The notes beneath the pieces are model-generated. The model was given only the letters and a program-made list of their open reading frames with translations, searched no databases and was not told the origin of the DNA. This document shows, piece by piece, positions 1-64,000 of a stretch of 64,000 bases of DNA. Source of the stretch: Alphaproteobacteria bacterium (lineage in GTDB: Bacteria; Pseudomonadota; Alphaproteobacteria; GCA-2731375); assembly GCA_965225945.1 (NCBI GenBank), contig CBDDBZ010000037.1:320001-384000 (forward strand), given 5' to 3'. Positions within the stretch are counted from its first letter, which is position 1; every line of letters starts with the position of its first letter. The translations under genes and the position numbers were made by a program.

Positions 1-184
1 GCAGAAAATCTCCGGCGGCTTCCGCAGCCAGAAAGGCGCCGAAGACTTTGCCACCGTCCGCGGCTTCATCTCGACCGCCAGAAAACAGGGCTGGAACATC
101 ATCCAGGCGCTCATGGAAAATCCCGAAACCCTGATCGAGCGTCTCCACGCCGCCTAAAAGGCCACCATGTACCTGGGCAGTTAC
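1..184 (+). mobile_element. Right end of an IS66-family element (transposase C-terminus 2-157 plus IRR)
   Basis: Frame from 2 reads QKISGGFRSQKGAEDFATVRGFISTARKQGWNII...*, similar to the C-terminus of the transposase at 15507-17045. Terminal ACCTGGGCAGTTAC ends at 184, 1 mismatch from the IRR at 17113-17126. Confidence 0.9.
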
Positions 185-910
185 GGTGAATGAGGAATTG
201 CGAGCGATAACGAAAAGGGAGCGGAAGCGCGACAGCGCAGTGATGACATCCTCCGCGATGCCGTCGGCGAAATATTCTTGCTCTGGATCGCCGGACATGT
301 TCTCGAACGGCAGCACGGCGATCGAGGGCTTGTCGGGCAACGGCAACGGCGCATCGCCGGAGGTGGGAGTTGTGGCAGCCGAAACGACCGGCGACCAATG
401 CCAGACCTGGACCGGCCGGGCAATGTTCTTCATTGCCTGAGCGCCGCCATCGGCGAATTCAACGCCGAGTTTTCCGAGCACCTCGGCGTGCACCTTCTCC
501 GAGATACAGACGCCACCGGGTTCAGCGATCTCCTGCAATCGAGCGGCTACATTCACGCCGTCGCCGTAGATATCGTCGCCATCTACGATTACATCACCAA
601 GGTTCACGCCTACCCGGTATTCAATCCGCTGGTCATCGCGCCCGTTTGTGTCGTATTCAGCGACCTTTGTCTGCACCGCAATAGCCCAATTGACGGCATC
701 CATGACGCTCGGAAACTCGGCCAACAGTCCGTCCCCCATGAGCTTCACGACCCGTCCGCCGTGCTCGGCGATCTTCGGCGCGACCAGTTCCGCAAAACGG
801 GCCTTGAGGCGAGCGTGGGTGCCAGCCTCGTCCGCGCCCATGAGACGCGAATAGCCGACCACATCGGCGGATACGATTGCTACCAGTCTGCGCTGAGTGA
901 ACTCGGACAT
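185..910 (-). pseudogene. Class III adenylate/guanylate cyclase + TolB-N protein, interrupted by IS66
   Basis: Minus strand from ATG at 910: MSEFTQRRLVAIVSADVVGYSRLMG...GDDIYGDGVNVAARLQ...DKPSIAVLPFENMSGDPEQEYFADG...ARNSSFT, then cut by the IS66 end. Paralog of 9496-11244. Confidence 0.85.
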
Positions 911-1254
911 ATCGAGAGTTTAGCCGCGGCGACGATGATCGGGAATAGGGCTGCCGACTGCGGCTCTTCAAATGCAGCCGCCAGCCCGGCTGTGACATAC
1001 ACATTAGTCGGATGGAATGTCGTGTTCTGGCTACAAGCCGACTCGACGCCGGCGGCCATGCATCGTCGGCTTTCACCAACTCCGGAAATCTCTTCTCGTT
1101 GCGTCGTGTGAAGATATTCGCGCTCAGGTAGGCGCTCACAAACGGTCGTTTTTGCCACGCTTGGTGCCCGTGGTGGAAAACTGCCGTTTTCGGGTCATCA
1201 AAAACCCCTGTCGAAAGTCTCGATACTTTGAAAGGTTTTTGGCGCGCCGATGGC

Positions 1255-1490
1255 ATGACTTCCGGGTTCGCTGGCGTCTCCACGGACGATCGGCACCTCG
1301 AGGCGCGGATCGATGCGGGCGCCGAGAAGATTTTCGAGGAGCCGATCACCGGCACGTCGAAGGCGCGCCGCAGTTCCCGAACCCCCGCGAGCGGCTCGGC
1401 GCGGATGGCGTGGTGATCGTCACCGAGTACGACCGGCACGCGGTCGCCGGAGGACCTCATGGAGATCCTCGACCCGGTCCGCGCCACGGT
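1255..1490 (+). pseudogene. Degenerate serine recombinase (resolvase) N-terminal remnant
   Basis: Across frames: GFAGVSTDDRHLEARIDAGAEKIFEEPITGTSKAR...VVIVTEYDRH...DLMEILD, resembling the GYARVST and VVVTKLDRL resolvase motifs. Frameshifted. Confidence 0.6.
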
Positions 1491-1903
1491 CGAGGAATCC
1501 TTCGAGGTGATGGACTGGTTCAAGACCGAGATGCGGGCCCGGGTGGAGGGATAGAGCGTCGGCGCGATCGGGCTCAGAACATCGTCGTCACGCCGGCCAT
1601 CGCGAGGACGGCGGTGGAGAGCGACATGGTGGTCGCGACGAGAACGAAGAAACGTGTCGGGTCGACGGGCTTGATCAGGGCGGCGGCGAACATGGCGATA
1701 TCCTTTCGAGATCGTATTCCGCCGAACATCGTCTCTTGGTCCATTCGGCGAGCCATATTCAACGTGTGATCGATCCTCGGTTGGTGTAGTGACGGCGGTC
1801 ACGTGCTCGGCGATATTTCTGCCCGCGTTGACGCCCCCGGAGCGCGGCGAACATACTTACCCTGGCGAATGCATCTCGGCGAAGGCGGGGGAGGGCTGGT
1901 GGC

Positions 1904-2713
1904 GTGGAGGACAATTCGGAACTCGGCTTGGAGGGCAAGGTGGCGATCGTGCTGGGCGGCGGCAGCCGTGCCGAGGGCATCGGCAACGGGCGCGCCGCCG
2001 CGATCCTGCTGGCCCGCGCCGGCGCCAAGGTGGTGGTGGTCGACGCCAAGATCGAAAACGCCGAGGCCACGGTGGCGATGATCGCCGCCGAGGGCGGTGA
2101 GGCGAGCGCAATTGCCGCCGATGCCACCTCCAGCGAGGACTGCCGGCGCATGGTGGCCACCGCGCTTGAACGCCATGGCCGGCTCGACGTGCTCGACAAC
2201 AACATCGGGATTTCCAGCCAGGGCTCCGTCGTCGAGGAGAGCGAGGAGGGCTGGAAGCACCTGATGGACGTCAACGTCACGGCCATGTTCCTCGCCGCCA
2301 AGCACGCGGTGCCGGCGATGATCGCGTCCGGCGAGGGCGGCTCGATCATCAACATCTCCTCGATCTCGGCGCTCAGGCCGCGCGGCCTGACGGCCTATAC
2401 CACCTCGAAGGGCGCGGTGATCGCGCTCACCCGGGCGATGGCGGTGGATCACGGGCCGGACGGCATCCGGGTCAACTGCGTCGCCCCCGGTCCGGTCTAC
2501 ACACCCATGGTGTATGGCCACGGCATGAGCGAGGAGACCCGCGATCGCCGTCGCGCCGCCTCCGTCCTGGGGCTGGAGGGCACCGGCTGGGACATCGGCA
2601 ACGCCGTGCTGTTCCTGGCCTCGGCCCGGGCCCGCTACATCACCGGCCAGACCCTGGTGGTCGACGGTGGCGCCACCCTGGTCGGCCCCCGCCGCGATCA
2701 CGACCGGCACTAG
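1904..2713 (+). CDS. SDR family NAD(P)-dependent oxidoreductase
   Basis: GGGS...GIGNG Rossmann motif, NNIGI, YTTSK catalytic motif, IRVNCVAPG, ITGQTLVVDGG. Confidence 0.92.
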   Translation: MEDNSELGLEGKVAIVLGGGSRAEGIGNGRAAAILLARAGAKVVVVDAKIENAEATVAMIAAEGGEASAIAADATSSEDCRRMVATALERHGRLDVLDNNIGISSQGSVVEESEEGWKHLMDVNVTAMFLAAKHAVPAMIASGEGGSIINISSISALRPRGLTAYTTSKGAVIALTRAMAVDHGPDGIRVNCVAPGPVYTPMVYGHGMSEETRDRRRAASVLGLEGTGWDIGNAVLFLASARARYITGQTLVVDGGATLVGPRRDHDRH

Positions 2714-2747
2714 TGACAGATCGTACCCACGAGAGAGGAAACCCGTC

Positions 2748-3308
2748 ATGGCCCGCGTTCCCTACAACGATCCCGACGACCTGCCGGAGGACCGGCGCGA
2801 TCTCTTGAGGCGCAACGTCAACCTGCTGCGCGCCATGACCCACAGCCTGGATTGCTGCCAGCACTTCAGCCGCTTCGCCCAGTGGGTCCGCTTCGAGAGC
2901 CGGCTCGATCCCCGGCTCCGCGAGCTGGCGATCCTGCAAGTCGGCTACCTCGCCCGCAGCCCCTACGAATACAGCCATCACCTCAAGATCTGCCTCGACT
3001 TCGGCGTCACCGAGGACGATATCCGCGATCTTGCCGCCTACAACGAGGGCCGAGAGAACGGCTTCGGCGAGCTCGAGAGGCTGGTGCTCCAGGGTGCCGC
3101 GGAGATGACCGAGGAGGGCGAGATGCGGGCCGCCACGTTCGAGGCGCTCGCCGGCCATTTCGATCATGAACGGATGATCGACCTGGTGGTGATCACCGGC
3201 ACCTATTGCGGCCTGGTCCGGATCCTCGCCTCGCTCGACATCGAGGTGGAGCCGGAATACCAGACCCATCTCGACAAGTTTCCGCTGCCGGGGGGCGGCG
3301 CGGCGTGA
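2748..3308 (+). CDS. Carboxymuconolactone decarboxylase / AhpD-like family protein
   Basis: LDPRLRELAILQVG...YEYSHH motif. GAGGA RBS precedes ATG 2748. Confidence 0.8.
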   Translation: MARVPYNDPDDLPEDRRDLLRRNVNLLRAMTHSLDCCQHFSRFAQWVRFESRLDPRLRELAILQVGYLARSPYEYSHHLKICLDFGVTEDDIRDLAAYNEGRENGFGELERLVLQGAAEMTEEGEMRAATFEALAGHFDHERMIDLVVITGTYCGLVRILASLDIEVEPEYQTHLDKFPLPGGGAA

Positions 3309-5377
3309 GCTGGCGCATCGGCGTCGATATCGGCGGCACCTTCACCGATGTCGCGCTGGTGAAAGAGACCGGCGGCGCCATTGCCATCGCCAAGGTCCCG
3401 ACCACGCCCCGCGATCTCAGCGAAGGCGTGATGGGGGCGCTCGAGACGGCGCTGGAACGCAATGGAATCGCGGCCGACGACGTCGGCTTCCTGAGCCACG
3501 CGACCACGGTGGTGACCAACGCGCTGCTGGAATTGAGCGGTGCCCGCACCGCGCTGATCTCGACCCGGGGCTTTCGCGATCTGTTGGAGTTGCGCCGCTC
3601 GGCCCGAAGCAATCTCTACGATCTGTTCCAGGACCCGCCCGACGTCCTGGTGCCGCGCCACCTGAGGTTGGAGGTCACCGAGCGCCTGGACGCCCAGGGC
3701 GAGGTGGTGATCCCGCTCGAGGAAGGCGAGATCGACGGTGTGATCGAGCAATTGCGTGCCGCGAAGGTCGAGGCGGTCGCGGTCTGCTTGCTCTTTTCCT
3801 TCCTCGACGACGCGCACGAACGGCGGCTGGCCGAACGGCTGCGCCACGGCCTGCCGGGGATCCCGGTCTTCGTCTCGAGCGAGGTCTTGCCGGAGATCCG
3901 CGAGTTCGAGCGGGCCAGCACCACCGCTGTCTGTGCCTATGTCGGGCCGATCCTGGCTTCCTACCTGGAGCGGATCGCCGACGCGATCGCCGAATTGGGC
4001 CTGCCGCCGATGCGCGTGATGGCGTCGAGCGGTGGCGTGTTGGAGGTCGCGGAGGTGCTGCGGATGCCGGCGATGGCGGTCGAGTCGGGCCCCGCCGCCG
4101 GCGTCGTCGCCGCGGCCGCGGTCGCCCGCCAGATGGGCGAGCCCAACCTGATCTCCTTCGACATGGGGGGGACGACGGCGAAGGCGAGCCTGATCGAGAA
4201 CGGCAGCGTCGAGACCACCTCGGAGTACGAGGTCGGCGGCGACGGCAGCGCCAACCGCTGGCTGCACGGCACCGGCCATCCGATCCGCGTGCCCGTCATC
4301 GATCTCGCCGAGGTCAGCGCCGGCGGTGGCTCCATCGCCTGGATCGATCCCGGCGGCGCCCTCAAGGTCGGGCCGAGGAGTGCGGGGGCCGAGCCGGGTC
4401 CGGTCTGCTACGGTGCCGGCGGGAGAGAGCCGACGGTCACCGACGCCGACCTGGTGTTGGGCTACCTCGATCCCGCTCATCTCCTGGGCGGCGACCTGGC
4501 CCTCGACATCGGGGCGGCGCGGGCGGCGATCGCCGAGAAGCTGGCCGAGCCCCTCGGCCTGACGGTCGAGGAGGCCGCGCTGGGCGTGGTCGACGTCGTC
4601 AACAACGCGATGGCGGAAGCGCTGCGCATCGTTTCCGTCGCCCGGGGCTTTGATGCGCGCGAATTTGCGCTGATCGCCTTCGGCGGCGCCGGCCCGGTGC
4701 ACGCGGCCGCCTTGGCGGGCGAGCTGGAGATCCCCCGCGTCATCGTGCCGCCCATCGCCGGCGGCTTCTCCGCCCTCGGCCTGGTCGTGACCGATCTCCG
4801 CCGCGACTACGCGCGGACCTTCTACACCACGCTTCGAGAGGCGGACCTCGACGCCCTCCAGCGGAGCTTCGCCGAATTAGAGGCCTCGGCCCGCGCCATG
4901 CTGGCCGCGACCACGGTGCCCAGGAAGCGCTGGCGGATCGAGCGCCACGCCGATCTCCGCTATCCCCGCCAGGCCTACGAACTGACGCTGCCGGTGGCGG
5001 CGGGCGAATTGTCGCGCGAGGTGCTGGCGGCGCTCGCGGCCGCCTTCCATGCCAAGCACAAGGCGACCTACGGACACGAGAGCCCCCACGAGGAGGTGCA
5101 CATGGTCAACATCCGGCTCACGGCACTTGGCGAGATCGACCCGATCGAGGTCGGCGCGCCCGGCGAGGGCGGCGCGGCCAGGGGCGTGCGCAAGGTCGTT
5201 TTTCCGGGCCCTTGCGAGACGACGGCGAGCGTGGTCGCGCGCGATCGGATGGCGCCGGGCGAGGAGGTGGCGGGGCCGGCGGTGTTGCAGGCCCTCGACT
5301 GCACGACGCTGGTGCCTCCCGGTTGGCGGGCGCGCGCCGACGAACGCGGCTTCGTCGTGATGGAGAGGACAATATGA
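3305..5377 (+). CDS. Hydantoinase A / oxoprolinase subunit
   Basis: IGVDIGGTFTD, ESGPAAG, DMGGTTAK, GPRSAGAEPGP, AFGGAGPVHA. GTG start overlaps the upstream stop. Confidence 0.93.
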   Translation: MSWRIGVDIGGTFTDVALVKETGGAIAIAKVPTTPRDLSEGVMGALETALERNGIAADDVGFLSHATTVVTNALLELSGARTALISTRGFRDLLELRRSARSNLYDLFQDPPDVLVPRHLRLEVTERLDAQGEVVIPLEEGEIDGVIEQLRAAKVEAVAVCLLFSFLDDAHERRLAERLRHGLPGIPVFVSSEVLPEIREFERASTTAVCAYVGPILASYLERIADAIAELGLPPMRVMASSGGVLEVAEVLRMPAMAVESGPAAGVVAAAAVARQMGEPNLISFDMGGTTAKASLIENGSVETTSEYEVGGDGSANRWLHGTGHPIRVPVIDLAEVSAGGGSIAWIDPGGALKVGPRSAGAEPGPVCYGAGGREPTVTDADLVLGYLDPAHLLGGDLALDIGAARAAIAEKLAEPLGLTVEEAALGVVDVVNNAMAEALRIVSVARGFDAREFALIAFGGAGPVHAAALAGELEIPRVIVPPIAGGFSALGLVVTDLRRDYARTFYTTLREADLDALQRSFAELEASARAMLAATTVPRKRWRIERHADLRYPRQAYELTLPVAAGELSREVLAALAAAFHAKHKATYGHESPHEEVHMVNIRLTALGEIDPIEVGAPGEGGAARGVRKVVFPGPCETTASVVARDRMAPGEEVAGPAVLQALDCTTLVPPGWRARADERGFVVMERTI

Positions 5378-7119
5378 CCGACGAGACGGCGAGGAGCGCG
5401 TTCCGGGCGAGCGTCGATCCGGCCACCTTCGAGGTGGTGAAGAACAGCCTCTATTCGGCGGCGGAGGAGATGAAGATCGTGCTGGCGAAGACTGCCTATT
5501 CGCCGCTGCTGAAGGTCGCGGGCGACTATTCCTGCGGCATTTTCGACGCCGCCGGCGAGATGGTGGCGCAGGGTCCGGACCTGCCGATCCACCTGGGCTC
5601 GATGCCGGATTCGGTGAAGGCGGTGCGCCAAGCCTGGCCGGAGCCCGGGCCGGGCGACGTATTCATTCACAACGATCCCTATTTCGGCGGCAGCCATCTG
5701 CCCGACGTGAACGTGGTGACGCCGGCTTTCGACGAGGCGGGCGAACTGCTGGGCTTCGCCTGCGTTCGCGCCCATTGGCCCGACATCGGAGGGGCCACGC
5801 CCGGCAGCTACGGCGCGGCCACCGACATATATGGCGAGGGGCTGCGCCTGCCACCGGTCCGCCTCTTCATCGCGGGCGAGATCAACCCGGACGTCGATGC
5901 GCTGATCTTCGCCAACGTGCGCACGCCCGAGGAGCGGCGCGGCGACCTTCGCGCCCAGGTCGCGGCCAACCGGCGCGGCGCCGAGCGGCTCTCGGTCCTG
6001 GCCCGAAAGCACGGCAGCGCCAGCTTGCGTCGGATCATGGCCGACATCATGGACTATTCCGAAGTGATGATGCGCCGCGCGATTGCGGAGCTCGCCGACG
6101 GCGAGGGCGCCTTCGAGGAGCTGATGGACGGCGACGGCGTCGCCGACGACGAGGACGGCAACGACGCGCCGATCCGGGTCAAGATTCGGGTGGTGAAGCG
6201 CGGGCCCGAGCTGCTGGTCGATTTCGCCGGCTCCGATCCCCAGAGCCCCGGGCCGATGAACGCGCCGCTGGCGGTCACCGCCTCGGGCGTCTTCACCTCG
6301 GTCAAGATGCTGGCCGATCCCGGCAACGTGATCCCGCCGAATTCCGGCTGCTGGCGTCCGATCACGGTTCTGGCGCCGCCCGGCTCGGTGATGCACGCGA
6401 CGCTGCCGGCCCCGGTGGTTTATGCCAACCACGAGGTCGGCCACCGGGCTGCCGACATGTTCTTCGCCGCCATGGCCCAGATCGCGCCGCAGAGCGTCAT
6501 GGCCTGCAGCCAGGGGACCTCGGCGATCCTGACCTTGGGCGGCATCGATTATCGCAACGGGCGAGCTTACGTCAGCTACGAGACGCTGAAGGGCGGTTTC
6601 GGCGCGCGGCCCACCAAGGACGGCATCAATGGGCTGGCGAGCGGCATCGCCAATACCATGAACACCCCCGTCGAGGTGTTGGAGATGAGCTTTCCCGTCC
6701 GGGTGGAGGCCTATGAGTTGATCCCGGATTCAGGGGGCGCGGGTCGTTGGCGGGGCGGCCTCGGCACCCGGCGCGTGACCCGCGTGCTGGGCTCGGATGC
6801 CAGCGCCAGCGTCTGCTGCGAGCGCACGCTCGCCGCGCCCTTCGGGCTCGAGGGCGGGCACGACGGGGCGCCGGCCGAGATCGTTCTGGTCGATCCCAAC
6901 GGAGGGCACTCGGCGCTCGCCAGCAAGGGGCCGTTCAAGGCCATCGCCGGCTCCAAGGTGATCTATAGCGCGCCCGGCTCCGGTGGCTGGGGCCCGCCGG
7001 GGATGCGGGATCGGGACGCGCTCCGCGCCGACCTCCGCGACGGCTACGTGACGCCGGCCGGCGCCCGTGCCGCCTATGGCGTCGATCCCGAGACGCTGGC
7101 GGGCGGCGTGGAAGACTGA
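5374..7119 (+). CDS. Hydantoinase B / oxoprolinase subunit
   Basis: DYSCGIFD, PIHLGSM, HNDPYFGGSHLPD, HWPDIGG, DSGGAGRWRGG. ATGA overlap with subunit A. Confidence 0.93.
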   Translation: MTDETARSAFRASVDPATFEVVKNSLYSAAEEMKIVLAKTAYSPLLKVAGDYSCGIFDAAGEMVAQGPDLPIHLGSMPDSVKAVRQAWPEPGPGDVFIHNDPYFGGSHLPDVNVVTPAFDEAGELLGFACVRAHWPDIGGATPGSYGAATDIYGEGLRLPPVRLFIAGEINPDVDALIFANVRTPEERRGDLRAQVAANRRGAERLSVLARKHGSASLRRIMADIMDYSEVMMRRAIAELADGEGAFEELMDGDGVADDEDGNDAPIRVKIRVVKRGPELLVDFAGSDPQSPGPMNAPLAVTASGVFTSVKMLADPGNVIPPNSGCWRPITVLAPPGSVMHATLPAPVVYANHEVGHRAADMFFAAMAQIAPQSVMACSQGTSAILTLGGIDYRNGRAYVSYETLKGGFGARPTKDGINGLASGIANTMNTPVEVLEMSFPVRVEAYELIPDSGGAGRWRGGLGTRRVTRVLGSDASASVCCERTLAAPFGLEGGHDGAPAEIVLVDPNGGHSALASKGPFKAIAGSKVIYSAPGSGGWGPPGMRDRDALRADLRDGYVTPAGARAAYGVDPETLAGGVED

Positions 7120-7144
7120 CCAAACGGCACGTCGGCCGGCTGTG

Positions 7145-7978
7145 TCAACCGGCACCCGCGCCGTCGAGGCCGAGGTGGGACAGGATCAAGCCGGCCTGGG
7201 CGCGGACCATGTCGTGGCCGCTCTGGGTGATGCAGCCGAGCCTCCGTGCCTGCGCCAGCATCGGCGAGACCTCGGGCGCGAGGATGACGTCGGCGAGCGC
7301 CGTTTCAGCCCGAAGGTCCGTGAGATCGAAGGGCAGGGGATCGCCCGCAGCCATGCCCAGCGGTGTTGCGTTCACCAGCACGTCGTAATCGCCGGCGCCG
7401 CTCGGCCCCTTGTCGAGCGCCAGGCCTGGGAACTCGCGCGCCAGATCGTCGACGAGCGCGGCCAGGCGTCCCTCGTCGCAATCGTGGAGCCGGAGGCTGG
7501 CGACGCCCGCGTCGGCGAGCGCGAAGGCGATCGCGCGGCCGACGCCGCCGGCGCCGAGTTGCGCGGCGCGCGCGCCCTCCAGCCGGACACCCCGGCTCTT
7601 CAGGCCCGAGACGCAGCCGATGCCGTCGGTGTGATGGCCCACCCAGCGCCCGTCGTCGTCGCGCCGGATCACGTTCGCCGCGCCGACCCGCCGCGCGATC
7701 GGCGACAATTCGTCGATTCTACGCGCCGCCTCGATCTTGTGCGGCATGGTGGCGATGAAACCGTCGAGGTTGCGGATCGTCCGCACGGCCTCGAACCAGC
7801 GCGCGAAGTCGCCATCGGCGACCTGCATCGGGATCAGCACGGCGGGGATGCCCGCCTCGCGGAACAGCGCGTTGAAGATGCCGGGGGAGCCCACCTGGAC
7901 AATCGGGTCGCCGACCACGGCATAGAGGCGGGTCGCGCCCGTGATGGCCAGCGGCAGTCCCAGTTCGCCTTCCGACAT
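7145..7978 (-). CDS. Shikimate dehydrogenase family protein
   Basis: GDPIVQVGSP, TMPHK, HTDGIG, GAGGVG, NATPLGM. Confidence 0.85.
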   Translation of the reverse strand: MSEGELGLPLAITGATRLYAVVGDPIVQVGSPGIFNALFREAGIPAVLIPMQVADGDFARWFEAVRTIRNLDGFIATMPHKIEAARRIDELSPIARRVGAANVIRRDDDGRWVGHHTDGIGCVSGLKSRGVRLEGARAAQLGAGGVGRAIAFALADAGVASLRLHDCDEGRLAALVDDLAREFPGLALDKGPSGAGDYDVLVNATPLGMAAGDPLPFDLTDLRAETALADVILAPEVSPMLAQARRLGCITQSGHDMVRAQAGLILSHLGLDGAGAG

Positions 7979-8052
7979 CTCTCGATCCTCCCGGTTGCGC
8001 GGGCCGTTTAATATGTCGATAATCGCCGCCTTCGAGCAAGGGAGCCACACCG

Positions 8053-9426
8053 ATGAACATTCCGCTGAATTCGGCCCGCGCGCGCGACATCGCCAGCCAA
8101 GTTCATCCCCAGACCGACCTGGTCAAACACAGCCGAGAAGGCCCGCTGGTCATCGAATCCGGCGACGGGATTTACGTCCGCGACGACGACGGCAATGTCT
8201 ATATCGAGACGGTGTCGGGTCTGTGGTGCGCCTCCCTCGGTTTCGCCAACGAGCGCTTGGCCCGCGTCGCCTACGAGCAGATGCGTATCCTCGGCTTCTA
8301 TCATTCGTTCCGCAACAAGGCGAACCCGCCGAGCATCGATCTCGCCGAGGCGCTGCTGGCGCTGGCGCCGGTCGAGATGTCGAAGGTCGTCTTCCAGTGT
8401 TCCGGCTCGGAGGCGAACGACACCGCGATCAAGCTGGTCTGGTACTACCACAACGCCGTCGGCAAGCCGGAGAAGAAGAAGGTGATCGGGCGCCACAAGG
8501 GCTATCACGGCAGCACCATCGCCGCCGTCAGCCTCTCCGGCAAGCCGGACATGCACGCCGAATTCGACCTGCCGGTGAGCCCTCGTTTCCTCCATGTCGA
8601 CCCGCCGCACCACTATCGCTACGCCCAAGAGGGCGAGAGCGAGGACGCTTTCGCGACCCGCATGGCCGACGAGCTGGAGGCGCTGATCGTGGCGGAGGGG
8701 CCGGAGACCGTCGCCGCCTTCTTCGCCGAGCCGGTGATGGGCGCCGGCGGCGGCCTGGTGCCGCCCCGGACTTATTTCGACAAGGTGCAGGCCGTGCTCG
8801 CCCGCCATGAGGTGCTGTTCGTCGTCGACGAGGTGATCTGTGGCTTCGGGCGGACCGGCAACTGGTGGGGCAGCCAGACCTTCGACCTCAGGCCCGACAT
8901 CATCACCTGCGCCAAGGCGCTCTCGGGCGCCTTCCAGCCGATCTCGGCGATCCTGATCGGCGAGAAGATCTACCAGGCGATGCTGGAGGAGAGCCGCAAG
9001 GTCGGCATCTTCGCCCACGGCTTCACCTTCGCCGGCCACCCGGTGGCCGCCGCCGTGGCGCGGGAGACGCTCAGGATCTACCAGGAAGACGACATCATCG
9101 GCCACGTCCGCGCCGTGGCGCCGCGCTTCCAGGCCGCGATTCGAGCCCTCGCCAGCCATGACAATGTCGACGACGTGATGGGCGTCGGTCTGCTGGCGAG
9201 CCTGGAGTTGGTGGTCGACAAGGCGAGCAAGGCGCCGTTCCCGAAGGAGGCCGGGCTCGCCGACAGGATCGAGCAGGCGGCCTACCGCAACGGGCTGATC
9301 CTGCGCAACGTCGGCGACCGCCTCGCCTTCGCGCCCCCGCTCATCATCACCGAGGACCAGATCGACGATCTGGCGGCCCGCGTTGCCTGTGTCATCGACG
9401 AGGTGGCGGGCGAAATCCTCGGCTAG
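8053..9426 (+). CDS. Class III (omega) aminotransferase
   Basis: SGSEAND, GYHGST, EPVMGAGG, DEVICGFGRTG, AKALS (PLP lysine), HGFTFAGHP. Confidence 0.93.
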   Translation: MNIPLNSARARDIASQVHPQTDLVKHSREGPLVIESGDGIYVRDDDGNVYIETVSGLWCASLGFANERLARVAYEQMRILGFYHSFRNKANPPSIDLAEALLALAPVEMSKVVFQCSGSEANDTAIKLVWYYHNAVGKPEKKKVIGRHKGYHGSTIAAVSLSGKPDMHAEFDLPVSPRFLHVDPPHHYRYAQEGESEDAFATRMADELEALIVAEGPETVAAFFAEPVMGAGGGLVPPRTYFDKVQAVLARHEVLFVVDEVICGFGRTGNWWGSQTFDLRPDIITCAKALSGAFQPISAILIGEKIYQAMLEESRKVGIFAHGFTFAGHPVAAAVARETLRIYQEDDIIGHVRAVAPRFQAAIRALASHDNVDDVMGVGLLASLELVVDKASKAPFPKEAGLADRIEQAAYRNGLILRNVGDRLAFAPPLIITEDQIDDLAARVACVIDEVAGEILG

Positions 9427-9495
9427 ACCGTCGGCTGTTCTCGAGAAACCGAGATGGCTGTTCCTACCGCTCGCGAGCTCCGCTAGACTTGAGCC

Positions 9496-11244
9496 ATGTC
9501 GGAACGGGTACAACGCAGATTGGCGGCGATCGTATCCGCCGATGTGGTCGGCTATTCGCGTCTCATGGGCGCGGACGAGGTCGGCACCCACGCTCGCCTC
9601 AAGGCCCGTTTTTCGGAACAGGTCGAGCCGAAGATCGCCGAGCACGGCGGTCGCGTCGTGAAGCTCATGGGGGGACGGACTGTTGGCCGAATTTCCGAGC
9701 GTCGTCGACGCCGTGAATTGGGCCGTCGAGGTCCAGGCCGAGGTGGCGGAGCTGAGCGCCGAGGAGCCCGATGAACAACGGATCGAGTACAGGATGGGCG
9801 TGAACCTTGGCGATGTCATCGCGGATGGCGACGATATCTACGGCGACGGCGTGAATATAGCCGCTCGATTGCAGGAGATCGCCGAACCCGGTGGCGTCTG
9901 TATCTCGGAGAAGGTGCATGCCGAGGTGCTCGGAAAGCTCGGCGTTGAATTCGCCGATGGCGGCGCTCAGGCAATGAAGAACATCGCCCTGCCGGTCCAG
10001 GTCTGGCATTGGTCGCTCACCGCCGCTCCGGTTGTGGCCGCTCCCGCCGACAAGGCGCTGGCGCTGCCCGACAAGCCCTCCATCGCCGTGCTGCCCTTCG
10101 ACAACATGAGCGGCGATCCGGAGCAAGAGTTCTTTGCCGATGGCATAACCGAGGACATTATTACCGAGCTATCTCGATTTCGCGACTTGCTCGTGATTTC
10201 CCGCAACTCGGCATTCTTTTACAAGGGCAAGGCCATCAATGTTCAAGAAGTCGCCAAGGATCTCGACGTACAGTACGTCGTCGAGGGGAGCGTCCGTAAG
10301 GCGGGAAATCGTGTCCGAATAAGTGTGCAGTTGATTGACGCTGGTGTCGATCGGCATGTTTGGGCCGAGCGTTACGACCGAGACCTCGAGGATATATTCG
10401 CGGTTCAAGACGAAGTTACTTCCTCCATCGTCTCCACGCTTCCGGGACGCATCGAGGCCGCCGCCCGAGAGCGGGTGGAACGAAAACTTCCCGAGAACAT
10501 GGTGGCCTATGAGTCTGTGTTGGCTGGAAAGTTGCTCCATCACAAGTCGAACAAGGAAGATAATCAAAAAGCTCAAGTCCTGCTCGACCGTGCCATAGGC
10601 CTAGATCCAAAATACGCGCATGCACACGCTTGGAAGGCCTGCACGTTGGGATAAGCATGGGGGTATGGGTGGTGTGTCGATAAAGACGTCACGTGGGACG
10701 AAGTTGTCTCGGAACTCCAGATCGCGCTTGCGCTCGACGATAACGATAGCGATGTCCACCGGATCCTAGCCGCCGTCGATGTGACACGAGGCGATCTTGA
10801 TAAAGCGATGTATCATCAGGAGCGTGCGTTGAGCCTCAATCCGAATGATGACCTGATTGTCGTGCAGCAAGGAGAAGTTCTGACTTGGCTTGGGCAAGCC
10901 GAGGAAGGAATTAAATGGATAAAAATGCGATGCGGCTCAACCCTTATCACCCGGAACGATTCTGGAGCCATTTGGGTCGGGCATACTTCGTGGCACACCG
11001 ATATGATGAAGCGATCGAGGCATTCAAGCGCATTGCTACACTAGATTACACACACCATGCGTTCCTTGCCGCCAGCTTTGCCCAGATGGATGATGTTGTG
11101 GTAGCGAGAAATCATGCGGAAGTCGTGATACGAGAAGAGGCGACATTCACCGTGAGCGGTTACTTGGAAACACTTCACTATGGGCACGATACGGATCGTG
11201 AACACCATCGTGAAGCTCTGTCGAAAGCTGGTTTGCCGCCGTAA
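9496..11244 (+). pseudogene. Adenylate/guanylate cyclase-TolB-N-TPR protein, disrupted
   Basis: Split over ORFs 9496-9774, 9683-10654, 10781-11044 and 10915-11244. Frameshifts in a G-run (~9669) and an A-run (~10921), and an in-frame TAA at 10652. Confidence 0.85.
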
Positions 11245-11568
11245 CGGCGGACATTTCACCCGACGCCCGCTGGATTGCCGCGCTGCGCCGCCGCCTCGGC
11301 GAGGCGGGGGCACCGATTTCGCGCGGCGAGATCCGCTTGGCCCGCTCCAACGGGCGCGGCCAGGCGAGGTGACGGGCGAAATCCTCGGCTAGACCGTCGC
11401 CGTCTATTGTCGGGGGTAGACTCTCCATTGGGTTGGGGTGGCAGATGCGGTGAGTCGTAGACCCTATGTCCGTTGAGGTTTCGACGCCGGGACCAGGTGT
11501 CCGCCTCAGCATGTAGTTTCGAGGGTTGCACGCGTTTGCGTGCCTATCCTCATACATGGGAGACGGAC

Positions 11569-12684
11569 ATGACGGACGATATCACCTTTGTTGGCTTGGA
11601 TGTTTCGAAGGAGACGATTTCGGTCGGGATCGCGCCGGGTGATCCGCGAGAGGCGGTTCATTATTTCGGCACCATCGTGTACCGACCGACGGCGCTCTAT
11701 TCGCTCTGCAAGAAGCTGTCGCGGGACGGCGCGCGTCTTCACTTCTGCTATGAGGCTGGCCCGTTCGGCTATTCCCTGCATCGCCGGCTTTTGGACTGGG
11801 GCCACACCTGCGATGTGGTGGCGCCCTCGCTGATCCCCAAGCGGCCCGGTGACCGGGTCAAGACGGACCGGCGGGACGCGCTGAGCCTGGCTTCGTTGTT
11901 GCGTGCCGGACAGTTGACCGCGGTCTGGGTGCCCGACGCGAGCCACGAGGCGGTTCGCGCGCTGGTGCGCCTGCGCCACCTGGCGGCGGGCGACGTGCGC
12001 CGGGCCAAGCAGCAGATCCTGGGCTTCTGCCTGATGCATGATCGGGTGTATCGGGCGGGTACGACGCATTGGACGAAGACCCACCGGAACTGGCTGGTGG
12101 ATCAGAAGTTCGAGCACGGCGCTCTGGCGCTGACCTATTCGGAATTGCTTGGCCGTCTCGAACGGGCGGAAGAGATGCTGGCGCGAGCGCGCCTGGAGTT
12201 GCGGGAACACCTTGGCGGCTGGGCCTTGTATCCGGTCATGGACGCCCTTCAGGCGTTACGCGGCTTCGATTGGGAGAATGCCGCCATGGTCGCGGCGGAG
12301 ATCGGCGACTTCCAGCGCTTCCCCACGGCGGGCCATCTGATGGCCTACGTCGGCTTGGTGCCGTCGGAATATTCCAGCGGTGATCGACGCAAGCGGGGCA
12401 AGATCACCAAGTCGGGCAACGCCATGGTTCGCCGTGTCCTGGTGGAGGCAGCCTGGACCTATCGTCACCCGGCGCGCCAGTCGAGCCCGATCCGCGCCCG
12501 TTCAGCCCATCTGCCGGAGCCGATCCGCGACAAGGCCTGGCAGGCGCAGATACGATTGTGTCGTCGCATGCGCGATCTGCGCGGGCGCGGCAAACACCAG
12601 AACACCGTGCTGACCGCGGTGGCCCGGGAGCTGGCGGGGCACGTCTGGGCCATCGCCCGCATGGTGCCCCCGCCGATGGCATAA
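11569..12684 (+). CDS. IS110-family DEDD transposase/recombinase
   Basis: FVGLDVSK, CYEAG, KTDRRDA, YVGLVPSEYSSG. Confidence 0.93.
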   Translation: MTDDITFVGLDVSKETISVGIAPGDPREAVHYFGTIVYRPTALYSLCKKLSRDGARLHFCYEAGPFGYSLHRRLLDWGHTCDVVAPSLIPKRPGDRVKTDRRDALSLASLLRAGQLTAVWVPDASHEAVRALVRLRHLAAGDVRRAKQQILGFCLMHDRVYRAGTTHWTKTHRNWLVDQKFEHGALALTYSELLGRLERAEEMLARARLELREHLGGWALYPVMDALQALRGFDWENAAMVAAEIGDFQRFPTAGHLMAYVGLVPSEYSSGDRRKRGKITKSGNAMVRRVLVEAAWTYRHPARQSSPIRARSAHLPEPIRDKAWQAQIRLCRRMRDLRGRGKHQNTVLTAVARELAGHVWAIARMVPPPMA

Positions 12685-12729
12685 ATCGCCGCGCGCCGAG
12701 CGGCGAATACCAACACGCCCGCTTGCGTG

Positions 12730-12902
12730 GGCAGCGGCGGTGGCGGCCACTTGGGGAACTCCCGTTCCTTGGCTATGGGCAGGATTGCATCCGATGCCCG
12801 TCTGTAGAGTCAGGACAGCCCCATCGGACATAGGGACATGCGGTAGTCGATCCGCGGATAAGAGCTTGATGGACCGTCGATCAAAGCCGTCCCGCCGCTG
12901 CC
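12730..12902 (+). ncRNA. Putative bridge/seekRNA of IS110 no. 1
   Basis: Closing stem 12730-12747/12886-12902. Segments flanking two internal hairpins match the target (TGGCTA, GTAG) and the donor junction (GGACATAGGG, ATAAGAG). Confidence 0.7.
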
Positions 12903-13335
12903 TTCCAAAGCGGGCGTCAGATACCCAGCACCCGGTGACGAGCCGGGTGAAAGGCCGCGTTCGTGCTTGACAGGGGAGAGGACATAAGAGCCAGAAACGG
13001 TCCCTTAGACATCTCTAATGCACTTGTCCGTCAGAGCATGCAGGAACAGGGCAGGGCCGGGATCTTCAAGGCGTTTCGAATCTCGGTCAGGGAAGTCCTA
13101 CGCGACGACACCCTGGCCGAGCGCGTCGAAATTGATCGGGCGGAGCCTCCGGGCCCGTACTTCACATTTGACAGTTGAAATACACGGCACTCGCCTTACC
13201 ATGATTTCGTGAGGTGGAAGTGCCGACGCTCGTTCGCGGGCGCTTCCGACCATCGAGGGAACCAGAGGGAGGTCTCCACAATATGAACACGGCGGTGTGT
13301 CGCGTGGCCTCCCGCCATGTCCAGGGGAGGGCAGC

Positions 13336-14509
13336 ATGTCCAGTGACCATGAAACCGTGCTCAGCGACGAGTTGTTGCGGCACTGTGCCGAGCGGGCGCC
13401 GAGATACGATACCGAGAACAGCTTCTTCATCGAGGATTTCGAGGAACTGAAAGCCGCCGGCTACCTGAACGGACCGATTCCGAAGGAGCTTGGCGGCGGC
13501 GGCCTGACGCTGGCGCGGTCCTGCGCCGAGCAGACCCGTCTCGCCTACCATGCGCCGGCGACCGCGCTGGCCATCAACATGCACCTCTACTGGGTCGGCG
13601 TCGCCGCCGACCTCTGGCGTTGGGGGGATAAATCGCTGGAGTGGCTGCTGAGCGAGAGCGTCGCCGGCGAGGTTTTCGCCGCCGGCCATTCCGAGCGCGG
13701 CAACGACTTGCCGATCTTCCTTTCCACGGCAACGGCGAGGAAGGCCGACGGCGGTTATCGCTTTTCGGGCCACAAGATGTTCGGCAGCCTGACGCCCGTC
13801 TGGACCCGCTTCGGCATCCACGCCCTGGAGGCGGATCACGCCGACGGACCCCAGATCATCCACGCCTTCATGCCACGCGAGGCCGAGGGCCATACCATAA
13901 AGGAGACCTGGGACGTCCTCGGGATGCGGGCGACACGCTCGGACGACACCATTCTCGACGACGTCTTTGTCGAGGATAAGTACATCGCTCGCACCGTGCC
14001 GGCCGGCCAAGGTGACCCCTTCGTCCTCGCCCTCTTCGCCTGGGCGCTTCTGGGCTTCGCCAGCATTTATTGCGGCGTTGCCCAGCGCGCCATCGACTTG
14101 GTGCTGCCGGGTATCAATGCGAAGAGCTCGCTCGGCCTCGGCCGCTCGATGGCCTACCACCCGGAGGTCCAGCACGCGGTGGCCCAGATGGTGCTCGCCA
14201 ACGAGAGCATCGGCCCCCTACCTCGAGCGAACCTGCGCCGATTGGACGGACGGCGTCGACCACGGCGAGGCCTGGCCGTCCAAGATCGTCGCCACCAAGT
14301 ATCATGCGGTCGAGACCTGCTGGAAGGTCGTCGACATGGCGATGGACGCCTCCGGCGGCACCGGCATGTTCCGAGGTACCGAGCTGGAACGCCTGTTCCG
14401 CGATGCCCGTTGCGGCCGCTTCCATCCGGCCAATTCGAATCTGACCCACGAAATCGTGGCCAAGACGGCACTCGGCATCGACCTCGCCGAGCAGCCGCGC
14501 TGGGGCTGA
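13336..14509 (+). CDS. Acyl-CoA dehydrogenase family protein (frameshift at ~14215)
   Basis: NMHLYW, FSGHKMFGS, WDVLGMRATRS, and LERLFRDAR in a second frame. The shift falls in a C homopolymer, so it may be a sequencing error. Confidence 0.85.
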
Positions 14510-14844
14510 GGATGATGTGATCGCTCGGGCCCTGGGCTCGGCCGATCGCTGTCGATTCACGGGCTTCGAGCCAGCGAATTCATTGCCAAGGCAAGGAAAC
14601 GCTCCAGGCAAACATCATCGGCCGAATTTGGGAAATTTGCCCGGTAGTTTACGCAAAGCGGGCAGACCGTGATGGCCGTTTTGGGGTCACGAATCGTAAC
14701 TACCCAGGTACCCCGCTCCTGACCGCGAGAGGATGATGTAGGTGGTCGCCGGGGCCGGGTTTCCGCCGCCGCGTCGTTGATCGTCTCTTGACTCCATAGA
14801 ATCGGGCGTCTATGGGTTGCGCTCTCGTGTGACGGGAGCGGCGC

Positions 14845-15510
14845 GTGGAATATTTTGGGTCGAAGGCGACGAGCGGTCTGTGCCAGGCGCTGATTGCGCT
14901 GATGCCGCCGCACAGCGTTTACATCGAGAGCCACCTGGGGGGCGGTGCGCTGATGAAGCGCAAGCCAACGGGCGTGCGCTCGATCGGCATCGACCGCGAT
15001 GCGCAGGCGCTCGAGGCCTTTGCCTGTGACTACCCGGTCGAGTTGGTGCATGGCTGTGCCCATGCCTTTTTGGCCTCGTTCCCGTTTCTGGGCCCGGAGC
15101 TGGTCTACAGCGATCCCCCCTATCTGCACGCGACCCGCCGTTCGGCACGGCGCTATCGCTTCGACTACGAGGAGGTCGACCATGTCGCGCTCCTGGACCT
15201 GCTCAAGGATCTGCCCTGCCAGGTGATGGTCTCGGGCCATCCCTCGGCGCTCTATGACGAGATGCTGGCGGGCTGGCGCAGTCTGGCGCTGCAGGTGACG
15301 ACCCAGGCCCAGGTGCGGACCGAGGTCGTGTGGTTCAACTTCGCGCCCGACCGGGTGCATTGGGCGAGCTACGCAGGCCGGAACTTCACCGACCGCCAGC
15401 GCATCAAGCGTAAGGCGGCCAACTGGGGCCGGCGTTACAAGGCCTTGCCGGCGGGCGAACGCCTCGCGGTGCTGGCCGCCATGATGGCCGTCGATGCCGA
15501 GGACCCGTGA
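14845..15510 (+). CDS. DNA adenine methyltransferase (Dam/D12-like), inside IS66
   Basis: YFGSK (motif X), ESHLGGGAL (motif I-like), VYSDPPY (motif IV). The stop overlaps the transposase start (GTGA). Confidence 0.85.
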   Translation: MEYFGSKATSGLCQALIALMPPHSVYIESHLGGGALMKRKPTGVRSIGIDRDAQALEAFACDYPVELVHGCAHAFLASFPFLGPELVYSDPPYLHATRRSARRYRFDYEEVDHVALLDLLKDLPCQVMVSGHPSALYDEMLAGWRSLALQVTTQAQVRTEVVWFNFAPDRVHWASYAGRNFTDRQRIKRKAANWGRRYKALPAGERLAVLAAMMAVDAEDP

Positions 15511-17045
15511 CGCTGTCGCGCTGGCACGAGGACCTCGCCGCCCATGACGAGGCCTTCGCGTGCCTGCAAGATCTTCTTGACCCCTCATCCTTCGCAATCA
15601 CAGTCGTCAAGGCCTTCCGGGAATGGGGCCAGGGGCTGTTGCGCCTGGCCACGGCGCTCGTCCGGGAGAATGCCGCGCTCGAGCGGGAGAACGCGACCCT
15701 GCGGGACCGCATCGCCGAGCTCGAGCGGAGCGCGGCGCTTGACAGCACCACCAGCAGCAAGCCGCCCGCCAGCGACGGCCTGCGCAAGAAGAGCGGAACC
15801 CAGAGGCGCACCCGAAGCCAGCGCGGCAAGTCCGGCAGGCCAAGCGGCGGCCAGCCGGGCCACAAGGGAACGACGCTGGCGCGGACCGAGAGCCCGGACC
15901 ATGTTGTGGATCATGACCCCTCCGCCTGTTCGGGCTGCGGCGCACCGCTGTCGGACGCCGACCGTCACCGCGCGCCCGTCTGTCGACAGGTCTTCGATGT
16001 GCCCGAGCCACGCCCCCTGGAGGTCACCGAACACCGCGCCCATCGCTGCCTCTGCGGCGCCTGCGCCACCGTGACAGGAGCCGTCTTCCCGGACGGCGTG
16101 ACCGCCCCGGTCCAGTACGGGCCACGCATCACCGCCTGGGTGAGCTACCTGCTGTACGCCCAGTTCGTTCCCGAGAAGCGCTTGGCCGAACTCATGAGCG
16201 ACCTCTTCGCAGTGTCCATCTCCACAGCCACGATCACCGCCATGGGCCGGCGAATCGCCAGGCGCTTCGAGCCCTTCCTCGCCCATGTCGCAGACGTGAT
16301 CCGCACAGCGGTCCCGGTCAAGCACCTCGACGAAACCGGCCTGCGGATCGCCGCCCGTACCCGCTGGCTCCACGTGCTGTGCACCCCATTCCTGACCGTC
16401 CTGCGCATCGGCGCGGGACGCGGCGATGTCGAAAAGGACCTCGAAGGCATCCTCATCCATGACGATTACGCCGCCTACTTCACCCTCAAGGGCGTGCGCC
16501 ACGGCGCCTGCAACGCCCATCACCTGCGCGAACTCCAGGCCCTGATCGACATCGAGAAGGAAGACTGGGCAAAGAGCATGCACCGCCTCCTTGAGCGCGC
16601 ACACAGGGCTACCCGCTTCTCCCGTGAGAACGGCCGCGACGTGCCCGCCTCCCTGGTGGCCCGGATCTCGCGGGCCTGGGCCCGCATCCTCGACCACGCC
16701 ATCGCCTTCCACGAGGCGCAGCCGCCGCTCCGGACCGGCAAGCGCGGACGAAAGAAACGCCGCATCGGTCATAACCTCGCGCTCCGCCTCCGCAAGCACA
16801 AGGAGGGATGCCTGCGATTCCTCACCGACCCGCGCACGCCGTTTACGAACAATGAGGCCGAACGTGACCTCCGAATGGCCAAGCTGCGCCAGAAGATCTC
16901 CGGTGGCTTCCGCTCCGAGAGGGGTGCCTACAACTTCGCCAGAATGCGTGCCGTCATCGCCACCGCCCGAAAGCAAGGCTGGAACGTCCTCCAGACCCTG
17001 GTGCATCCCGATCCGATGCAACTAATCCCCCAACTGCGCCTCTGA
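15507..17045 (+). CDS. IS66-family transposase
   Basis: Coiled coil, SSKPPASD, GGQPGHKG, CxxC zinc fingers, HLDETG, CNAHHLREL, FTNNEAERDLR, QKISGGFRS. Confidence 0.94.
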   Translation: MTLSRWHEDLAAHDEAFACLQDLLDPSSFAITVVKAFREWGQGLLRLATALVRENAALERENATLRDRIAELERSAALDSTTSSKPPASDGLRKKSGTQRRTRSQRGKSGRPSGGQPGHKGTTLARTESPDHVVDHDPSACSGCGAPLSDADRHRAPVCRQVFDVPEPRPLEVTEHRAHRCLCGACATVTGAVFPDGVTAPVQYGPRITAWVSYLLYAQFVPEKRLAELMSDLFAVSISTATITAMGRRIARRFEPFLAHVADVIRTAVPVKHLDETGLRIAARTRWLHVLCTPFLTVLRIGAGRGDVEKDLEGILIHDDYAAYFTLKGVRHGACNAHHLRELQALIDIEKEDWAKSMHRLLERAHRATRFSRENGRDVPASLVARISRAWARILDHAIAFHEAQPPLRTGKRGRKKRRIGHNLALRLRKHKEGCLRFLTDPRTPFTNNEAERDLRMAKLRQKISGGFRSERGAYNFARMRAVIATARKQGWNVLQTLVHPDPMQLIPQLRL

Positions 17046-17169
17046 GAACACCGGCACCGCTACCAGCCCGGACCCCCACGATCCCTCACATACAAACGCT
17101 CGGGCCAATCAGACCTGGGTAGTTACCACGAATCTCGAATTAGTCGGCTGTTAAGAAGCGGTTCTGACC

Positions 17170-17373
17170 GCCGGCATTGAGATCGAGTCGGCCGATATGG
17201 CGGCGATGGTTTTGCGCGAGAGAAGCTTCAGCCACCGGAGGAGGAGGCGGAAGTCGTAGCCAGGGGCGCTATGCGGGCATTGTGATCAAGTCGGCCAATA
17301 CGGCGGCGATGATTTTACGCAAAAAAAGCTTCAGCCACCTGAGGAGGAGGCGGAAGTTGTAGCCGGCGGCGCT
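17170..17373. repeat. Diverged tandem duplication (~101 bp, period 103) of the IS5 transposase 3' end
   Basis: 17170-17270 vs 17273-17373 align without gaps, about 14 mismatches. Confidence 0.85.
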
Positions 17374-17752
17374 CATCACGGCGTTGATCCGGTCGCCGAG
17401 CCGTCCCTTCAGGTAGTTCCGGTCGAGATGGCCGTCGGTCTTGCAATGGCCGATGACGGCCTCGATGGCGCTTCGTCGCCGGAGCTCCTTTTTGATCTGG
17501 CCGTGGACGCCGCGCTTCTGGCCCGACTTGAAGACCCGCAGCGGCTTCGGCGCATCGTGGCCCCGGTAGCCCTTGTCGACATAGACCCGCTCGATCGCGC
17601 GCCCCGTCAGGGTCTCGGTCTCCTCCAGCACCTCCTTTGTGGAACGGCGTGCAAAGTTGACCCCTGTTGAGGGGTGATCGGCGTCCAAATTTGACCCCCT
17701 GAGCCTGGCTAGTCCAAGTCACCTCGTTTTTGGGCGGACGAGGTGGTGGGGG

Positions 17753-19264
17753 ATGTTGGTCGTGGAGACGATAGCGCGGATCCGGCGGGAGTATTTCGTC
17801 AAGGGGAAGCCGATCAAGGAGATCGTGCGGGACGTGAAGGTCTCGGGCAACACGGTGCGCAAGGTGATCCGTTCGCAGGCGACGGCGTTCACCTACGACC
17901 GGCGGGTCCAGCCGATGCCGAAGCTGGGGCCGTGGACGGCCGAGCTGGAGCGGATGCTGGAGGCCAACGAGACCAAGTCGAAGCGGGAGCGGCTGACGCT
18001 GCTACGGATCTCCGAAGCCCTCGAGGGTCTGGGCTATGGCGGCGGCTACGACGCGGTGCGGCGCTACGCCAAGGCGTGGCGGTGGCGCCGTTCGGCATCG
18101 ACGGCGCAGACCTATGTGCCGTTGGTGTTCTCGCCGGGCGAGGCCTATCAGTTCGACTGGAGCCACGAGTACGTGGTGCTGGCGGGGGTGACGACCAAGG
18201 TCAAGGTCGCGCACGTCCGGCTGTGCCACAGCCGAATGTTCTTCGTCCGCGCTTATCCGCGCGAGAGCCAGGAGATGGTGTTCGACGCCCACGACCGGGC
18301 ATTCCGGCTGTTCCAGGGTGCCTGCCGGCGAGGCATCTACGACAACATGAAGACGGCGGTGCAGACCGTCCTCATCGGCAAGGAGCGCGCGTTCAACCGG
18401 CGCTTCGTGCAGATGTGTGGCCACTACCTGGTCGAACCGACAGCATGCACGCCGGGAGCGGGATGGGAGAAGGGGCAGGTCGAGAACCAGGTCGGGATCA
18501 TCCGCGGTCGGTTCTTCACCCCGCGGCTGCGCTTCAAGACCTACGACGAGCTCAACGCCTGGCTCTTGGACCAGTGCGTCGCCTACGCCCGGCGTCATCC
18601 CCACCCGGTGTTCAAGGACAGGACTGTCTGGCAGGTGTTCGAGGACGAGCGTCCGTCCCTGGTCGGCTATCGCGGGCCGTTCGACGGCTTCCACGCGGTC
18701 CCGGCGTCGGTGTCGAAGACCTGCCTGGTGCGCTTCGACAGCAACAAGTACAGCGTGGCGGCGCGCGCCGTCGGCCGTCCGGTCGAGGTCCATGCCTACG
18801 CCGATCGCATCGTCATCCGCCAGGACGGCGAGATCGTCGCCGAGCATGCCCGGCGCTTCGGCCGCGACCAGACCGTCTATGACCCGTGGCACTACGTGCC
18901 CGTGCTGGCGAGGAAGCCCGGTGCGCTTCGTAACGGCGCGCCGTTCAAGGACTGGGCGCTGCCCGGCGCCCTGGGTCGCGTGCGCGTCCGGCTCGCCGGC
19001 CACGACGACGGCGACAGGCAGATGGTCGAGATCCTCACCGCCGTGCTGGCGGATGGGCTGGCGGCGGTGGAGGCCGCCTGTGCCGAGGCGCTCGCTGGCG
19101 GCGTGTGCAGCGCCGACGTCGTGCTCAACATCCTCAATCGTCGGCGCCAGCCGTCCGAGACGGCGCCGATCCCGACGCCCGCGAACCTGCGTCTTCGCTT
19201 TGAGCCGGTGGCCGATTGCACCCGCTACGACCGCTTGAGGGGGGTCGGCCATGGAGCGCCATGA
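17753..19264 (+). CDS. istA: IS21 transposase
   Basis: HTH N-terminus, [20 protein letters not shown]. Confidence 0.95.
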
Positions 19265-19979
19265 GGTCCTGGAGATGATGGCCGCACTCAAGCTCGCCGG
19301 CATGCGCGACGCGTTCGACGAGGTGCTCGCCGACGGCCTCAAGCGCCAGCATCCGATGCAGCGAATCATCGGCGAGCTGTTGAAGGCCGAGATCGCCGAC
19401 AAGCAGGCGCGATCCATCAAGTACCAGATGAGTGGCGCCAAGCTGCCGCTGGCCAAGGAGCTGGCCGACTTCGACTTCACCGACACCCCGGTCAACGAGC
19501 CGCTGGTCCGCGAGTTGGCGGTCGGCGGCTTCCTGGCCAACCAGCGCAACGCCGTGCTGATCGGCGGCACCGGCACCGGCAAGAGCCATCTCGCCGTCGC
19601 CATCGCGCGGGCCTGCATCCGCGATGGCGCCCGGGGCCGCTTCTTCAACGTCGTCGACCTGGTCAACCGGCTCGAGGCCGAAGCCCGCGCCGGCCGCCAG
19701 GGCCGGCTCGCCGATCAGCTGGCCCGGCGCGACCTCGTCATCCTCGACGAGCTCGGCTACCTGCCCTTCGCCCAAACCGGAGGCCAGCTGCTGTTCCACC
19801 TCGTCAGCCGGCTCTACGAGCGCACCTCGATCATCGTCACCACCAACCTGACCTTCGGCGAATGGCCGTCCGTCTTCGGCGACGCCAAGATGACCACCGC
19901 GCTCCTCGATCGTCTGACGCACCACTGCGAGATCATCGAGACCGGAAACGACTCCTGGCGCTTCAAGAATCGGTCCTAA
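19251..19979 (+). CDS. istB: IS21 helper ATPase
   Basis: Walker A GGTGTGKS, Walker [21 protein letters not shown]. Confidence 0.95.
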
Positions 19980-21500
19980 AGGCAACCGATCCACCTGCCG
20001 CCCGGTCGCCCAGGTGGGCCCACAGGAACCTCCCACGCGCGGTCCGCCGCCAGCCGCGTGGTGGGCGCGTCGGCCCGCGCGCGGGCCCCTCCTATGGACT
20101 ACCTGTACGACCTCCGCCGTGCATCCCCAAAGGGGTCAACATTGCACGCCGATAGGGGGTCAATGTTCAACGCCGATTGACACCTCCTTCAAGGTGTGGC
20201 GGTCGTAGGGAATGCCGGGGAGCGCCTTGGCGTGGAGGATGAACTGTCCGCCTTTGCAACGCTTGTTGGTGGTGGTGAGCGAGACCTTGACGCCGAACTC
20301 GTAGGGCTTCGCGGCTTTGCCTTTGCCGATGCACTCGACCTCGGGGGCATGCCATGAATAGAGCTTCCAGCCGCGCTGGCGTTGCTTCTGGCCACGGATC
20401 TGGCGGGCCCTGAGAAGCGCCGTCGCGAAGACTTCCTCCAGCGCCCGATCGCCCTCGATCTTGCGCTCGATATCACGGATGAGCCGGCCGAGCCGGGTCC
20501 GCAAGAACTTCAGCTCCCGGTTCATCCGCTTGAACTGTTTGGCGTGGGCGTATCGGCCCACCATCATCGCCGCCCGCCGCGCCACCCGAACATAGCTCTG
20601 GCGGAGCTCCACGCCATGGCGCTTGGCCAGCTCGCCGAGCTTGTCGATCGCCCTCTTCAGCAGTTTGGCGTCGGTCGGGAAGGTGATGTTCTTCGGCTGC
20701 ACCGTGGTGTCGACCGTGACCCGGGCGAGATCGCTCTTCTTCAGGGCGCCGGTGTCATGGGCAACGCGCAGGCTCTCTTGCAGCAGGATATCCAGGCGAT
20801 CACCCAGGCGCTTCCTCCAATGGCTCAATCCCGAGCGTTCGTGGGGGAGCCCGTGCTGGAAGAATTCCTCGCCGGTGAAGTACTGGAAGTAGGGATCGTG
20901 CTCCCAACGCTCCCAGAGCTGCTCGTCGGAGAGCGTGTAGGTGTGCTTCAGCACGAACATGCCGATCATGAAGCGGACCGGCTCGGCGGGTCGGCCGTTG
21001 TCGGCGAAGCGGTCCGTCAGGTGTTCCTCGATCCAGGCCCAATCGATCCTCTCGGCCAAGAGGACGAGCGGGTGGCGCATGTTGATGATGTGGTCGAGGC
21101 GCGAACGGAAGAGGTCGTCGTGATCGGCCTTGGGAGACTGCTTCGGTCGCATGGGAGCCCTCATAATCACGAGCTTGACTATAACATGAATCAGCGAAAA
21201 ATAGAACATAAAATCAAACGAAATTGCAAGAAATCCACCTTGCCTCAGGCGATTTCTTGCAAACTCGAACCGTGCCTCACGACGAATACACCAACGATGC
21301 CGCCGAAATTCGGGAATTTAACGGCCGACGAATTAGCACCCCTAATGTTACGTCCGGTATCGAAGGCGCTCCGGACGTGACCTGAGCGAAAGATGGTATA
21401 TCGCGGCGGCTGTGGCTGATGATATCAGGATGATGGCAGCCCCTTCACGCATGATCGATAAATCGGGGTCGCCCTGACCTCGAACATCGAGGAAGGAGCG

Positions 21501-22553
21501 ATGACGATGGCACATTTCGTAGGTCTGGATGTTTCGGTGAAGGAGACGGCGGTATGCGTCGTCGACGAGGTTGGCGAGGTGGTGTTGGAGCGGAAAGTGC
21601 CGACCGAGCCGGACGACATCGTCACGCTGCTGACCTCGATCGGCGTGGCCTATGGCCGGATCGGGATCGAAGCCGGTCCGCTCTCGCAATGGCTGGTCAA
21701 CGGTCTTGCCGCCGCCGGGCTGCCGGTTGTCTGCGTCGAGACTCGGCACATGAAAGCACTGCTCAAGGGGCAGCAGATCAACAAGAGCGACCGCAACGAT
21801 GCGCGCGGCATCGCCCAGATGATGCGGGTCGGGCTGTTCAAGCCGGTGCATGTGAAGACCCTGGTTGCCCAGGAGCAGCGGATGCTGCTGACCAGCCGCA
21901 AGCTGCTCCAGAGAAAACTGCTCGACGTCGAGAACGATCTACGCGGGACGCTGCGCAACTTCGGTCTCAAGGTGGGCATGGTCAGCACCCGCGGGTACGA
22001 GGCGCGGATCCGCGAGCTGGTCGAAGACTTTCCGAAGCTGGCCGCTATCGTGGAACCGCTGCTCACCGTCCGGCGAGTGATGCGCCAGCAATTCGCGGTC
22101 CTCCACAAAATGGTGCTCGACACGGTCCGCCATGACCCGGTCTGCCGACGGCTCATGACGGCACCCGGCGTCGGCGTGGTCGTCGCGCTGACCTACCGGG
22201 CTACCATTGATCAGCCGCAGCGCTTCGTTCACTCCAGGGCGGTCGGCGCGCATGTCGGCCTGACGCCGAAGCGCTTCCAGTCCGGCGAGATCGACTATGA
22301 TGGTCGCGTGTCCAAGTGCGGCGACAGCATGCTCCGCACGATGCTGTACGAGGCCGCGCAGTCCCTCCTCACCCACGGCCGGGAATGGTCCTGGCTGAAG
22401 GCGTGGGGCATGCGAGTGGCCCAGCGACGTGGCATGCGCCGTGCCATCGTCGCCGTCGCGAGGCGCCTGGCCGTAGTTCTGCACCGCATGTGGGTCGACG
22501 GCACCGAGTTCCGCTGGAGCAACGGCCCTGCTGACGCCGTCAAGGCGGCTTGA
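21501..22553 (+). CDS. IS110-family transposase/recombinase
   Basis: FVGLDVS, GIEAG, KSDRNDARGIA, HVGLTPKRFQSGE. Confidence 0.94.
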   Translation: MTMAHFVGLDVSVKETAVCVVDEVGEVVLERKVPTEPDDIVTLLTSIGVAYGRIGIEAGPLSQWLVNGLAAAGLPVVCVETRHMKALLKGQQINKSDRNDARGIAQMMRVGLFKPVHVKTLVAQEQRMLLTSRKLLQRKLLDVENDLRGTLRNFGLKVGMVSTRGYEARIRELVEDFPKLAAIVEPLLTVRRVMRQQFAVLHKMVLDTVRHDPVCRRLMTAPGVGVVVALTYRATIDQPQRFVHSRAVGAHVGLTPKRFQSGEIDYDGRVSKCGDSMLRTMLYEAAQSLLTHGREWSWLKAWGMRVAQRRGMRRAIVAVARRLAVVLHRMWVDGTEFRWSNGPADAVKAA

Positions 22554-22619
22554 ACCTTCGACTGTACTGACAAGGAGATCAACGAGTTCTGCTTAGGCAG
22601 AGAGATGTCCTCACGGGGA

Positions 22620-22760
22620 CGACGGGTGGGGTGAGTTCGTAATGTCGGTAGACCCTGCCGCTGACCGGCGGCAAGGACGCGCGAAAGATTGAACCGCCTC
22701 ATCCTCTGATCCCATCATGAGGTGGCCACGCGCCAACCTCGAAGAGAAGCAAGAGCCCCG
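22620..22760 (+). ncRNA. Putative bridge/seekRNA of IS110 no. 2 (second copy at ~52706-52846)
   Basis: Two stem-enclosed internal loops. Guides AATGTCGG/GCGAAAG match both observed targets. ATCCCATC/AGAGAAG match the donor junction. Confidence 0.78.
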
Positions 22761-22949
22761 TGCGGCAACATCCGCCAGTGCGGAACGACGTGAAGAAGGA
22801 ATATGGCATGACGTAACCAGAAAGGGCTTGACCGAGGACGCGATAGAGAAGACGACATTCGAGCTTAAGGGACGTGATACTCAACTCGTAAAGTTGATTA
22901 TTGAGTCCCCTTATCCACCCGACGCCCGCTGGATTGCCGCGGCCCCTTA

Positions 22950-23555
22950 TACCAATCGGCATTAATCAGAACTCATGCGCCCATTTACGCCGCCCGATGG
23001 ACGTGATGTTCCATGGTTGATCGATGAGCTTGTTCCAGGCTTCGCAGCAGGAGGTGATGATCTGCTCGTCGGATTGGAAGACCAAGTTGGACAGCCAGTT
23101 GTCGCGCATGAACTGCCAGATGTTTTCGGTCGGATTGAGCTCCGGCGAGCGTGGTGGCAGGGGCAGGAGGGTAACGTTGGCGGGGATCTTCAGCTTGTCC
23201 GTGGTGTGCCAACCCGCCTGATCGAGGAGCAGGAGGGCATGCGCGCGCGCGCCTACCCGGGAGGAGATCTCCTCCAGATGCAGCTGCATGGCCTGGGTGT
23301 CGCAGTGGGGGAGCACGACCCGACGCCCGCTGGATTGCCGCGGCCCCTTAGAGGTGTGTGCAATTTCGCCGTCGAGCGGGCGCGCTACTCCGCCGCCTCG
23401 GCCATCCGCGCCGCGCCGATTTCGCGCGGGCTGACCCGCTTGGCCCGCTCCATCGGCTTCGGCCAGGCCAAGTGCTCCCATTCGTCTTCCCACAGGTCGG
23501 TGAGCTGCGGCATCCGCCGCACTCAAAGTGAGTCTCCCTCAAGGCCGATTGGTAT
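22950..23555 (-). mobile_element. IS630-family remnant (transposase C-terminus 22966-23317)
   Basis: IR TACCAATCGGC/GCCGATTGGTA with TTA on both sides. Protein LDQAGWH...LPPRSPELNPTENIWQ. The N-terminal part is replaced by a copy of flanking DNA. Confidence 0.85.
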
Positions 23556-24858
23556 TAGAGGTGTGTGCAATTTCGCCGTCGAGCGGGCGCGCTACTCCGC
23601 CGCCTCGGCCATCCGCGCCGCGCCGATTTCGCGCGGGCTGACCCGCTTGCTCCATCGGCTTCGGCCAGGCCAAGTGCTCCCATTCGTCTTCCCACAGGTC
23701 GGTGAGCTGCGGCATCACCTGTTTGGCGAAGAGCTCGGTGTTGTACTGCGCCAAATCCTTGCTCATGTTGCCGAACTGCAAAAGCATCATCAGGTTGCCC
23801 AGGTTGAACTCGTGGGCGATGGCGCGCAGTTGCTCGGCCACCTCGTCGGGCGTGCCGACGATGACGTAGCCTTGCTCCAGGATGTGGTCGAACTCGGTGG
23901 CGACGTTGAAGCGCTGGATCGCCTTGCTGGCGGCCTGCGCGATCTGGCTTTCCACCTTGGCGCGGATCGTCGCCTCGCTCATGTAGCCGGGCGGGCTCGC
24001 GAATTTGGGGCTGACGTGGAGGCAGCGCCCGTAGAAATATTCCGCCGGCTCCTTGTAGAGTTTCAACGCCTCCTCTCGGCTTTCGGCGACGCCGACGAAC
24101 TGCAGGAAGCCGGCGCGAAACGGATTGCGATCCTTGCCCAGCTTCTCCATCTCGGCCCAGAAGCCGGCCATGGTGCGACGGCCGGCCTTGTTGCCGAAAT
24201 AGGAGAGGTAGCAGTAGACGTAGTCCATCGCCGCGCACCACTGCCAGGTCTCGATCGAGCCACCGCCCGGGATCCAGACCGGCGGATGCGGCTTCTGCAC
24301 CGGGCGCGGCCAGATGTTGACGTAGCGCTGCTGGGTCCAGCGGCCGTTGAAGGCGAAGGGCTCTTCCTCCGTCCATGCCCGCATCACCAGGTCGTGCGCC
24401 TCGTGATAGCGGGGCCGCAGCAGGCTCGGGTTCTGGCCGTAGGCGTAGCAGGTGTCCATCGGAGAGCCGACGGGGAAGCCGGCGATCAGCCGGCCGCCCG
24501 AGATGCAGTCGATCATCGCGAACTCTTCCGCCACCCGGACCGGCGGGTTGTAGAGCGCCAAGCTGTTGCCCATGACGCAGAGCGCGGTGTCGCGGGTGCG
24601 GCGCGCCAGCGAGGCGGCGATCAGGTTGGGCGAGGGCATCAGGCCGTAGCCGTTGTTGTGATGCTCGTTGACGCAGATCGCGTCGAAGCCCATCTCGGAG
24701 GCGAACTCGAGCTCGTCCATGAACTCGTTGTACATCTCGTGCGCGCGCTCGGGATCGAACAGCTCGGAGGGGATGTCGACCCAGACGGAATGGTGCTTCT
24801 CGCGAAAATCGTCGGGCAGCTCCGTATAGGGCATCAGGTGAAACCACAAGAGCTTCAT
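23539..24858 (-). CDS. LLM-class flavin-dependent oxidoreductase (3' end altered by a 5-bp deletion)
   Basis: GFDAICVNEHH, RVAEEFAMIDCISGGRL, WPRPVQKPHPPVW. The likely original C-terminus (MERAKRVSPREIG...AE*) is preserved in the duplicate at 23385-23514. Confidence 0.88.
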   Translation of the reverse strand: MKLLWFHLMPYTELPDDFREKHHSVWVDIPSELFDPERAHEMYNEFMDELEFASEMGFDAICVNEHHNNGYGLMPSPNLIAASLARRTRDTALCVMGNSLALYNPPVRVAEEFAMIDCISGGRLIAGFPVGSPMDTCYAYGQNPSLLRPRYHEAHDLVMRAWTEEEPFAFNGRWTQQRYVNIWPRPVQKPHPPVWIPGGGSIETWQWCAAMDYVYCYLSYFGNKAGRRTMAGFWAEMEKLGKDRNPFRAGFLQFVGVAESREEALKLYKEPAEYFYGRCLHVSPKFASPPGYMSEATIRAKVESQIAQAASKAIQRFNVATEFDHILEQGYVIVGTPDEVAEQLRAIAHEFNLGNLMMLLQFGNMSKDLAQYNTELFAKQVMPQLTDLWEDEWEHLAWPKPMEQAGQPARNRRGADGRGGGVARPLDGEIAHTSNTNRP

Positions 24859-24908
24859 GGGCTGGCTCCTCGAAATCGAACTCGCGTTCGAAAACTTTAA
24901 CATATTCG

Positions 24909-26192
24909 TTATGCCGCGCGCTCCAGCACGGCGACGAAAAATCCGTCGGTGCCGTGGCGGGCTGGCGTCAGCACCAGGCTCGGGCCCTCGAGAGGCGCTG
25001 CGCCGTCCAGCACCCGGGGCCAGATATCCGCGATGTCGAGCTGTCGAAACGCCGACTGCGCGGCGAGAAACGCCTCGATGACGTCTTCCCCCTCGGCCCG
25101 AAGCGGCGAGCAGACGGCGTATATCAGGCGTCCACCGGGCTTGACGAAGCCGGCGCCCTTGGCGAGCAACGCGCGCTGCCGCTGGCTGTGACGCGCCAGG
25201 TGTTCGGGCGTGAGCCTGAGCCGTCCCTCCGGCTGGCGCCGCCAGGTGCCGATGCCGGAACACGGCGCGTCGACCAGCACGCGATCCGCCCGTTCCCCGA
25301 GATCGGCGCGCCAGGCCGCGTCGTCGGGCAGTGCGCGGGCCTGCACGTTTCGCACACCGGCCCGTTGCACCCGTCGTTTCAGTTCGGCCAGGCGGGAATT
25401 GTCGATGTCGAAGGCGTGGATCTGTCCGCTGTTGGCCATAACCGCCGCCAGCGCCAGGGTCTTGCCGCCGGCGCCGGCGCAGAGGTCGACCACCTGGCTG
25501 CCGGAGCTTGCCTCGACCAGCCGGGAGACGATCTGCGAGGCCTCGTCCTGAACCTCGATCCGGCCCTCGCGGGTGAGCACGTGGTTTTCCAGCGCTGGGC
25601 GCCCCTCCAGCCGGATGCCGTCGGGCGAAAACGGCGAGGCCTGCGCCGCGATGCCATCCTTGGTCAGGCGGCGCAACACGCCGTCGCGCTCGGCGCGGAG
25701 GCGATTGACGCGGAGGTCGACCGGCGCCCGGGTATTGAGGGCCGCGAGCTCGGGCCCGCTATCGCCGCCAAATCGCGCCTCGAAATCGGGCCAGAGCCAG
25801 GCCGGCGCGTTGGCCCTCGCCCATGCCGGGGGAGCTGCCCCCGTCGCCTCGAGGCGGGCCACCAGCCCGGCTTCCTCCGCGTCCAGCGGCGGGGGCCCGT
25901 GGGTTTCGCCGGCGAAGATCGCCTCGGGCGCCAAGTCGCCCTCCCGCGCCGTCGCCAGATGCGCCAACATCAGGCGGCGCGCAACGACGCCCGAGCCCTC
26001 CAGCCGCCAGGACAACTCGAACCAGCGCCGTAATACCCGGTAGACCGCGTCGCCGGTCCAGCGTCGGTCCTTGGCGCCGGCATAGCGGCGGGAGCGGAAA
26101 TAATGGCGAATTTCGGCGTCGGCCGGCGCGCCGCCGCCGGCGATCCGATCGAGGATTTCGATCGCGGCCTGGACCCGCGCCGCCGGCCGCAT
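24909..26192 (-). CDS. RsmB/NOP family SAM-dependent RNA methyltransferase
   Basis: QDEASQ, DLCAGAGGKT, VDAPCSG, YAVCS, TDGFF. Confidence 0.92.
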   Translation of the reverse strand: MRPAARVQAAIEILDRIAGGGAPADAEIRHYFRSRRYAGAKDRRWTGDAVYRVLRRWFELSWRLEGSGVVARRLMLAHLATAREGDLAPEAIFAGETHGPPPLDAEEAGLVARLEATGAAPPAWARANAPAWLWPDFEARFGGDSGPELAALNTRAPVDLRVNRLRAERDGVLRRLTKDGIAAQASPFSPDGIRLEGRPALENHVLTREGRIEVQDEASQIVSRLVEASSGSQVVDLCAGAGGKTLALAAVMANSGQIHAFDIDNSRLAELKRRVQRAGVRNVQARALPDDAAWRADLGERADRVLVDAPCSGIGTWRRQPEGRLRLTPEHLARHSQRQRALLAKGAGFVKPGGRLIYAVCSPLRAEGEDVIEAFLAAQSAFRQLDIADIWPRVLDGAAPLEGPSLVLTPARHGTDGFFVAVLERAA

Positions 26193-26206
26193 CGCGCTTC
26201 CTCGCT

Positions 26207-27703
<1,497 letters not shown>

Positions 27704-27755
27704 CTATGCCACGACGGCGCCCGAATGGGTAGGCCGGATGGCACGATTCAGGGCG

Positions 27756-28463
27756 TCAATCAGTCGCGCCCGCCGCCGCCTCGGCGTGAAAGTCGCCGCC
27801 GAGGACGCCGGCCTCGTCGGCACCGAAGATTTTCGGCTGGCTCCGGCGGAAGGCCGCCTCGATATCGGCGTAGGGCAGATCGTCGTGCACGCCCCGATCG
27901 CGGACGTATTCCATGTGGCGTCGGCCCGCCTTGTCGTGGGGGTGGAAGAGGGAATCCTCGACGCCGTCGAACTCCAGCGATTCGACGCCGAATTTCTCGC
28001 AGAGCGAAAGATTGAAGGCGGGCGTCGCCTTGACCCAGCGGGTCCCCAACTTCACGTCGGCATAGCCGTGATAGACGAAGAGGTCGCCGCCGTTGTATTC
28101 CAGCAGCCGTTCCGTCGCCAGGTGATTGCGCACGTCGCCGAAGCCGAGGCGGGCGGGCACGCGCTCGGCCCTGAGGCAGGCCGTCAGCAGGACCGCCTTG
28201 GTGATGCAGAAACCATGGCCGCGATCGATGCAGGCGCTGGCGCGAAAGTGCTCGGGCCGCAGCACCACGCGGTAGGGGTCGTAGCGAAATTCGTCGCGCA
28301 CGGCGTAGTAGAGCAGAATCGCCTTCTCCCTCGGCGTCGTCGCGCCGGCCGCGCGATCGCGCGCAAAGGCGACGACCTTGGGGTGATCGCTGTCGATGAA
28401 CTCGCTCGCTCGAAGATGGCGTTCGAGGGCCGGATCCTCGCGGCTCGCCTCGGCTGGATGCAT
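27756..28463 (-). CDS. Transglutaminase-like family protein
   Basis: [20 protein letters not shown] (catalytic Cys), HGY, WVKATP. Confidence 0.82.
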
Positions 28464-28497
28464 GATCGTCTCCTCCACGATTCCGTGGCTGATAGCA

Positions 28498-29235
28498 TCA
28501 TCGCTCAACGCTGGAAAGGGCTTCGCCGCGCCCCCCGGCGGCGCCGCGAAAACCCGTCGCCAACAGGTATATCTCGGCGCTCTCCTTGCGGCTCGCCGGC
28601 GGCTTGACGTGGCGGACCTGGCGAAAGCTCCGCTTCAGATCGGCCAGCAGCTCGGCTTCGGTGCCGCCCTGCCAGACCTTGGCGACGAAGCCGCCACCCT
28701 CCGCCAGCACGTCGGCGGCCAGTGCCGCCGCCGCCTCCACCAGGGCGACGATACGCAGATGATCGGTCGCCCGGTGGCCGGTCGTGCTCGGTGCCATGTC
28801 GCTCAGCACGAGATCGATGCGCCCCGCAATGGCCTCGAGGATTGTCCTCGTCGTCGCGGGATCGAAGATATCTCCGAGCAACACCTCAGCCCCCGGCACC
28901 GCCGTCATCTCCTGGATGTCGAGGGAGAGGAGGCGTCCGCCGCCCGCCTCGCCGGCGCCGATCGCGGCCGCCGCCACCTGGCTCCAGCCGCCGGGCGCGG
29001 CGCCGAGGTCGAGCACCTTAGCGCCCCGCGCCAGCAGCGAATAGCGCTGGTTCAGCTCGAGCAGCTTGTAGGCGGCGCGAGAGCGATAGCCCTCGTCCCG
29101 GGCGGCCCTGACGTAAGGGTCGTTCAGTTGCCGTTCGAGCCAGCGGGTCGAGCCGGCGCTCCGGCCCTTGGCGGTCTTGACCTTGATCTTGGGCGCCCGG
29201 CCCGCGCCGCCGCCCAGCTGAGATGATTTTGCCAT
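28498..29235 (-). CDS. rlmE: 23S rRNA Um2552 methyltransferase
   Basis: [44 protein letters not shown]. Confidence 0.95.
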
Positions 29236-29247
29236 CGACCGCCCCGA

Positions 29248-30330
29248 CTAGTCGGCGCGGGCGCGGCGGGCTTCGTGGTCGGCGCCGCGCATCAGTTCTC
29301 GCAGCAAGCCCTCTCGAATGCCGCGATCGGCGACCCGAAGGTCGCCCACCGGCCAAGTCCGGCAAATCGCTTCCAATATGGCGCAGCCCGCCACCACCAT
29401 GTCGGCGCGATCGGGGCCGATGCAAAGATGTGCCGCGCGCTGGTCGTAGTTCATCGCCCGGAGCCGGGCCGCCACCCCCAAGGCCTCCTCGAAACTGAGC
29501 CAAACGCCGTCGACCCGGCTTCGATCATAGCGTTCGAGCCCGAGATGGATGCCCGCCAGCGTCGTCACCGTGCCCGACGTACCCAGCATCTGCACTTCGC
29601 CTCGCGCGATCGCCGCCTCGATCTCGGCGGGATCCTCGAAGGCGCCAAGCTCGCGCGCGACCTCCTCGATCATCCGTTCGTAGACGTCCTTGGAGATCCA
29701 GCCGCCGCCGTGCCGCTCGGCCAGCGTCACCACGCCCAGGGGGGCTGAGATCGTGGCGAGGCGGCTCGGCCGGGTACGACGGTCGAGGCGGATCACTTCG
29801 GTGCTGCCACCGCCGATATCGAACACCAGCACCTGGCTCGCGCGCCGCGAGATCAGGGGCAGGCAGCCGGAGATCGCGAGGCGGGCTTCCTCGTCGGTGC
29901 TGATGATTTCGAGATCGAGCCCGGTCTCCCGGCTCACCCGTTCCAGGAAATCGACACGGTTTTCGGCCTTGCGGCAGGTCTCCGTCGCGACCAATCGGGC
30001 GCGGGTCACGCGGCGGCGGAGGATCTTGCGGGCACAGATGGCGAGCGCCTGGATCGTCCGATCCATCGCCGGCTCGGAGATTTTGCCGCTCGCGCCGACG
30101 CCCTCGCCGAGGCGCACGATGCGTGAGAAGGCATCGATGACGCGGAAGCCACGCTGCGTCGCCCGCGCCACGAGCAAGCGACAGTTGTTGGTGCCGAGAT
30201 CGAGCGCCGCATAGGTGTGGGCGAACCGCCCGTTGCCGCGTCGTCGCCCGTCATGGTTCGCCGCCGACGAAGCCTTCTCCCTGGGTCGGCCGGCGCGTTT
30301 GTCGACCCTCGCGACGTCCATATTTCTCAT
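29248..30330 (-). CDS. Ppx/GppA family phosphatase
   Basis: ALDLGTNNCRLL, VRLGEG, DIGGGSTE, GTSGTVTT, DRGIREG. GGAGG RBS precedes ATG 30330. Confidence 0.9.
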   Translation of the reverse strand: MRNMDVARVDKRAGRPREKASSAANHDGRRRGNGRFAHTYAALDLGTNNCRLLVARATQRGFRVIDAFSRIVRLGEGVGASGKISEPAMDRTIQALAICARKILRRRVTRARLVATETCRKAENRVDFLERVSRETGLDLEIISTDEEARLAISGCLPLISRRASQVLVFDIGGGSTEVIRLDRRTRPSRLATISAPLGVVTLAERHGGGWISKDVYERMIEEVARELGAFEDPAEIEAAIARGEVQMLGTSGTVTTLAGIHLGLERYDRSRVDGVWLSFEEALGVAARLRAMNYDQRAAHLCIGPDRADMVVAGCAILEAICRTWPVGDLRVADRGIREGLLRELMRGADHEARRARAD

Positions 30331-30504
30331 GCCTCCGTGCCAAGCATCTCGCATGGCGACGGCGCGCGCAACCGCCGGGGCGAGATCTCGGCGCACCTGG
30401 AGATTGGCGTCACCGGCGGATTTGGCTAGGCTCGTGCTCGGAAGCGCATTCACCTGGGAAAGTCGGCTCCGACTTATCCGTTGACGGATTGACGAACTTT
30501 CCAC

Positions 30505-31560
30505 ATGGCCCTGCTCACGACCACGATCGGCGCCTATCCGAAACCGGACTACGTGCCGATCGGTGATTGGTTCAGCGCACCCAATGGTCCTGACACGGCC
30601 GATCCGACCAAGGCTTACGCGGCGGAGATGACCGGGGCCGGCGACGGCGCCGAGGCGCTTTTCCGCAGGGCGACGCGCGAGGTCATCGAGGATCAGCTGG
30701 CCGTCGGCATCGACATTCCGACCGACGGCGAGGTCCGGCGGGAGAACTACATCCACTACCACTGCCGCCACCTGGACGGAATCGACTTCGACGTGATCAC
30801 GGAATGGAGAATGCGGGGTCACTACATGGCCCGCGTGCCGACGATCACGGGTCCGCTCAGAGCGGGTGCGCCCTTTCTCGCGGCGGAATGGACGGTGGCG
30901 CAAGGGAATTGTGAACGACCGGTGAAAGCGACCCTGCCGGGCCCGATGACGATCGCCAACTCCGTGGCCGATGCCTATTACGGTGATGGCGAGACGCGGG
31001 ACCGCGATCTCGCCATCGCCCTGAATGCCGAGGTCCTCAGCCTCGCCAAGGCCGGCTGCCAGCACATTCAGATCGACGAGCCGCTCTTCGCCCGCCAGCC
31101 GGAAAGAGCGCTCGGCTTCGGGATCGCCAATCTCGAGCGCTGCTTCGCGGGCCTCGACGACACGGTCACCAAGACGATGCACATGTGCTGCGGCTATCCG
31201 AAGGGGCTCGACGTTGCCGACTACCCGAAGGCGCCGATGTCCAGTTATCCCGCCTTGGCCGAGGCCCTCGATCAATCGTGCATCGACGCCGTCAGCTTGG
31301 AGGACGCGCATCGCCATAACGATCTCGAGGGGCTGTTGGGCCGCTTTCGAGAATCGATCGTCATCCTTGGCTCCGTCGCCATCGCCGCAAGCGAGATCGA
31401 GCCGATCGCGCAAATTGCCGAGCGGCTTCGCGAGGCGCTCGGCACTATCGAGGCCGAACGGCTCTGGGTCGCGCCTGACTGCGGGCTCGGCCTCCTCGGC
31501 CGCGAACGAGCCATGGCGAAGCTTGCCAACATGTGCCTGGCGGCCCGTCAGGTCGGTTGA
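30505..31560 (+). CDS. Cobalamin-independent methionine synthase II family protein
   Basis: TTTIGAYPKP, PTDGEVRRE, IQIDEP, HMCCGY, APDCGL. Confidence 0.88.
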   Translation: MALLTTTIGAYPKPDYVPIGDWFSAPNGPDTADPTKAYAAEMTGAGDGAEALFRRATREVIEDQLAVGIDIPTDGEVRRENYIHYHCRHLDGIDFDVITEWRMRGHYMARVPTITGPLRAGAPFLAAEWTVAQGNCERPVKATLPGPMTIANSVADAYYGDGETRDRDLAIALNAEVLSLAKAGCQHIQIDEPLFARQPERALGFGIANLERCFAGLDDTVTKTMHMCCGYPKGLDVADYPKAPMSSYPALAEALDQSCIDAVSLEDAHRHNDLEGLLGRFRESIVILGSVAIAASEIEPIAQIAERLREALGTIEAERLWVAPDCGLGLLGRERAMAKLANMCLAARQVG

Positions 31561-31608
31561 GCACTTGCGCTCCGTCCGTCCGCACTTCCCGGCGGCTTCA
31601 CGGGGAAC

Positions 31609-32001
31609 TCAATATGTCGCGACGGTCACATCCGTTCGGGAGAAATCATCGCCCTTGAACAACAGGGGGACCGAGAGATCCTGGGCCAGGGCGTAAGCGA
31701 AGCAGTCGCCGAAATTCAGTCTGGCCAGATGACGCCCTCGCCCGTAACGGCGGTATGCCCGGCGTGCGATATCGGCCTGCGGAACCGTGAAGGGGACGAC
31801 CTCGATGGCGAGCTTCGCGACCAGCAGATCGAGGTCGCGCACCCCATCCTCTCCATGTCTGCGCAGCATGACGATCGTTGCCTCGAGCAGGCTGGCGGCC
31901 GATACCATCGCTTCGGGCGCGGTCGAGATGGCCCGCGTCATCCTCTCCGTCTCCGGCTCTCGTCTCAGGATCGCGATCAAGGCCGAGGTGTCGACGATCA
32001 A
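31609..32001 (-). CDS. vapC: PIN-domain toxin
   Basis: [32 protein letters not shown]. Confidence 0.92.
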
Positions 32002-32255
32002 TGGGGTAGCCCGTCCTCGTCGTAGCCGAGGATTTCGTCATCCGAGCGCGCGTCGAGCAGCGGCAGGGCGGCGCAATGCGCCGCAATCTCCATGACATCC
32101 TCGACGAGGCTCTCTATTCGCCGCCGCTTACGCTCTTCCTTGGCCAAGCGCTCCTTGAGCGCGCCGATGACGGCCTGTGTGAGTGTCTCGCCCGTCACGC
32201 GCGCCACTTCCCTCGCCAAGCGGTCCGCCTCGGGGTCTTTGATGCTCAATGCCAT
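31998..32255 (-). CDS. vapB: VapB antitoxin
   Basis: [18 protein letters not shown]...GETLTQAV, ending [10 protein letters not shown]. Overlaps the vapC start. Confidence 0.9.
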
Positions 32256-32426
32256 TTAGGTACCTAGGTGCCAATTTGTCTCGCCTTCTAGAAATATAAA
32301 GATTCTCCGGCGCATGCAAGCTCGTGGGAATTTGACCGGTGTGGCGCCACGCGGGAGCATTGACACTCTCCCGGCGCCTCCCCGAACATGTAGGCGATGG
32401 CGATGGCCCGAGGGGGAGCGGAAGGG

Positions 32427-34118
32427 ATGGCCATGGACGGCAAGGGCGCGATCCACCCCTATATCCCGGAGATCGTGGAAAAGTGTCGCAAGGGCAAGGT
32501 CGCTCGCCGCGATTTCCTGCGCCTGGCGAGCCTGCTCGGCGTTTCCGCCGCCGCCGCGCATGCCTTGATCGGCCAGCGCCCGAGCCTCTTTTCGGCGGGA
32601 CCCGCGCGGGCCGCCGGCCCCGGTGGCGTGCTGCGCTGTTCCCACCGTGTGCAGGAAATCACCGATCCGGCGAAATTCGACTGGCCGGAGGCGGGAAACC
32701 TGGTCCGCCACGTGGTCGAATACCTGACGGTCACGGGTGCCGACAACATCACCCGGCCCTACCTCGCCGAGCGCTGGGCGGTGTCGGCGGACCTGAAGAC
32801 CTGGACCTTCCATCTCCGCCGGGGCGTCAAGTGGAGCAACGGCGACGACTTCGGCGCCGACGACGTGGTCTTCAACATCGAGCGCTGGCTGGACCCGGCG
32901 ACCGGCTCTTCCAACATCGCCCTGTTCTCGGCGATGGTCGAGGACGTCGATACCGGCAAGACCGACGGCGAGGGCAACCCGGTGATCGAGAAACGGATGA
33001 ACTCGGGCGCCGTCGAAAAGCTCGACCCCCATACCGTCCGGCTGCATCTCTCCCGCCCGTCGTTGTCGATCCCGGAGAACCTCTACAACTATCCGGCCGC
33101 GATCCTGCACCGTCGGTTCTCCGAGATGGGTGGAGACTTCGCCAAGCATCCGATCGGCACCGGCCCGTTCGAGATCACCGAGCATCGGCCGGGCGAGCGG
33201 TTCTCGCTTCGCCGTCGCGCCGCGCAAGCCTATTGGGGCCCGCCGGTGCGCCTCGACGGGATCACCTATGTCGATCACGGAGACGATCCGGCGACCCGGC
33301 TCTACGCCCTGATCGCCGGCGAGATCGACATGGTGAGCGAGATCGACATCGAGCAGTTCGACGTGATCGAGAAGGTGGCGGGCCTCCGCGTCAACCAGAC
33401 CGTGACCGCGCAGACCGCCGTCGCGCGCATGCAGATCTCTCAGGCACCGTTCGACAATCGGCTGCTCAGGCGCGCCATTCAGGCCGCGACCGACCGGCGC
33501 GAAATTCTGGAGGCGGCCTACCGCGGCCGGGGCGCGCCCGGCGAGGATCACCACGTTGCCCCGATCCATCCCGAATACTTCAAGCTGGCGCCGCTCAGGC
33601 GCGACGTCGACGAGGCGAAGCGTCTACTCGCCGAGGCGGGCTACCCCGACGGGATCCGTTTGAAGCTGGATCTGGGCCAAGCGGAGTCCTGGCACCTCGC
33701 GGCGATGCGGGCCTTCGCGGCGCAACTCGCCCCCGCCGGTATCGCCCTCGAGCTCAACGTGATGGCGGGCACGCGATACTGGGACGTCTGGGAGAAGACC
33801 GCTTTCGGCTTTACCGCGTGGACCCACCGGCCCTTGGGCGTGATGGCGCTCGACCTCGGCTACCGGGGCGGCGTGCCGTGGAACGAGACCCACTACGCCA
33901 ACCCCGACTTCGACCGCGCGCTGGACGAGGCGGGCGCCGCCCTCGATATCGGCGAGCGGCGCCGGAAGATGGAGCGGGTGGAGAGGATCCTGCAGGAGGA
34001 CGCGGTCATCGTGCAGCCGCTCTGGCGTTCGGTCTTCTCCGCGACCCACGAGCGGGTGCGCGACTACGCCGTCCATCCGACCTTCTACCACGACTTCCGC
34101 AAGGTTTGGCTCGGCTAG
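32427..34118 (+). CDS. ABC transporter substrate-binding protein, family 5, Tat signal
   Basis: [13 protein letters not shown]...[22 protein letters not shown]. Confidence 0.9.
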
Positions 34119-34135
34119 TGGATTCTATCCACTAG
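34115..34135. repeat. 21-bp palindrome CTAGTGGAT-TCT-ATCCACTAG (inverted near-copy at 38698-38718)
   Basis: Perfect 9-bp arms. The second copy matches the reverse complement at 20/21. Both lie at gene 3' ends. Confidence 0.7.
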
Positions 34136-34195
34136 CGAGGGGCGCAGCACCTCGGCCGCGTCCAGGGTCGCCATCGGTTCCACGCTCGTCTTTCC

Positions 34196-35323
34196 TCATC
34201 CAGCTCGCGCCCGTCGGTATCCCAATGCCTCCGCGACCCGATCGGCGATGGCGAGGGAGGCGGTGAGTCCCGGGCTCTCGATGCCGTAAAGATTGACCAG
34301 ACCCTCGATGCCGTGCGCTTGCGCGCCCTGAATCCGGAAATCCTCGTCGTAGCCGCCGGGCTTCTCCACCTTGGGTCGAATTCCGGAATAGGCCGGCTGC
34401 AGCGCATCGTCGGGCAAGCCCGGCCAATAGCGGCGCACCGCCTCGTAGAACACGTCGGCGCGGCGGGGATCGACGTCGTAATCGATCTCCTCGATCCATT
34501 CCTGATCGGGACCGAAACGGTTGCGCCCGGCGAGGTCGACGCTGACGTGGACGCCGAGGCTGGTGCTCCCGGGCACCGGATAGATCAGCCGGGCGAACGG
34601 CTGGCGGCCGAGGAGCGAGAAATAGCTGCCCTTGCAGAAGAATTGATCCGGCACCGTCTCCGGCGCCAGCCCGGCGAGCGCGCGAGCGACGTCGGGGGCA
34701 TGGAGGCCGGCCGCATTGACCAGCATCCGCGCGGCCAGCCGGTATTCGCCTGTTCCCCCGTCGCCGATCGCCAATTCGAAGCCCCGGCCCGTCGCCTCGC
34801 CCCGGAGCAACGGCGAGAGGAAGGCGATCATCGCGCCGTGATCCTCCGCCTCGCCCTGATAGGCGAGCATCAGGGAATGGCTGTCGATGATCCCGGTGGA
34901 CGGCGAGACGATTGCCCCCGTCGCGCGGATCTCCGGCTCCAGCTCGCGCACCGCGTCGGCGCCGATCATGTGGAGGTCGTCCACCCCGTTGTCGTGGCCC
35001 CGGGCGATGATGGCCTCCAGCGTCTCGGCCTCCCCGTCCGAGGTGGCGACGATCAACTTGCCGCAATTCTGGTGCGGCACGCCGCGCTCGCGACAATATT
35101 GGTAGAGCCCGTGCCTGCCCTCGACGCAGAGTTGGGCCTTCAGGCTGTCCTTGGCGTAATAGATGCCGGCGTGGATCACCTCGCTATTTCGCGAGGAGGT
35201 TTCGGTGCCGATCATATCGGCGCGTTCCACCACCACGACCTCGACCCCGGCCATCGCCAGGCGGCGAGCCACCGCCAGCCCGACCACGCCGGCCCCGATC
35301 ACGATGCATTCGACCTGTTCCAT
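34196..35323 (-). CDS. FAD-dependent oxidoreductase, L-2-hydroxyglutarate oxidase-like
   Basis: IGAGVVGLA, TSSRNSEVIHAGIYY, GIESPGLTASLAIA. Confidence 0.88.
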   Translation of the reverse strand: MEQVECIVIGAGVVGLAVARRLAMAGVEVVVVERADMIGTETSSRNSEVIHAGIYYAKDSLKAQLCVEGRHGLYQYCRERGVPHQNCGKLIVATSDGEAETLEAIIARGHDNGVDDLHMIGADAVRELEPEIRATGAIVSPSTGIIDSHSLMLAYQGEAEDHGAMIAFLSPLLRGEATGRGFELAIGDGGTGEYRLAARMLVNAAGLHAPDVARALAGLAPETVPDQFFCKGSYFSLLGRQPFARLIYPVPGSTSLGVHVSVDLAGRNRFGPDQEWIEEIDYDVDPRRADVFYEAVRRYWPGLPDDALQPAYSGIRPKVEKPGGYDEDFRIQGAQAHGIEGLVNLYGIESPGLTASLAIADRVAEALGYRRARAG

Positions 35324-35429
35324 GAGGCCGGATTTCTGGCGCCATCGGCGAGGTTGGTCAAGCAGGTGTGATTTGTGCCGGGTCCGAGATTTCTGGGAAA
35401 CTGCCTGGGGAAATTCGGGAGAAGATCGA

Positions 35430-36419
<990 letters not shown>

Positions 36420-36437
36420 GTTGGAAGGCAGGGGCGT

Positions 36438-36749
36438 TCAAACATTCTCCGGCGCGTAACGCGCGACGTCGATGGTGTCGGCGCGCTCTCGCATGAGCGT
36501 GGCATCGTGCCAGGCCTGCATTCGAAGCATCGTGTTCATGTCCAGTCCGAAAGCCTTCTCAATCCGGATCGCCATTTCCGGCGTGAGGCGCGCCTTCTCG
36601 TTCACGAAATCGGACAGTGTCGCCCGGCGCACGCCCAGGATCTCGGCGGCCCTGGTGATCGACAATCCCAGCTCGTCGAGAATTTCCGCGCGGATAAAAT
36701 CGCCAGGGTGATCGGGCTTAATGCCGATTCTTTTTATCGCTTCGCTCAT
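36438..36749 (-). CDS. higA: HigA family antitoxin
   Basis: HPGDFIR, AAEILGVRRATLS HTH, TPEMAIRIEKAFG. Confidence 0.9.
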   Translation of the reverse strand: MSEAIKRIGIKPDHPGDFIRAEILDELGLSITRAAEILGVRRATLSDFVNEKARLTPEMAIRIEKAFGLDMNTMLRMQAWHDATLMRERADTIDVARYAPENV

Positions 36750-37033
36750 CAGTGATAATTCTCCAAGTTCAGACGCAAAATGTCTCCGTCCTCGACATCG
36801 AAGGTAATGCGCCAGTTGCCGGACACGCTGATGCTCCACGTCCCCGCCCGCTCGCCAGTCAACCGGTGGATACGTCAGACCGGCGGCGCCACAATGGTCT
36901 CCATGCCGTCGGCGAGGACCGGTGCCGTCACGACGCGGCCAAGGCGCCAGACCAGGTCACCGTGAAGCGCCCGCTCGTCGTTATTCTCGATAAGGCGCCT
37001 CAATCCTCGATGCCTGACGGAACGGATCCTCAT
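36749..37033 (-). pseudogene. higB: HigB/RelE toxin with in-frame TGA at 36875-36877
   Basis: MRIRSVRHRGLRRL...APPV*RIHRLTGERAGTWSISVSGNWRITF...ENYH*. The final stop overlaps the higA ATG. Confidence 0.85.
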
Positions 37034-37196
37034 GGGGCATTGTACGCCTGTACCGTACGATTTCAAATCACTTTTTCGGCTGCGCGACTTCGGGGCTCGC
37101 TGGACAGGCATCGTTTCGGGTACAATCTAGGGAACGCGGTGGCGCTACCTGTCGCCGCGCGGGGAGTGACGCGGAAGAGCGAGGGAGCACGTCGTC

Positions 37197-37922
37197 ATGA
37201 CGTCCGAGGATCGACCGGTCGCGCGCAAGGCGCCCACGTCGGTACCGTCCGCCTTGTCCGAGGTCAATGCGTTCCTCGACCAGGTCGCCGCCATGCCGCG
37301 CGTCAAGGAGAAAGCGGCACGCGGCCGCTTGCTCTTCGCCATGGACGCGACGGCGAGCCGCGAGCCCACCTGGGACATGGCCTGCCAGATCCAGGGCGAC
37401 ATGTTCGCCCAGGCGGCGACGCTCGGCGGGCTCGACGTGCGCCTCGTGTTCTATCGCGGTTATCGTCAGCTCAAGACGACGCCTTGGATCTCCAGCGCCG
37501 CCGATCTGATCCCCCACATGACCCGGGTCCGTTGCCTCGGCGGCCAGACCCAGCTCGAGCGGATGCTCGACTACGCCATCCACCTCACCCGCGAGCACAA
37601 GATCGATGCCATGGTCTTCGTCGGCGACGCGCTCGAGGAGGAGATCGACGCGGTATGCGCCAAGGCGGGCGAACTCGGCATGCTGGGCGTGCGCTGCTTC
37701 ATGTTCCAGGAGGGCCGGATCGAATTCGCCGAGCGCGGCTTTCGCCAGATCGCGACCCTGACGCGGGGCGCCTATTGCCGCTTCGATGCCGGCTCGGCGG
37801 CGCAGTTGAAGGCGCTGTTGGGCGCGGTCGCGGTCTATGCCGCGGGCGGCCGCCAGGCCCTGCTGACGCATGGCGAGCGGCGCGGCGGCGACGTCCTGCG
37901 GATCGCGCACCAGGTTCGATAG
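37197..37922 (+). CDS. VWA-domain protein
   Basis: MIDAS-like FAMDATASR, FVGDA. Confidence 0.82.
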   Translation: MTSEDRPVARKAPTSVPSALSEVNAFLDQVAAMPRVKEKAARGRLLFAMDATASREPTWDMACQIQGDMFAQAATLGGLDVRLVFYRGYRQLKTTPWISSAADLIPHMTRVRCLGGQTQLERMLDYAIHLTREHKIDAMVFVGDALEEEIDAVCAKAGELGMLGVRCFMFQEGRIEFAERGFRQIATLTRGAYCRFDAGSAAQLKALLGAVAVYAAGGRQALLTHGERRGGDVLRIAHQVR

Positions 37923-37929
37923 GCGGGCG

Positions 37930-38682
37930 ATGCACATCGGTTTCGCCTTTCTCGGCGTCTGCCTGCTGGTGGCCCTGTTGCTGGCGCGTAACTGGCTGCT
38001 GAACGCCGATCCCATGGCGATCGCCCGGGGCCTGCGCTATCTCGGCGTCGGCCTGTTGGGCGCGACGGGACTGTTTCTGCTGATCACCGGCCGCTTCAGT
38101 TGGGGAATACCCGCCGCCCTGGCGGCGCTCGCCCTCTTGCGGGGGATGTCGTTCCCGAAAATATCCTTTCCCTCCATGGGTGGCGGCCCGTCGAGTGGAC
38201 GCAGCTCCAAGGTCGAGACGATGTACCTTCGCATGCGCCTGGAGCACGACAGTGGCGAGATGAGCGGCGAGGTGTTGAAGGGGCCCTTCGCCGGCAAGCA
38301 GCTGGCGGCGCTGGATTTGGATAGCCTGGTGGCCCTGCTCGGCGAATGCCACCGCGAGGATGCGGATTCGGCGCAACTGCTGGAGACCTATCTCGACCGG
38401 GCGGTGGGCGGCGACTGGCGCGAGGCGGCCCGGGCCGGCGGCGCCACCGCCGAGGAACAGGGCGGGCGGGGTTGGGGGCCGCGCGGCGATAGCGCCCGCC
38501 CGCGCCCGCAGATGACGGCGGAGGAAGCGCGCGAGATCCTCGGCGTCGGGCCCGAGGCGACGGCGGAGGAGATCAAGGAGTCCTATCGCCGACTGATGCA
38601 TAAGCTGCATCCCGATCAAGGCGGCTCCACCTACCTCGCGACCAAGATCAACCAGGCCAAGGATATCCTGCTTGCCGTTTGA
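37930..38682 (+). CDS. Membrane-anchored J-domain protein
   Basis: N-terminal transmembrane segments and a C-terminal J-domain with LHPDQGGS. Confidence 0.87.
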   Translation: MHIGFAFLGVCLLVALLLARNWLLNADPMAIARGLRYLGVGLLGATGLFLLITGRFSWGIPAALAALALLRGMSFPKISFPSMGGGPSSGRSSKVETMYLRMRLEHDSGEMSGEVLKGPFAGKQLAALDLDSLVALLGECHREDADSAQLLETYLDRAVGGDWREAARAGGATAEEQGGRGWGPRGDSARPRPQMTAEEAREILGVGPEATAEEIKESYRRLMHKLHPDQGGSTYLATKINQAKDILLAV

Positions 38683-38734
38683 ACCGAGCACGCGATCCCA
38701 GTGGATAGAATCCACTAGAGCGGACAAATCGCCC

Positions 38735-40114
38735 ATGACGCACGAACTCGACGCGAGCGTGCTGCGCGAATACGACATTCGCGGCATCGTCGATTCCACC
38801 ATCGGGCCGGGTGATGCCTATGCGATCGGCCGCACGCTGGCGACCATCGCCGGGGAGGTAGGGGGGCGCGCCGTTGCCACCGGCTACGATGGCCGCCATA
38901 GCTCCCCCGGATTCGAGCAGGCGGTGGCCGAGGGCATTCGCGATGCCGGCCTGACGGCGCTCCGGGTCGGCCTGGGGCCGACGCCGCAGCTCTATTTCGC
39001 GGAGCACGAGCTCGGGGCCGACGCCGGGATCATGGTCACCGGCTCGCACAATCCACCGGATTACAACGGCTTCAAGTTGACCCTCCAGAGCAAGCCGTTT
39101 TTCGGCGAGTCGATCCAGGAGCTCGCGCGGCGAGCTGGCGCCGGCGCTTGGGCCACGGGCGAGGGCGAGATGATCGGCCACGACGTCGGGCCCGCCTATC
39201 TCGACCTGTTGGCCGCGACCTATGAAGCCGGAGCGCCGCTTTCCGTCGCCTGGGACTGTGGCCATGGTGCTACCGGCGACATCGTCGCGGCGTTGGTCGA
39301 GCGGCTGCCCGGGCGCCATCTGACGCTGTACGAGCGGATCGACGGCGACTTTCCCGCCCATCATCCGGACCCGACCGTGGCCGCGAACCTCCGGGACCTG
39401 ATCGACTGCGTGCGCCGCGAGGGTCTCGACCTCGGCATCGGCTTCGATGGCGACGGCGACCGGATCGGCGTGGTCGACGGCGAGGGCCGCATCATCTGGG
39501 GCGATCAATTGCTGACGCTGCTGGCCCGAGACGTGCTTCGCGAGTTTCCCGGCGCGCCGATTCTGGCCGACGTGAAGTCGAGCCAGACGCTCTTCGACGA
39601 GGTCGAGAAGGCCGGCGGTCGCGCCGTCATGTGCCGCACCGGTCACTCCATAATCAAGGCCGAGATGGCGCTCCTCGGCGCCCCGCTGGCGGGCGAGATG
39701 AGCGGCCATATCTTCTTCGCTGACAAGTTCTTCGGCCATGACGACGCGATCTACGTAGGCCTTCGCTTTCTCGATTTGGTGGCCCGCTCGGGCACCTCCG
39801 CGGCGGCGCTCCGCGACAGCCTGCCGGCGGTGGTGAACACACCCGAGATCCGCGTCGATTGCCCCGACGAGCGCAAGTTCGATCTGGTGGCGGAGGTGCG
39901 CGAGCGCTTGCTCGCGCGGGGCGCCCGGGTCAACGATCTGGACGGCGTCCGCGTGACCACCGAGGCAGGTTGGTGGCTGCTTCGCGCCTCGAACACCCAG
40001 CCGGTGGTGGTGCTCCGCTGCGAGGCCGGCGACGAGGCCGCGCTCCAGGCTCTCAGCGCCGAGGTCCGAGGCGAACTCGAGGCTTGCGGTCTCGCCGTAG
40101 GCGACGCGCTTTGA
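38735..40114 (+). CDS. Phosphomannomutase/phosphoglucomutase
   Basis: REYDIRG, TGSHNP, FDGDGDR, GEMSGH, RASNT. Confidence 0.94.
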   Translation: MTHELDASVLREYDIRGIVDSTIGPGDAYAIGRTLATIAGEVGGRAVATGYDGRHSSPGFEQAVAEGIRDAGLTALRVGLGPTPQLYFAEHELGADAGIMVTGSHNPPDYNGFKLTLQSKPFFGESIQELARRAGAGAWATGEGEMIGHDVGPAYLDLLAATYEAGAPLSVAWDCGHGATGDIVAALVERLPGRHLTLYERIDGDFPAHHPDPTVAANLRDLIDCVRREGLDLGIGFDGDGDRIGVVDGEGRIIWGDQLLTLLARDVLREFPGAPILADVKSSQTLFDEVEKAGGRAVMCRTGHSIIKAEMALLGAPLAGEMSGHIFFADKFFGHDDAIYVGLRFLDLVARSGTSAAALRDSLPAVVNTPEIRVDCPDERKFDLVAEVRERLLARGARVNDLDGVRVTTEAGWWLLRASNTQPVVVLRCEAGDEAALQALSAEVRGELEACGLAVGDAL

Positions 40115-40142
40115 TGCCGCCGGCGCGTGCCGTGGACTGGCC

Positions 40143-41042
40143 GTGATCCGCCTCGACGCCGAGGTCGCCGACGCCCTCGAGGCGGGACGCCCCGTGCTGG
40201 CCTTGGAGACCAGCATCGTCGCCCAGGGCTTTCCCAGGCCGGACAACCTGGCGGTCGGCCGGGAGATGGCGGCGGCGGCGCGGGGCGCGGGCGCGGTGCC
40301 GGCGATGATCGCCGTGGTCGACGGCGGGGTCCAGGTCGGTCTCGACGACGAGATGCTATTCCGCCTGGCGAACGAAGAGGTGCTGAAATGTTCGACGCGC
40401 GATCTGGCGGCCACGCTGCTCTCCGGTGAACTCGGCGCGACCACGGTCGCGGCGACGACGCGGATCGCCGCCGAGGTCGGCATCCGAGTCTTCGCCACCG
40501 GCGGTATCGGCGGCGTGCATCGCGGTGTCGGGCCGCCCGACGTTTCCGCCGATCTGGCGGAGTTGGCGCGCCGTCCGCTCTGCGTGGTCTGCAGCGGCGC
40601 CAAGTCGATCCTCGACCTGCCGGCGACGCTCGAGGCCCTGGAGACGCTGGGCGTTCCCGTGATCGGCCACGGCACGAATCGTTTTCCCGCTTTCCACGCC
40701 GTCGACAGCGGCCTTGCCGTGGCCAGCCGATGTGACGAGATCGCAGCGATTGCAGCACTTGCCGAGGCCCATTGGCGACTCGGCGGCGGCGGCCTGCTGG
40801 TCTGCGAGCCGCCGCCCGAGGATTTGGCGGTGGCGTCGGGCGAGCTCGAGATCTGGCTGGCGCGGGCGCTGGCGGAGGCGCGCTCGGCCTCGGTTTCCGG
40901 GCCGGCCTCGACGCCGTTTCTCTTGGCCGCGCTCAACCGCATTTCTGGTGGCGCGACGCTGGCGGTGAATCGCGCGCTGGCAATCGCCAATGCCGCCGTC
41001 GGCGCGCGTCTGGCCGGCGCGCTGAGCGGATCGCGGAGCTAG
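40143..41042 (+). CDS. psuG: Pseudouridine-5'-phosphate glycosidase
   Basis: LALETSIVAQG, GATTVAAT, FATGGIGGVHRG, DVSADL, GAKSILD. Confidence 0.9.
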   Translation: MIRLDAEVADALEAGRPVLALETSIVAQGFPRPDNLAVGREMAAAARGAGAVPAMIAVVDGGVQVGLDDEMLFRLANEEVLKCSTRDLAATLLSGELGATTVAATTRIAAEVGIRVFATGGIGGVHRGVGPPDVSADLAELARRPLCVVCSGAKSILDLPATLEALETLGVPVIGHGTNRFPAFHAVDSGLAVASRCDEIAAIAALAEAHWRLGGGGLLVCEPPPEDLAVASGELEIWLARALAEARSASVSGPASTPFLLAALNRISGGATLAVNRALAIANAAVGARLAGALSGSRS

Positions 41043-42277
41043 GAAACGGAGCGGCGGGCCGAGGTTCGTATTCGGGACGGCGGTAATGCCAGGCAGTCCA
41101 TGCGCCGTTGCTTGAGGACCCGGCAGGCTCGCTCGGCCTGCTCGCGCTTCAGACCGATCAGACGCGCACGGTAAGGTGGTTTGGCCCCGTCGACGACGGG
41201 CGAGACGGCGTAGCCGAAGCGCCGCAGCACGTCACCGACGGCTTCGCCGGCGAGCAACGCCTGGCGGCGCGCCAGGGCGAATTCCCGATAGGCGCCGACC
41301 TGAACCACCCATCCGCCGGTCCTGACCGGGGCGGCGGCGAGGGCGCGTGGCTTGCTCTTCGAAGCGATGCGAGGAACCGGCTTCGACCCCGGCCTCGGCG
41401 GATGTTTGTTGCTCGGCGGTGGCAGAATTCTGGCGGCGCGCTCGAAGCCGCTATCCAGCAAGCGCCGCATCCGGCGGTCGCGCCGCGCCGCCGTCCGGCC
41501 ACCATAGACGACGCCGATCAGCCGCCGCCCCTTACGCTCGGCCGAGGCCACCAGATTGAACCCCGAGACTCGAATATAGCCGGTCTTGATCCCGTCCGTG
41601 CCTTGGTAATTGACCAACAGCTTGTTGTGATTCTTGTAGCGCTGGCCCTTGAAGTGGAAGCTCTTGCGGCTGAAGTAACGATAGTCTGCCGGGAAATGCC
41701 GCAGCATGGCGCGGGCCAGGCGGGACATGTCGCGCGCCGTGCTCTTTTGGCGGGTATCGGGAAGGCCCGAGGCGTTGCGGAAGAACGTGCGATTCATCCC
41801 CAGGCGGCGCGCCGCCTGGGTCATCCGCCGAGCGAAGGCCGCCTCGGTCCGCGCGATCCGCTCCGCCAGCGCCGTCGCCACGTCGTTCGCCGACTTCGTC
41901 ACCAGGGCGAGAATTGCCTGCTCGACCGTGATCGATTTGCCCGCCGCGAGGCCCAGCTTGGAGGCCGGCTGGCTCGCTGCCCGCTTCGAAAAGCGAACCC
42001 GATCCTCGAGTTTGAGGCGGCCCGCGCGCAACTCCGCGAAGGTGATGTAGAGCGTCATGATCTTGGTGAGCGAGGCCGGATAGCGAAGTTGGTCGGCGTT
42101 GCGGGAATACAGCACCCTACCGCTCTCGGCGTCGACGACGATCGCGGCGTATTTCGCCGCTGCCGAAACCGTGCCGGCGAAGCCCATGAAGGCGAGCAGA
42201 GCCAGGAGCGTCATCAGGGCGGCGCGCGTGCGGGCGGAGCGCAAAATCGGCGAGCCGGGCAACCAGAATCCGAACAT
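41039..42277 (-). CDS. D-alanyl-D-alanine carboxypeptidase with C-terminal SPOR-like domain
   Basis: PASLTK (SxxK), SAN, KTG, C-terminal WVVQVGAY. Confidence 0.9.
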   Translation of the reverse strand: MFGFWLPGSPILRSARTRAALMTLLALLAFMGFAGTVSAAAKYAAIVVDAESGRVLYSRNADQLRYPASLTKIMTLYITFAELRAGRLKLEDRVRFSKRAASQPASKLGLAAGKSITVEQAILALVTKSANDVATALAERIARTEAAFARRMTQAARRLGMNRTFFRNASGLPDTRQKSTARDMSRLARAMLRHFPADYRYFSRKSFHFKGQRYKNHNKLLVNYQGTDGIKTGYIRVSGFNLVASAERKGRRLIGVVYGGRTAARRDRRMRRLLDSGFERAARILPPPSNKHPPRPGSKPVPRIASKSKPRALAAAPVRTGGWVVQVGAYREFALARRQALLAGEAVGDVLRRFGYAVSPVVDGAKPPYRARLIGLKREQAERACRVLKQRRMDCLALPPSRIRTSARRSVS

Positions 42278-42504
42278 CCGTCTCTATGGCCCTGAAATTC
42301 TTAACGAATCGTTAACACCATACGGAAGAAGACGGGTTCTTGTCCAGCGCTTATCCCACCGCCGCGTCTCGACCTCGGGCGGGTCGCGCGCCCCGCCTCG
42401 CCGATCGTCGGACCCCCGAGAGCGCTTCCCCCTTTCAAAGCGTCGACGGATCGCCGATATTAGGTGCTTGGGGGGTGAACCCGTGGAGGCCCCGGGCGAA
42501 GGCC

Positions 42505-42831
42505 ATGAAGGACGACCGAGACGATCAGGATTCCGGTACCGGCACCGGCGTCGTCACCTCTACCAAGACACGGACGAAGAAGCCGTCCATGTACAAGGTG
42601 TTGCTGTTGAATGACGACTACACGCCGATGGAATTCGTCGTCCACGTGCTGGAGCGCTTCTTCCACAAGGACCGCGAGGAGGCGACGCATATCATGCTAC
42701 ACGTGCATCGTCGCGGCGTCGGGATCTGTGGCGTCTATACTTACGACGTGGCCGAGACCAAGGTGGTGCAGGTGATCGATTTCACCCGTCGTCACCAACA
42801 CCCTCTGCAGTGTACAATGGAGAAGGATTAA
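42505..42831 (+). CDS. clpS: Clp protease adaptor
   Basis: [26 protein letters not shown]. Confidence 0.96.
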
Positions 42832-45182
42832 TGCCTTCCTTCGCCTCGGAACTGGAGCAAAGTCTCCATCGCGCCCTGCGCTACGCCAACGAGCGACAGC
42901 ATGAATACGCGACGCTCGAGCATCTCCTGCTCGCACTGGTCGACGATGCCGACGCGCTGGCCGTGCTGAGGGCCTGCAACGTCAAGGTCGACGAATTGCG
43001 CGATCAACTGGTCGGCTACCTGGAGGAGGAGCTGACCAGCCTCGTGGTCGACGAGGAGGAGGACGCGAAGCCGACGACTGGATTCCAAAGGGTGATCCAG
43101 CGCGCGGTCTACCACGTGCAATCCTCGGGCCGCGACGAGGTGACCGGCGCCAACGTGTTGGTGGCGATCTTCGCCGAGCGCGAGAGCCATGCGGTCTACT
43201 TCCTGCAGGGCCAGGAGATGACCCGGCTCGATGCCGTCTCCTATATCTCGCACGGCATCGCTAAGGCGGCCGGGATGACGGAAAGGCGCTCGGTGCGTGG
43301 TGTCGGCGAAGAGGAAGGTGGTGAAGGCGGCGAGGACGGCGGCCAGAAGACGGCGCCGGGAGAGGCGCTGGACGCCTACTGCGTCAACCTCAACGAGAAG
43401 GCCAAGAGCGGCCGCATCGATCCCTTGATCGGGCGCGAGTTGGAGCTCGAACGGACGATCCAGATCCTCTGTCGACGGCAGAAGAACAATCCGCTCTACG
43501 TCGGCGATCCCGGTGTCGGCAAGACGGCGATCGCGGAGGGCTTGGCCAGGCGCATCGTCCTGGGCGAGGTGTCCGACGTGCTGGCCGATGCCACCATCTT
43601 CGCGCTCGACATGGGCTCGTTGCTGGCCGGGACCCGCTACCGGGGCGATTTCGAGGAGCGGCTGAAGGCGGTGATGGATGAATTGGAGGCCTATGCCGGC
43701 GCCATCCTCTTCATCGACGAGATCCACACCGTGATCGGCGCGGGCGCCACCTCGGGCGGCGCGATGGACGCCTCCAACATGTTGAAGCCGGCGTTGCAGA
43801 ACGGCGCCATTCGCTGCATGGGCTCCACCACGTACAAGGAATTCCGGAACTATTTCGAAAAGGACCGAGCGCTGCTGCGGCGCTTCCAGAAGATCGACGT
43901 GCATGAGCCCTCGATCTCCGATGCGGTGAAGATCCTGAAGGGCCTCAAGCCCTATTACGAGGACTTCCACCACATTCGCTACACCAACGAGGCGGTGAAG
44001 GCGGCGGTCGAGCTTGCCTCGAAATACATCCACGACCGCAAACTTCCCGACAAGGCGATCGACGTCATCGACGAGGTGGGCGCGGCGCAAATGCTGGTGC
44101 CCGAGGCGCGCCGACGCAAGACCATCGGGGTTAGGGAAGTCGAGGATATCGTCGCCAAGATCGCCCGGATCCCGCCGAAGAGCGTTTCCAAGGACGACAC
44201 CGAGAGCCTGCGCCATCTGGGTGACGAGCTGAACAAGGTCGTCTATGGCCAGGAAAAGGCGATCGACGAGCTGTCGATGGCGGTGAAGATGTCGCGCGCG
44301 GGCCTGCGCGAGCCGGAGAAGCCGATCGGCAGCTATCTGTTCTCCGGGCCCACCGGGGTCGGCAAGACCGAGGTCGCGCGGCAGTTGGCCCGGATCATGG
44401 GGTTGGAGTTGGTCCGCTTCGACATGTCGGAATACATGGAGCGTCACTCCATCAGCCGGCTGATCGGCGCGCCGCCGGGCTATGTCGGGTTCGACCAGGG
44501 CGGCATGTTGACCGACGCGATCGACAAGAATCCGCACAGCGTCCTTCTGCTCGACGAGATCGAGAAGGCCCATCCCGACCTCTTCAACGTGCTGCTGCAG
44601 ATCATGGACTACGGCAAGCTCACCGATCACAACGGCAAGCAGGTCGACTTCCGCAACGTCATGTTGATCATGACGACCAACGCCGGCGCCACCGAGATGT
44701 CGAAGACGGCCATGGGCTTCGGCCGCGAGGTGCGCGAGGGCGAGGACGCGGAGGCGATCAAGCGGATGTTCACGCCGGAGTTCCGCAACCGGTTGGACGC
44801 CGTGGTCGGCTTCCAGGCGCTCGGCCCGGAATCCGTCCACCGGGTCGTGGTCAAGTTCGTCGACGAGTTGGAGGCGCAGCTCGCCGATCGCAACGTCCGC
44901 TTTGAGTTGAGCGAGGCGGCGGCGCGCTGGCTGGCCGAGAAGGGCTACGATCGCCTCTACGGTGCCCGCCCGCTGGCCCGGGTCATCCAGGACAGCATCA
45001 AGAAGCCGCTGGCCGACGAGTTGTTGTTCGGTCGCCTGGTCAAGGGCGGCGTCGTACACATCGATGCCAAGGGCGGCGAGCTGGCCTTCGAGATCACCGA
45101 GGCCAAGCGACCGGCCCGCAAGCGGCGGGGCGGCGCGCCCTCGGGCGAGAAACCCGAACGCATCCCGGAACCGGTGGAATAG
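42831..45182 (+). CDS. clpA: ATP-dependent Clp protease ATP-binding subunit
   Basis: Two AAA modules ([16 protein letters not shown]), GMGFG-like ClpP-binding loop, coupled to clpS by TAATG. Confidence 0.96.
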
Positions 45183-45207
45183 AACGCGCCCAGCTGCCGA
45201 GCCCCGA

Positions 45208-45966
45208 TCAGCAAACGGTGCAGTTCTCGCGGGTGGCGGCGACGATCGCCACCATTTTGGCGTAGGGGATGGCGCCCGGCACGTAGGTCTCGCCGATGAA
45301 CATCGCGGGCGTGCCGCGGACCTGCATGGTGAGTCCGAGCGCGATATTTGCCTCGATCACCGCCTTGACCTCCGGCGCCTTCATGTCGGTCTCGAGCTCG
45401 GCCACGTCGAGCTCCGCGCGAGCCGCCACTTCCAGCACGGCCCGTTCGCTCAGGCGGCCGCGAAAGCCCATGAGCAGGTCATGGAAGCGGAGATACTTGC
45501 CCTGCCGGCGCGAGGCGATCGCGGCGCGGGCGGCATATTCGGAGACCGGTCCGAGGATCGGATATTCCTTGTAGATCATCCGGACGTCCGGGATCTCGGC
45601 GCGCAGGCGCTGGATCGCCGGCAATACCCGCTTGCAGTAGCCGCATTGATAATCGAAAAATTCGACCATGGGGATGCGGCCGTCGGGGTTGTGGACGAAG
45701 TCGTCGGCGGAGGCGAACAACGCCGCCTTGTTCGCGACCACCCGCTGCTTTTGCGCGATCTTCTCTTCGGCCGCCTGGCGTTTCTCCAGTGCCTGCGCGG
45801 CCTCGACCAGAACTTCCGGATTGGCGATCAGATACTCTCGGATCAGCTTTTCGATCGCCGTCTTTTGCTCGGGCGTCAGCGTGTCCTGCGCCTTCGCCGG
45901 GAACGCGAGCAGCAGGATCAGGGCCACGGCGGTCACCACCATGCCCCCACGTTCACGAATAGTCAT
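45208..45966 (-). CDS. DsbA family protein
   Basis: Signal peptide, EFFDYQCGYCK, GTP. Confidence 0.9.
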   Translation of the reverse strand: MTIRERGGMVVTAVALILLLAFPAKAQDTLTPEQKTAIEKLIREYLIANPEVLVEAAQALEKRQAAEEKIAQKQRVVANKAALFASADDFVHNPDGRIPMVEFFDYQCGYCKRVLPAIQRLRAEIPDVRMIYKEYPILGPVSEYAARAAIASRRQGKYLRFHDLLMGFRGRLSERAVLEVAARAELDVAELETDMKAPEVKAVIEANIALGLTMQVRGTPAMFIGETYVPGAIPYAKMVAIVAATRENCTVC

Positions 45967-46059
45967 CGACCGTTGCCTCGCAATCCTTCGGGCCCCGCCA
46001 CCGACAAGATTTGCGCCATGGCGCGCCGGAAGGCAAGGCGCCATTTGTCGCGGGGCCGC

Positions 46060-47550
46060 TCAACCGCTTCGCACGCGGCCGACGGCGGTCCGCCAGCCGG
46101 CGTAGAGTGCCTCGCGCCTCGCCTCGGGCATCGAGGGCTCGAAGCGCGCCTGGCTACGCCAAATACCGCCGACGGCCTCGAGCGATGGCAGCAGCCCCGC
46201 CCCAAGGCCGGCGAGACACGCGGCGCCCAGCGCCGTCGTCTCGTGCACCACCCCTCGCTCGACCACGCAATCGGTGATGTCGGCGAGAAAGCCCATCAGC
46301 CAGTCGTTCGCCACCATGGCGCCGTCGACCCGAATCACCGTCGCCCGCTCGCCCATGTCCGCCGCCATCGCCTGCAGCAGATCGCGCGTCTGGTAGCCGA
46401 CCGCCTCCAACGTTGCCCGCGCGATCTCGGCGCGCCCGCTATTCCGGGTGAGGCCGACCAGGGCGCCGCGCGCCTCGGCGTCCCAATAGGGCGCGCCGAG
46501 CCCGGTGAAGGCCGGCACCAGGTAGACCCCACCGGTATCGTCGATGCCGGCGGCGAGCGCCTCGCTCTCGCCCGCGCTTGCGATCAGGCCCAAGCCGTCG
46601 CGGAGCCATTGCACCGCCGCGCCGGCGGCGAAGATCGATCCCTCCAGCGCATATGTCACAACGCCGTCGAGGCGGTAGGCGACGGTCGTGAGCAGGCGAT
46701 TCTGGGAGGCGACCGCGCGGCCCGCCGTATTGGCGAGGACGAAACAGCCGGTGCCGTAAGTGCTCTTGAGCATGCCGGGCTCGAAACAGGCCGCGCCGAT
46801 CGTCGCCGCCTGCTGGTCGCCGGCAATCCCGGTGATCGGGATCTCCCGGCCCAGGTGCGAGGCTTCGGCGAGGCCGAAATCGTCGGCGCAATCGCGCACC
46901 TCGGGCAGCAGGGCCGAGGGGATATCGAGCAAGCCCAGCAGCTCCTCGTCCCAGCATTGACGATGGATGTCGAACAGCAGCGTCCGGCTGGCGTTGGTCG
47001 CGTCGGTCGCGTGGCGCCGCCCGCCGGTGAGCCGCCAGAGCAGCCAGGAATCGATGGTGCCGAAGGCGAGCTCGCCGGCCGCCGCGCGTTCTCTGGCGCC
47101 GGCCAAATTGTCGAGCAGCCAGGCGAGCTTGGTGGCGGAGAAATAGGGGTCGAGCCTGAGGCCGGTACGGCTTTGGAAGAGCGCTTCGTGGCCGTCCTCC
47201 GCCAGGCGGCGGCAATGCTCGGCGGTGCGGCGGTCTTGCCAGACGATGGCGTTGGCGAGGGGGCGTCCCGTCGCCCGGTCCCAGAGTAGGGTGGTCTCGC
47301 GCTGATTGGTGATGGCGATGCAGGCGATGTCTTGCGCCTCGAGCTCGGCCAGGCGAACCGCCTCGCGGCTGACCTCCAGGGTGTCGCGCCAGATCACCTC
47401 GCCATCGTGCTCGACCCAGCCGGGCCTCGGGAAGATCTGCGCCAGCTCGCGGCGCGCGGTGGCTAGGGGGTTGCCTTCGGCATCGAAGACGATGGCGCGA
47501 GACGAGGTCGTTCCCTGGTCGATCGCCAGGATGTGGCGGGGCTCGTTCAT
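46060..47550 (-). CDS. glpK: Glycerol kinase
   Basis: [51 protein letters not shown]. Confidence 0.96.
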
Positions 47551-47553
47551 GGG

Positions 47554-47834
47554 CTAGGGTCTGTACTCAATTAGGGATTCCCAAAATGGGTTTGATGTGA
47601 TTCAAGGTCTCTCACAGCAAGGAGGCCTTTCACAGGGCCTAGGGTCACAAGCAGGGGTCCACAGGCCTGGGGTCACCCATTAGGCCTCTGTTAGCAAGAG
47701 CGCGCATCTTCCCTTTCCTCCGGCGATGTGCCGGCAGGTTGTTTCGCTCTCCTCGCTCCCTCCGAGAAAAAGGGGTCAGAAAAAGGGGTCATTGTACTTT
47801 ATTCGGCGGAACGGCCGAAAAAGCAGAATGACCC
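47554..47834 (+). other. Probable IS-end remnants and short direct repeats preceding intron A
   Basis: CTAGGGTCTGTACTCAATTAGGGATTCCC resembles IS5-family ends. Contains CACAG(G)GCCTRGGGTCAC x2 and GAAAAAGGGGTCA x2. Confidence 0.4.
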
Positions 47835-49993
47835 GTGCGCCGGGAGGCCGGCGAGGAGTAGCGGATGAGAGAGCCGTACGGTGAAGGATTAGCCATCCAC
47901 ACCGGCCCCGAGTCATGCGCCTGCGGTCCGCGAGGGCGAGGCGAAGCGTTGACAGGGGTACATGTGGGCTGGGTATTGAGCCGCGAAAAATGCGCATTCG
48001 AGGCGCCGACCCTGTGGGTCTATGGGGAAGGCCACACCGACGAGCGCGCATTGGCGAGCGCTCGGAGGGCCTTGCGCGGTCGTAGACCCCACGCACGCAT
48101 GGAAATCGCCTGAGCGGAAACCGGGAGATCTCTCGAGTGGCCGTCCTTGCGTTTGCGCGGTCCGCATCGGGAAGGCCCGAAGGGCCGTAGCCGATGACGC
48201 ACGCTCGAGAGAAGTCAGATTTGCCCATAGTACCTGGGAAGCCGACGAACAAAGCCTTGTGCGAGGCGGCGGAGCCGGTGGAGGGAAGGGGCGGAGCCAA
48301 GGGGAACGTGGGTCAGCAACGCAGGCGCCGGACGCGGAGTCGGGAAAGCCTGTCACAGGGGCTGGAGCGCGTACGAGAAGCGGCGAGACGAGATGGGAAA
48401 CTAAAGTTCACCGCGCTGCTGCACCATGTCGATGTCGAACTCCTTCGGGCCTCCTACCTGGCGCTGAAGCGCGACGCGGCGCCCGGAGTGGACGGCATGA
48501 CGTGGCAAGAGTACGGCCAGGATCTGGAGCAGCGTCTCCCGAACCTGCATGGGCGGCTCCATCGGGGCGGCTACCGGGCTCTGCCGAGCCGGCGACAATT
48601 CATCGCGAAGTCGGACGGCTCGGCGCGGGCATTGGGGATCGCGGCCCTGGAGGACAAGATCGCCCATATGGCCGTGAGCACGGTGCTGAACCAGATTTAC
48701 GAGGAAGATTTCCTCGGGTTCAGCTACGGCTTCCGTCCGGGGCGCAACCAGCACGACGCGCTGGACGCGCTCGCGGTGGCGATCACCGAGCGCGAGGTGA
48801 ACTGGATCCTGGACGCCGATATATCCGGCTTCTTCGACTCATCCGACCAAAACTGGCTGAGAGGGTTCCTAGAGCACCGGATCGGAGATCGGCGTCTCCT
48901 CCGCCTTACGGCCAAGTGGCTGAAAGATGGTATATCGCGGCGGCTGTGGCTGATGATATCAGGATGATGGCAGCCCCTTCACGCATGATCGATAAATCGG
49001 GGTCGCCCTGACCTCGAACATCGAGGAAGGAGCGATGACGATGGCACATTTCGTAGGTCTGGATGTTTCGGTGAAGGAGACGGCGGTATGCGTCGTCGAC
49101 GAGGTTGGCGAGGTGGTGTTGGAGCGGAAAGTGCCGACCGAGCCGGACGACATCGTCACGCTGCTGACCTCGATCGGCGTGGCCTATGGCCGGATCGGGA
49201 TCGAAGCCGGTCCGCTCTCGCAATGGCTGGTCAACGGTCTTGCCGCCGCCGGGCTGCCGGTTGTCTGCGTCGAGACTCGGCACATGAAAGCACTGCTCAA
49301 GGGGCAGCAGATCAACAAGAGCGACCGCAACGATGCGCGCGGCATCGCCCAGATGATGCGGGTCGGGCTGTTCAAGCCGGTGCATGTGAAGACCCTGGTT
49401 GCCCAGGAGCAGCGGATGCTGCTGACCAGCCGCAAGCTGCTCCAGAGAAAACTGCTCGACGTCGAGAACGATCTACGCGGGACGCTGCGCAACTTCGGTC
49501 TCAAGGTGGGCATGGTCAGCACCCGCGGGTACGAGGCGCGGATCCGCGAGCTGGTCGAAGACTTTCCGAAGCTGGCCGCTATCGTGGAACCGCTGCTCAC
49601 CGTCCGGCGAGTGATGCGCCAGCAATTCGCGGTCCTCCACAAAATGGTGCTCGACACGGTCCGCCATGACCCGGTCTGCCGACGGCTCATGACGGCACCC
49701 GGCGTCGGCGTGGTCGTCGCGCTGACCTACCGGGCTACCATTGATCAGCCGCAGCGCTTCGTTCACTCCAGGGCGGTCGGCGCGCATGTCGGCCTGACGC
49801 CGAAGCGCTTCCAGTCCGGCGAGATCGACTATGATGGTCGCGTGTCCAAGTGCGGCGACAGCATGCTCCGCACGATGCTGTACGAGGCCGCGCAGTCCCT
49901 CCTCACCCACGGCCGGAAATGGTCCTGGCTGAAGGCGTGGGGCATGCGAGTGGCCCAGCGACGTGGCATGCGCCGTGCCATCGTCGCCGTCGC

Positions 49994-52538
49994 TGTGGAA
50001 CGGCGTGCAAAGTTGACCCCTGTTGAGGGGTGATCGGCGTCCAAATTTGACCCCCTGAGCCTGGCTAGTCCAAGTCACCTCGTTTTTGGGCGGACGAGGT
50101 GGTGGGGGATGTTGGTCGTGGAGACGATAGCGCGGATCCGGCGGGAGTATTTCGTCAAGGGGAAGCCGATCAAGGAGATCGTGCGGGACGTGAAGGTCTC
50201 GGGCAACACGGTGCGCAAGGTGATCCGTTCGCAGGCGACGGCGTTCACCTACGACCGGCGGGTCCAGCCGATGCCGAAGCTGGGGCCGTGGATGGCCGAG
50301 CTGGAGCGGATGCTGGAGGCCAACGAGACCAAGTCGAAGCGGGAGCGGCTGACGCTGCTACGGATCTCCGAAGCCCTCGAGGGTCTGGGCTATGGCGGCG
50401 GCTACGACGCGGTGCGGCGCTACGCCAAGGCGTGGCGGTGGCGCCGTTCGGCATCGACGGCGCAGACCTATGTGCCGTTGGTGTTCTCGCCGGGCGAGGC
50501 CTATCAGTTCGACTGGAGCCACGAGTACGTGGTGCTGGCGGGGGTGACGACCAAGGTCAAGGTCGCGCACGTCCGGCTGTGCCACAGCCGAATGTTCTTC
50601 GTCCGCGCTTATCCGCGCGAGAGCCAGGAGATGGTGTTCGACGCCCACGACCGGGCATTCCGGCTGTTCCAGGGTGCCTGCCGGCGAGGCATCTACGACA
50701 ACATGAAGACGGCGGTGCAGACCGTCCTCATCGGCAAGGAGCGCGCGTTCAACCGGCGCTTCGTGCAGATGTGTGGCCACTACCTGGTCGAACCGACAGC
50801 ATGCACGCCGGGAGCGGGATGGGAGAAGGGGCAGGTCGAGAACCAGGTCGGGATCATCCGCGGTCGGTTCTTCACCCCGCGGCTGCGCTTCAAGACCTAC
50901 GACGAGCTCAACGCCTGGCTCTTGGACCAGTGCGTCGCCTACGCCCGGCGTCATCCCCACCCGGTGTTCAAGGACAGGACTGTCTGGCAGGTGTTCGAGG
51001 ACGAGCGTCCGTCCCTGGTCGGCTATCGCGGGCCGTTCGACGGCTTCCACGCGGTCCCGGCGTCGGTGTCGAAGACCTGCCTGGTGCGCTTCGACAGCAA
51101 CAAGTACAGCGTGGCGGCGCGCGCCGTCGGCCGTCCGGTCGAGGTCCATGCCTACGCCGATCGCATCGTCATCCGCCAGGACGGCGAGATCGTCGCCGAG
51201 CATGCCCGGCGCTTCGGCCGCGACCAGACCGTCTATGACCCGTGGCACTACGTGCCCGTGCTGGCGAGGAAGCCCGGTGCGCTTCGTAACGGCGCGCCGT
51301 TCAAGGACTGGGCGCTGCCCGGCGCCCTGGGTCGCGTGCGCGTCCGGCTCGCCGGCCACGACGACGGCGACAGGCAGATGGTCGAGATCCTCACCGCCGT
51401 GCTGGCGGATGGGCTGGCGGCGGTGGAGGCCGCCTGTGCCGAGGCGCTCGCTGGCGGCGTGTGCAGCGCCGACGTCGTGCTCAACATCCTCAATCGTCGG
51501 CGCCAGCCGTCCGAGACGGCGCCGATCCCGACGCCCGCGAACCTGCGTCTTCGCTTTGAGCCGGTGGCCGATTGCACCCGCTACGACCGCTTGAGGGGGG
51601 TCGGCCATGGAGCGCCATGAGGTCCTGGAGATGATGGCCGCACTCAAGCTCGCCGGCATGCGCGACGCGTTCGACGAGGTGCTCGCCGACGGCCTCAAGC
51701 GCCAGCATCCGATGCAGCGAATCATCGGCGAGCTGTTGAAGGCCGAGATCGCCGACAAGCAGGCGCGATCCATCAAGTACCAGATGAGTGGCGCCAAGCT
51801 GCCGCTGGCCAAGGAGCTGGCCGACTTCGACTTCACCGACACCCCGGTCAACGAGCCGCTGGTCCGCGAGTTGGCGGTCGGCGGCTTCCTGGCCAACCAG
51901 CGCAACGCCGTGCTGATCGGCGGCACCGGCACCGGCAAGAGCCATCTCGCCGTCGCCATCGCGCGGGCCTGCATCCGCGATGGCGCCCGGGGCCGCTTCT
52001 TCAACGTCGTCGACCTGGTCAACCGGCTCGAGGCCGAAGCCCGCGCCGGCCGCCAGGGCCGGCTCGCCGATCAGCTGGCCCGGCGCGACCTCGTCATCCT
52101 CGACGAGCTCGGCTACCTGCCCTTCGCCCAAACCGGAGGCCAGCTGCTGTTCCACCTCGTCAGCCGGCTCTACGAGCGCACCTCGATCATCGTCACCACC
52201 AACCTGACCTTCGGCGAATGGCCGTCCGTCTTCGGCGACGCCAAGATGACCACCGCGCTCCTCGATCGTCTGACGCACCACTGCGAGATCATCGAGACCG
52301 GAAACGACTCCTGGCGCTTCAAGAATCGGTCCTAAAGGCAACCGATCCACCTGCCGCCCGGTCGCCCAGGTGGGCCCACAGGAACCTCCCACGCGCGGTC
52401 CGCCGCCAGCCGCGTGGTGGGCGCGTCGGCCCGCGCGCGGGCCCCTCCTATGGACTACCTGTACGACCTCCGCCGTGCATCCCCAAAGGGGTCAACATTG
52501 CACGCCGATAGGGGGTCAATGTTCAACGCCGATTGACA
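49994..52538 (+). mobile_element. IS21-family element, copy 2 (istA 50109-51620, istB 51607-52335)
   Basis: Same 2545-bp element as 17638-20182, with one T/M change in IstA. 7-bp TSD CCGTCGC. Confidence 0.95.
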
Positions 52539-52857
52539 CCGTCGCGAGGCGCCTGGCCGTAGTTCTGCACCGCATGTGGGTCGACGGCACCGAGTTCCGC
52601 TGGAGCAACGGCCCTGCTGACGCCGTCAAGGCGGCTTGAACCTTCGACTGTACTGACAAGGAGATCAACGAGTTCTGCTTAGGCAGAGAGATGTCCTCAC
52701 GGGGACGACGGGTGGGGTGAGTTCGTAATGTCGGTAGACCCTGCCGCTGACCGGCGGCAAGGACGCGCGAAAGATTGAACCGCCTCATCCTCTGATCCCA
52801 TCATGAGGTGGCCACGCGCCAACCTCGAAGAGAAGCAAGAGCCCCGTGCGGCAACAT

Positions 52858-54197
52858 GATTGAGCAACCTGATGTGTGGAAATTCGGAACGCCGTTGATC
52901 AGTCATCCTCTGCTTTCCAAGTGATGTAGGGTTTTTCGGTGGTTTCCCATTTCTCGTCGATTTCGACGAGGATGGCGGTGACCAGGCGTTCGAGCGAGGC
53001 CTCGTTGGGAAAGACCCTGACCTTTACGGTGCGGCGCTTGATCTCCTGCTGGATGGATCGCTCCATGGGGTTCGAGGTTCGCATGCGCTTTTGGTGGCGC
53101 TCGGGCAGGGCGAAGACGGCGAGGCCCTCGGGGATCGCCGCCTCCAGCCAATCGGCGAGCTTGGGGGCGCTATCGCGGTAGGCCGCCACCAGGTGGCCCA
53201 GCTCGGCCTCGGCGGCCTTGCCGTCGGCGGCATTCCAGACCCGGCGCAGCTCCTTGCCGATGGCCTTTCGGATGGCGAGGTTGGGGGCGTGATGGATGGC
53301 GTTTTGAGCCAGATGGTACTGACAGCGCTGCCAGACGGCGCCGCCGAGGACGGCCTTGCGCGCGGCGCCGAGGCCTGGATGATCATCGGAAACGATATAG
53401 GCGACACCGCGCATGCCACGGGCAACCAGGGTCTCCAGGAAGGCGCGCCAGTGCACTTCGGCCTCGGAGAGCGCACAGGAAACACCGAGCACCCGGCGGC
53501 GCTGGTCGGGGCCGATGCCGATCACCGAGAGCACGGCGGCGTCGCGCACCACGCCACCCTCTCGGACTTTCTCATAGCGCGCGTCGAGGAGCAGGTAGCG
53601 GATCTCGCCCAGCGGCCGGTTGCGCCAGGCATCCAGCTCCCCATCCAAGAGCTTGGCGGCGCGGCTGACCTGGCTCGACGACAGGCTCTCCAGGCCGAAC
53701 TCGCGCATCACCGCCTCGGCGTCACGGGTGGAGACGCCTTTGATATACATCTCCGCCACGGCCAGCATGACAGCGCGGCAGGAGCGCCGTCCGCGCTCCA
53801 GGGCTTGGGGGTAAAAAGGCGCCTCATGACCGGCGGTCTTGGGAACCTCGAGCCTCACCGTACCGGCCGGGGTGTCGATCTTCTTGGGTCTGGTGCCGTT
53901 GGCGTATCCCCGCCGCTCGGGCGTGCGCTCATAGTGGCCGGCGCCCAAGAACCTCTCCCGCTCGATCCGCATGGCGAGATTGAAAAGGCCGGCGAAGACC
54001 GTCGCCATGTTCTCGCTACCGCCTTCGATCAATTGTTCCACCAAAGCCTCGACAGCGCTATCCTGGTCTTTCCGCATACTGGTTCTCCATGTTTGTTTGG
54101 ACGCTTTCATGGATAACCAAAATGACGGATCGCCCCGCGCCGGGGTATACCCCGGCGCGGGGCGAAGCCAAATTTCCAGACCTCACGCTACACAAGC
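52858..54197 (-). mobile_element. IS256-family element
   Basis: Imperfect 27-bp IR GATTGAGCAACCTGATGTGTGGAAATT vs GCTTGTGTAGCGTGAGGTCTGGAAATT. 8-bp TSD GGCAACAT (52850-52857, 54198-54205). Confidence 0.9.
52899..54077 (-). CDS. IS256-family transposase
   Basis: EMYIKGVSTR, LLLDARYEKVR, SDDHPGL, QRCQYH, RTSNPMER, VFPNEAS. Confidence 0.93.
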   Translation of the reverse strand: MRKDQDSAVEALVEQLIEGGSENMATVFAGLFNLAMRIERERFLGAGHYERTPERRGYANGTRPKKIDTPAGTVRLEVPKTAGHEAPFYPQALERGRRSCRAVMLAVAEMYIKGVSTRDAEAVMREFGLESLSSSQVSRAAKLLDGELDAWRNRPLGEIRYLLLDARYEKVREGGVVRDAAVLSVIGIGPDQRRRVLGVSCALSEAEVHWRAFLETLVARGMRGVAYIVSDDHPGLGAARKAVLGGAVWQRCQYHLAQNAIHHAPNLAIRKAIGKELRRVWNAADGKAAEAELGHLVAAYRDSAPKLADWLEAAIPEGLAVFALPERHQKRMRTSNPMERSIQQEIKRRTVKVRVFPNEASLERLVTAILVEIDEKWETTEKPYITWKAEDD

Positions 54198-55066
54198 GGC
54201 AACATCCGCCAGTGCGGAACGACGTGAAGAAGGAATATGGCATGACGTAACCAGAAAGGGCTTGACCGAGGACGCGATAGAGAAGCCGGCATTATGCAAG
54301 ATGGCAAACTCACGGTCCCGGAGCAGGGGACGCCACAGGGCGCGGTGCTCTCACCGCTGCTCTCCAACGTCTACCTGCACTATGTCCTGGACTTGTGGGC
54401 GCACCAATGGCGTCGGCGCCATACCCACTGCGACATGGTCATCGTCCGCTACGCGGACGACTTCGTCGTGGGCTTCGAGTACCGGGAAGACGCGCTTGCC
54501 TTCCGGGCGGCATTGGAGGAACGCTTGCGGGCTTTCGGCCTCGCGCTGTTCGCGGAGAAAACCCGGCTCATCGAGTTTGGGCGGCACGCCGCGAAAAGTC
54601 GGAAGGGCCGAGGCGACGGCAAGCCGGAGACGTTCGACTTCCTGGGCTTCACGCACATCTGCGCGAAGGACCGGAAGGGACGGTTCCAACTGCGACGCAA
54701 GACGCGGCGTAAGCGCATGGGGGCGAAGCTCGGGGAGATCAAGCGCGAACTCCTCCGGCGACGGCATCAGCCAATCGCCGAGCAGGGCCGCTGGCTGGCA
54801 TCGGTGGTGCGAGGCTACTTCGCGTACTTCGCCGTGCCGACCAACGCTCCGGCCCTGAATGCCTTCCGCTATCAGGTCGCCCGGTTCTGGCTGAAAGCGC
54901 TCCGGCGCCGCAGCCAGAACGACCGCACGACCTGGAAGGTCTTTGCCAAGCTGGTCGAGCGCTGGCTTCCGCCAGTGACGATCCTCCATCCCTGGCCGTC
55001 GAAACGCTTCTACGTCAAATACCCGAGGCAGGAGCCCGGTGCATTAGCAGTGCACGCCGGGATCTG

Positions 55067-56947
55067 GTGCGCCAGGCGAACTGGCAGAAGGTAGGGGGTG
55101 CAAGTCCCCCGGAACGAAGGAGTAACCGAACCACGTTTCTCCGCGAGCCGTGCGTTGGCTCCCGTGAGGGGGCAGGCGAAGCGTCGGTAGCGGCATGGAT
55201 GGGCAGGGCTATTGAGCACCGTAAAAGCGATGGTCCGGGGTGCCGAGGCTTTCAGATCGGTCGAAGGCAATATCGCAGGCGTCGTTTTGGTGAGATGTCG
55301 GCGAGCCCCGCGGTGTCAGAGAACCCATGCACGTTCGCACGCCTTCTGTTGGGACCCTGGGAGGTCTTCAAACTGCCCCGGTTGTCGTAAAGGGGCCGCG
55401 TAGGGAATGGAGAAAACCGAAGCCTATGATGAACGGTTTGAAGAAGTCGGATGAGGCCATACGACCTGTGAGGGCGGCGAACAAGGGAGCGCGAGCTTCT
55501 GCGGAGTCGCCGGAGGAAAGGGCCTCAACCAAGGGGAATCCGGATTGCCAAAGCACGCGCCGAACCCAGTGTCGGGTAAGCGTGCCACAGGCGGCGGCCC
55601 GGATACGGAAAGCTGCAGAGAGAAACCCGAAGGAACGTCTCACTGCGCTCTTCCACCACATTACGCCGGACGCGCTCGGTGCGGCCTACTTCGCATTGAA
55701 GAAGGACGCAGCAGCCGGTGTCGACGGCGTTACGTGGGACATGTACGGCGAGGGTCTGGATGAGCGCCTGCTCGACCTGCACCGGCGCCTGCACAGAGGG
55801 GGAGCGTACCGGGCGCCGCCGGTTCGGCGGGTAGAGATACCCAAGCCGGACGGGGGGACACGACCGCTCGGGATCGCGGCGCTGGAGGACAAGGTCGTCC
55901 AGAAGGCGGTTGTGGATGTGATCCTGACACCGATCTACGAGGTGGTGTTTCTTGGCTTCAGCTACGGGTTCCGACCGGGGCGGGGGGCGCACGATGCGCT
56001 CGATGCCCTGGCCTTCGGGATAAAACGGCGCAAGGTCAGCTGGATAGTCGATGCAGACCTCCGGGCGTACTTCGACACGATCCCGCGGGATTGGTTGATC
56101 AGGTTCCTAGAGCACCGCATCGGAGACAGGCGGGTCATCCGTCTGATCTGGAAATGGCTGAACGCCGGCGTCATAGAGAGTGGGTCATGGGCAGATACGG
56201 GTATGGGCACGCCGCAGGGGGCAATAGTCTCCCCCGTCTTGGCGAACGTGTTCCTGCATTACGTGCTCGACTTGTGGTTCCACAAGAAATGGCGCCCGAA
56301 CGTCCCGGATGGCGAAGCGATCATCGTCCGTTACGCTGACGATATCGTTGTCGGGTTCCAACACAAGCGGGATGCGGAGCGGTACCTCCGCGACGTTCGG
56401 GAGAGGCTGGCCCGGTTCGGTCTCAGCCTCCACCAGGACAAGACCCGCCTCGTGGAGTTTGGCCGGTTCGCGGATTTGAACCGGCGCCAGCGCGGGGTGG
56501 GCAAGCCGGAGACTTTCGACTTTCTGGGCCTCACGCACTATTGCACGACGACCCTGAGAGGACGCTTTCGGCTTGGTCGCAAACCGGTCGCCAAACGGGT
56601 CAACAGGACCCTGGCGCGCATCGACGAGGTGCTCCGCAAGCGCTGGCACCACGACATCTGGGAAGTTGGTAGGTGGCTGGGGCGAGTCTGCAATGGCTGG
56701 CTCAACTACTTTGCCGTCCCAGGGTCAGGCCGGTTCATCCGTGCGTTCCTCCGCAGGCTGCAACGCCGGTGGATGCGGGCGCTACGCCGCCGGTCCCAGC
56801 GAGCCCGATTTAGTTGGAAGCGACTGGAGCGCATGACCGAAATCCTGTGGCCACGCGCCTCCATCCGCCACCCATGGCCGGACCAGCGGTTTGCCGTCAA
56901 GCACCCGAGGTAGGAGCCGGATGGTTCAACGACCACGTCCGGATCTG
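55067..56947 (+). mobile_element. Group II intron B, copy 1 (ends just after domain V)
   Basis: GTGCG at 55067, EBS1 CAGATC at 55253-55258, domain V at ~56913-56946. Confidence 0.92.
55426..56913 (+). CDS. ltrA: Group II intron reverse transcriptase/maturase B1
   Basis: AAGVDG, IPKPDGGTRPLGI, GTPQG, YADD, FDFLG, HPWPDQRF. Confidence 0.95.
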   Translation: MMNGLKKSDEAIRPVRAANKGARASAESPEERASTKGNPDCQSTRRTQCRVSVPQAAARIRKAAERNPKERLTALFHHITPDALGAAYFALKKDAAAGVDGVTWDMYGEGLDERLLDLHRRLHRGGAYRAPPVRRVEIPKPDGGTRPLGIAALEDKVVQKAVVDVILTPIYEVVFLGFSYGFRPGRGAHDALDALAFGIKRRKVSWIVDADLRAYFDTIPRDWLIRFLEHRIGDRRVIRLIWKWLNAGVIESGSWADTGMGTPQGAIVSPVLANVFLHYVLDLWFHKKWRPNVPDGEAIIVRYADDIVVGFQHKRDAERYLRDVRERLARFGLSLHQDKTRLVEFGRFADLNRRQRGVGKPETFDFLGLTHYCTTTLRGRFRLGRKPVAKRVNRTLARIDEVLRKRWHHDIWEVGRWLGRVCNGWLNYFAVPGSGRFIRAFLRRLQRRWMRALRRRSQRARFSWKRLERMTEILWPRASIRHPWPDQRFAVKHPR

Positions 56948-58878
56948 GTGCGCCAGGCGAACTGGCAGAAGGTAGGGGGTGCAAGTCCCCCGGAACGAAG
57001 GAGTAACCGAACCACGTTTCTCCGCGAGCCGTGCGTTGGCTCCCGTGAGGGGGCAGGCGAAGCGTCGGTAGCGGCATGGATGGGCAGGGCTATTGAGCAC
57101 CGTAAAAGCGATGGTCCGGGGTGCCGAGGCTTTCAGATCGGTCGAAGGCAATATCGCAGGCGTCGTTTTGGTGAGATGTCGGCGAGCCCCGCGGTGTCAG
57201 AGAACCCATGCACGTTCGCACGCCTTCTGTTGGGACCCTGGGAGGTCTTCAAACTGCCCCGGTTGTCGTAAAGGGGCCGCGTAGGGAATGGAGAAAACCG
57301 AAGCCTATGATGAACGGTTTGAAGAAGTCGGATGAGGCCGTACGACCTGTGAGGGCGGCGAACAAGGGAGCGCGAGCTTCTGCGGAGTCGCCGGAGGAAA
57401 GGGCCTCAACCAAGGGGAATCCGGATTGCCAAAGCACGCGCCGAACACAGTGTCGGGTAAGCGTGCCACAGGCGGCGGCCCGGATACGGAAAGCTGCAGA
57501 GAGAAACCCGAAGGAACGTCTCACTGCGCTCTTCCACCACATTACGCCGGACGCGCTCGGTGCGGCCTACTTCGCATTGAAGAAGGACGCAGCAGCCGGT
57601 GTCGACGGCGTTACGTGGGACATGTACGGCGAGGGTCTGGATGAGCGCCTGCTCGACCTGCACCGGCGCCTGCACAGAGGGGGAGCGTACCGGGCGCCGC
57701 CGGTTCGGCGGGTAGAGATACCCAAGCCGGACGGGGGGACACGACCGCTCGGGATCGCGGCGCTGGAGGACAAGGTCGTCCAGAAGGCGGTTGTCGGGAT
57801 CGCGGCGTGGAGGATCCTGACACCGATCTACGAGGTGGTGTTTCTTGGCTTCAGCTACGGGTTCCGACCGGGGCGGGGGGCGCACGATGCGCTCGATGCC
57901 CTGGCCTTCGGGATAAAACGGCGCAAGGTCAGCTGGATAGTCGATGCAGACCTCCGGGCGTACTTCGACACGATCCCGCGGGATTGGTTGATCACGTTCC
58001 TAGAGCACCGCATCGGAGACAGGCGGGTCATCCGTCTGATCTGGAAATGGCTGAACGCCGGCGTCATAGAGAGTGGGTCATGGGCAGATACGGGTATGGG
58101 CACGCCGCAGGGGGCAATAGTCTCCCCCGTCTTGGCGAACGTGTTCCTGCATTACGTGCTCGACTTGTGGTTCCACAAGAAATGGCGCCCGAACGTCCCG
58201 GATGGCGAAGCGATCATCGTCCGTTACGCTGACGATATCGTTGTCGGGTTCCAACACAAGCGGGATGCGGAGCGGTACCTCCGCGACGTTCGGGAGAGGC
58301 TGGCCCGGTTCGGTCTCAGCCTCCACCAGGACAAGACCCGCCTCGTGGAGTTTGGCCGGTTCGCGGATTTGAACCGGCGCCAGCGCGGGGTGGGCAAGCC
58401 GGAGACTTTCGACTTTCTGGGCCTCACGCACTATTGCACGACGACCCTGAGAGGACGCTTTCGGCTTGGTCGCAAACCGGTCGCCAAACGGGTCAACAGG
58501 ACCCTGGCGCGCATCGACGAGGTGCTCCGCAAGCGCTGGCACCACGACATCTGGGAAGTTGGTAGGTGGCTGGGGCGAGTCTGCAATGGCTGGCTCAACT
58601 ACTTTGCCGTCCCAGGGTCAGGCCGGTTCATCCGTGCGTTCCTCCGCAGGCTGCAACGCCGGTGGATGCGGGCGCTACGCCGCCGGTCCCAGCGAGCCCG
58701 ATTTAGTTGGAAGCGACTGGAGCGCATGACCGAAATCCTGTGGCCACGCGCCTCCATCCGCCACCCATGGCCGGACCAGCGGTTTGCCGTCAAGCACCCG
58801 AGGTAGGAGCCGGATGGTTCAACGACCACGTCCGGATCTGCGCGGGGGGTGCGCAGCAATGCGCATTCCTACCGTAAC
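56948..58878 (+). mobile_element. Group II intron B, copy 2 (complete)
   Basis: GTGCG at 56948, domain V, then domain [40 protein letters not shown] ending in AC at 58878. Confidence 0.92.
57307..58806 (+). CDS. ltrA: Group II intron reverse transcriptase/maturase B2 (4 aa longer than B1)
   Basis: Near-identical to B1. VVDVIL is replaced by VVGIAAWRIL. Confidence 0.93.
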   Translation: MMNGLKKSDEAVRPVRAANKGARASAESPEERASTKGNPDCQSTRRTQCRVSVPQAAARIRKAAERNPKERLTALFHHITPDALGAAYFALKKDAAAGVDGVTWDMYGEGLDERLLDLHRRLHRGGAYRAPPVRRVEIPKPDGGTRPLGIAALEDKVVQKAVVGIAAWRILTPIYEVVFLGFSYGFRPGRGAHDALDALAFGIKRRKVSWIVDADLRAYFDTIPRDWLITFLEHRIGDRRVIRLIWKWLNAGVIESGSWADTGMGTPQGAIVSPVLANVFLHYVLDLWFHKKWRPNVPDGEAIIVRYADDIVVGFQHKRDAERYLRDVRERLARFGLSLHQDKTRLVEFGRFADLNRRQRGVGKPETFDFLGLTHYCTTTLRGRFRLGRKPVAKRVNRTLARIDEVLRKRWHHDIWEVGRWLGRVCNGWLNYFAVPGSGRFIRAFLRRLQRRWMRALRRRSQRARFSWKRLERMTEILWPRASIRHPWPDQRFAVKHPR

Positions 58879-59206
58879 TGTCCGCCTCCAGGATCGCGTC
58901 GACGATGCCGGTGAACCCGTCCAGCTTGGGCCGCCGGACCGGCTTCGTCCGCCGGTAGCCCGGCGGCGCCGAGTAGCTCAGCATCTTCTTCACCGTCCGG
59001 CGGTCGATGCCGAATCGTCGGCCCGCCTCGTGATGGCTCAACCCCTCATCGACAACCGCCAGACGAACCGCTGCATGGAGCTCCACGCCGTACATCTCCT
59101 GCCCCTCACCACAACCGACAAGGGGCTATAGGTGGCGCATTTTTGCGCCGCCGCGACCGGACCGCCCGGCCGCTCCGCGTGGTGCATTATTCCTCCGCCG
59201 TTAACA
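58879..59206 (-). mobile_element. Left end of a different IS21-family element with istA 5' fragment (59095-58879)
   Basis: TGTTAA end at 59206 with repeated boxes. MYGVELHAAVRLAV...SAPPGYRRTKPVRRPKLDGFTGIVDAILEAD is cut by intron B2. Confidence 0.85.
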
Positions 59207-59662
59207 CCCTGCGGACGAGCACCACGGACGAAACACGGAATCACATGACAGCGGAGGTCCAGGAGCTGCGCGCCCGCAAACTTCTCGCACAACACGAGAA
59301 GATTGTCTTGGATGGGATCGAGCGTAAAAGGAAGCATGCCGCCTACGGCCTTTGTATCGACGACACCAAGACGCGGGCGATCACACAGAAGAGCACCGCC
59401 ATCACGCGCATTGCGGTTACCCGGAAACTCAAACAGAGTTTTCAGGACGAGCTTTCAAAGCTCGCTTTCCGGCATGTCGAAGTCGAATTAAAGGAAGTCG
59501 GCGGCACAGAAGGTGTTCTCTATCACAAGCTTGTCCTCACACGCGCGCCGGGAGTTGAATCGCCGAAAGTCGTCAGCGAAGGGGAACAGCGCTGCCTCTC
59601 CATCGCAGAGTTCTTCGCCGAACTCAGCACAGCCGACGATCCTTCAAGCATTGTGTTTGATG
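59207..59662 (+). pseudogene. Fragment of an ABC/SMC-like ATPase
   Basis: Signature VVSEGEQRCLSIA and a truncated Walker B (SIVFD). No Walker A. Confidence 0.7.
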
Positions 59663-59674
59663 CCCGTCGCAGCC

Positions 59675-60151
59675 TCACGCGCCCCGTCGGCGCTGGACCC
59701 GCCGGGGCGCCTGGCGGAATAACCGCAGATAAACGAAGAGCAGCCACGCCGGCAAGCTGGCCGCCACCGCACAGGCCGCGACCGCCACCGGACCCAACAG
59801 GTCCACCGCGACCGAGCCTGCCGCGATCGCGGGCACCATGACCCCCAGCACCGCCCAGGCCGCGACGACGTGACCGCGCCGCCACAAGCCGCCGCAGGCC
59901 AGCGCCAGTGGCAGCCCCGCCGGTGCCAGCCCTGCAAGGACCACCCACGCATCGAGATTCGCCGGCCACTGCATCGCGCCCAATGCCGCGCCCGATGCCA
60001 CATGGTGCACAACCGGAAACCAGGCCAGGGCGAGCACGGCGGCCGCGCCGCGCGCCGCCGCAACGCGCATTCCATGCACGTTCGACGGCCCCGACAGGAT
60101 CCGCGGCGGGTAGCGCACGAGCGTGAGTGCTACGAACTCTTTCATCCCCAC
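59675..60151 (-). CDS. Hypothetical membrane protein
   Basis: About four hydrophobic helices. Start uncertain. Confidence 0.5.
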   Translation of the reverse strand: MGMKEFVALTLVRYPPRILSGPSNVHGMRVAAARGAAAVLALAWFPVVHHVASGAALGAMQWPANLDAWVVLAGLAPAGLPLALACGGLWRRGHVVAAWAVLGVMVPAIAAGSVAVDLLGPVAVAACAVAASLPAWLLFVYLRLFRQAPRRVQRRRGA

Positions 60152-60775
60152 AGCCTTGTGTTGGAAGCGGCGCGAATTAACGGCCGCGCCATCGTGGATA
60201 GCAACCCGCGCGGACTCTGTTCCGCAATGCCCGTTGCCCGTCTGCCACAGCCCCTACCGCCGCGGTCTTCCGCAATTCCCGATGCTGCGTGCTTGCCCCA
60301 CGCCCGCGACCCGCCCTGAAGAGGGTGCGTCCCTGCACGCATGCCGTGCCCACCCTGCGCGGCCCCTCCCCCTGCGCACCTTCAAGTGGAGAGTAGCCGG
60401 TACAGGGCGACGCGCCCGGGGGCCGGAGAGAGGGATTCCGGCCCGGGCGCCGTCCGAACCCGAGAACCGGAGGCAGCCCATGTTCTATCCCGCACCCGCG
60501 TCCAGCGACCCCCACACCCTCTCCGAGCCCGCCCCTGACGACCCCGACCGATCCCACCCGGGCTTCACACCCCTGCGTCCCGACCCGGGCGCGCTGCTCG
60601 CCGCCGCCGGGCTTTCCTCCCGCGCCATTCGCGAGATCGTCGGCAGTCCGCCCGGCGTCGGCGCGGACGGCTGAGCGCGGTGCGAGAGGAGGCGGTTCGC
60701 GCAGGACGCGTGACATCCGGCCCCTGTTCGACGGCCGGCGGCCCGAGCAGTGCATCGTCAACGAATACCGCCTCG

Positions 60776-61640
60776 GCCATGCGCCCGGCATGTAGCGCGC
60801 CATGATCGAGAGCGCATACAGCGTCACTGCGGCAATGGTCCTGTACTCGCGAAGGCCGCCCATCGTCGGGAAGAGGAGTGCAGGGTTGTTCCCGAACGGC
60901 GACGAATGGGTCGGGAGCACCGGCCACATAGTGTCATGGCCGGCGTGATCCACGCGGGCGCGAAACACGCTTCCCGTGCCCTCGCCGTCGGTTTCTTGCC
61001 GGATTTCCGCGATTGGCCACCCGGCACTGTGCAAACTATCGACGGAAACCTTCCCGGAGGAATCGAGTAACAACCCATAGGTGCTGGTCACCTTCCGCGC
61101 AGGCCTCCGCGCGTTGGCCACTTGGTCGTAAGCGACTGAGATCCATCTGGGTGGACCGCCGACTACCTCGGCGTAGAGGTCGTCGATCTCGGGCATGGAT
61201 GCGAACAAGTCCGGGAGCAAGCAGGCCATCCCGAAAGGTACCTTCTCGAGATCGGCCAGCGATCGAGGCCTCTTCTTCGGATAGCCGGAGGTGTCCTGCC
61301 GCAGGAACTTCATCCACTGTGGAAAAAAGCCGCTTGCGAGGACACCGACGTGAATATCCGCAAAGCCGCCGTGCGACGCCGCCAGCGTATATAGTCCGTG
61401 GCCGTCCCGGGTCATCGCTTCGACCTTGTCCAGATCGATCGGTCCGGACGGAGAGGCAAGCATCTCGGACTGAGCAAGAGCCATCGTGCCGTAGTAGAGA
61501 CCGAGAACCTTCCTGTTGAGTGGATCGCGCGGCGTCGAGACGATGTAGTCGAGAGCGCTCCGCATCGAATAGGCGACGCCGGTCGCCTTTGCGTCGGCCT
61601 CGGTAGGTGCCAGAGCAATGTTTTCCGCTTCGGCCCGCCG
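60776..61640 (-). pseudogene. YaaC-like protein fragment
   Basis: LYYGTMAL, HGL and LYALSIMARYMPGAW motifs as recalled for the family. Both ends fuse to unrelated DNA. Confidence 0.6.
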
Positions 61641-61883
61641 GTGCTGGACGTGATCGAAGGCCTGCCCGAAGAGGGATGGAACGATATCGGAATGGGCGAG
61701 GACACGATGCTGGTGCGCTATCGCCCGGCGGGCTGGGAGGAGCAGAGCTACGTGGTGATCCGTCGGCGCCGTGACAGAGGTCGTGTACGTGGGGCGACAG
61801 TTCATGCCCGGCATCGTCGGCCGCGCGCAGCATCTCCCCGACAAAGTCGAGCGCTGGTTCCAGGTAGCTGAAGGCGGCCACGG

Positions 61884-62597
61884 ATGCAGGATCGGTACGT
61901 AGGGGACATTGGAGACTTCGTGAAATACGCCCTATTGAGGGTCGTCACGGGCGAGTCCAAGCTCGGTGTTGCTTGGTACCTGCACCCTAACGAAAGCGCG
62001 TCGGCGGACGGCCGACACACAGACTATCTAGCGCTCCCTGCCGAATGGCGCTGCCTCGACGAGGACTTGTTCGACGGGCTGAAGAAGATCGTAGAGTCGA
62101 CGCGCCGATCCGTCACCGCGGTCGAGGCGTCGAAGGTGTTGCCGGATGTGGTCTTCGCTGACGAGCGCTTGGACATCGCCAAAGTCCCCGTCTCCTGCCG
62201 TTCGTCCTGGAGGCGGATTTGGTTCGAGGGGGTCCGGCGGCGCCTCGACGGTTGCGATGTGGTCTTCGCGGATCCCGACAACGGCTTGCTACCGGACAGC
62301 CGCTTCCAGCCAACCGTCAAGAGGAGCGCCAAGAGCATTCCCGAGCAGGAAGTACGGGACTTGTCGGCGGGGCGACCGATGGTCGTTTACCATCACAACA
62401 CCAGACGCAAGGGCGGGCACCGAGCGGAGATCGCCGACTGGCAGAGCCGACTGCCCGGCAGGGTCTATGCGTACTACTGGCGACGCTGGAGCAATCGTAC
62501 GTTCTTCTTGGTGAACGGCGACAGTCGGACGGTGGCCCGTCTCGGGACCTTCGCAAAGCGTTGGGACCCGAACGGGGAGTTAATCAGGCCTCCATGA
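61884..62597 (+). CDS. Hypothetical protein, possible methyltransferase-like fold
   Basis: Clean ORF with YVGDIGDFVKYALLR and VVFADPDNGL. Confidence 0.7.
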   Translation: MQDRYVGDIGDFVKYALLRVVTGESKLGVAWYLHPNESASADGRHTDYLALPAEWRCLDEDLFDGLKKIVESTRRSVTAVEASKVLPDVVFADERLDIAKVPVSCRSSWRRIWFEGVRRRLDGCDVVFADPDNGLLPDSRFQPTVKRSAKSIPEQEVRDLSAGRPMVVYHHNTRRKGGHRAEIADWQSRLPGRVYAYYWRRWSNRTFFLVNGDSRTVARLGTFAKRWDPNGELIRPP

Positions 62598-62699
62598 ATG
62601 TTATTCGGCGCGGAAATTTGGGTCTGTCGCAAATTTGGTGCAGTCATAGGCTTCTTGACGCCAGATGCCAGCAAAGGAAGGCAGATCGGCGATCTGAAG

Positions 62700-63108
62700 G
62701 CCCTTCAGCGTGTTCGCCGCCGCCCACATCTCCCGCGAGGACGGCAACCGGCTCACGACCCAGGTCACTCGCCAGGGCTGGCTGTTCCTTCCCGCCCTGA
62801 TCCTGCGCCCGCCGTTGATGCTGCTCGGCCTGATCCTCGGCTACTTCGTGTTCCTCGCCGGGATCGGCCTCTTCAACCAGATCTGGCTGCCGCAGATGCG
62901 CGACGCCGGCGCCTCGGGCGGCCTCGGGCCGGTGGGCTTCCTCGCCATGCTCGCCCTCTACGTCATCGTCGCCTACGGGCTGATGAACGCCTCCTTCAAG
63001 CTGAGCGACCTGCTGCCCACGGCCGTCCTCGACTGGATCGGCGGGCGCGCGGGCGCCGGCGACGACGGCAGCGAGCGGACAGGCAGCGCGGCGGTCGGCG
63101 GCATCTCC
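62700..63108 (+). pseudogene. DotA/TraY-like C-terminal membrane fragment
   Basis: LILRPPLMLLGL...FKLSDLLPTAVLDWIGG. Confidence 0.6.
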
Positions 63109-63400
63109 AAGCCAGCGCGCCCGCGCAACGTCCGCCCCGAGGAACCCGGTGGTGACGTCACCGTCCATGCGCACCTCGTCCACGTCGGCCTCGAACCCGG
63201 CCGTCGCGAACCGGCCCCACGCCGTCCACGCCGGCACCCCCGCCTCGCTGCCGGCCGCGAGCTGGAACGAGCTCCCGAGCAGGAACTCGCGCCCCGTCAG
63301 CGACCGGGTGCTCCCCGAGGGCTTCGCTTCCGTCAGCGCAATCGTGTCGAGCGCGCTCCGCAGGTCCTCCTCCTCGTCCGGAGCCTTCGCACCGCCCGAG
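63105..63400 (-). pseudogene. Autotransporter-like beta-domain fragment
   Basis: RSLTGREFLLGSSFQL...WTAWGRFATAGFEA...DGDVTTGFLGADV. Confidence 0.5.
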
Positions 63401-63431
63401 AGCGGCAGCGCTGGTAGCGGGCACCGGACGC

Positions 63432-63986
63432 TCAGCCCCACCCGATGTCGATCAGGAACGCTTCCAGTTCCGGCAGGTTCGCGCGAGCCCGCACCAGATG
63501 CTCGATCGAGATCTCCCTTTCGTATTCCGTCGCGTCCAGCCCCTTTCGGTATGCGGGCCAGACGGCCAGCAACGCCGCCTCGCACGCGCTCGCGTCAGGA
63601 GGATTGCGATCCTCTGTCCCGGCAAAATGCTTGAGCAGAAAACATTCGTGGCAGATCGGCTGCCAGATGATCGAGAACGAATGCTTCCCGGCGATCTGCC
63701 GAGCCCGCTCGATTTCCTGGCGGTATCTGGCGCTACGACCGCGGTCCATCAGCAGATATCGCTTCTCGTACATCGCCGGCCCGCCGGCGCTTCGCAGCAG
63801 CGCCCGTGCCGCCCGGTCCGCAATCTTCCCGGCACCGCCGCCCTTCATGTCCCGTCCCGTTATCGAAACCGGAACGCCCTCGGCATCGGCCAGGCGGTTG
63901 AGCCACCGCACATACCCCAGCTCGCTCTTGCCTTCGCACGCAACGAAGACCGCCCGCTTGATCCGCCGGTACGTCCGCCTACGCAA
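63432..63986 (-). CDS. RloB-like (TOPRIM) protein
   Basis: VFVACEGKSE, LLMD.., PICHECFLLKHF resembling RloB motifs. Confidence 0.65.
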   Translation of the reverse strand: MRRRTYRRIKRAVFVACEGKSELGYVRWLNRLADAEGVPVSITGRDMKGGGAGKIADRAARALLRSAGGPAMYEKRYLLMDRGRSARYRQEIERARQIAGKHSFSIIWQPICHECFLLKHFAGTEDRNPPDASACEAALLAVWPAYRKGLDATEYEREISIEHLVRARANLPELEAFLIDIGWG

Positions 63987-64000
63987 TCTTCGGCACCCCG

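What the first reader, a model, noticed from the sequence alone, without database searches (positions are those of the whole stretch)
22554..22859. Readable bridge/seekRNA in IS110 no. 2, supported by two independent insertion sites
Seen: the two reconstructed targets are gagcGAAAG|aCGaCATT (21384-21392|22852-22859) and ggctGAAAG|cCGgCATT (48918-48926|54286-54293). The 3' non-coding region has stem 22623-22638/22691-22704 enclosing AATGTCGG (22641-22648; reverse complement CCGACATT, 7/8 to each right half), a TGCCGCT/GGCGGCA hairpin, and GCGAAAG (22681-22687; 7/7 and 5/7 to the left halves). A second loop has ATCCCATC (22709-22716; 7/8 to the reverse complement of donor GATGGTAT), a GAGGTGGC/GCCAACCTC hairpin, and AGAGAAG (22743-22749, the donor right end). 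Established: IS110/IS1111 recombinases are RNA-guided, and IS1111-type elements encode the RNA downstream of the transposase. Inference: the preferred target is GCGAAAG|CCGACATT, making this a candidate programmable recombinase pair that tolerates mismatches.
Basis: partly seen in the sequence, partly recalled or inferred. Interest (0 to 1): 0.72.

Follow-up and report, generated by a model that had tools for sequence, protein, structure and literature searches.

The report
IS1111-type insertion sequence with guide RNA
This is an ordinary but very clean example of a jumping gene whose own small RNA appears to spell out both its landing site and its own ends, a mechanism first described in 2024.

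Summary
It is a new member of a known kind, not a new kind.

- **Element:** Window 21393-22851 is a 1459-bp IS110-family element of the IS1111 type. It has a 350-aa DEDD transposase, a 108-nt 5' and a 298-nt 3' non-coding region, and 7-bp subterminal inverted repeats.
- **Copies and target:** The genome holds 11 copies at 9 distinct sites. All are inserted at GAAAG (one GATAG) | CCGACATT-like sequence. No GAAAGCCGACATT site is left unoccupied.
- **RNA structure:** The 3' non-coding region (about 22588-22762) folds into a two-loop RNA. Across 57 homologous sequences, 85.7% of cells pair, against 37-50% when the partners are slid. 21 pairs show compensatory changes.
- **Donor loop:** It carries AUCCCAUC and AGAGAAG, which match the element's own ends.
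- **Covariation:** In homologues from other genomes the scaffold is conserved while the guides change together with the flanks (0 of 2000 permutations for each side).
- **Guide order:** The order (top-strand match 5' of bottom-strand match) is the published IS1111 seekRNA order.
- **Not shown:** A discrete RNA, its binding to the transposase, and reprogrammability.

The parts
21393..22851 (+). Complete IS110-family (IS1111-type) insertion sequence, 1459 bp. The boundaries are ambiguous by the shared core AG/AAG.
   Evidence: 10 uninterrupted copies and 1 interrupted copy at 97.8-100% identity. Flanks diverge outside GAAAG and CCGACATT. Uninterrupted relatives of the site read GCGAAAGCCGACATC and GCGAAAGCCGACAGT.
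21386..21392 (+). Left target half GCGAAAG, ending in the core AG
   Evidence: Identical to the 3' guide at 22681-22687.
22852..22859 (+). Right target half ACGACATT (genome consensus CCGACATT)
   Evidence: 7 of 8 complementary to the guide at 22641-22648.
21399..21405 (+). Left subterminal inverted repeat TATCGCG, 6 nt from the left end
   Evidence: Read. Its partner is CGCGATA at 22839-22845.
21501..22553 (+). Transposase gene, 350 aa, with the motif GLTPKRFQSG
   Evidence: ORF. Pfam PF01548 and PF02371. NCBIfam NF033542 at 249.7 bits against a cut-off of 140.
22588..22762 (+). Predicted bridge/seekRNA gene: 5' hairpin, closing helix, target loop and donor loop. The RNA ends are not mapped.
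   Evidence: Fold. Conservation and covariation in 57 homologous sequences.
22588..22601 (+). 5' hairpin UCUGC/GCAGA
   Evidence: 98.6% of cells paired. 2 pairs have a change on both sides in 25 sequences each (helix 1).
22612..22618 (+). 5' strand (CACGGGG) of the candidate closing helix; it pairs with CCCCGUG at 22756-22762
   Evidence: Fold. The distant group has CUCGCGGG with CCCGYGAG. By column count the result is inconclusive, at 75.6% paired (helix 2). A local hairpin GUCC/GGAC is an alternative.
22624..22638 (+). 5' strand of the outer stem of the target loop; it pairs with 22691-22704
   Evidence: 88.7% of cells paired, and 7 of 14 pairs have changes on both sides (helix 3).
22641..22649 (+). 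Right-target guide AAUGUCGG, plus a U that can wobble-pair with the core G. [quoted passage not shown]
   Evidence: Covaries with right flanks in 45 unique pairs: own 7.09 of 8 against 5.85 for other elements' flanks, 0 of 2000 permutations.
22653..22676 (+). Inner hairpin of the target loop (CCCUGCCGC / GCGGCAAGG)
   Evidence: Fold. 7 of 9 pairs have changes on both sides, but only 70.4% of cells pair because the loop is poorly aligned (helix 4).
22681..22687 (+). Left-target guide GCGAAAG, the same sequence as the left target half, so it pairs with the bottom strand
   Evidence: Covaries with left flanks in 50 unique pairs: own 4.62 of 7 against 2.97, 0 of 2000 permutations. The informative positions are -7 to -3.
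22691..22704 (+). 3' strand of the outer stem of the target loop
22709..22716 (+). Donor guide AUCCCAUC. [quoted passage not shown]
   Evidence: A U-A pair here corresponds to a C-G pair in most group-1 homologues, which have ACCCCAUC with ATGGTGTA.
22719..22740 (+). Inner hairpin of the donor loop (GAGGUGGC / GCCAACCUC)
   Evidence: 99.7% of cells paired, and 4 of 7 pairs have changes on both sides (helix 5).
22743..22749 (+). Donor guide AGAGAAG, the same sequence as the right end of the element
   Evidence: Invariant in all 57 aligned sequences. The right end TAGAGAAG is kept in the 55 loci with a clean right junction.
22756..22762 (+). 3' strand (CCCCGUG) of the candidate closing helix
22839..22845 (+). 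Right subterminal inverted repeat CGCGATA, 6 nt from the right end
   Evidence: Read.
48927..54285 (+). Second copy in the window, inactivated by two nested insertions (49994-52538 and 52858-54195). It sits inside a group II intron.

Best explanation
Window 21393-22851 is an IS1111-type member of the IS110 family. Its DEDD transposase is most likely guided by a roughly 175-nt RNA encoded just downstream of the transposase gene (about 22588-22762).

The RNA has two internal loops.
[quoted passage not shown] In the excised circle these two ends are expected to abut as AGAGAAG-ATGGTAT.

The shared core is AG. Recombination between the circle junction and GCGAAAG|CCGACATT inserts the element without a target duplication.

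Shown here: the anatomy, the copies and their sites, the conserved structure, and the covariation of guides with flanks. Inferred: that the RNA is made as a discrete species, binds the transposase and dictates targeting.
For: 1. **Family.** Pfam DEDD_Tnp_IS110 and Transposase_20 both match. NCBIfam 'IS110 family RNA-guided transposase' scores 249.7 bits against a cut-off of 140. The long non-coding region lies 3' of the gene, there is a 7-bp subterminal inverted repeat, and the motif GLTPKRFQSG is present. These match the published IS1111 criteria.
2. **Copies.** There are 11 copies at 9 distinct sites, all at GAAAG (one GATAG) | CCGACATT, CCGGCATT or ACGACATT.
3. **Site occupancy.** 0 GAAAGCCGACATT sites remain unoccupied. 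4 GAAACCCGACATT sites, where the last core base is changed, are empty. So are 5 GATAGCCGACATT sites.
4. **Structure.** On 57 homologous sequences, 85.7% of cells pair, against 36.7-49.5% when partners are slid. 21 of 42 pairs have changes on both sides. 0 of 500 shuffles reach the observed score.
5. **Guides track flanks.**
   - Right side: 45 unique pairs, of which 17 pair 8 of 8 and 19 pair 7 of 8. The mean is 7.09 against 5.85 for other elements' flanks, 0 of 2000 permutations.
   - Left side: 50 unique pairs, 4.62 of 7 against 2.97, 0 of 2000 permutations.
   - Two sibling elements of one assembly (L022, L023) carry AAUGGCCG and AAUGACUG. They sit at CGGCTATT and CAGTCATT respectively.
6. 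**Guide order.** The top-strand match lies 5' of the bottom-strand match, which is the IS1111 seekRNA order. It is the reverse of IS621.
7. **Chance.** 41 of 200,000 shuffles contain both target matches.
Against: - **No proof of a discrete RNA.** Contigs from four RNA libraries of one study cover the whole element, including the non-coding region. Contigs cannot show RNA ends or rule out DNA carry-over, and no circle junction was seen.
- **No promoter or terminator.** No sigma-70-like promoter was found in 21300-22950, and no terminator-like site lies in the 3' non-coding region.
- **Weak fold signal for the whole region.** The 306-nt region folds no better than shuffles (z = -1.23).
- **Donor mismatch.** The donor guide keeps a C-T mismatch with left-end position 5 in this element and its close relatives.
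- **Off-consensus sites.** 4 of 9 left half-sites match the guide at only 5-6 of 7 positions. The window's own right half has an A opposite the guide G.
- **Control limits.** The permutation tests do not correct for shared descent of elements and sites.
- **A cautionary precedent.** In ISPpu9, another IS110-family element, the RNA gene downstream of the transposase gene was not required for transposition (abstract of PMC12288879).
Confidence: 0.85

Rival explanations
1. The conserved 3' region is an accessory or selfish small-RNA module, or a 3'-UTR regulator of the transposase. It rides with the element but does not choose the target. Site choice is made by the protein reading the repeat that carries the site.
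For: In ISPpu9 the downstream Ssr9 RNA gene was dispensable for transposition (abstract). At least 6 of the 9 sites here lie in one dispersed repeat (ccggacgtgaNcNgagcGAAAG|CCGACATTcgg), which a protein could in principle recognise. No expression data are available.
Against: Protein recognition would not make the loop sequences base-complementary to each element's own flanks. That complementarity is seen across 28 different loops and 38 different flanks. It also holds for sites outside that repeat, such as the group II intron site and C12. The donor loop also matches both ends of the element.
Confidence: 0.08
2. The matches are DNA-level remnants, such as captured target fragments or scars of nested insertions in the non-coding region, and not RNA guides.
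For: The DNA that encodes the guides is itself identical to the half-sites. Some homologues show rearrangements exactly there (L039 and L040; L023).
Against: The two half-site matches are in opposite orientation, separated by a conserved hairpin, and placed symmetrically in an internal loop closed by a covarying stem. The same geometry repeats for the donor ends. Scars would not keep being updated to match new targets in 45 unique pairs.
Confidence: 0.04
3. Chance resemblance of short words in a GC-rich non-coding region.
For: The words are short (7-8 nt). A 7-mer alone occurs in about 4.6% of shuffles (9177 of 200,000).
Against: Both target words occur together in 41 of 200,000 shuffles. That is before counting the donor words, the structural placement and the covariation in homologues.
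Confidence: 0.01

Closest known systems
IS1111-family seekRNA elements (ISEc11, ISPa11, ISKpn4, ISPst6; Siddiquee et al. 2024, PMC11187229; abstract and sections 6, 9 and 13 read)
   Same: - The long non-coding region lies downstream of the transposase gene.
- The transposase is 330-350 aa with a GL-P----S(t)G motif.
- Subterminal inverted repeats are present.
- The RNA carries a segment complementary to the target's top strand, placed 5' of one complementary to the bottom strand.
- Insertion is site-specific.
   Different: The target is different (GCGAAAG|CCGACATT, mostly inside a dispersed short repeat). No biochemical evidence exists for this element. Here the donor loop is also legible next to the target loop.
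IS621 bridge RNA (IS110 group; Durrant et al. 2024, PMC11208160, passages read; structures 8wt6 to 8wt9)
   Same: - A two-loop RNA in which each loop holds two guides.
[quoted passage not shown]
- The pairings overlap at a short core shared by donor and target.
- The RNA is of similar size (published range 150-250 nt; about 175 nt here).
   Different: - In IS621 the RNA lies in the left end, upstream of the gene.
[quoted passage not shown]
- The core is CT in IS621 and AG here.
- Only the C-terminal half of the protein aligns to IS621 by sequence (residues 198-340, E 1.3e-12).
ISPpu9 of Pseudomonas putida KT2440 (PMC12288879; abstract read)
   Same: An IS110-family element, present in several copies, inserted in repetitive extragenic sequences, with a small-RNA gene downstream of the transposase gene.
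   Different: Ssr9 was reported as not required for transposition and as moving as a separate module. Here the single 3'-only fragment (contig C37:60693-60962) is simply truncated by another insertion sequence. The RNA here carries guides that match the target and the ends.
ISMno22 family (Methylobacterium nodulans; annotation under hit H8)
   Same: It is the only named insertion sequence among the annotations of the 30 plasmid hits listed.
   Different: It is only about 66.6% identical in DNA over 73% of the query. The nearest hits are unnamed 'IS110 family transposase' genes in Bosea (79.4%) and Polymorphobacter (75.2%) plasmids.

Membership tests
IS110 family, IS1111 group | DEDD (RuvC-like) N-terminal domain plus a Transposase_20 C-terminal domain | tested here: met
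   PF01548 at 68.9 bits and PF02371 at 73.7 bits. NF033542 at 249.7 bits against a cut-off of 140.
IS110 family, IS1111 group | The longer non-coding region lies downstream of the transposase gene | tested here: met
   108 nt upstream (21393-21500) against 298 nt downstream (22554-22851).
IS110 family, IS1111 group | Subterminal inverted repeats of 7-17 bp | tested here: met
   TATCGCG at 21399-21405 and CGCGATA at 22839-22845, each 6 nt from an end. The repeat is 9 bp in copy C24_96774 and in most homologues.
IS110 family, IS1111 group | Transposase of 330-350 aa with a GL-P----S(t)G motif | tested here: met
   350 aa, with GLTPKRFQSG in the translation.
IS110 family, IS1111 group | Site-specific insertion without a target duplication | tested here: met
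   9 distinct sites share GAAAG|CCGACATT. Uninterrupted relatives read GCGAAAGCCGACATC and GCGAAAGCCGACAGT, and only the core AG/AAG is common to both junctions.
IS110 family, IS1111 group | Placement of the transposase inside the IS1111 clade in a phylogeny with named members | not tested
Bridge RNA / seekRNA | A structured RNA with internal loops flanked by conserved stems | tested here: met
   85.7% of cells paired, 21 pairs with changes on both sides, 0 of 500 shuffles.
Bridge RNA / seekRNA | Target-loop segments complementary to the top strand of one target half and the bottom strand of the other, overlapping at the core | tested here: met
   AAUGUCGG(U) against (G)CCGACATT, and GCGAAAG identical to the left half.
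Bridge RNA / seekRNA | Guides covary with the insertion sites among orthologues | tested here: met
   0 of 2000 permutations on each side; L022 and L023 of one assembly; L029 at 8 of 8.
Bridge RNA / seekRNA | Donor-loop segments complementary to the ends of the element | tested here: met
   AGAGAAG matches the right end 7 of 7. AUCCCAUC matches G+ATGGTAT 7 of 8, with one compensatory U-A to C-G change relative to homologues. The right-end pair is invariant, so it cannot covary.
Bridge RNA / seekRNA | IS1111-type order: top-strand match 5' of bottom-strand match | tested here: met
   22641-22648 lies 5' of 22681-22687. The criterion is from PMC11187229 section 9.
Bridge RNA / seekRNA | The RNA is expressed as a discrete species and binds the transposase | not testable with these tools
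   The RNA-library contigs cover the region but give no ends and no proof of transcription. No Rfam family matches.
Bridge RNA / seekRNA | The RNA is required for transposition, and retargeting follows guide changes | not testable with these tools
   This needs an experiment.

The most novel reading that the evidence does not exclude
Guide modules are exchanged between sibling elements inside one genome, and the DNA that encodes the guides is itself a substrate for the recombinase.

- **Guide exchange.** Copy C29:43154-44622 differs from the other ten copies at 21 sites, all clustered in 22476-22726 (18 substitutions and a 3-nt deletion; three of the substitutions are shared with one or two other copies). 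These give it a different right guide (AAUGUCUG plus C) and left guide (GCAAAAG). It still sits at the same site as two copies with the standard guides.
- **Guide-coding DNA as a pseudo-site.** In homologues, element boundaries fall exactly at guide-coding words. The right boundary of L039 falls at the AGAGAAG of the donor guide. The right end of L040 is joined to the sequence that follows the left-target guide. L023 has a duplicated right end.

If real, the guide genes would act both as recombination-swappable specificity cassettes and as built-in pseudo-sites that shape how these elements decay and diversify.
Probability: 0.25. Interest if true: 0.45.

Novelty: new member of a known kind. 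Interest (0 to 1): 0.3.

Why it matters
RNA-guided IS110/IS1111 recombinases are being developed as programmable tools for inserting DNA.

This element adds a well-documented natural case. It has 11 copies and 9 sites in one genome. It also has a family of at least 57 distinct homologous RNA sequences with one scaffold and many guide pairs. That gives a ready-made natural table of guide-to-target pairs, including wobble and mismatch positions, and a candidate orthologue to test.

It does not change the concept. Bridge or seek RNAs in the 3' end of IS1111-type elements were published in 2024. For genome annotation, it explains why this element clusters at one short repeat and at one position of a group II intron.

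Tried and rejected
- **Rfam.** No family covers the region at gathering thresholds. At E up to 10 there were 6 matches, all far below their gathering scores and none in the proposed RNA at 22588-22762.
- **Promoter and terminator scan.** No promoter-like site was found. Two terminator-like sites lie on the minus strand inside the transposase gene, no more than expected from shuffles.
- **RNA-library contigs.** X1-X4 are four runs of one study, kept as contigs. They cover the element from about 21371 to 22861 and run on into flanks that match other genomic copies. They show no joints and no begin or end pile-ups. They prove neither transcription nor its absence, and no circle junction was seen.
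- **'Solo RNA module' idea.** I tested whether the 270-nt 3' fragment at contig C37:60693-60962 is an independent module like ssr9. I rejected this: its left neighbour is the end of another repeat with 58 BLAST hit lines in the genome, so it is a truncated copy.
- **Palindromic (REP-like) target.** Only 1 of 11 flanks (C34) has an inverted partner of the site within 70 nt. I therefore call the target a dispersed short repeat and not a REP.
- **Empty copy of the intron site.** No genomic sequence spans the GGCTGAAAG|CCGGCATT junction. Whether the three intron-borne copies are three insertions or one insertion later copied remains open.
- **Column-based guide extraction.** My first extraction mis-registered the right guide by one base in the distant group. 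I replaced it with a free-register comparison, applied equally to own and other flanks.
- **Closing helix.** Support for 22612-22618/22756-22762 is inconclusive by column counts, at 75.6% paired. RNAalifold preferred a local hairpin, GUCC/GGAC.
- **Rows dropped.**
  - Of the 80 loci plus the window, 72 had at least 320 nt downstream and entered the non-coding-region alignment.
  - 55 of those 72 had a clean GAGAAG right junction, and these reduce to 45 unique loop/flank pairs.
  - 56 loci passed the left-junction filter (ATGG preceded by AG), and these reduce to 50 unique pairs.
  - For alignment A1 I used 57 of 60 unique core sequences. I left out L019, L031 and L039 because their non-coding regions are disrupted or truncated.
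- **Not available.** Supplementary files of the papers were not consulted. The supplementary figures of Siddiquee et al. and Extended Data Fig. 10 and Supplementary Table 5 of Durrant et al. may already list close relatives of this element.

Full report
**What is there**

The window lies at contig C37:320001-384000 of a 6.27-Mb assembly in 39 contigs. The region 21388-22859 recurs in the window at 48922-54293. That second copy is interrupted by two other repeats, at 49994-52538 and 52858-54195.

In the whole genome there are 10 uninterrupted copies and this one interrupted copy, at 97.8-100% identity. There is also a 270-nt fragment of the 3' end. Aligning the flanks shows that sequence identity ends at ...GAAAG on the left and begins to vary at CCGACATT on the right. 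The element proper is therefore 21393-22851, 1459 bp, running from ATGGTAT to GAGAAG. The bases AG (or AAG) occur at both junctions and form the shared core.

Uninterrupted relatives of the site exist and show no target duplication. Examples are GCGAAAGCCGACATC at C38 minus strand 238043 and GCGAAAGCCGACAGT at C34:82315.

**The protein and the family**

The only long ORF that fits the element is 21501-22553, 350 aa. It matches Pfam DEDD_Tnp_IS110 and Transposase_20. It also matches the NCBIfam equivalog 'IS110 family RNA-guided transposase' at 249.7 bits against a cut-off of 140. By sequence, only its C-terminal half aligns to the solved IS621 and ISCro4 proteins.

The element has several features that Siddiquee et al. 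(PMC11187229, section 6) and Durrant et al. (PMC11208160, passage) give for the IS1111 group:
- The upstream non-coding region is 108 nt and the downstream one is 298 nt.
- A 7-bp subterminal inverted repeat (TATCGCG at 21399-21405, CGCGATA at 22839-22845) lies 6 nt from each end.
- The motif GLTPKRFQSG is present.
- The transposase is 350 aa long.

A phylogeny with named IS1111 members was not made.

All motifs are at the stated coordinates. RNAfold of 22600-22770 gives the outer stem 22624-22638/22691-22704, the inner hairpin CUGCCGC/GCGGCAG and the hairpin GAGGUGGCC/GCCAACCUC. The z-score is -2.65, with 3 of 200 shuffles folding as well. The whole 306 nt is unremarkable, at z = -1.23. In 200,000 shuffles of the non-coding region, 41 carried both the 8-mer and the 7-mer target words.

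**Target sites in this genome**

The 11 copies occupy 9 distinct sites. Three copies have identical flanks because they sit at the same position of a group II intron of about 1.8 kb, and no uninterrupted copy of that intron was found.
- Left 7-mers: GCGAAAG at 5 of 9 sites, and GTGAAAG, CTGAAAG, TGGAAAG and CCGATAG at one site each.
- Right 8-mers: CCGACATT at 7 of 9 sites, and ACGACATT and CCGGCATT at one site each. The last is compatible with the guide through a G-U pair.

At least six sites share a longer left context (ccggacgtgaNcNgagc), so the target is part of a dispersed short repeat. Only one flank shows a palindromic partner.

No GAAAGCCGACATT 13-mer remains unoccupied. Four GAAACCCGACATT sites, where the last core base is changed, are empty. 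So are five GATAGCCGACATT sites. This fits a requirement for the core, but it is only a correlation.

**Homologues and covariation**

A scan of one genome per species confirmed 559 related stretches, of which I kept 80, at 65-95% protein identity. Their 3' non-coding regions align well to this one.

The scaffold is conserved, including the invariant words GGGACGA, AGAUUG and GAGAGAAGC. The positions that correspond to 22641-22648 and 22680-22685 vary.

Right side:
- Each element's 5' loop segment is complementary to its own right flank.
- There are 45 unique loop/flank pairs, from 55 of 72 aligned sequences with a clean junction.
- 17 pair at 8 of 8 positions, 19 at 7, 6 at 6, 2 at 5 and 1 at 4.
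- The mean is 7.09, against 5.85 for other elements' flanks. 0 of 2000 permutations reach this.

Left side:
- There are 50 unique pairs.
- The 7 positions before the invariant AG are identical at 4.62 on average, against 2.97. 0 of 2000 permutations reach this.
- The signal is confined to positions -7 to -3.

Striking cases:
- L017, L025 and L029 pair 8 of 8.
- L022 and L023 come from one assembly and have near-identical scaffolds. Their guides AAUGGCCG and AAUGACUG face CGGCTATT and CAGTCATT respectively.

These tests do not correct for shared descent. What is observed, however, is base complementarity, which inherited protein specificity would not produce.

**RNA structure**

I wrote a structure from the fold of the window's own sequence and counted it on 57 distinct homologous sequences.
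- 85.7% of cells pair, against 36.7-49.5% with partners slid by 1-3 columns.
- 21 of 42 pairs have a change on both sides.
- 0 of 500 shuffles reach the observed pairing or covariation score.

The best-supported parts are the 5' hairpin, the outer stem of the target loop and the donor-loop hairpin.

The inner hairpin of the target loop is evident in individual sequences (GCCGC/GCGGC, GUCGC/GCGAC, GCUGC/GCAGC) but is poorly aligned, at 70.4% paired.

The long-range closing helix (CACGGGG/CCCCGUG here, CUCGCGGG/CCCGYGAG in the distant group) is plausible but not settled. RNAalifold chose a local hairpin there instead.

**Donor loop**

AGAGAAG (22743-22749) equals the right end. Both it and the right end are invariant in the family, so this pair is consistent but uninformative.

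AUCCCAUC pairs with the core G plus ATGGTAT at 7 of 8 positions. Most close homologues have ACCCCAUC with ATGGTGTA, so the U-A pair here is a C-G pair there. A C-T mismatch at left-end position 5 persists throughout this subgroup. In the distant subgroup, whose left end is ATGGGGTA, that position pairs.

**Layout compared with the literature**

[quoted passage not shown] Here the order is the reverse.

Siddiquee et al. state that IS1111-type seekRNAs have the top-strand match 5' of the bottom-strand match, and that the order is reversed between the two groups (abstract; section 9). The element therefore fits the IS1111 pattern in every feature I could test.

**What is not shown**

No tool here demonstrates a discrete RNA, its ends, its binding to the transposase or its necessity. 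Contigs from four RNA libraries of one study cover the whole element but are not decisive, and no circle junction was seen. No promoter-like site was found. No Rfam family covers the region. The ISPpu9 case, where a downstream RNA was dispensable (abstract), is a reminder that position alone is not proof. Here the argument rests on complementarity and covariation.

**State of the copies**

Eight of the 11 copies keep a 349-350-aa ORF from the same start. Copy C38 has lost the first ATG but keeps an in-frame ATG two codons later. Copy C26 has indels that remove the N-terminal MAHFVGLDVS stretch. The window's second copy is broken by two insertions.

Copy C29:43154 differs at 21 sites confined to 22476-22726. 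These include both target guides, which read AAUGUCUG plus C and GCAAAAG. That pattern suggests recombination with a variant element. No site matching those variant guides exists in the genome.

**Verdict**

The finding is a new, well-documented member of a known kind, the IS1111-type RNA-guided insertion sequences. Durrant et al. had already predicted bridge RNAs in 93.0% of ISfinder IS1111 elements. A specialist would not be surprised, so I score interest at 0.3.

Noticed in passing
window 47868-48089, 55101-55325, 56982-57206: Three Rfam group II intron D1-D4 matches (164-178 bits). The intron starting near 47822 hosts the second copy of the element. All three genomic copies of that intron carry the element at the same position, and no empty copy was found.
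   Followed up: partly
window 49994-52538 and 17638-20182: A 2545-bp repeat with about 30 full-length copies in the genome at over 99.5% identity, carrying ORFs of 503 and 242 aa. One copy is nested in the transposase gene of the second element copy.
   Followed up: partly
window 52858-54195: A 1338-bp repeat with about 18 full-length copies and a 403-aa ORF on the minus strand. It is nested just 3' of the RNA region of the second element copy. The genome as a whole is heavily loaded with insertion sequences.
   Followed up: partly
genome contig C29:43154-44622 (outside the window): This copy of the element differs from the others at 21 sites, all within the equivalent of window 22476-22726, and both target guides are changed. 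It looks like a recombination tract from a variant element. It sits at the same intron site as two copies with standard guides.
   Followed up: partly
genome contig C37:60693-60962 (outside the window): A 270-nt fragment holding only the RNA region and the right end, at a CCGACATT flank. Its other side abuts the end of another high-copy repeat, so it is a truncated copy and not a free RNA module.
   Followed up: yes
loci L039, L040 and L023: Boundaries fall at guide-coding DNA. In L039 the element ends at the AGAGAAG of the donor guide and is followed by a cognate-looking flank. In L040 the right end is followed by the sequence that normally follows the left-target guide. L023 has two right ends 41 nt apart.
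   Followed up: no
window 22828-22833: TTGACC lies 18 nt from the right end. The word CTTGAC is kept at this place in nearly all homologues. It could be the -35 box of a promoter completed at the circle junction, as described for other IS110-family elements. No convincing -10 box was seen by eye.
   Followed up: no
window 188-10216: Three pairs of long inverted repeats (251, 163 and 173 nt; 75-93% complementary) bracket about 9 kb.
   Followed up: no
window 17170-17373: Two tandem copies of a repeat of about 101 nt, at 86% identity, just upstream of a copy of the 2545-bp repeat.
   Followed up: no

What the first reader, a model, noticed from the sequence alone, without database searches (positions are those of the whole stretch)
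55030..58878. Group II intron whose EBS1 targets the domain V/VI junction of other introns and of itself
Seen: intron B begins (GTGCG) immediately after GGATCTG twice. At 55067 this is the end of domain V of the different intron A (CACGCCGGGATCTG|). At 56948 it is the end of B1's own domain V (CACGTCCGGATCTG|). The hairpin loop at the EBS1 position in B reads CAGATC (55253-55258, 57134-57139), the exact complement of GATCTG. The equivalent loop in intron A (GGGTC) matches A's own exon (GACCC), which supports the loop assignment. Established: EBS1-IBS1 pairing sets the retrohoming site, domain V is the most conserved intron segment, and bacterial twintrons are known. Inference: B specialises in parasitising introns. 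It homes to a site the host ribozyme cannot easily mutate, separates catalytic DV from branch-point DVI, and can stack into itself. I do not recall this specific DV/DVI self-homing strategy being characterised, but cannot check the literature.
Basis: partly seen in the sequence, partly recalled or inferred. Interest (0 to 1): 0.85.

Follow-up and report, generated by a model that had tools for sequence, protein, structure and literature searches.

The report
Group II intron nested inside itself
A mobile self-splicing intron in this bacterium repeatedly jumps into one conserved spot of its own ribozyme and of related introns, building Russian-doll stacks; this is a new twist on known introns-within-introns.

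Summary
Intron B is 1,919 nt and encodes reverse transcriptase plus maturase with no endonuclease. It starts directly after GGATCTG twice in the window: after domain V (DV) of intron A at 55067, and after its own DV at 56948.

- **EBS1.** CAGAUC lies in the EBS1 loop of the Rfam model. That loop covaries with the 5' exon in 48 of 53 relatives.
- **Genome-wide 5' ends.** Of 14 B 5' ends, 8 follow B's own DV, 2 follow A's, 1 follows a third intron's, and 3 lie in ordinary DNA.
- **Domain VI (DVI) stacks.** The 3' ends carry tandem stacks of the 38-nt DVI, up to six. One locus has four bodies followed by four DVIs, which is the signature of nested retrohoming.
- **Target motif.** GGATCTG|T is the consensus DV/DVI junction of the wider clade (59 and 70 of 85).
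- **Not intron-only.** 16 of 21 distinct B-family 5' exons are not introns. Relatives in four other genomes show no self-nesting.
- **Window imbalance.** The window holds one DVI for three DVs. Recombination with a B copy in an IS21-like element probably replaced the 3' flank.

Nested introns that home into related introns are known (Methanosarcina, Thermosynechococcus), but I found no report of this junction or of self-stacking in bacteria. I rate it a new variant of a known kind. Raw long reads were not available.

The parts
47836..48925 (+). Intron A, 5' part (domain I to the N-terminal part of the RT gene). Its 5' exon ends ..GACCC.
   Evidence: RF02005 at 177.9 bits over 47868-48089. The sequence was read. 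BLAST map.
48926..54293 (.). Nest of insertion sequences that splits intron A's RT gene. It holds an IS110-family transposase (49035-50033 +), IS21 IstA/IstB (50109-51620 and 51607-52335 +) and a Mutator/IS256-family transposase (52899-54110 -).
   Evidence: Pfam hits. The gap of 5,368 bp between A5 and A3 is shown.
54294..55066 (+). Intron A, 3' part (C-terminal part of the RT, then DV at 55030-55066). It ends with J5/6 ..GGGATCTG. A's DVI is absent from the window.
   Evidence: RVT_1 on 54294-55094. DV pattern hit at C37:375030. A's DVI is seen only at C24 and C33.
55067..56947 (+). B1, the outer copy of intron B. It is the body only: 5' GTGCG through DV plus J5/6 (DV at 56912-56947), with no DVI of its own after it.
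55253..55258 (+). EBS1 of B1 (CAGATC), the complement of GATCTG.
   Evidence: Terminal loop in the RF02005 alignment. Exon/loop covariation in relatives.
55327..56913 (+). Intron-encoded protein of B1. It has RVT_1 (residues 171-403) and GIIM (426-498), with nothing after them, so no endonuclease domain. The true start is probably the internal MMNG.. methionine. The stop codon lies at the foot of DV.
56948..58840 (+). B2 body, the inner copy. It is inserted exactly after B1's J5/6. It carries a 12-nt net in-frame patch near 57795-57813 and has its EBS1 at 57134-57139. Its ORF is 57208-58806 and its DV is 58805-58840.
58841..58878 (+). The single DVI (38 nt), a hairpin with a bulged A near the 3' end. 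The intron's 3' end is at 58878.
   Evidence: RF00029 alignment. Fold z -4.58. The same 38-mer is stacked at other loci. The 3' boundary fits an uninterrupted ortholog.
58879..59095 (-). N-terminal fragment of an IstA-like (IS21-family) transposase gene, cut off at B's 3' end. It forms the 3' flank in place of the expected DVIs of B1 and A.
   Evidence: Weak evidence only. It aligns collinearly with the window's IstA (28% identity, E 0.003 for that pair). Pfam gives only sub-threshold HTH hits. Paralogs exist in C3 and C35. Contig ends from other runs read a DV-like sequence before this flank.

Best explanation
**What it is.** Window 55067-58878 holds two nested copies of one mobile group II intron, B. 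B is 1,919 nt, has an RF02005-type ribozyme, and encodes RT plus maturase with no endonuclease. The complete inner copy (B2) sits exactly between J5/6 and DVI of the outer copy (B1). B1 sits at the same junction of a different intron, A, which is itself riddled with insertion sequences.

**How it targets.**
- Shown: B's EBS1 loop (CAGAUC) is complementary to GAUCUG, the last six bases of DV plus J5/6.
- Shown: the base after the insertion point is T at most B sites.
- Shown: GGAUCUG|U is the consensus DV/DVI junction of B's wider clade.
- Inferred: the excised intron RNP reverse-splices into DNA wherever this short motif is exposed. Lacking an endonuclease, it probably uses replication-fork primers for cDNA synthesis, as described for RmInt1-type introns.
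- So the junction of related introns, and less ideally B's own junction (whose next base is C), is a recurring target alongside ordinary genomic sites.

**What follows from repeated hits.**
- Repeated hits into the innermost copy give [body]n[DVI]n stacks.
- Inferred: at the RNA level the innermost copy must splice first. Each splice rebuilds the next DV-DVI.
- Inferred: homologous recombination between the 1.9-kb bodies then deletes bodies and leaves orphan DVI stacks.
- Inferred: in the window the missing DVIs of B1 and A were lost when a B copy in an IS21-like element recombined with this nest.
For: **Junctions**
- There are 14 B 5' ends in the genome: 8 after B's own DV, 2 after A's, 1 after a third intron's (D), and 3 in ordinary DNA.

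**DVI stacks at the 3' ends**
- Six at C38:142k and four at C38:556k. The four at C38:556k follow three full bodies plus one body cut off by the contig end.
- Five at C33. Three at C34:398k, followed by D's own DVI. Three at C39 and two at C35.

**Host DVI follows B**
- This is seen at C24 (the rest of A's DVI), in G037 and in MAG locus L055.

**Uninterrupted site**
- A same-genus ortholog reads ..GGGTCTG|CTCTCGG.. with no insertion. The two exon halves in this genome lie on C31 and C38.

**EBS1**
- The loop position comes from the Rfam alignment. The loop pairs with the exon in 48 of 53 relatives, against a shuffle mean of 15.8.

**Target logo from 21 distinct 5' exons**
- -1 is G in 21 and -2 is T in 21.
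- -3 is C in 19 and -4 is T in 20.
- -5 is A in 14 and G in 7.
- -6 is G in 20.
- The +1 base is T in 17 of 21 distinct non-self sites. I tallied this by eye.

**Clade consensus**
- GGATCTG in 59 of 85 DV-DVI hits, and first DVI base T in 70 of 85.

**Enrichment**
- The genome holds 2,259 GGATCTG or GGGTCTG 7-mers, yet most B junctions are at DV ends.

**Not a simple duplication**
- B1 (393A, 500C, 1036G) and B2 (a 12-nt patch) belong to different sublineages.

**Protein**
- The IEP has RVT_1 and GIIM only. 11 of 13 full bodies keep a 539-codon open frame.
Against: - The window itself has one DVI for three DVs, so the local nest is incomplete. My recombination account rests on weak evidence: the IstA-like fragment and contig ends from other runs.
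- Body and DVI numbers disagree at most loci. Unequal crossing-over or slippage may therefore have changed array sizes, and DVI counts are not counts of insertion events.
- Three arrays run into contig ends (C31, C35, C38), and I saw no raw long reads. The laid contigs reach only 15-26 nt past the A|B junction, under the tool's 31-nt bridging rule.
- B copies 98-99% identical in two other genomes are never self-nested: 0 of 5 and 0 of 8 5' ends. Only one fixed difference, synonymous by my reading, separates this genome's copies from theirs. Why self-nesting is confined here is unexplained.
- No EBS2 partner could be assigned.
- A single-sequence fold does not place CAGAUC in a loop.
- A::IS::B composites may have been copied as units, so the A events may not be independent.
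Confidence: 0.85

Rival explanations
1. The tandem B copies and the DVI stacks are products of the assembler working on a high-copy repeat. On this view the real genome holds only single introns.
For: - Three arrays end at contig ends.
- B's contig depth is far above that of the A flank in 4 runs, for example 540 against 8.3. Such a repeat is hard to assemble.
- No raw reads were available, and the laid contigs do not formally bridge any junction.
Against: - Assemblers usually collapse repeats rather than expand them (general knowledge).
- Units inside arrays carry their own variants: B1 against B2, and the C31 units.
- Bodies and DVIs stack on the correct sides at 8 loci on 7 contigs.
- Three other assemblies show B between the DV and DVI of a host intron.
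- Contig ends from other runs show further DV-like sequences before B's 5' end and host-DVI-like sequences after its 3' end.
Confidence: 0.04
2. The arrays arose mainly at the DNA level, by tandem duplication, unequal crossing-over or slippage starting from one intron. On this view there was no retrohoming into the DV/DVI junction.
For: - Body and DVI numbers are unequal at most loci.
- The three full bodies at C38:556k are identical.
- 38-nt tandem repeats are prone to slippage (general knowledge).
Against: - The unit boundaries fall exactly at the intron's first base and at J5/6|DVI. A duplication has no reason to choose these points.
- The junction is the complement of EBS1.
- The same junction is used in four different host introns, whose own DVI follows B.
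- B1 and B2 are different sublineages.
- DNA-level events can resize an array but cannot create the first [body][body][DVI][DVI] unit.
Confidence: 0.06
3. B is simply a low-specificity retrotransposon that needs only about 7 nt. It accumulates inside introns and insertion sequences because hits there are harmless and persist, not because the junction is preferred.
For: - 16 of 21 distinct 5' exons are not introns.
- Only positions -7 to +1 are conserved.
- The other insertion hosts seen include an IS3-like gene (my reading) and an IstA-like gene.
- There is no self-nesting in two genomes with near-identical B.
Against: - All suitable junctions seen in this genome are occupied. That is A with its DV present at C37 and C24, plus the 3' remnant at C33, and D at 1 of 1.
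- By contrast, about ten of 2,259 generic 7-mers are occupied.
- The motif plus the preferred +1 T equals the clade consensus junction.
- This rival overlaps the best explanation. It differs only on whether there is preference beyond survival of harmless hits.
Confidence: 0.3

Closest known systems
Nested group II introns of Methanosarcina acetivorans, and the related M.a.I5 / UA.I3 / P.l.I2 / B.th.I3 introns that home into the RT genes of other introns
   Same: - These are endonuclease-less introns whose homing site is a conserved sequence of related introns.
- Repeated homing gives nests of up to five introns.
- Deletions by homologous recombination balance the insertions, and the nest acts as a perpetual homing site.
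- I read passages of PMC4424553, PMC2882425 and PMC2504315. The primary paper (Dai and Zimmerly 2003) is not held.
   Different: - Their target is the RT active-site coding motif in domain IV. Here it is the ribozyme's J5/6|DVI junction.
- Here the intron also enters itself, which gives separate body stacks and 38-nt DVI stacks.
- I did not test whether B is related to them.
Thermosynechococcus elongatus twintrons (TeI3 inside TeI4)
   Same: An intron evolved to insert at a conserved site of another mobile intron, and this helps it proliferate (passages of PMC2882425).
   Different: The site there lies between the first two ATGs of the intron ORF in domain IV. The inner introns there are ORF-less and do not nest in themselves.
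Plant mitochondrial intron cox1i1149g2 that invaded itself
   Same: A group II intron inserted into a copy of itself (abstract and passages of PMC7049729).
   Different: That case is a single event in an organelle, at intron position 652. The inner copy is not seen to splice, and no repeated stacking is reported.
Head-to-tail tandem integration (RmInt2; EcKTE56.groEL)
   Same: These are multiple copies of one bacterial intron at one locus, produced by the intron's own targeting (passages of PMC4615759 and PMC12584367).
   Different: There a whole second copy lands in front of the first, because EBS3 (U) pairs with the first intron base G. The junction is therefore exon|intron and 3' end|5' end. 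Here the junction is DV+J5/6|5' end, so the copies are nested and not side by side.
Clostridium tetani C.te.I1, with repeated DV/DVI units
   Same: Repeated 3'-terminal ribozyme modules follow one intron body (passage of PMC4424553).
   Different: There the repeat unit holds DV plus DVI, and each specifies an alternative 3' splice site for a different downstream ORF. Here only DVI is repeated, and the repeats are identical leftovers of nesting.
RmInt1-type (class D) endonuclease-less introns
   Same: These carry an IEP with RT and maturase only. Retrohoming is guided by EBS/IBS pairing and is biased to the lagging-strand template (passages of PMC4615759).
   Different: - I did not find the class D C-terminal motif quoted in that paper in B's C-terminus, reading by eye.
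- B's open frame is 528 codons, against 419 residues for those IEPs.
- B's class remains unassigned.

Membership tests
Mobile bacterial group II intron | Domains I-IV match a group II covariance model | tested here: met
   RF02005 scores 163.7 bits for both B copies, against a cut-off of 49.
Mobile bacterial group II intron | DV and DVI are present, with a bulged A near the 3' end | tested here: inconclusive
   RF00029 scores 35.4 bits, under its cut-off of 40. The two-hairpin fold has z -4.58 and a bulge before the 3' end. A DV-DVI profile finds 85 alike segments in 78 of 80 relatives.
Mobile bacterial group II intron | Intron-encoded RT with a maturase domain | tested here: met
   RVT_1 at E 3e-37. 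GIIM at 21.6 bits, just under its cut-off of 23. No domain lies after it.
Mobile bacterial group II intron | EBS1 pairs with the end of the 5' exon | tested here: met
   CAGAUC pairs with GAUCUG or GGUCUG in the 5' exons. The loop and exon covary in 48 of 53 relatives.
Mobile bacterial group II intron | Splicing and retrohoming activity | not testable with these tools
   No RNA data or assay was available. Near-identical copies at many sites suggest recent mobility.
Twintron (intron within intron) | The remainder of the outer intron follows the inner intron | tested here: met
   Met at C24 (A's DVI), C34 (D's DVI), C38:556k (4 bodies and 4 DVIs), G037 and L055. It is not met in the window itself, where one DVI serves three DVs.
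Twintron (intron within intron) | Sequential inside-out splicing | not testable with these tools
   No RNA runs were laid. The run search found none on record as RNA.
Introns homing into the RT active-site motif of other introns (M.a.I5 type) | The insertion site is the RT catalytic motif of the host intron | tested here: not met
   B inserts after J5/6, about 35 nt downstream of the host ORF's stop codon.
Class D (RmInt1-like) introns | C-terminal motif LX3AX3PXLF[V/A]HW, as quoted in PMC4615759 | tested here: not met
   I did not find it in the C-terminus of the translation, reading by eye with no profile.
Head-to-tail tandem intron integration | The junction is intron 3' end|intron 5' end | tested here: not met
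   All 8 B|B junctions are DV+J5/6|5' end. No DVI lies between bodies.

The most novel reading that the evidence does not exclude
B is an adapted parasite of its own intron clade. Its EBS1, and the partner of the +1 base, are tuned to the nearly invariant DV/DVI junction (GGAUCUG|U) that those ribozymes cannot change without losing catalysis. B's own unusual C at the first DVI position would then be partial self-immunity. Where that immunity fails, as in this genome, runaway self-nesting makes arrays in which one transcript yields several RNPs by inside-out splicing.
Probability: 0.25. Interest if true: 0.75.

Novelty: new variant of a known kind. Interest (0 to 1): 0.6.

Why it matters
It shows a retroelement using the most conserved part of a ribozyme as its landing site. 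That includes its own copy, so the element can multiply without hitting new host genes.

- **Natural test material.** The stacks are ready-made substrates for several questions. One is ordered splicing of up to six nested identical introns. Another is reverse splicing into strongly structured DNA. A third is how recombination prunes retroelement arrays.
- **Cost to the host.** An orphan DVI left after a body is lost cannot be spliced out. Each adds 38 nt, so the host gene is then damaged for good.
- **Annotation.** Pipelines that expect one DV-DVI per RT gene will miscall such loci. Two published pipelines say they miss nested introns (passages of PMC4028801 and PMC8919778).

Tried and rejected
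**Analyses that led nowhere or argued against my reading**
- EBS2: a scan of intron 6-mers against 21 target sites gave no consistent partner. The best was 10 of 21, at sites adjoining IBS1. An idea from reading by eye, GCGAUG in the internal loop pairing with CAUCGC, fits only two or three sites and was dropped.
- Single-sequence folding of the domain I subdomain does not show the EBS1 loop.
- I looked for a change that would explain self-nesting in this genome only. One fixed difference was found, at B position 1206, synonymous by my reading.
- A whole-genome RF00029 search returned only two unrelated introns and missed B's DVs. I replaced it with a pattern search and a profile search.

**Reads**
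- Logan contigs of 4 runs were laid. They cover the A|B junction by only 15-26 nt.
- The listing shows no piece across B1|B2, so the nest in the window is neither confirmed nor refuted by reads.
- Depth figures there are not copy numbers.

**Collections and literature**
- Metagenome relatives (80 loci, RT 50-65% identical) held no B-family copy. None of the 53 that had a 5' end on the contig lies after a DV.
None found a report of bacterial homing into the DV/DVI junction or of self-stacking. The library lacks most subscription papers. Dai and Zimmerly 2003 is not held.
- I asked for no supplementary files. The supplementary structure figures of PMC4649490 and PMC4615759 might bear on insertion sites.

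**Rejected readings**
- Lariat or circle read-through was rejected because the junction lacks any DVI bases.
- Head-to-tail tandem integration was rejected because no DVI lies between bodies.

Full report
**What is in the window.**
- A group II intron that I call A starts at 47836, after an exon ending ..GACCC.
- A's RT gene is broken at 48925 by 5,368 bp of insertion sequences. These encode an IS110-family transposase, IS21 IstA/IstB and a Mutator/IS256-family transposase.
- A resumes at 54294 and runs to the end of its domain V (DV) and the J5/6 linker at 55066 (..GGGATCTG).
- Directly after that, a second intron, B, begins with GTGCG. Its body runs 1,881 nt to its own DV and linker at 56947 (..CCGGATCTG).
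- Directly after that, B begins again at 56948. This second copy ends with DV (58805-58840) and a 38-nt domain VI (DVI, 58841-58878).
- Rfam's RF02005 matches both B copies at 163.7 bits and A at 177.9 bits, against a cut-off of 49.
- RF00029 aligns 58805-58878 as DV, a 2-nt linker and DVI, at 35.4 bits, under its cut-off of 40.
- The B open frame carries RVT_1 and GIIM and stops at the foot of DV, so there is no endonuclease domain.

**EBS1.**
- In the RF02005 alignment, CAGAUC (55253-55258 and 57134-57139) lies in the terminal loop of the hairpin at model positions 146-154.
- A minimum-free-energy fold of that subdomain alone does not reproduce this and is no better than shuffles, so thermodynamics gives no support.
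- Comparative evidence does. I aligned the first 270 nt of 53 metagenomic relatives to B, A and C. The same loop pairs over 6 nt with the end of each intron's own 5' exon in 48 of 53. The mean was 15.8 and the maximum 24 when loops were dealt to other introns.

**The genome-wide pattern.** BLAST of B against the 39 contigs and tables of junctions show 14 B 5' ends.
- Eight follow B's own DV, at five loci on C31, C33, C37 and C38.
- Two follow A's DV, on C24 and in the window.
- One follows the DV of a third intron, D, on C34.
- Three lie in DNA that is not an intron.

The 3' ends carry head-to-tail stacks of the identical 38-nt DVI:

| Locus | B DVIs | What else is there |
|---|---|---|
| C38:142k | 6 | two bodies, one split by an insertion sequence |
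| C38:556k | 4 | preceded by three full bodies and one body cut by the contig end |
| C33 | 5 | one DVI has a 2-nt deletion |
| C34:398k | 3 | followed by D's own DVI |
| C39 | 3 | one body |
| C35 | 2 | body cut by the contig end |

[body]n followed by [DVI]n is what repeated insertion between J5/6 and DVI of the innermost copy must produce. I know of no other process that would put the unit boundaries exactly at the intron's first base and at that junction.

At C24 the full nest can be read. The order is:
1. A up to its DV
2. B with one DVI
3. six bases of A's DVI
4. an ORF-less mini-intron, C (about 654 nt)
5. the remaining 32 nt of A's DVI

**An uninterrupted site.** The 5' exon of the C31 array and the 3' exon of the C38:142k array are the two halves of one alpha-2-macroglobulin-like gene. 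A same-genus genome reads ..GGGTCTG|CTCTCGG.. without interruption at that point. This fixes both intron boundaries. It also suggests one deep array is split over two contigs: three bodies on C31, two on C38, and six DVIs.

**Other genomes.** B-family copies at 93-99% identity occur in four other assemblies.
- In a same-genus genome all 5 copies lie in ordinary sites and carry one DVI each.
- In an alphaproteobacterial MAG all 8 5' ends lie in ordinary sites. The 4 3' ends seen there carry one DVI each.
- In G037 one of two copies lies in the DV/DVI junction of a D-like intron whose DVI follows.
- In another MAG (L055) the single copy lies in the junction of a further intron, E, whose DVI follows.

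So insertion into the junction of related introns recurs across genomes. Self-nesting was seen only in this genome. Only one fixed base difference separates this genome's copies from those of the two closest genomes, synonymous by my reading. The confinement is therefore unexplained.

**The target.**
- Over 21 distinct B-family 5' exons, only -7 to -1 is conserved. Position -1 is G in 21 and -2 is T in 21. Position -3 is C in 19 and -4 is T in 20. Position -5 is A in 14 and G in 7, -6 is G in 20, and -7 is G in 16.
- No EBS2 partner emerged.
- The first exon base after the intron is T in 17 of 21 distinct non-self sites, by my tally.
- Five of the 21 exons are DVs (self, A, D, D-like and E). 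Sixteen are not.
- In 85 DV-DVI segments from 78 of 80 metagenomic relatives, the seven bases before DVI are GGATCTG in 59. The first DVI base is T in 70 and C in 7.
- B's target is therefore the consensus DV/DVI junction of its clade. B's own junction differs by having C after it.
- The genome holds 2,259 GGATCTG or GGGTCTG 7-mers. Only about ten ordinary sites are occupied, whereas every suitable intron junction I found is occupied.
- That contrast could reflect real preference, proximity of the RNP to its own gene, or simply survival of harmless insertions. I cannot separate these.

**Why the window is unbalanced.** A clean nest would end with three DVIs (B2's, B1's and A's). Only one is present.
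- It is followed by the antisense N-terminal fragment of an IstA-like gene. The evidence for that identity is weak.
- Contig ends from other runs that reach this flank read a DV-like sequence just before it, one base different from B's IBS1.
- I infer that B had also inserted into that IS21-like element, and that recombination between that copy and the nest swapped the 3' flank.
- Elsewhere DVIs outnumber bodies: 6 against 2, 3 against 1, and 3 against 1. This fits loss of 1.9-kb bodies by homologous recombination.
- Unequal exchange and slippage may also have changed the numbers, so DVI counts are not event counts.
- B1 and B2 differ at three sites and by a 12-nt in-frame patch. B1 shares its variants with copies on C33 and C38. 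That argues against a local duplication.
- Eleven of 13 full bodies keep the long open frame. The two that do not are the most diverged copies and lie in ordinary sites.

**Assembly caveat.** Three arrays touch contig ends. Only Logan contigs, not raw reads, could be laid. They reach 15-26 nt past the A|B junction in four runs, and the listing shows nothing across B1|B2.

**Comparison with what is known.**
- Reviews and primary papers describe nests of up to five introns in Methanosarcina acetivorans. These were made by repeated homing into related introns and balanced by recombinational deletion (passages of PMC4424553 and PMC2882425).
- A lineage of endonuclease-less introns targets the RT active-site motif of other introns (passage of PMC2504315).
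- Thermosynechococcus twintrons insert at the start of the intron ORF (PMC2882425).
- A Trichodesmium twintron has its inner intron in domain I (PMC4649490).
- A plant mitochondrial intron inserted once into itself (PMC7049729).
- Head-to-tail tandems arise through an EBS3-G pair (PMC4615759, PMC12584367).
- None of the six searches found homing to the DV/DVI junction or self-stacking in bacteria. The library is incomplete and the key 2003 paper is not held.
- I therefore rate this a new variant of a known kind.

**Verdict.** Confidence in nested retrohoming as the origin is 0.85. Interest is 0.6.

Noticed in passing
G000 C24:80986-80333 (minus; locus L023) and C33:304.0-304.7k: An ORF-less mini-intron, C (about 654 nt), is inserted 6 nt inside intron A's DVI, right next to B's site. 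Its EBS1 loop pairs with GCGGG, the start of that DVI. The DV/DVI boundary of A is therefore hit by two different introns.
   Followed up: partly
window 48926-54293; G000 C29:43158-44622; C24:86296-87763: Intron A carries the same Mutator/IS256-family element at the same point in three loci. A's 5' flank in the window differs from the flank at C24 and C29. This suggests the intron-plus-IS composite was copied as a unit, or that the IS was spread by gene conversion.
   Followed up: partly
G000 C38:144739-146520 and C33:307776-307850: The same IS end abuts B bodies at B positions 821 and 845 and splits one body at 1101-1116. The last point is homologous to where the IS sits in intron A. This may be an IS with a liking for intron RT genes.
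   Followed up: partly
L032, L035, L057 (a Rhodothermales MAG record): Tandem 5' fragments of about 597 nt from a different group II intron lie beside full copies. This may be another kind of intron pile-up in a different phylum.
   Followed up: no
L077 (metagenome contig): Two intron 5' ends each directly follow another intron's 3' end, and there are three DV-DVI hits, the first two about 675 nt apart. These look like head-to-tail mini-introns.
   Followed up: no
G000 C31:260175: The outermost B copy of the array in the alpha-2-macroglobulin-like gene has T instead of G as its first intron base. This would be expected to block its splicing.
   Followed up: no
window 55002-58927, in runs X1, X15, X17, X20: Summed contig depth over B is about 18 to 160 times that of the flank inside intron A, in four public runs including a sponge metagenome. 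The tool warns that this is not a copy number.
   Followed up: no
window 57795-57813: B2 carries a 12-nt net in-frame patch that resembles sequence about 40 nt upstream.
   Followed up: no
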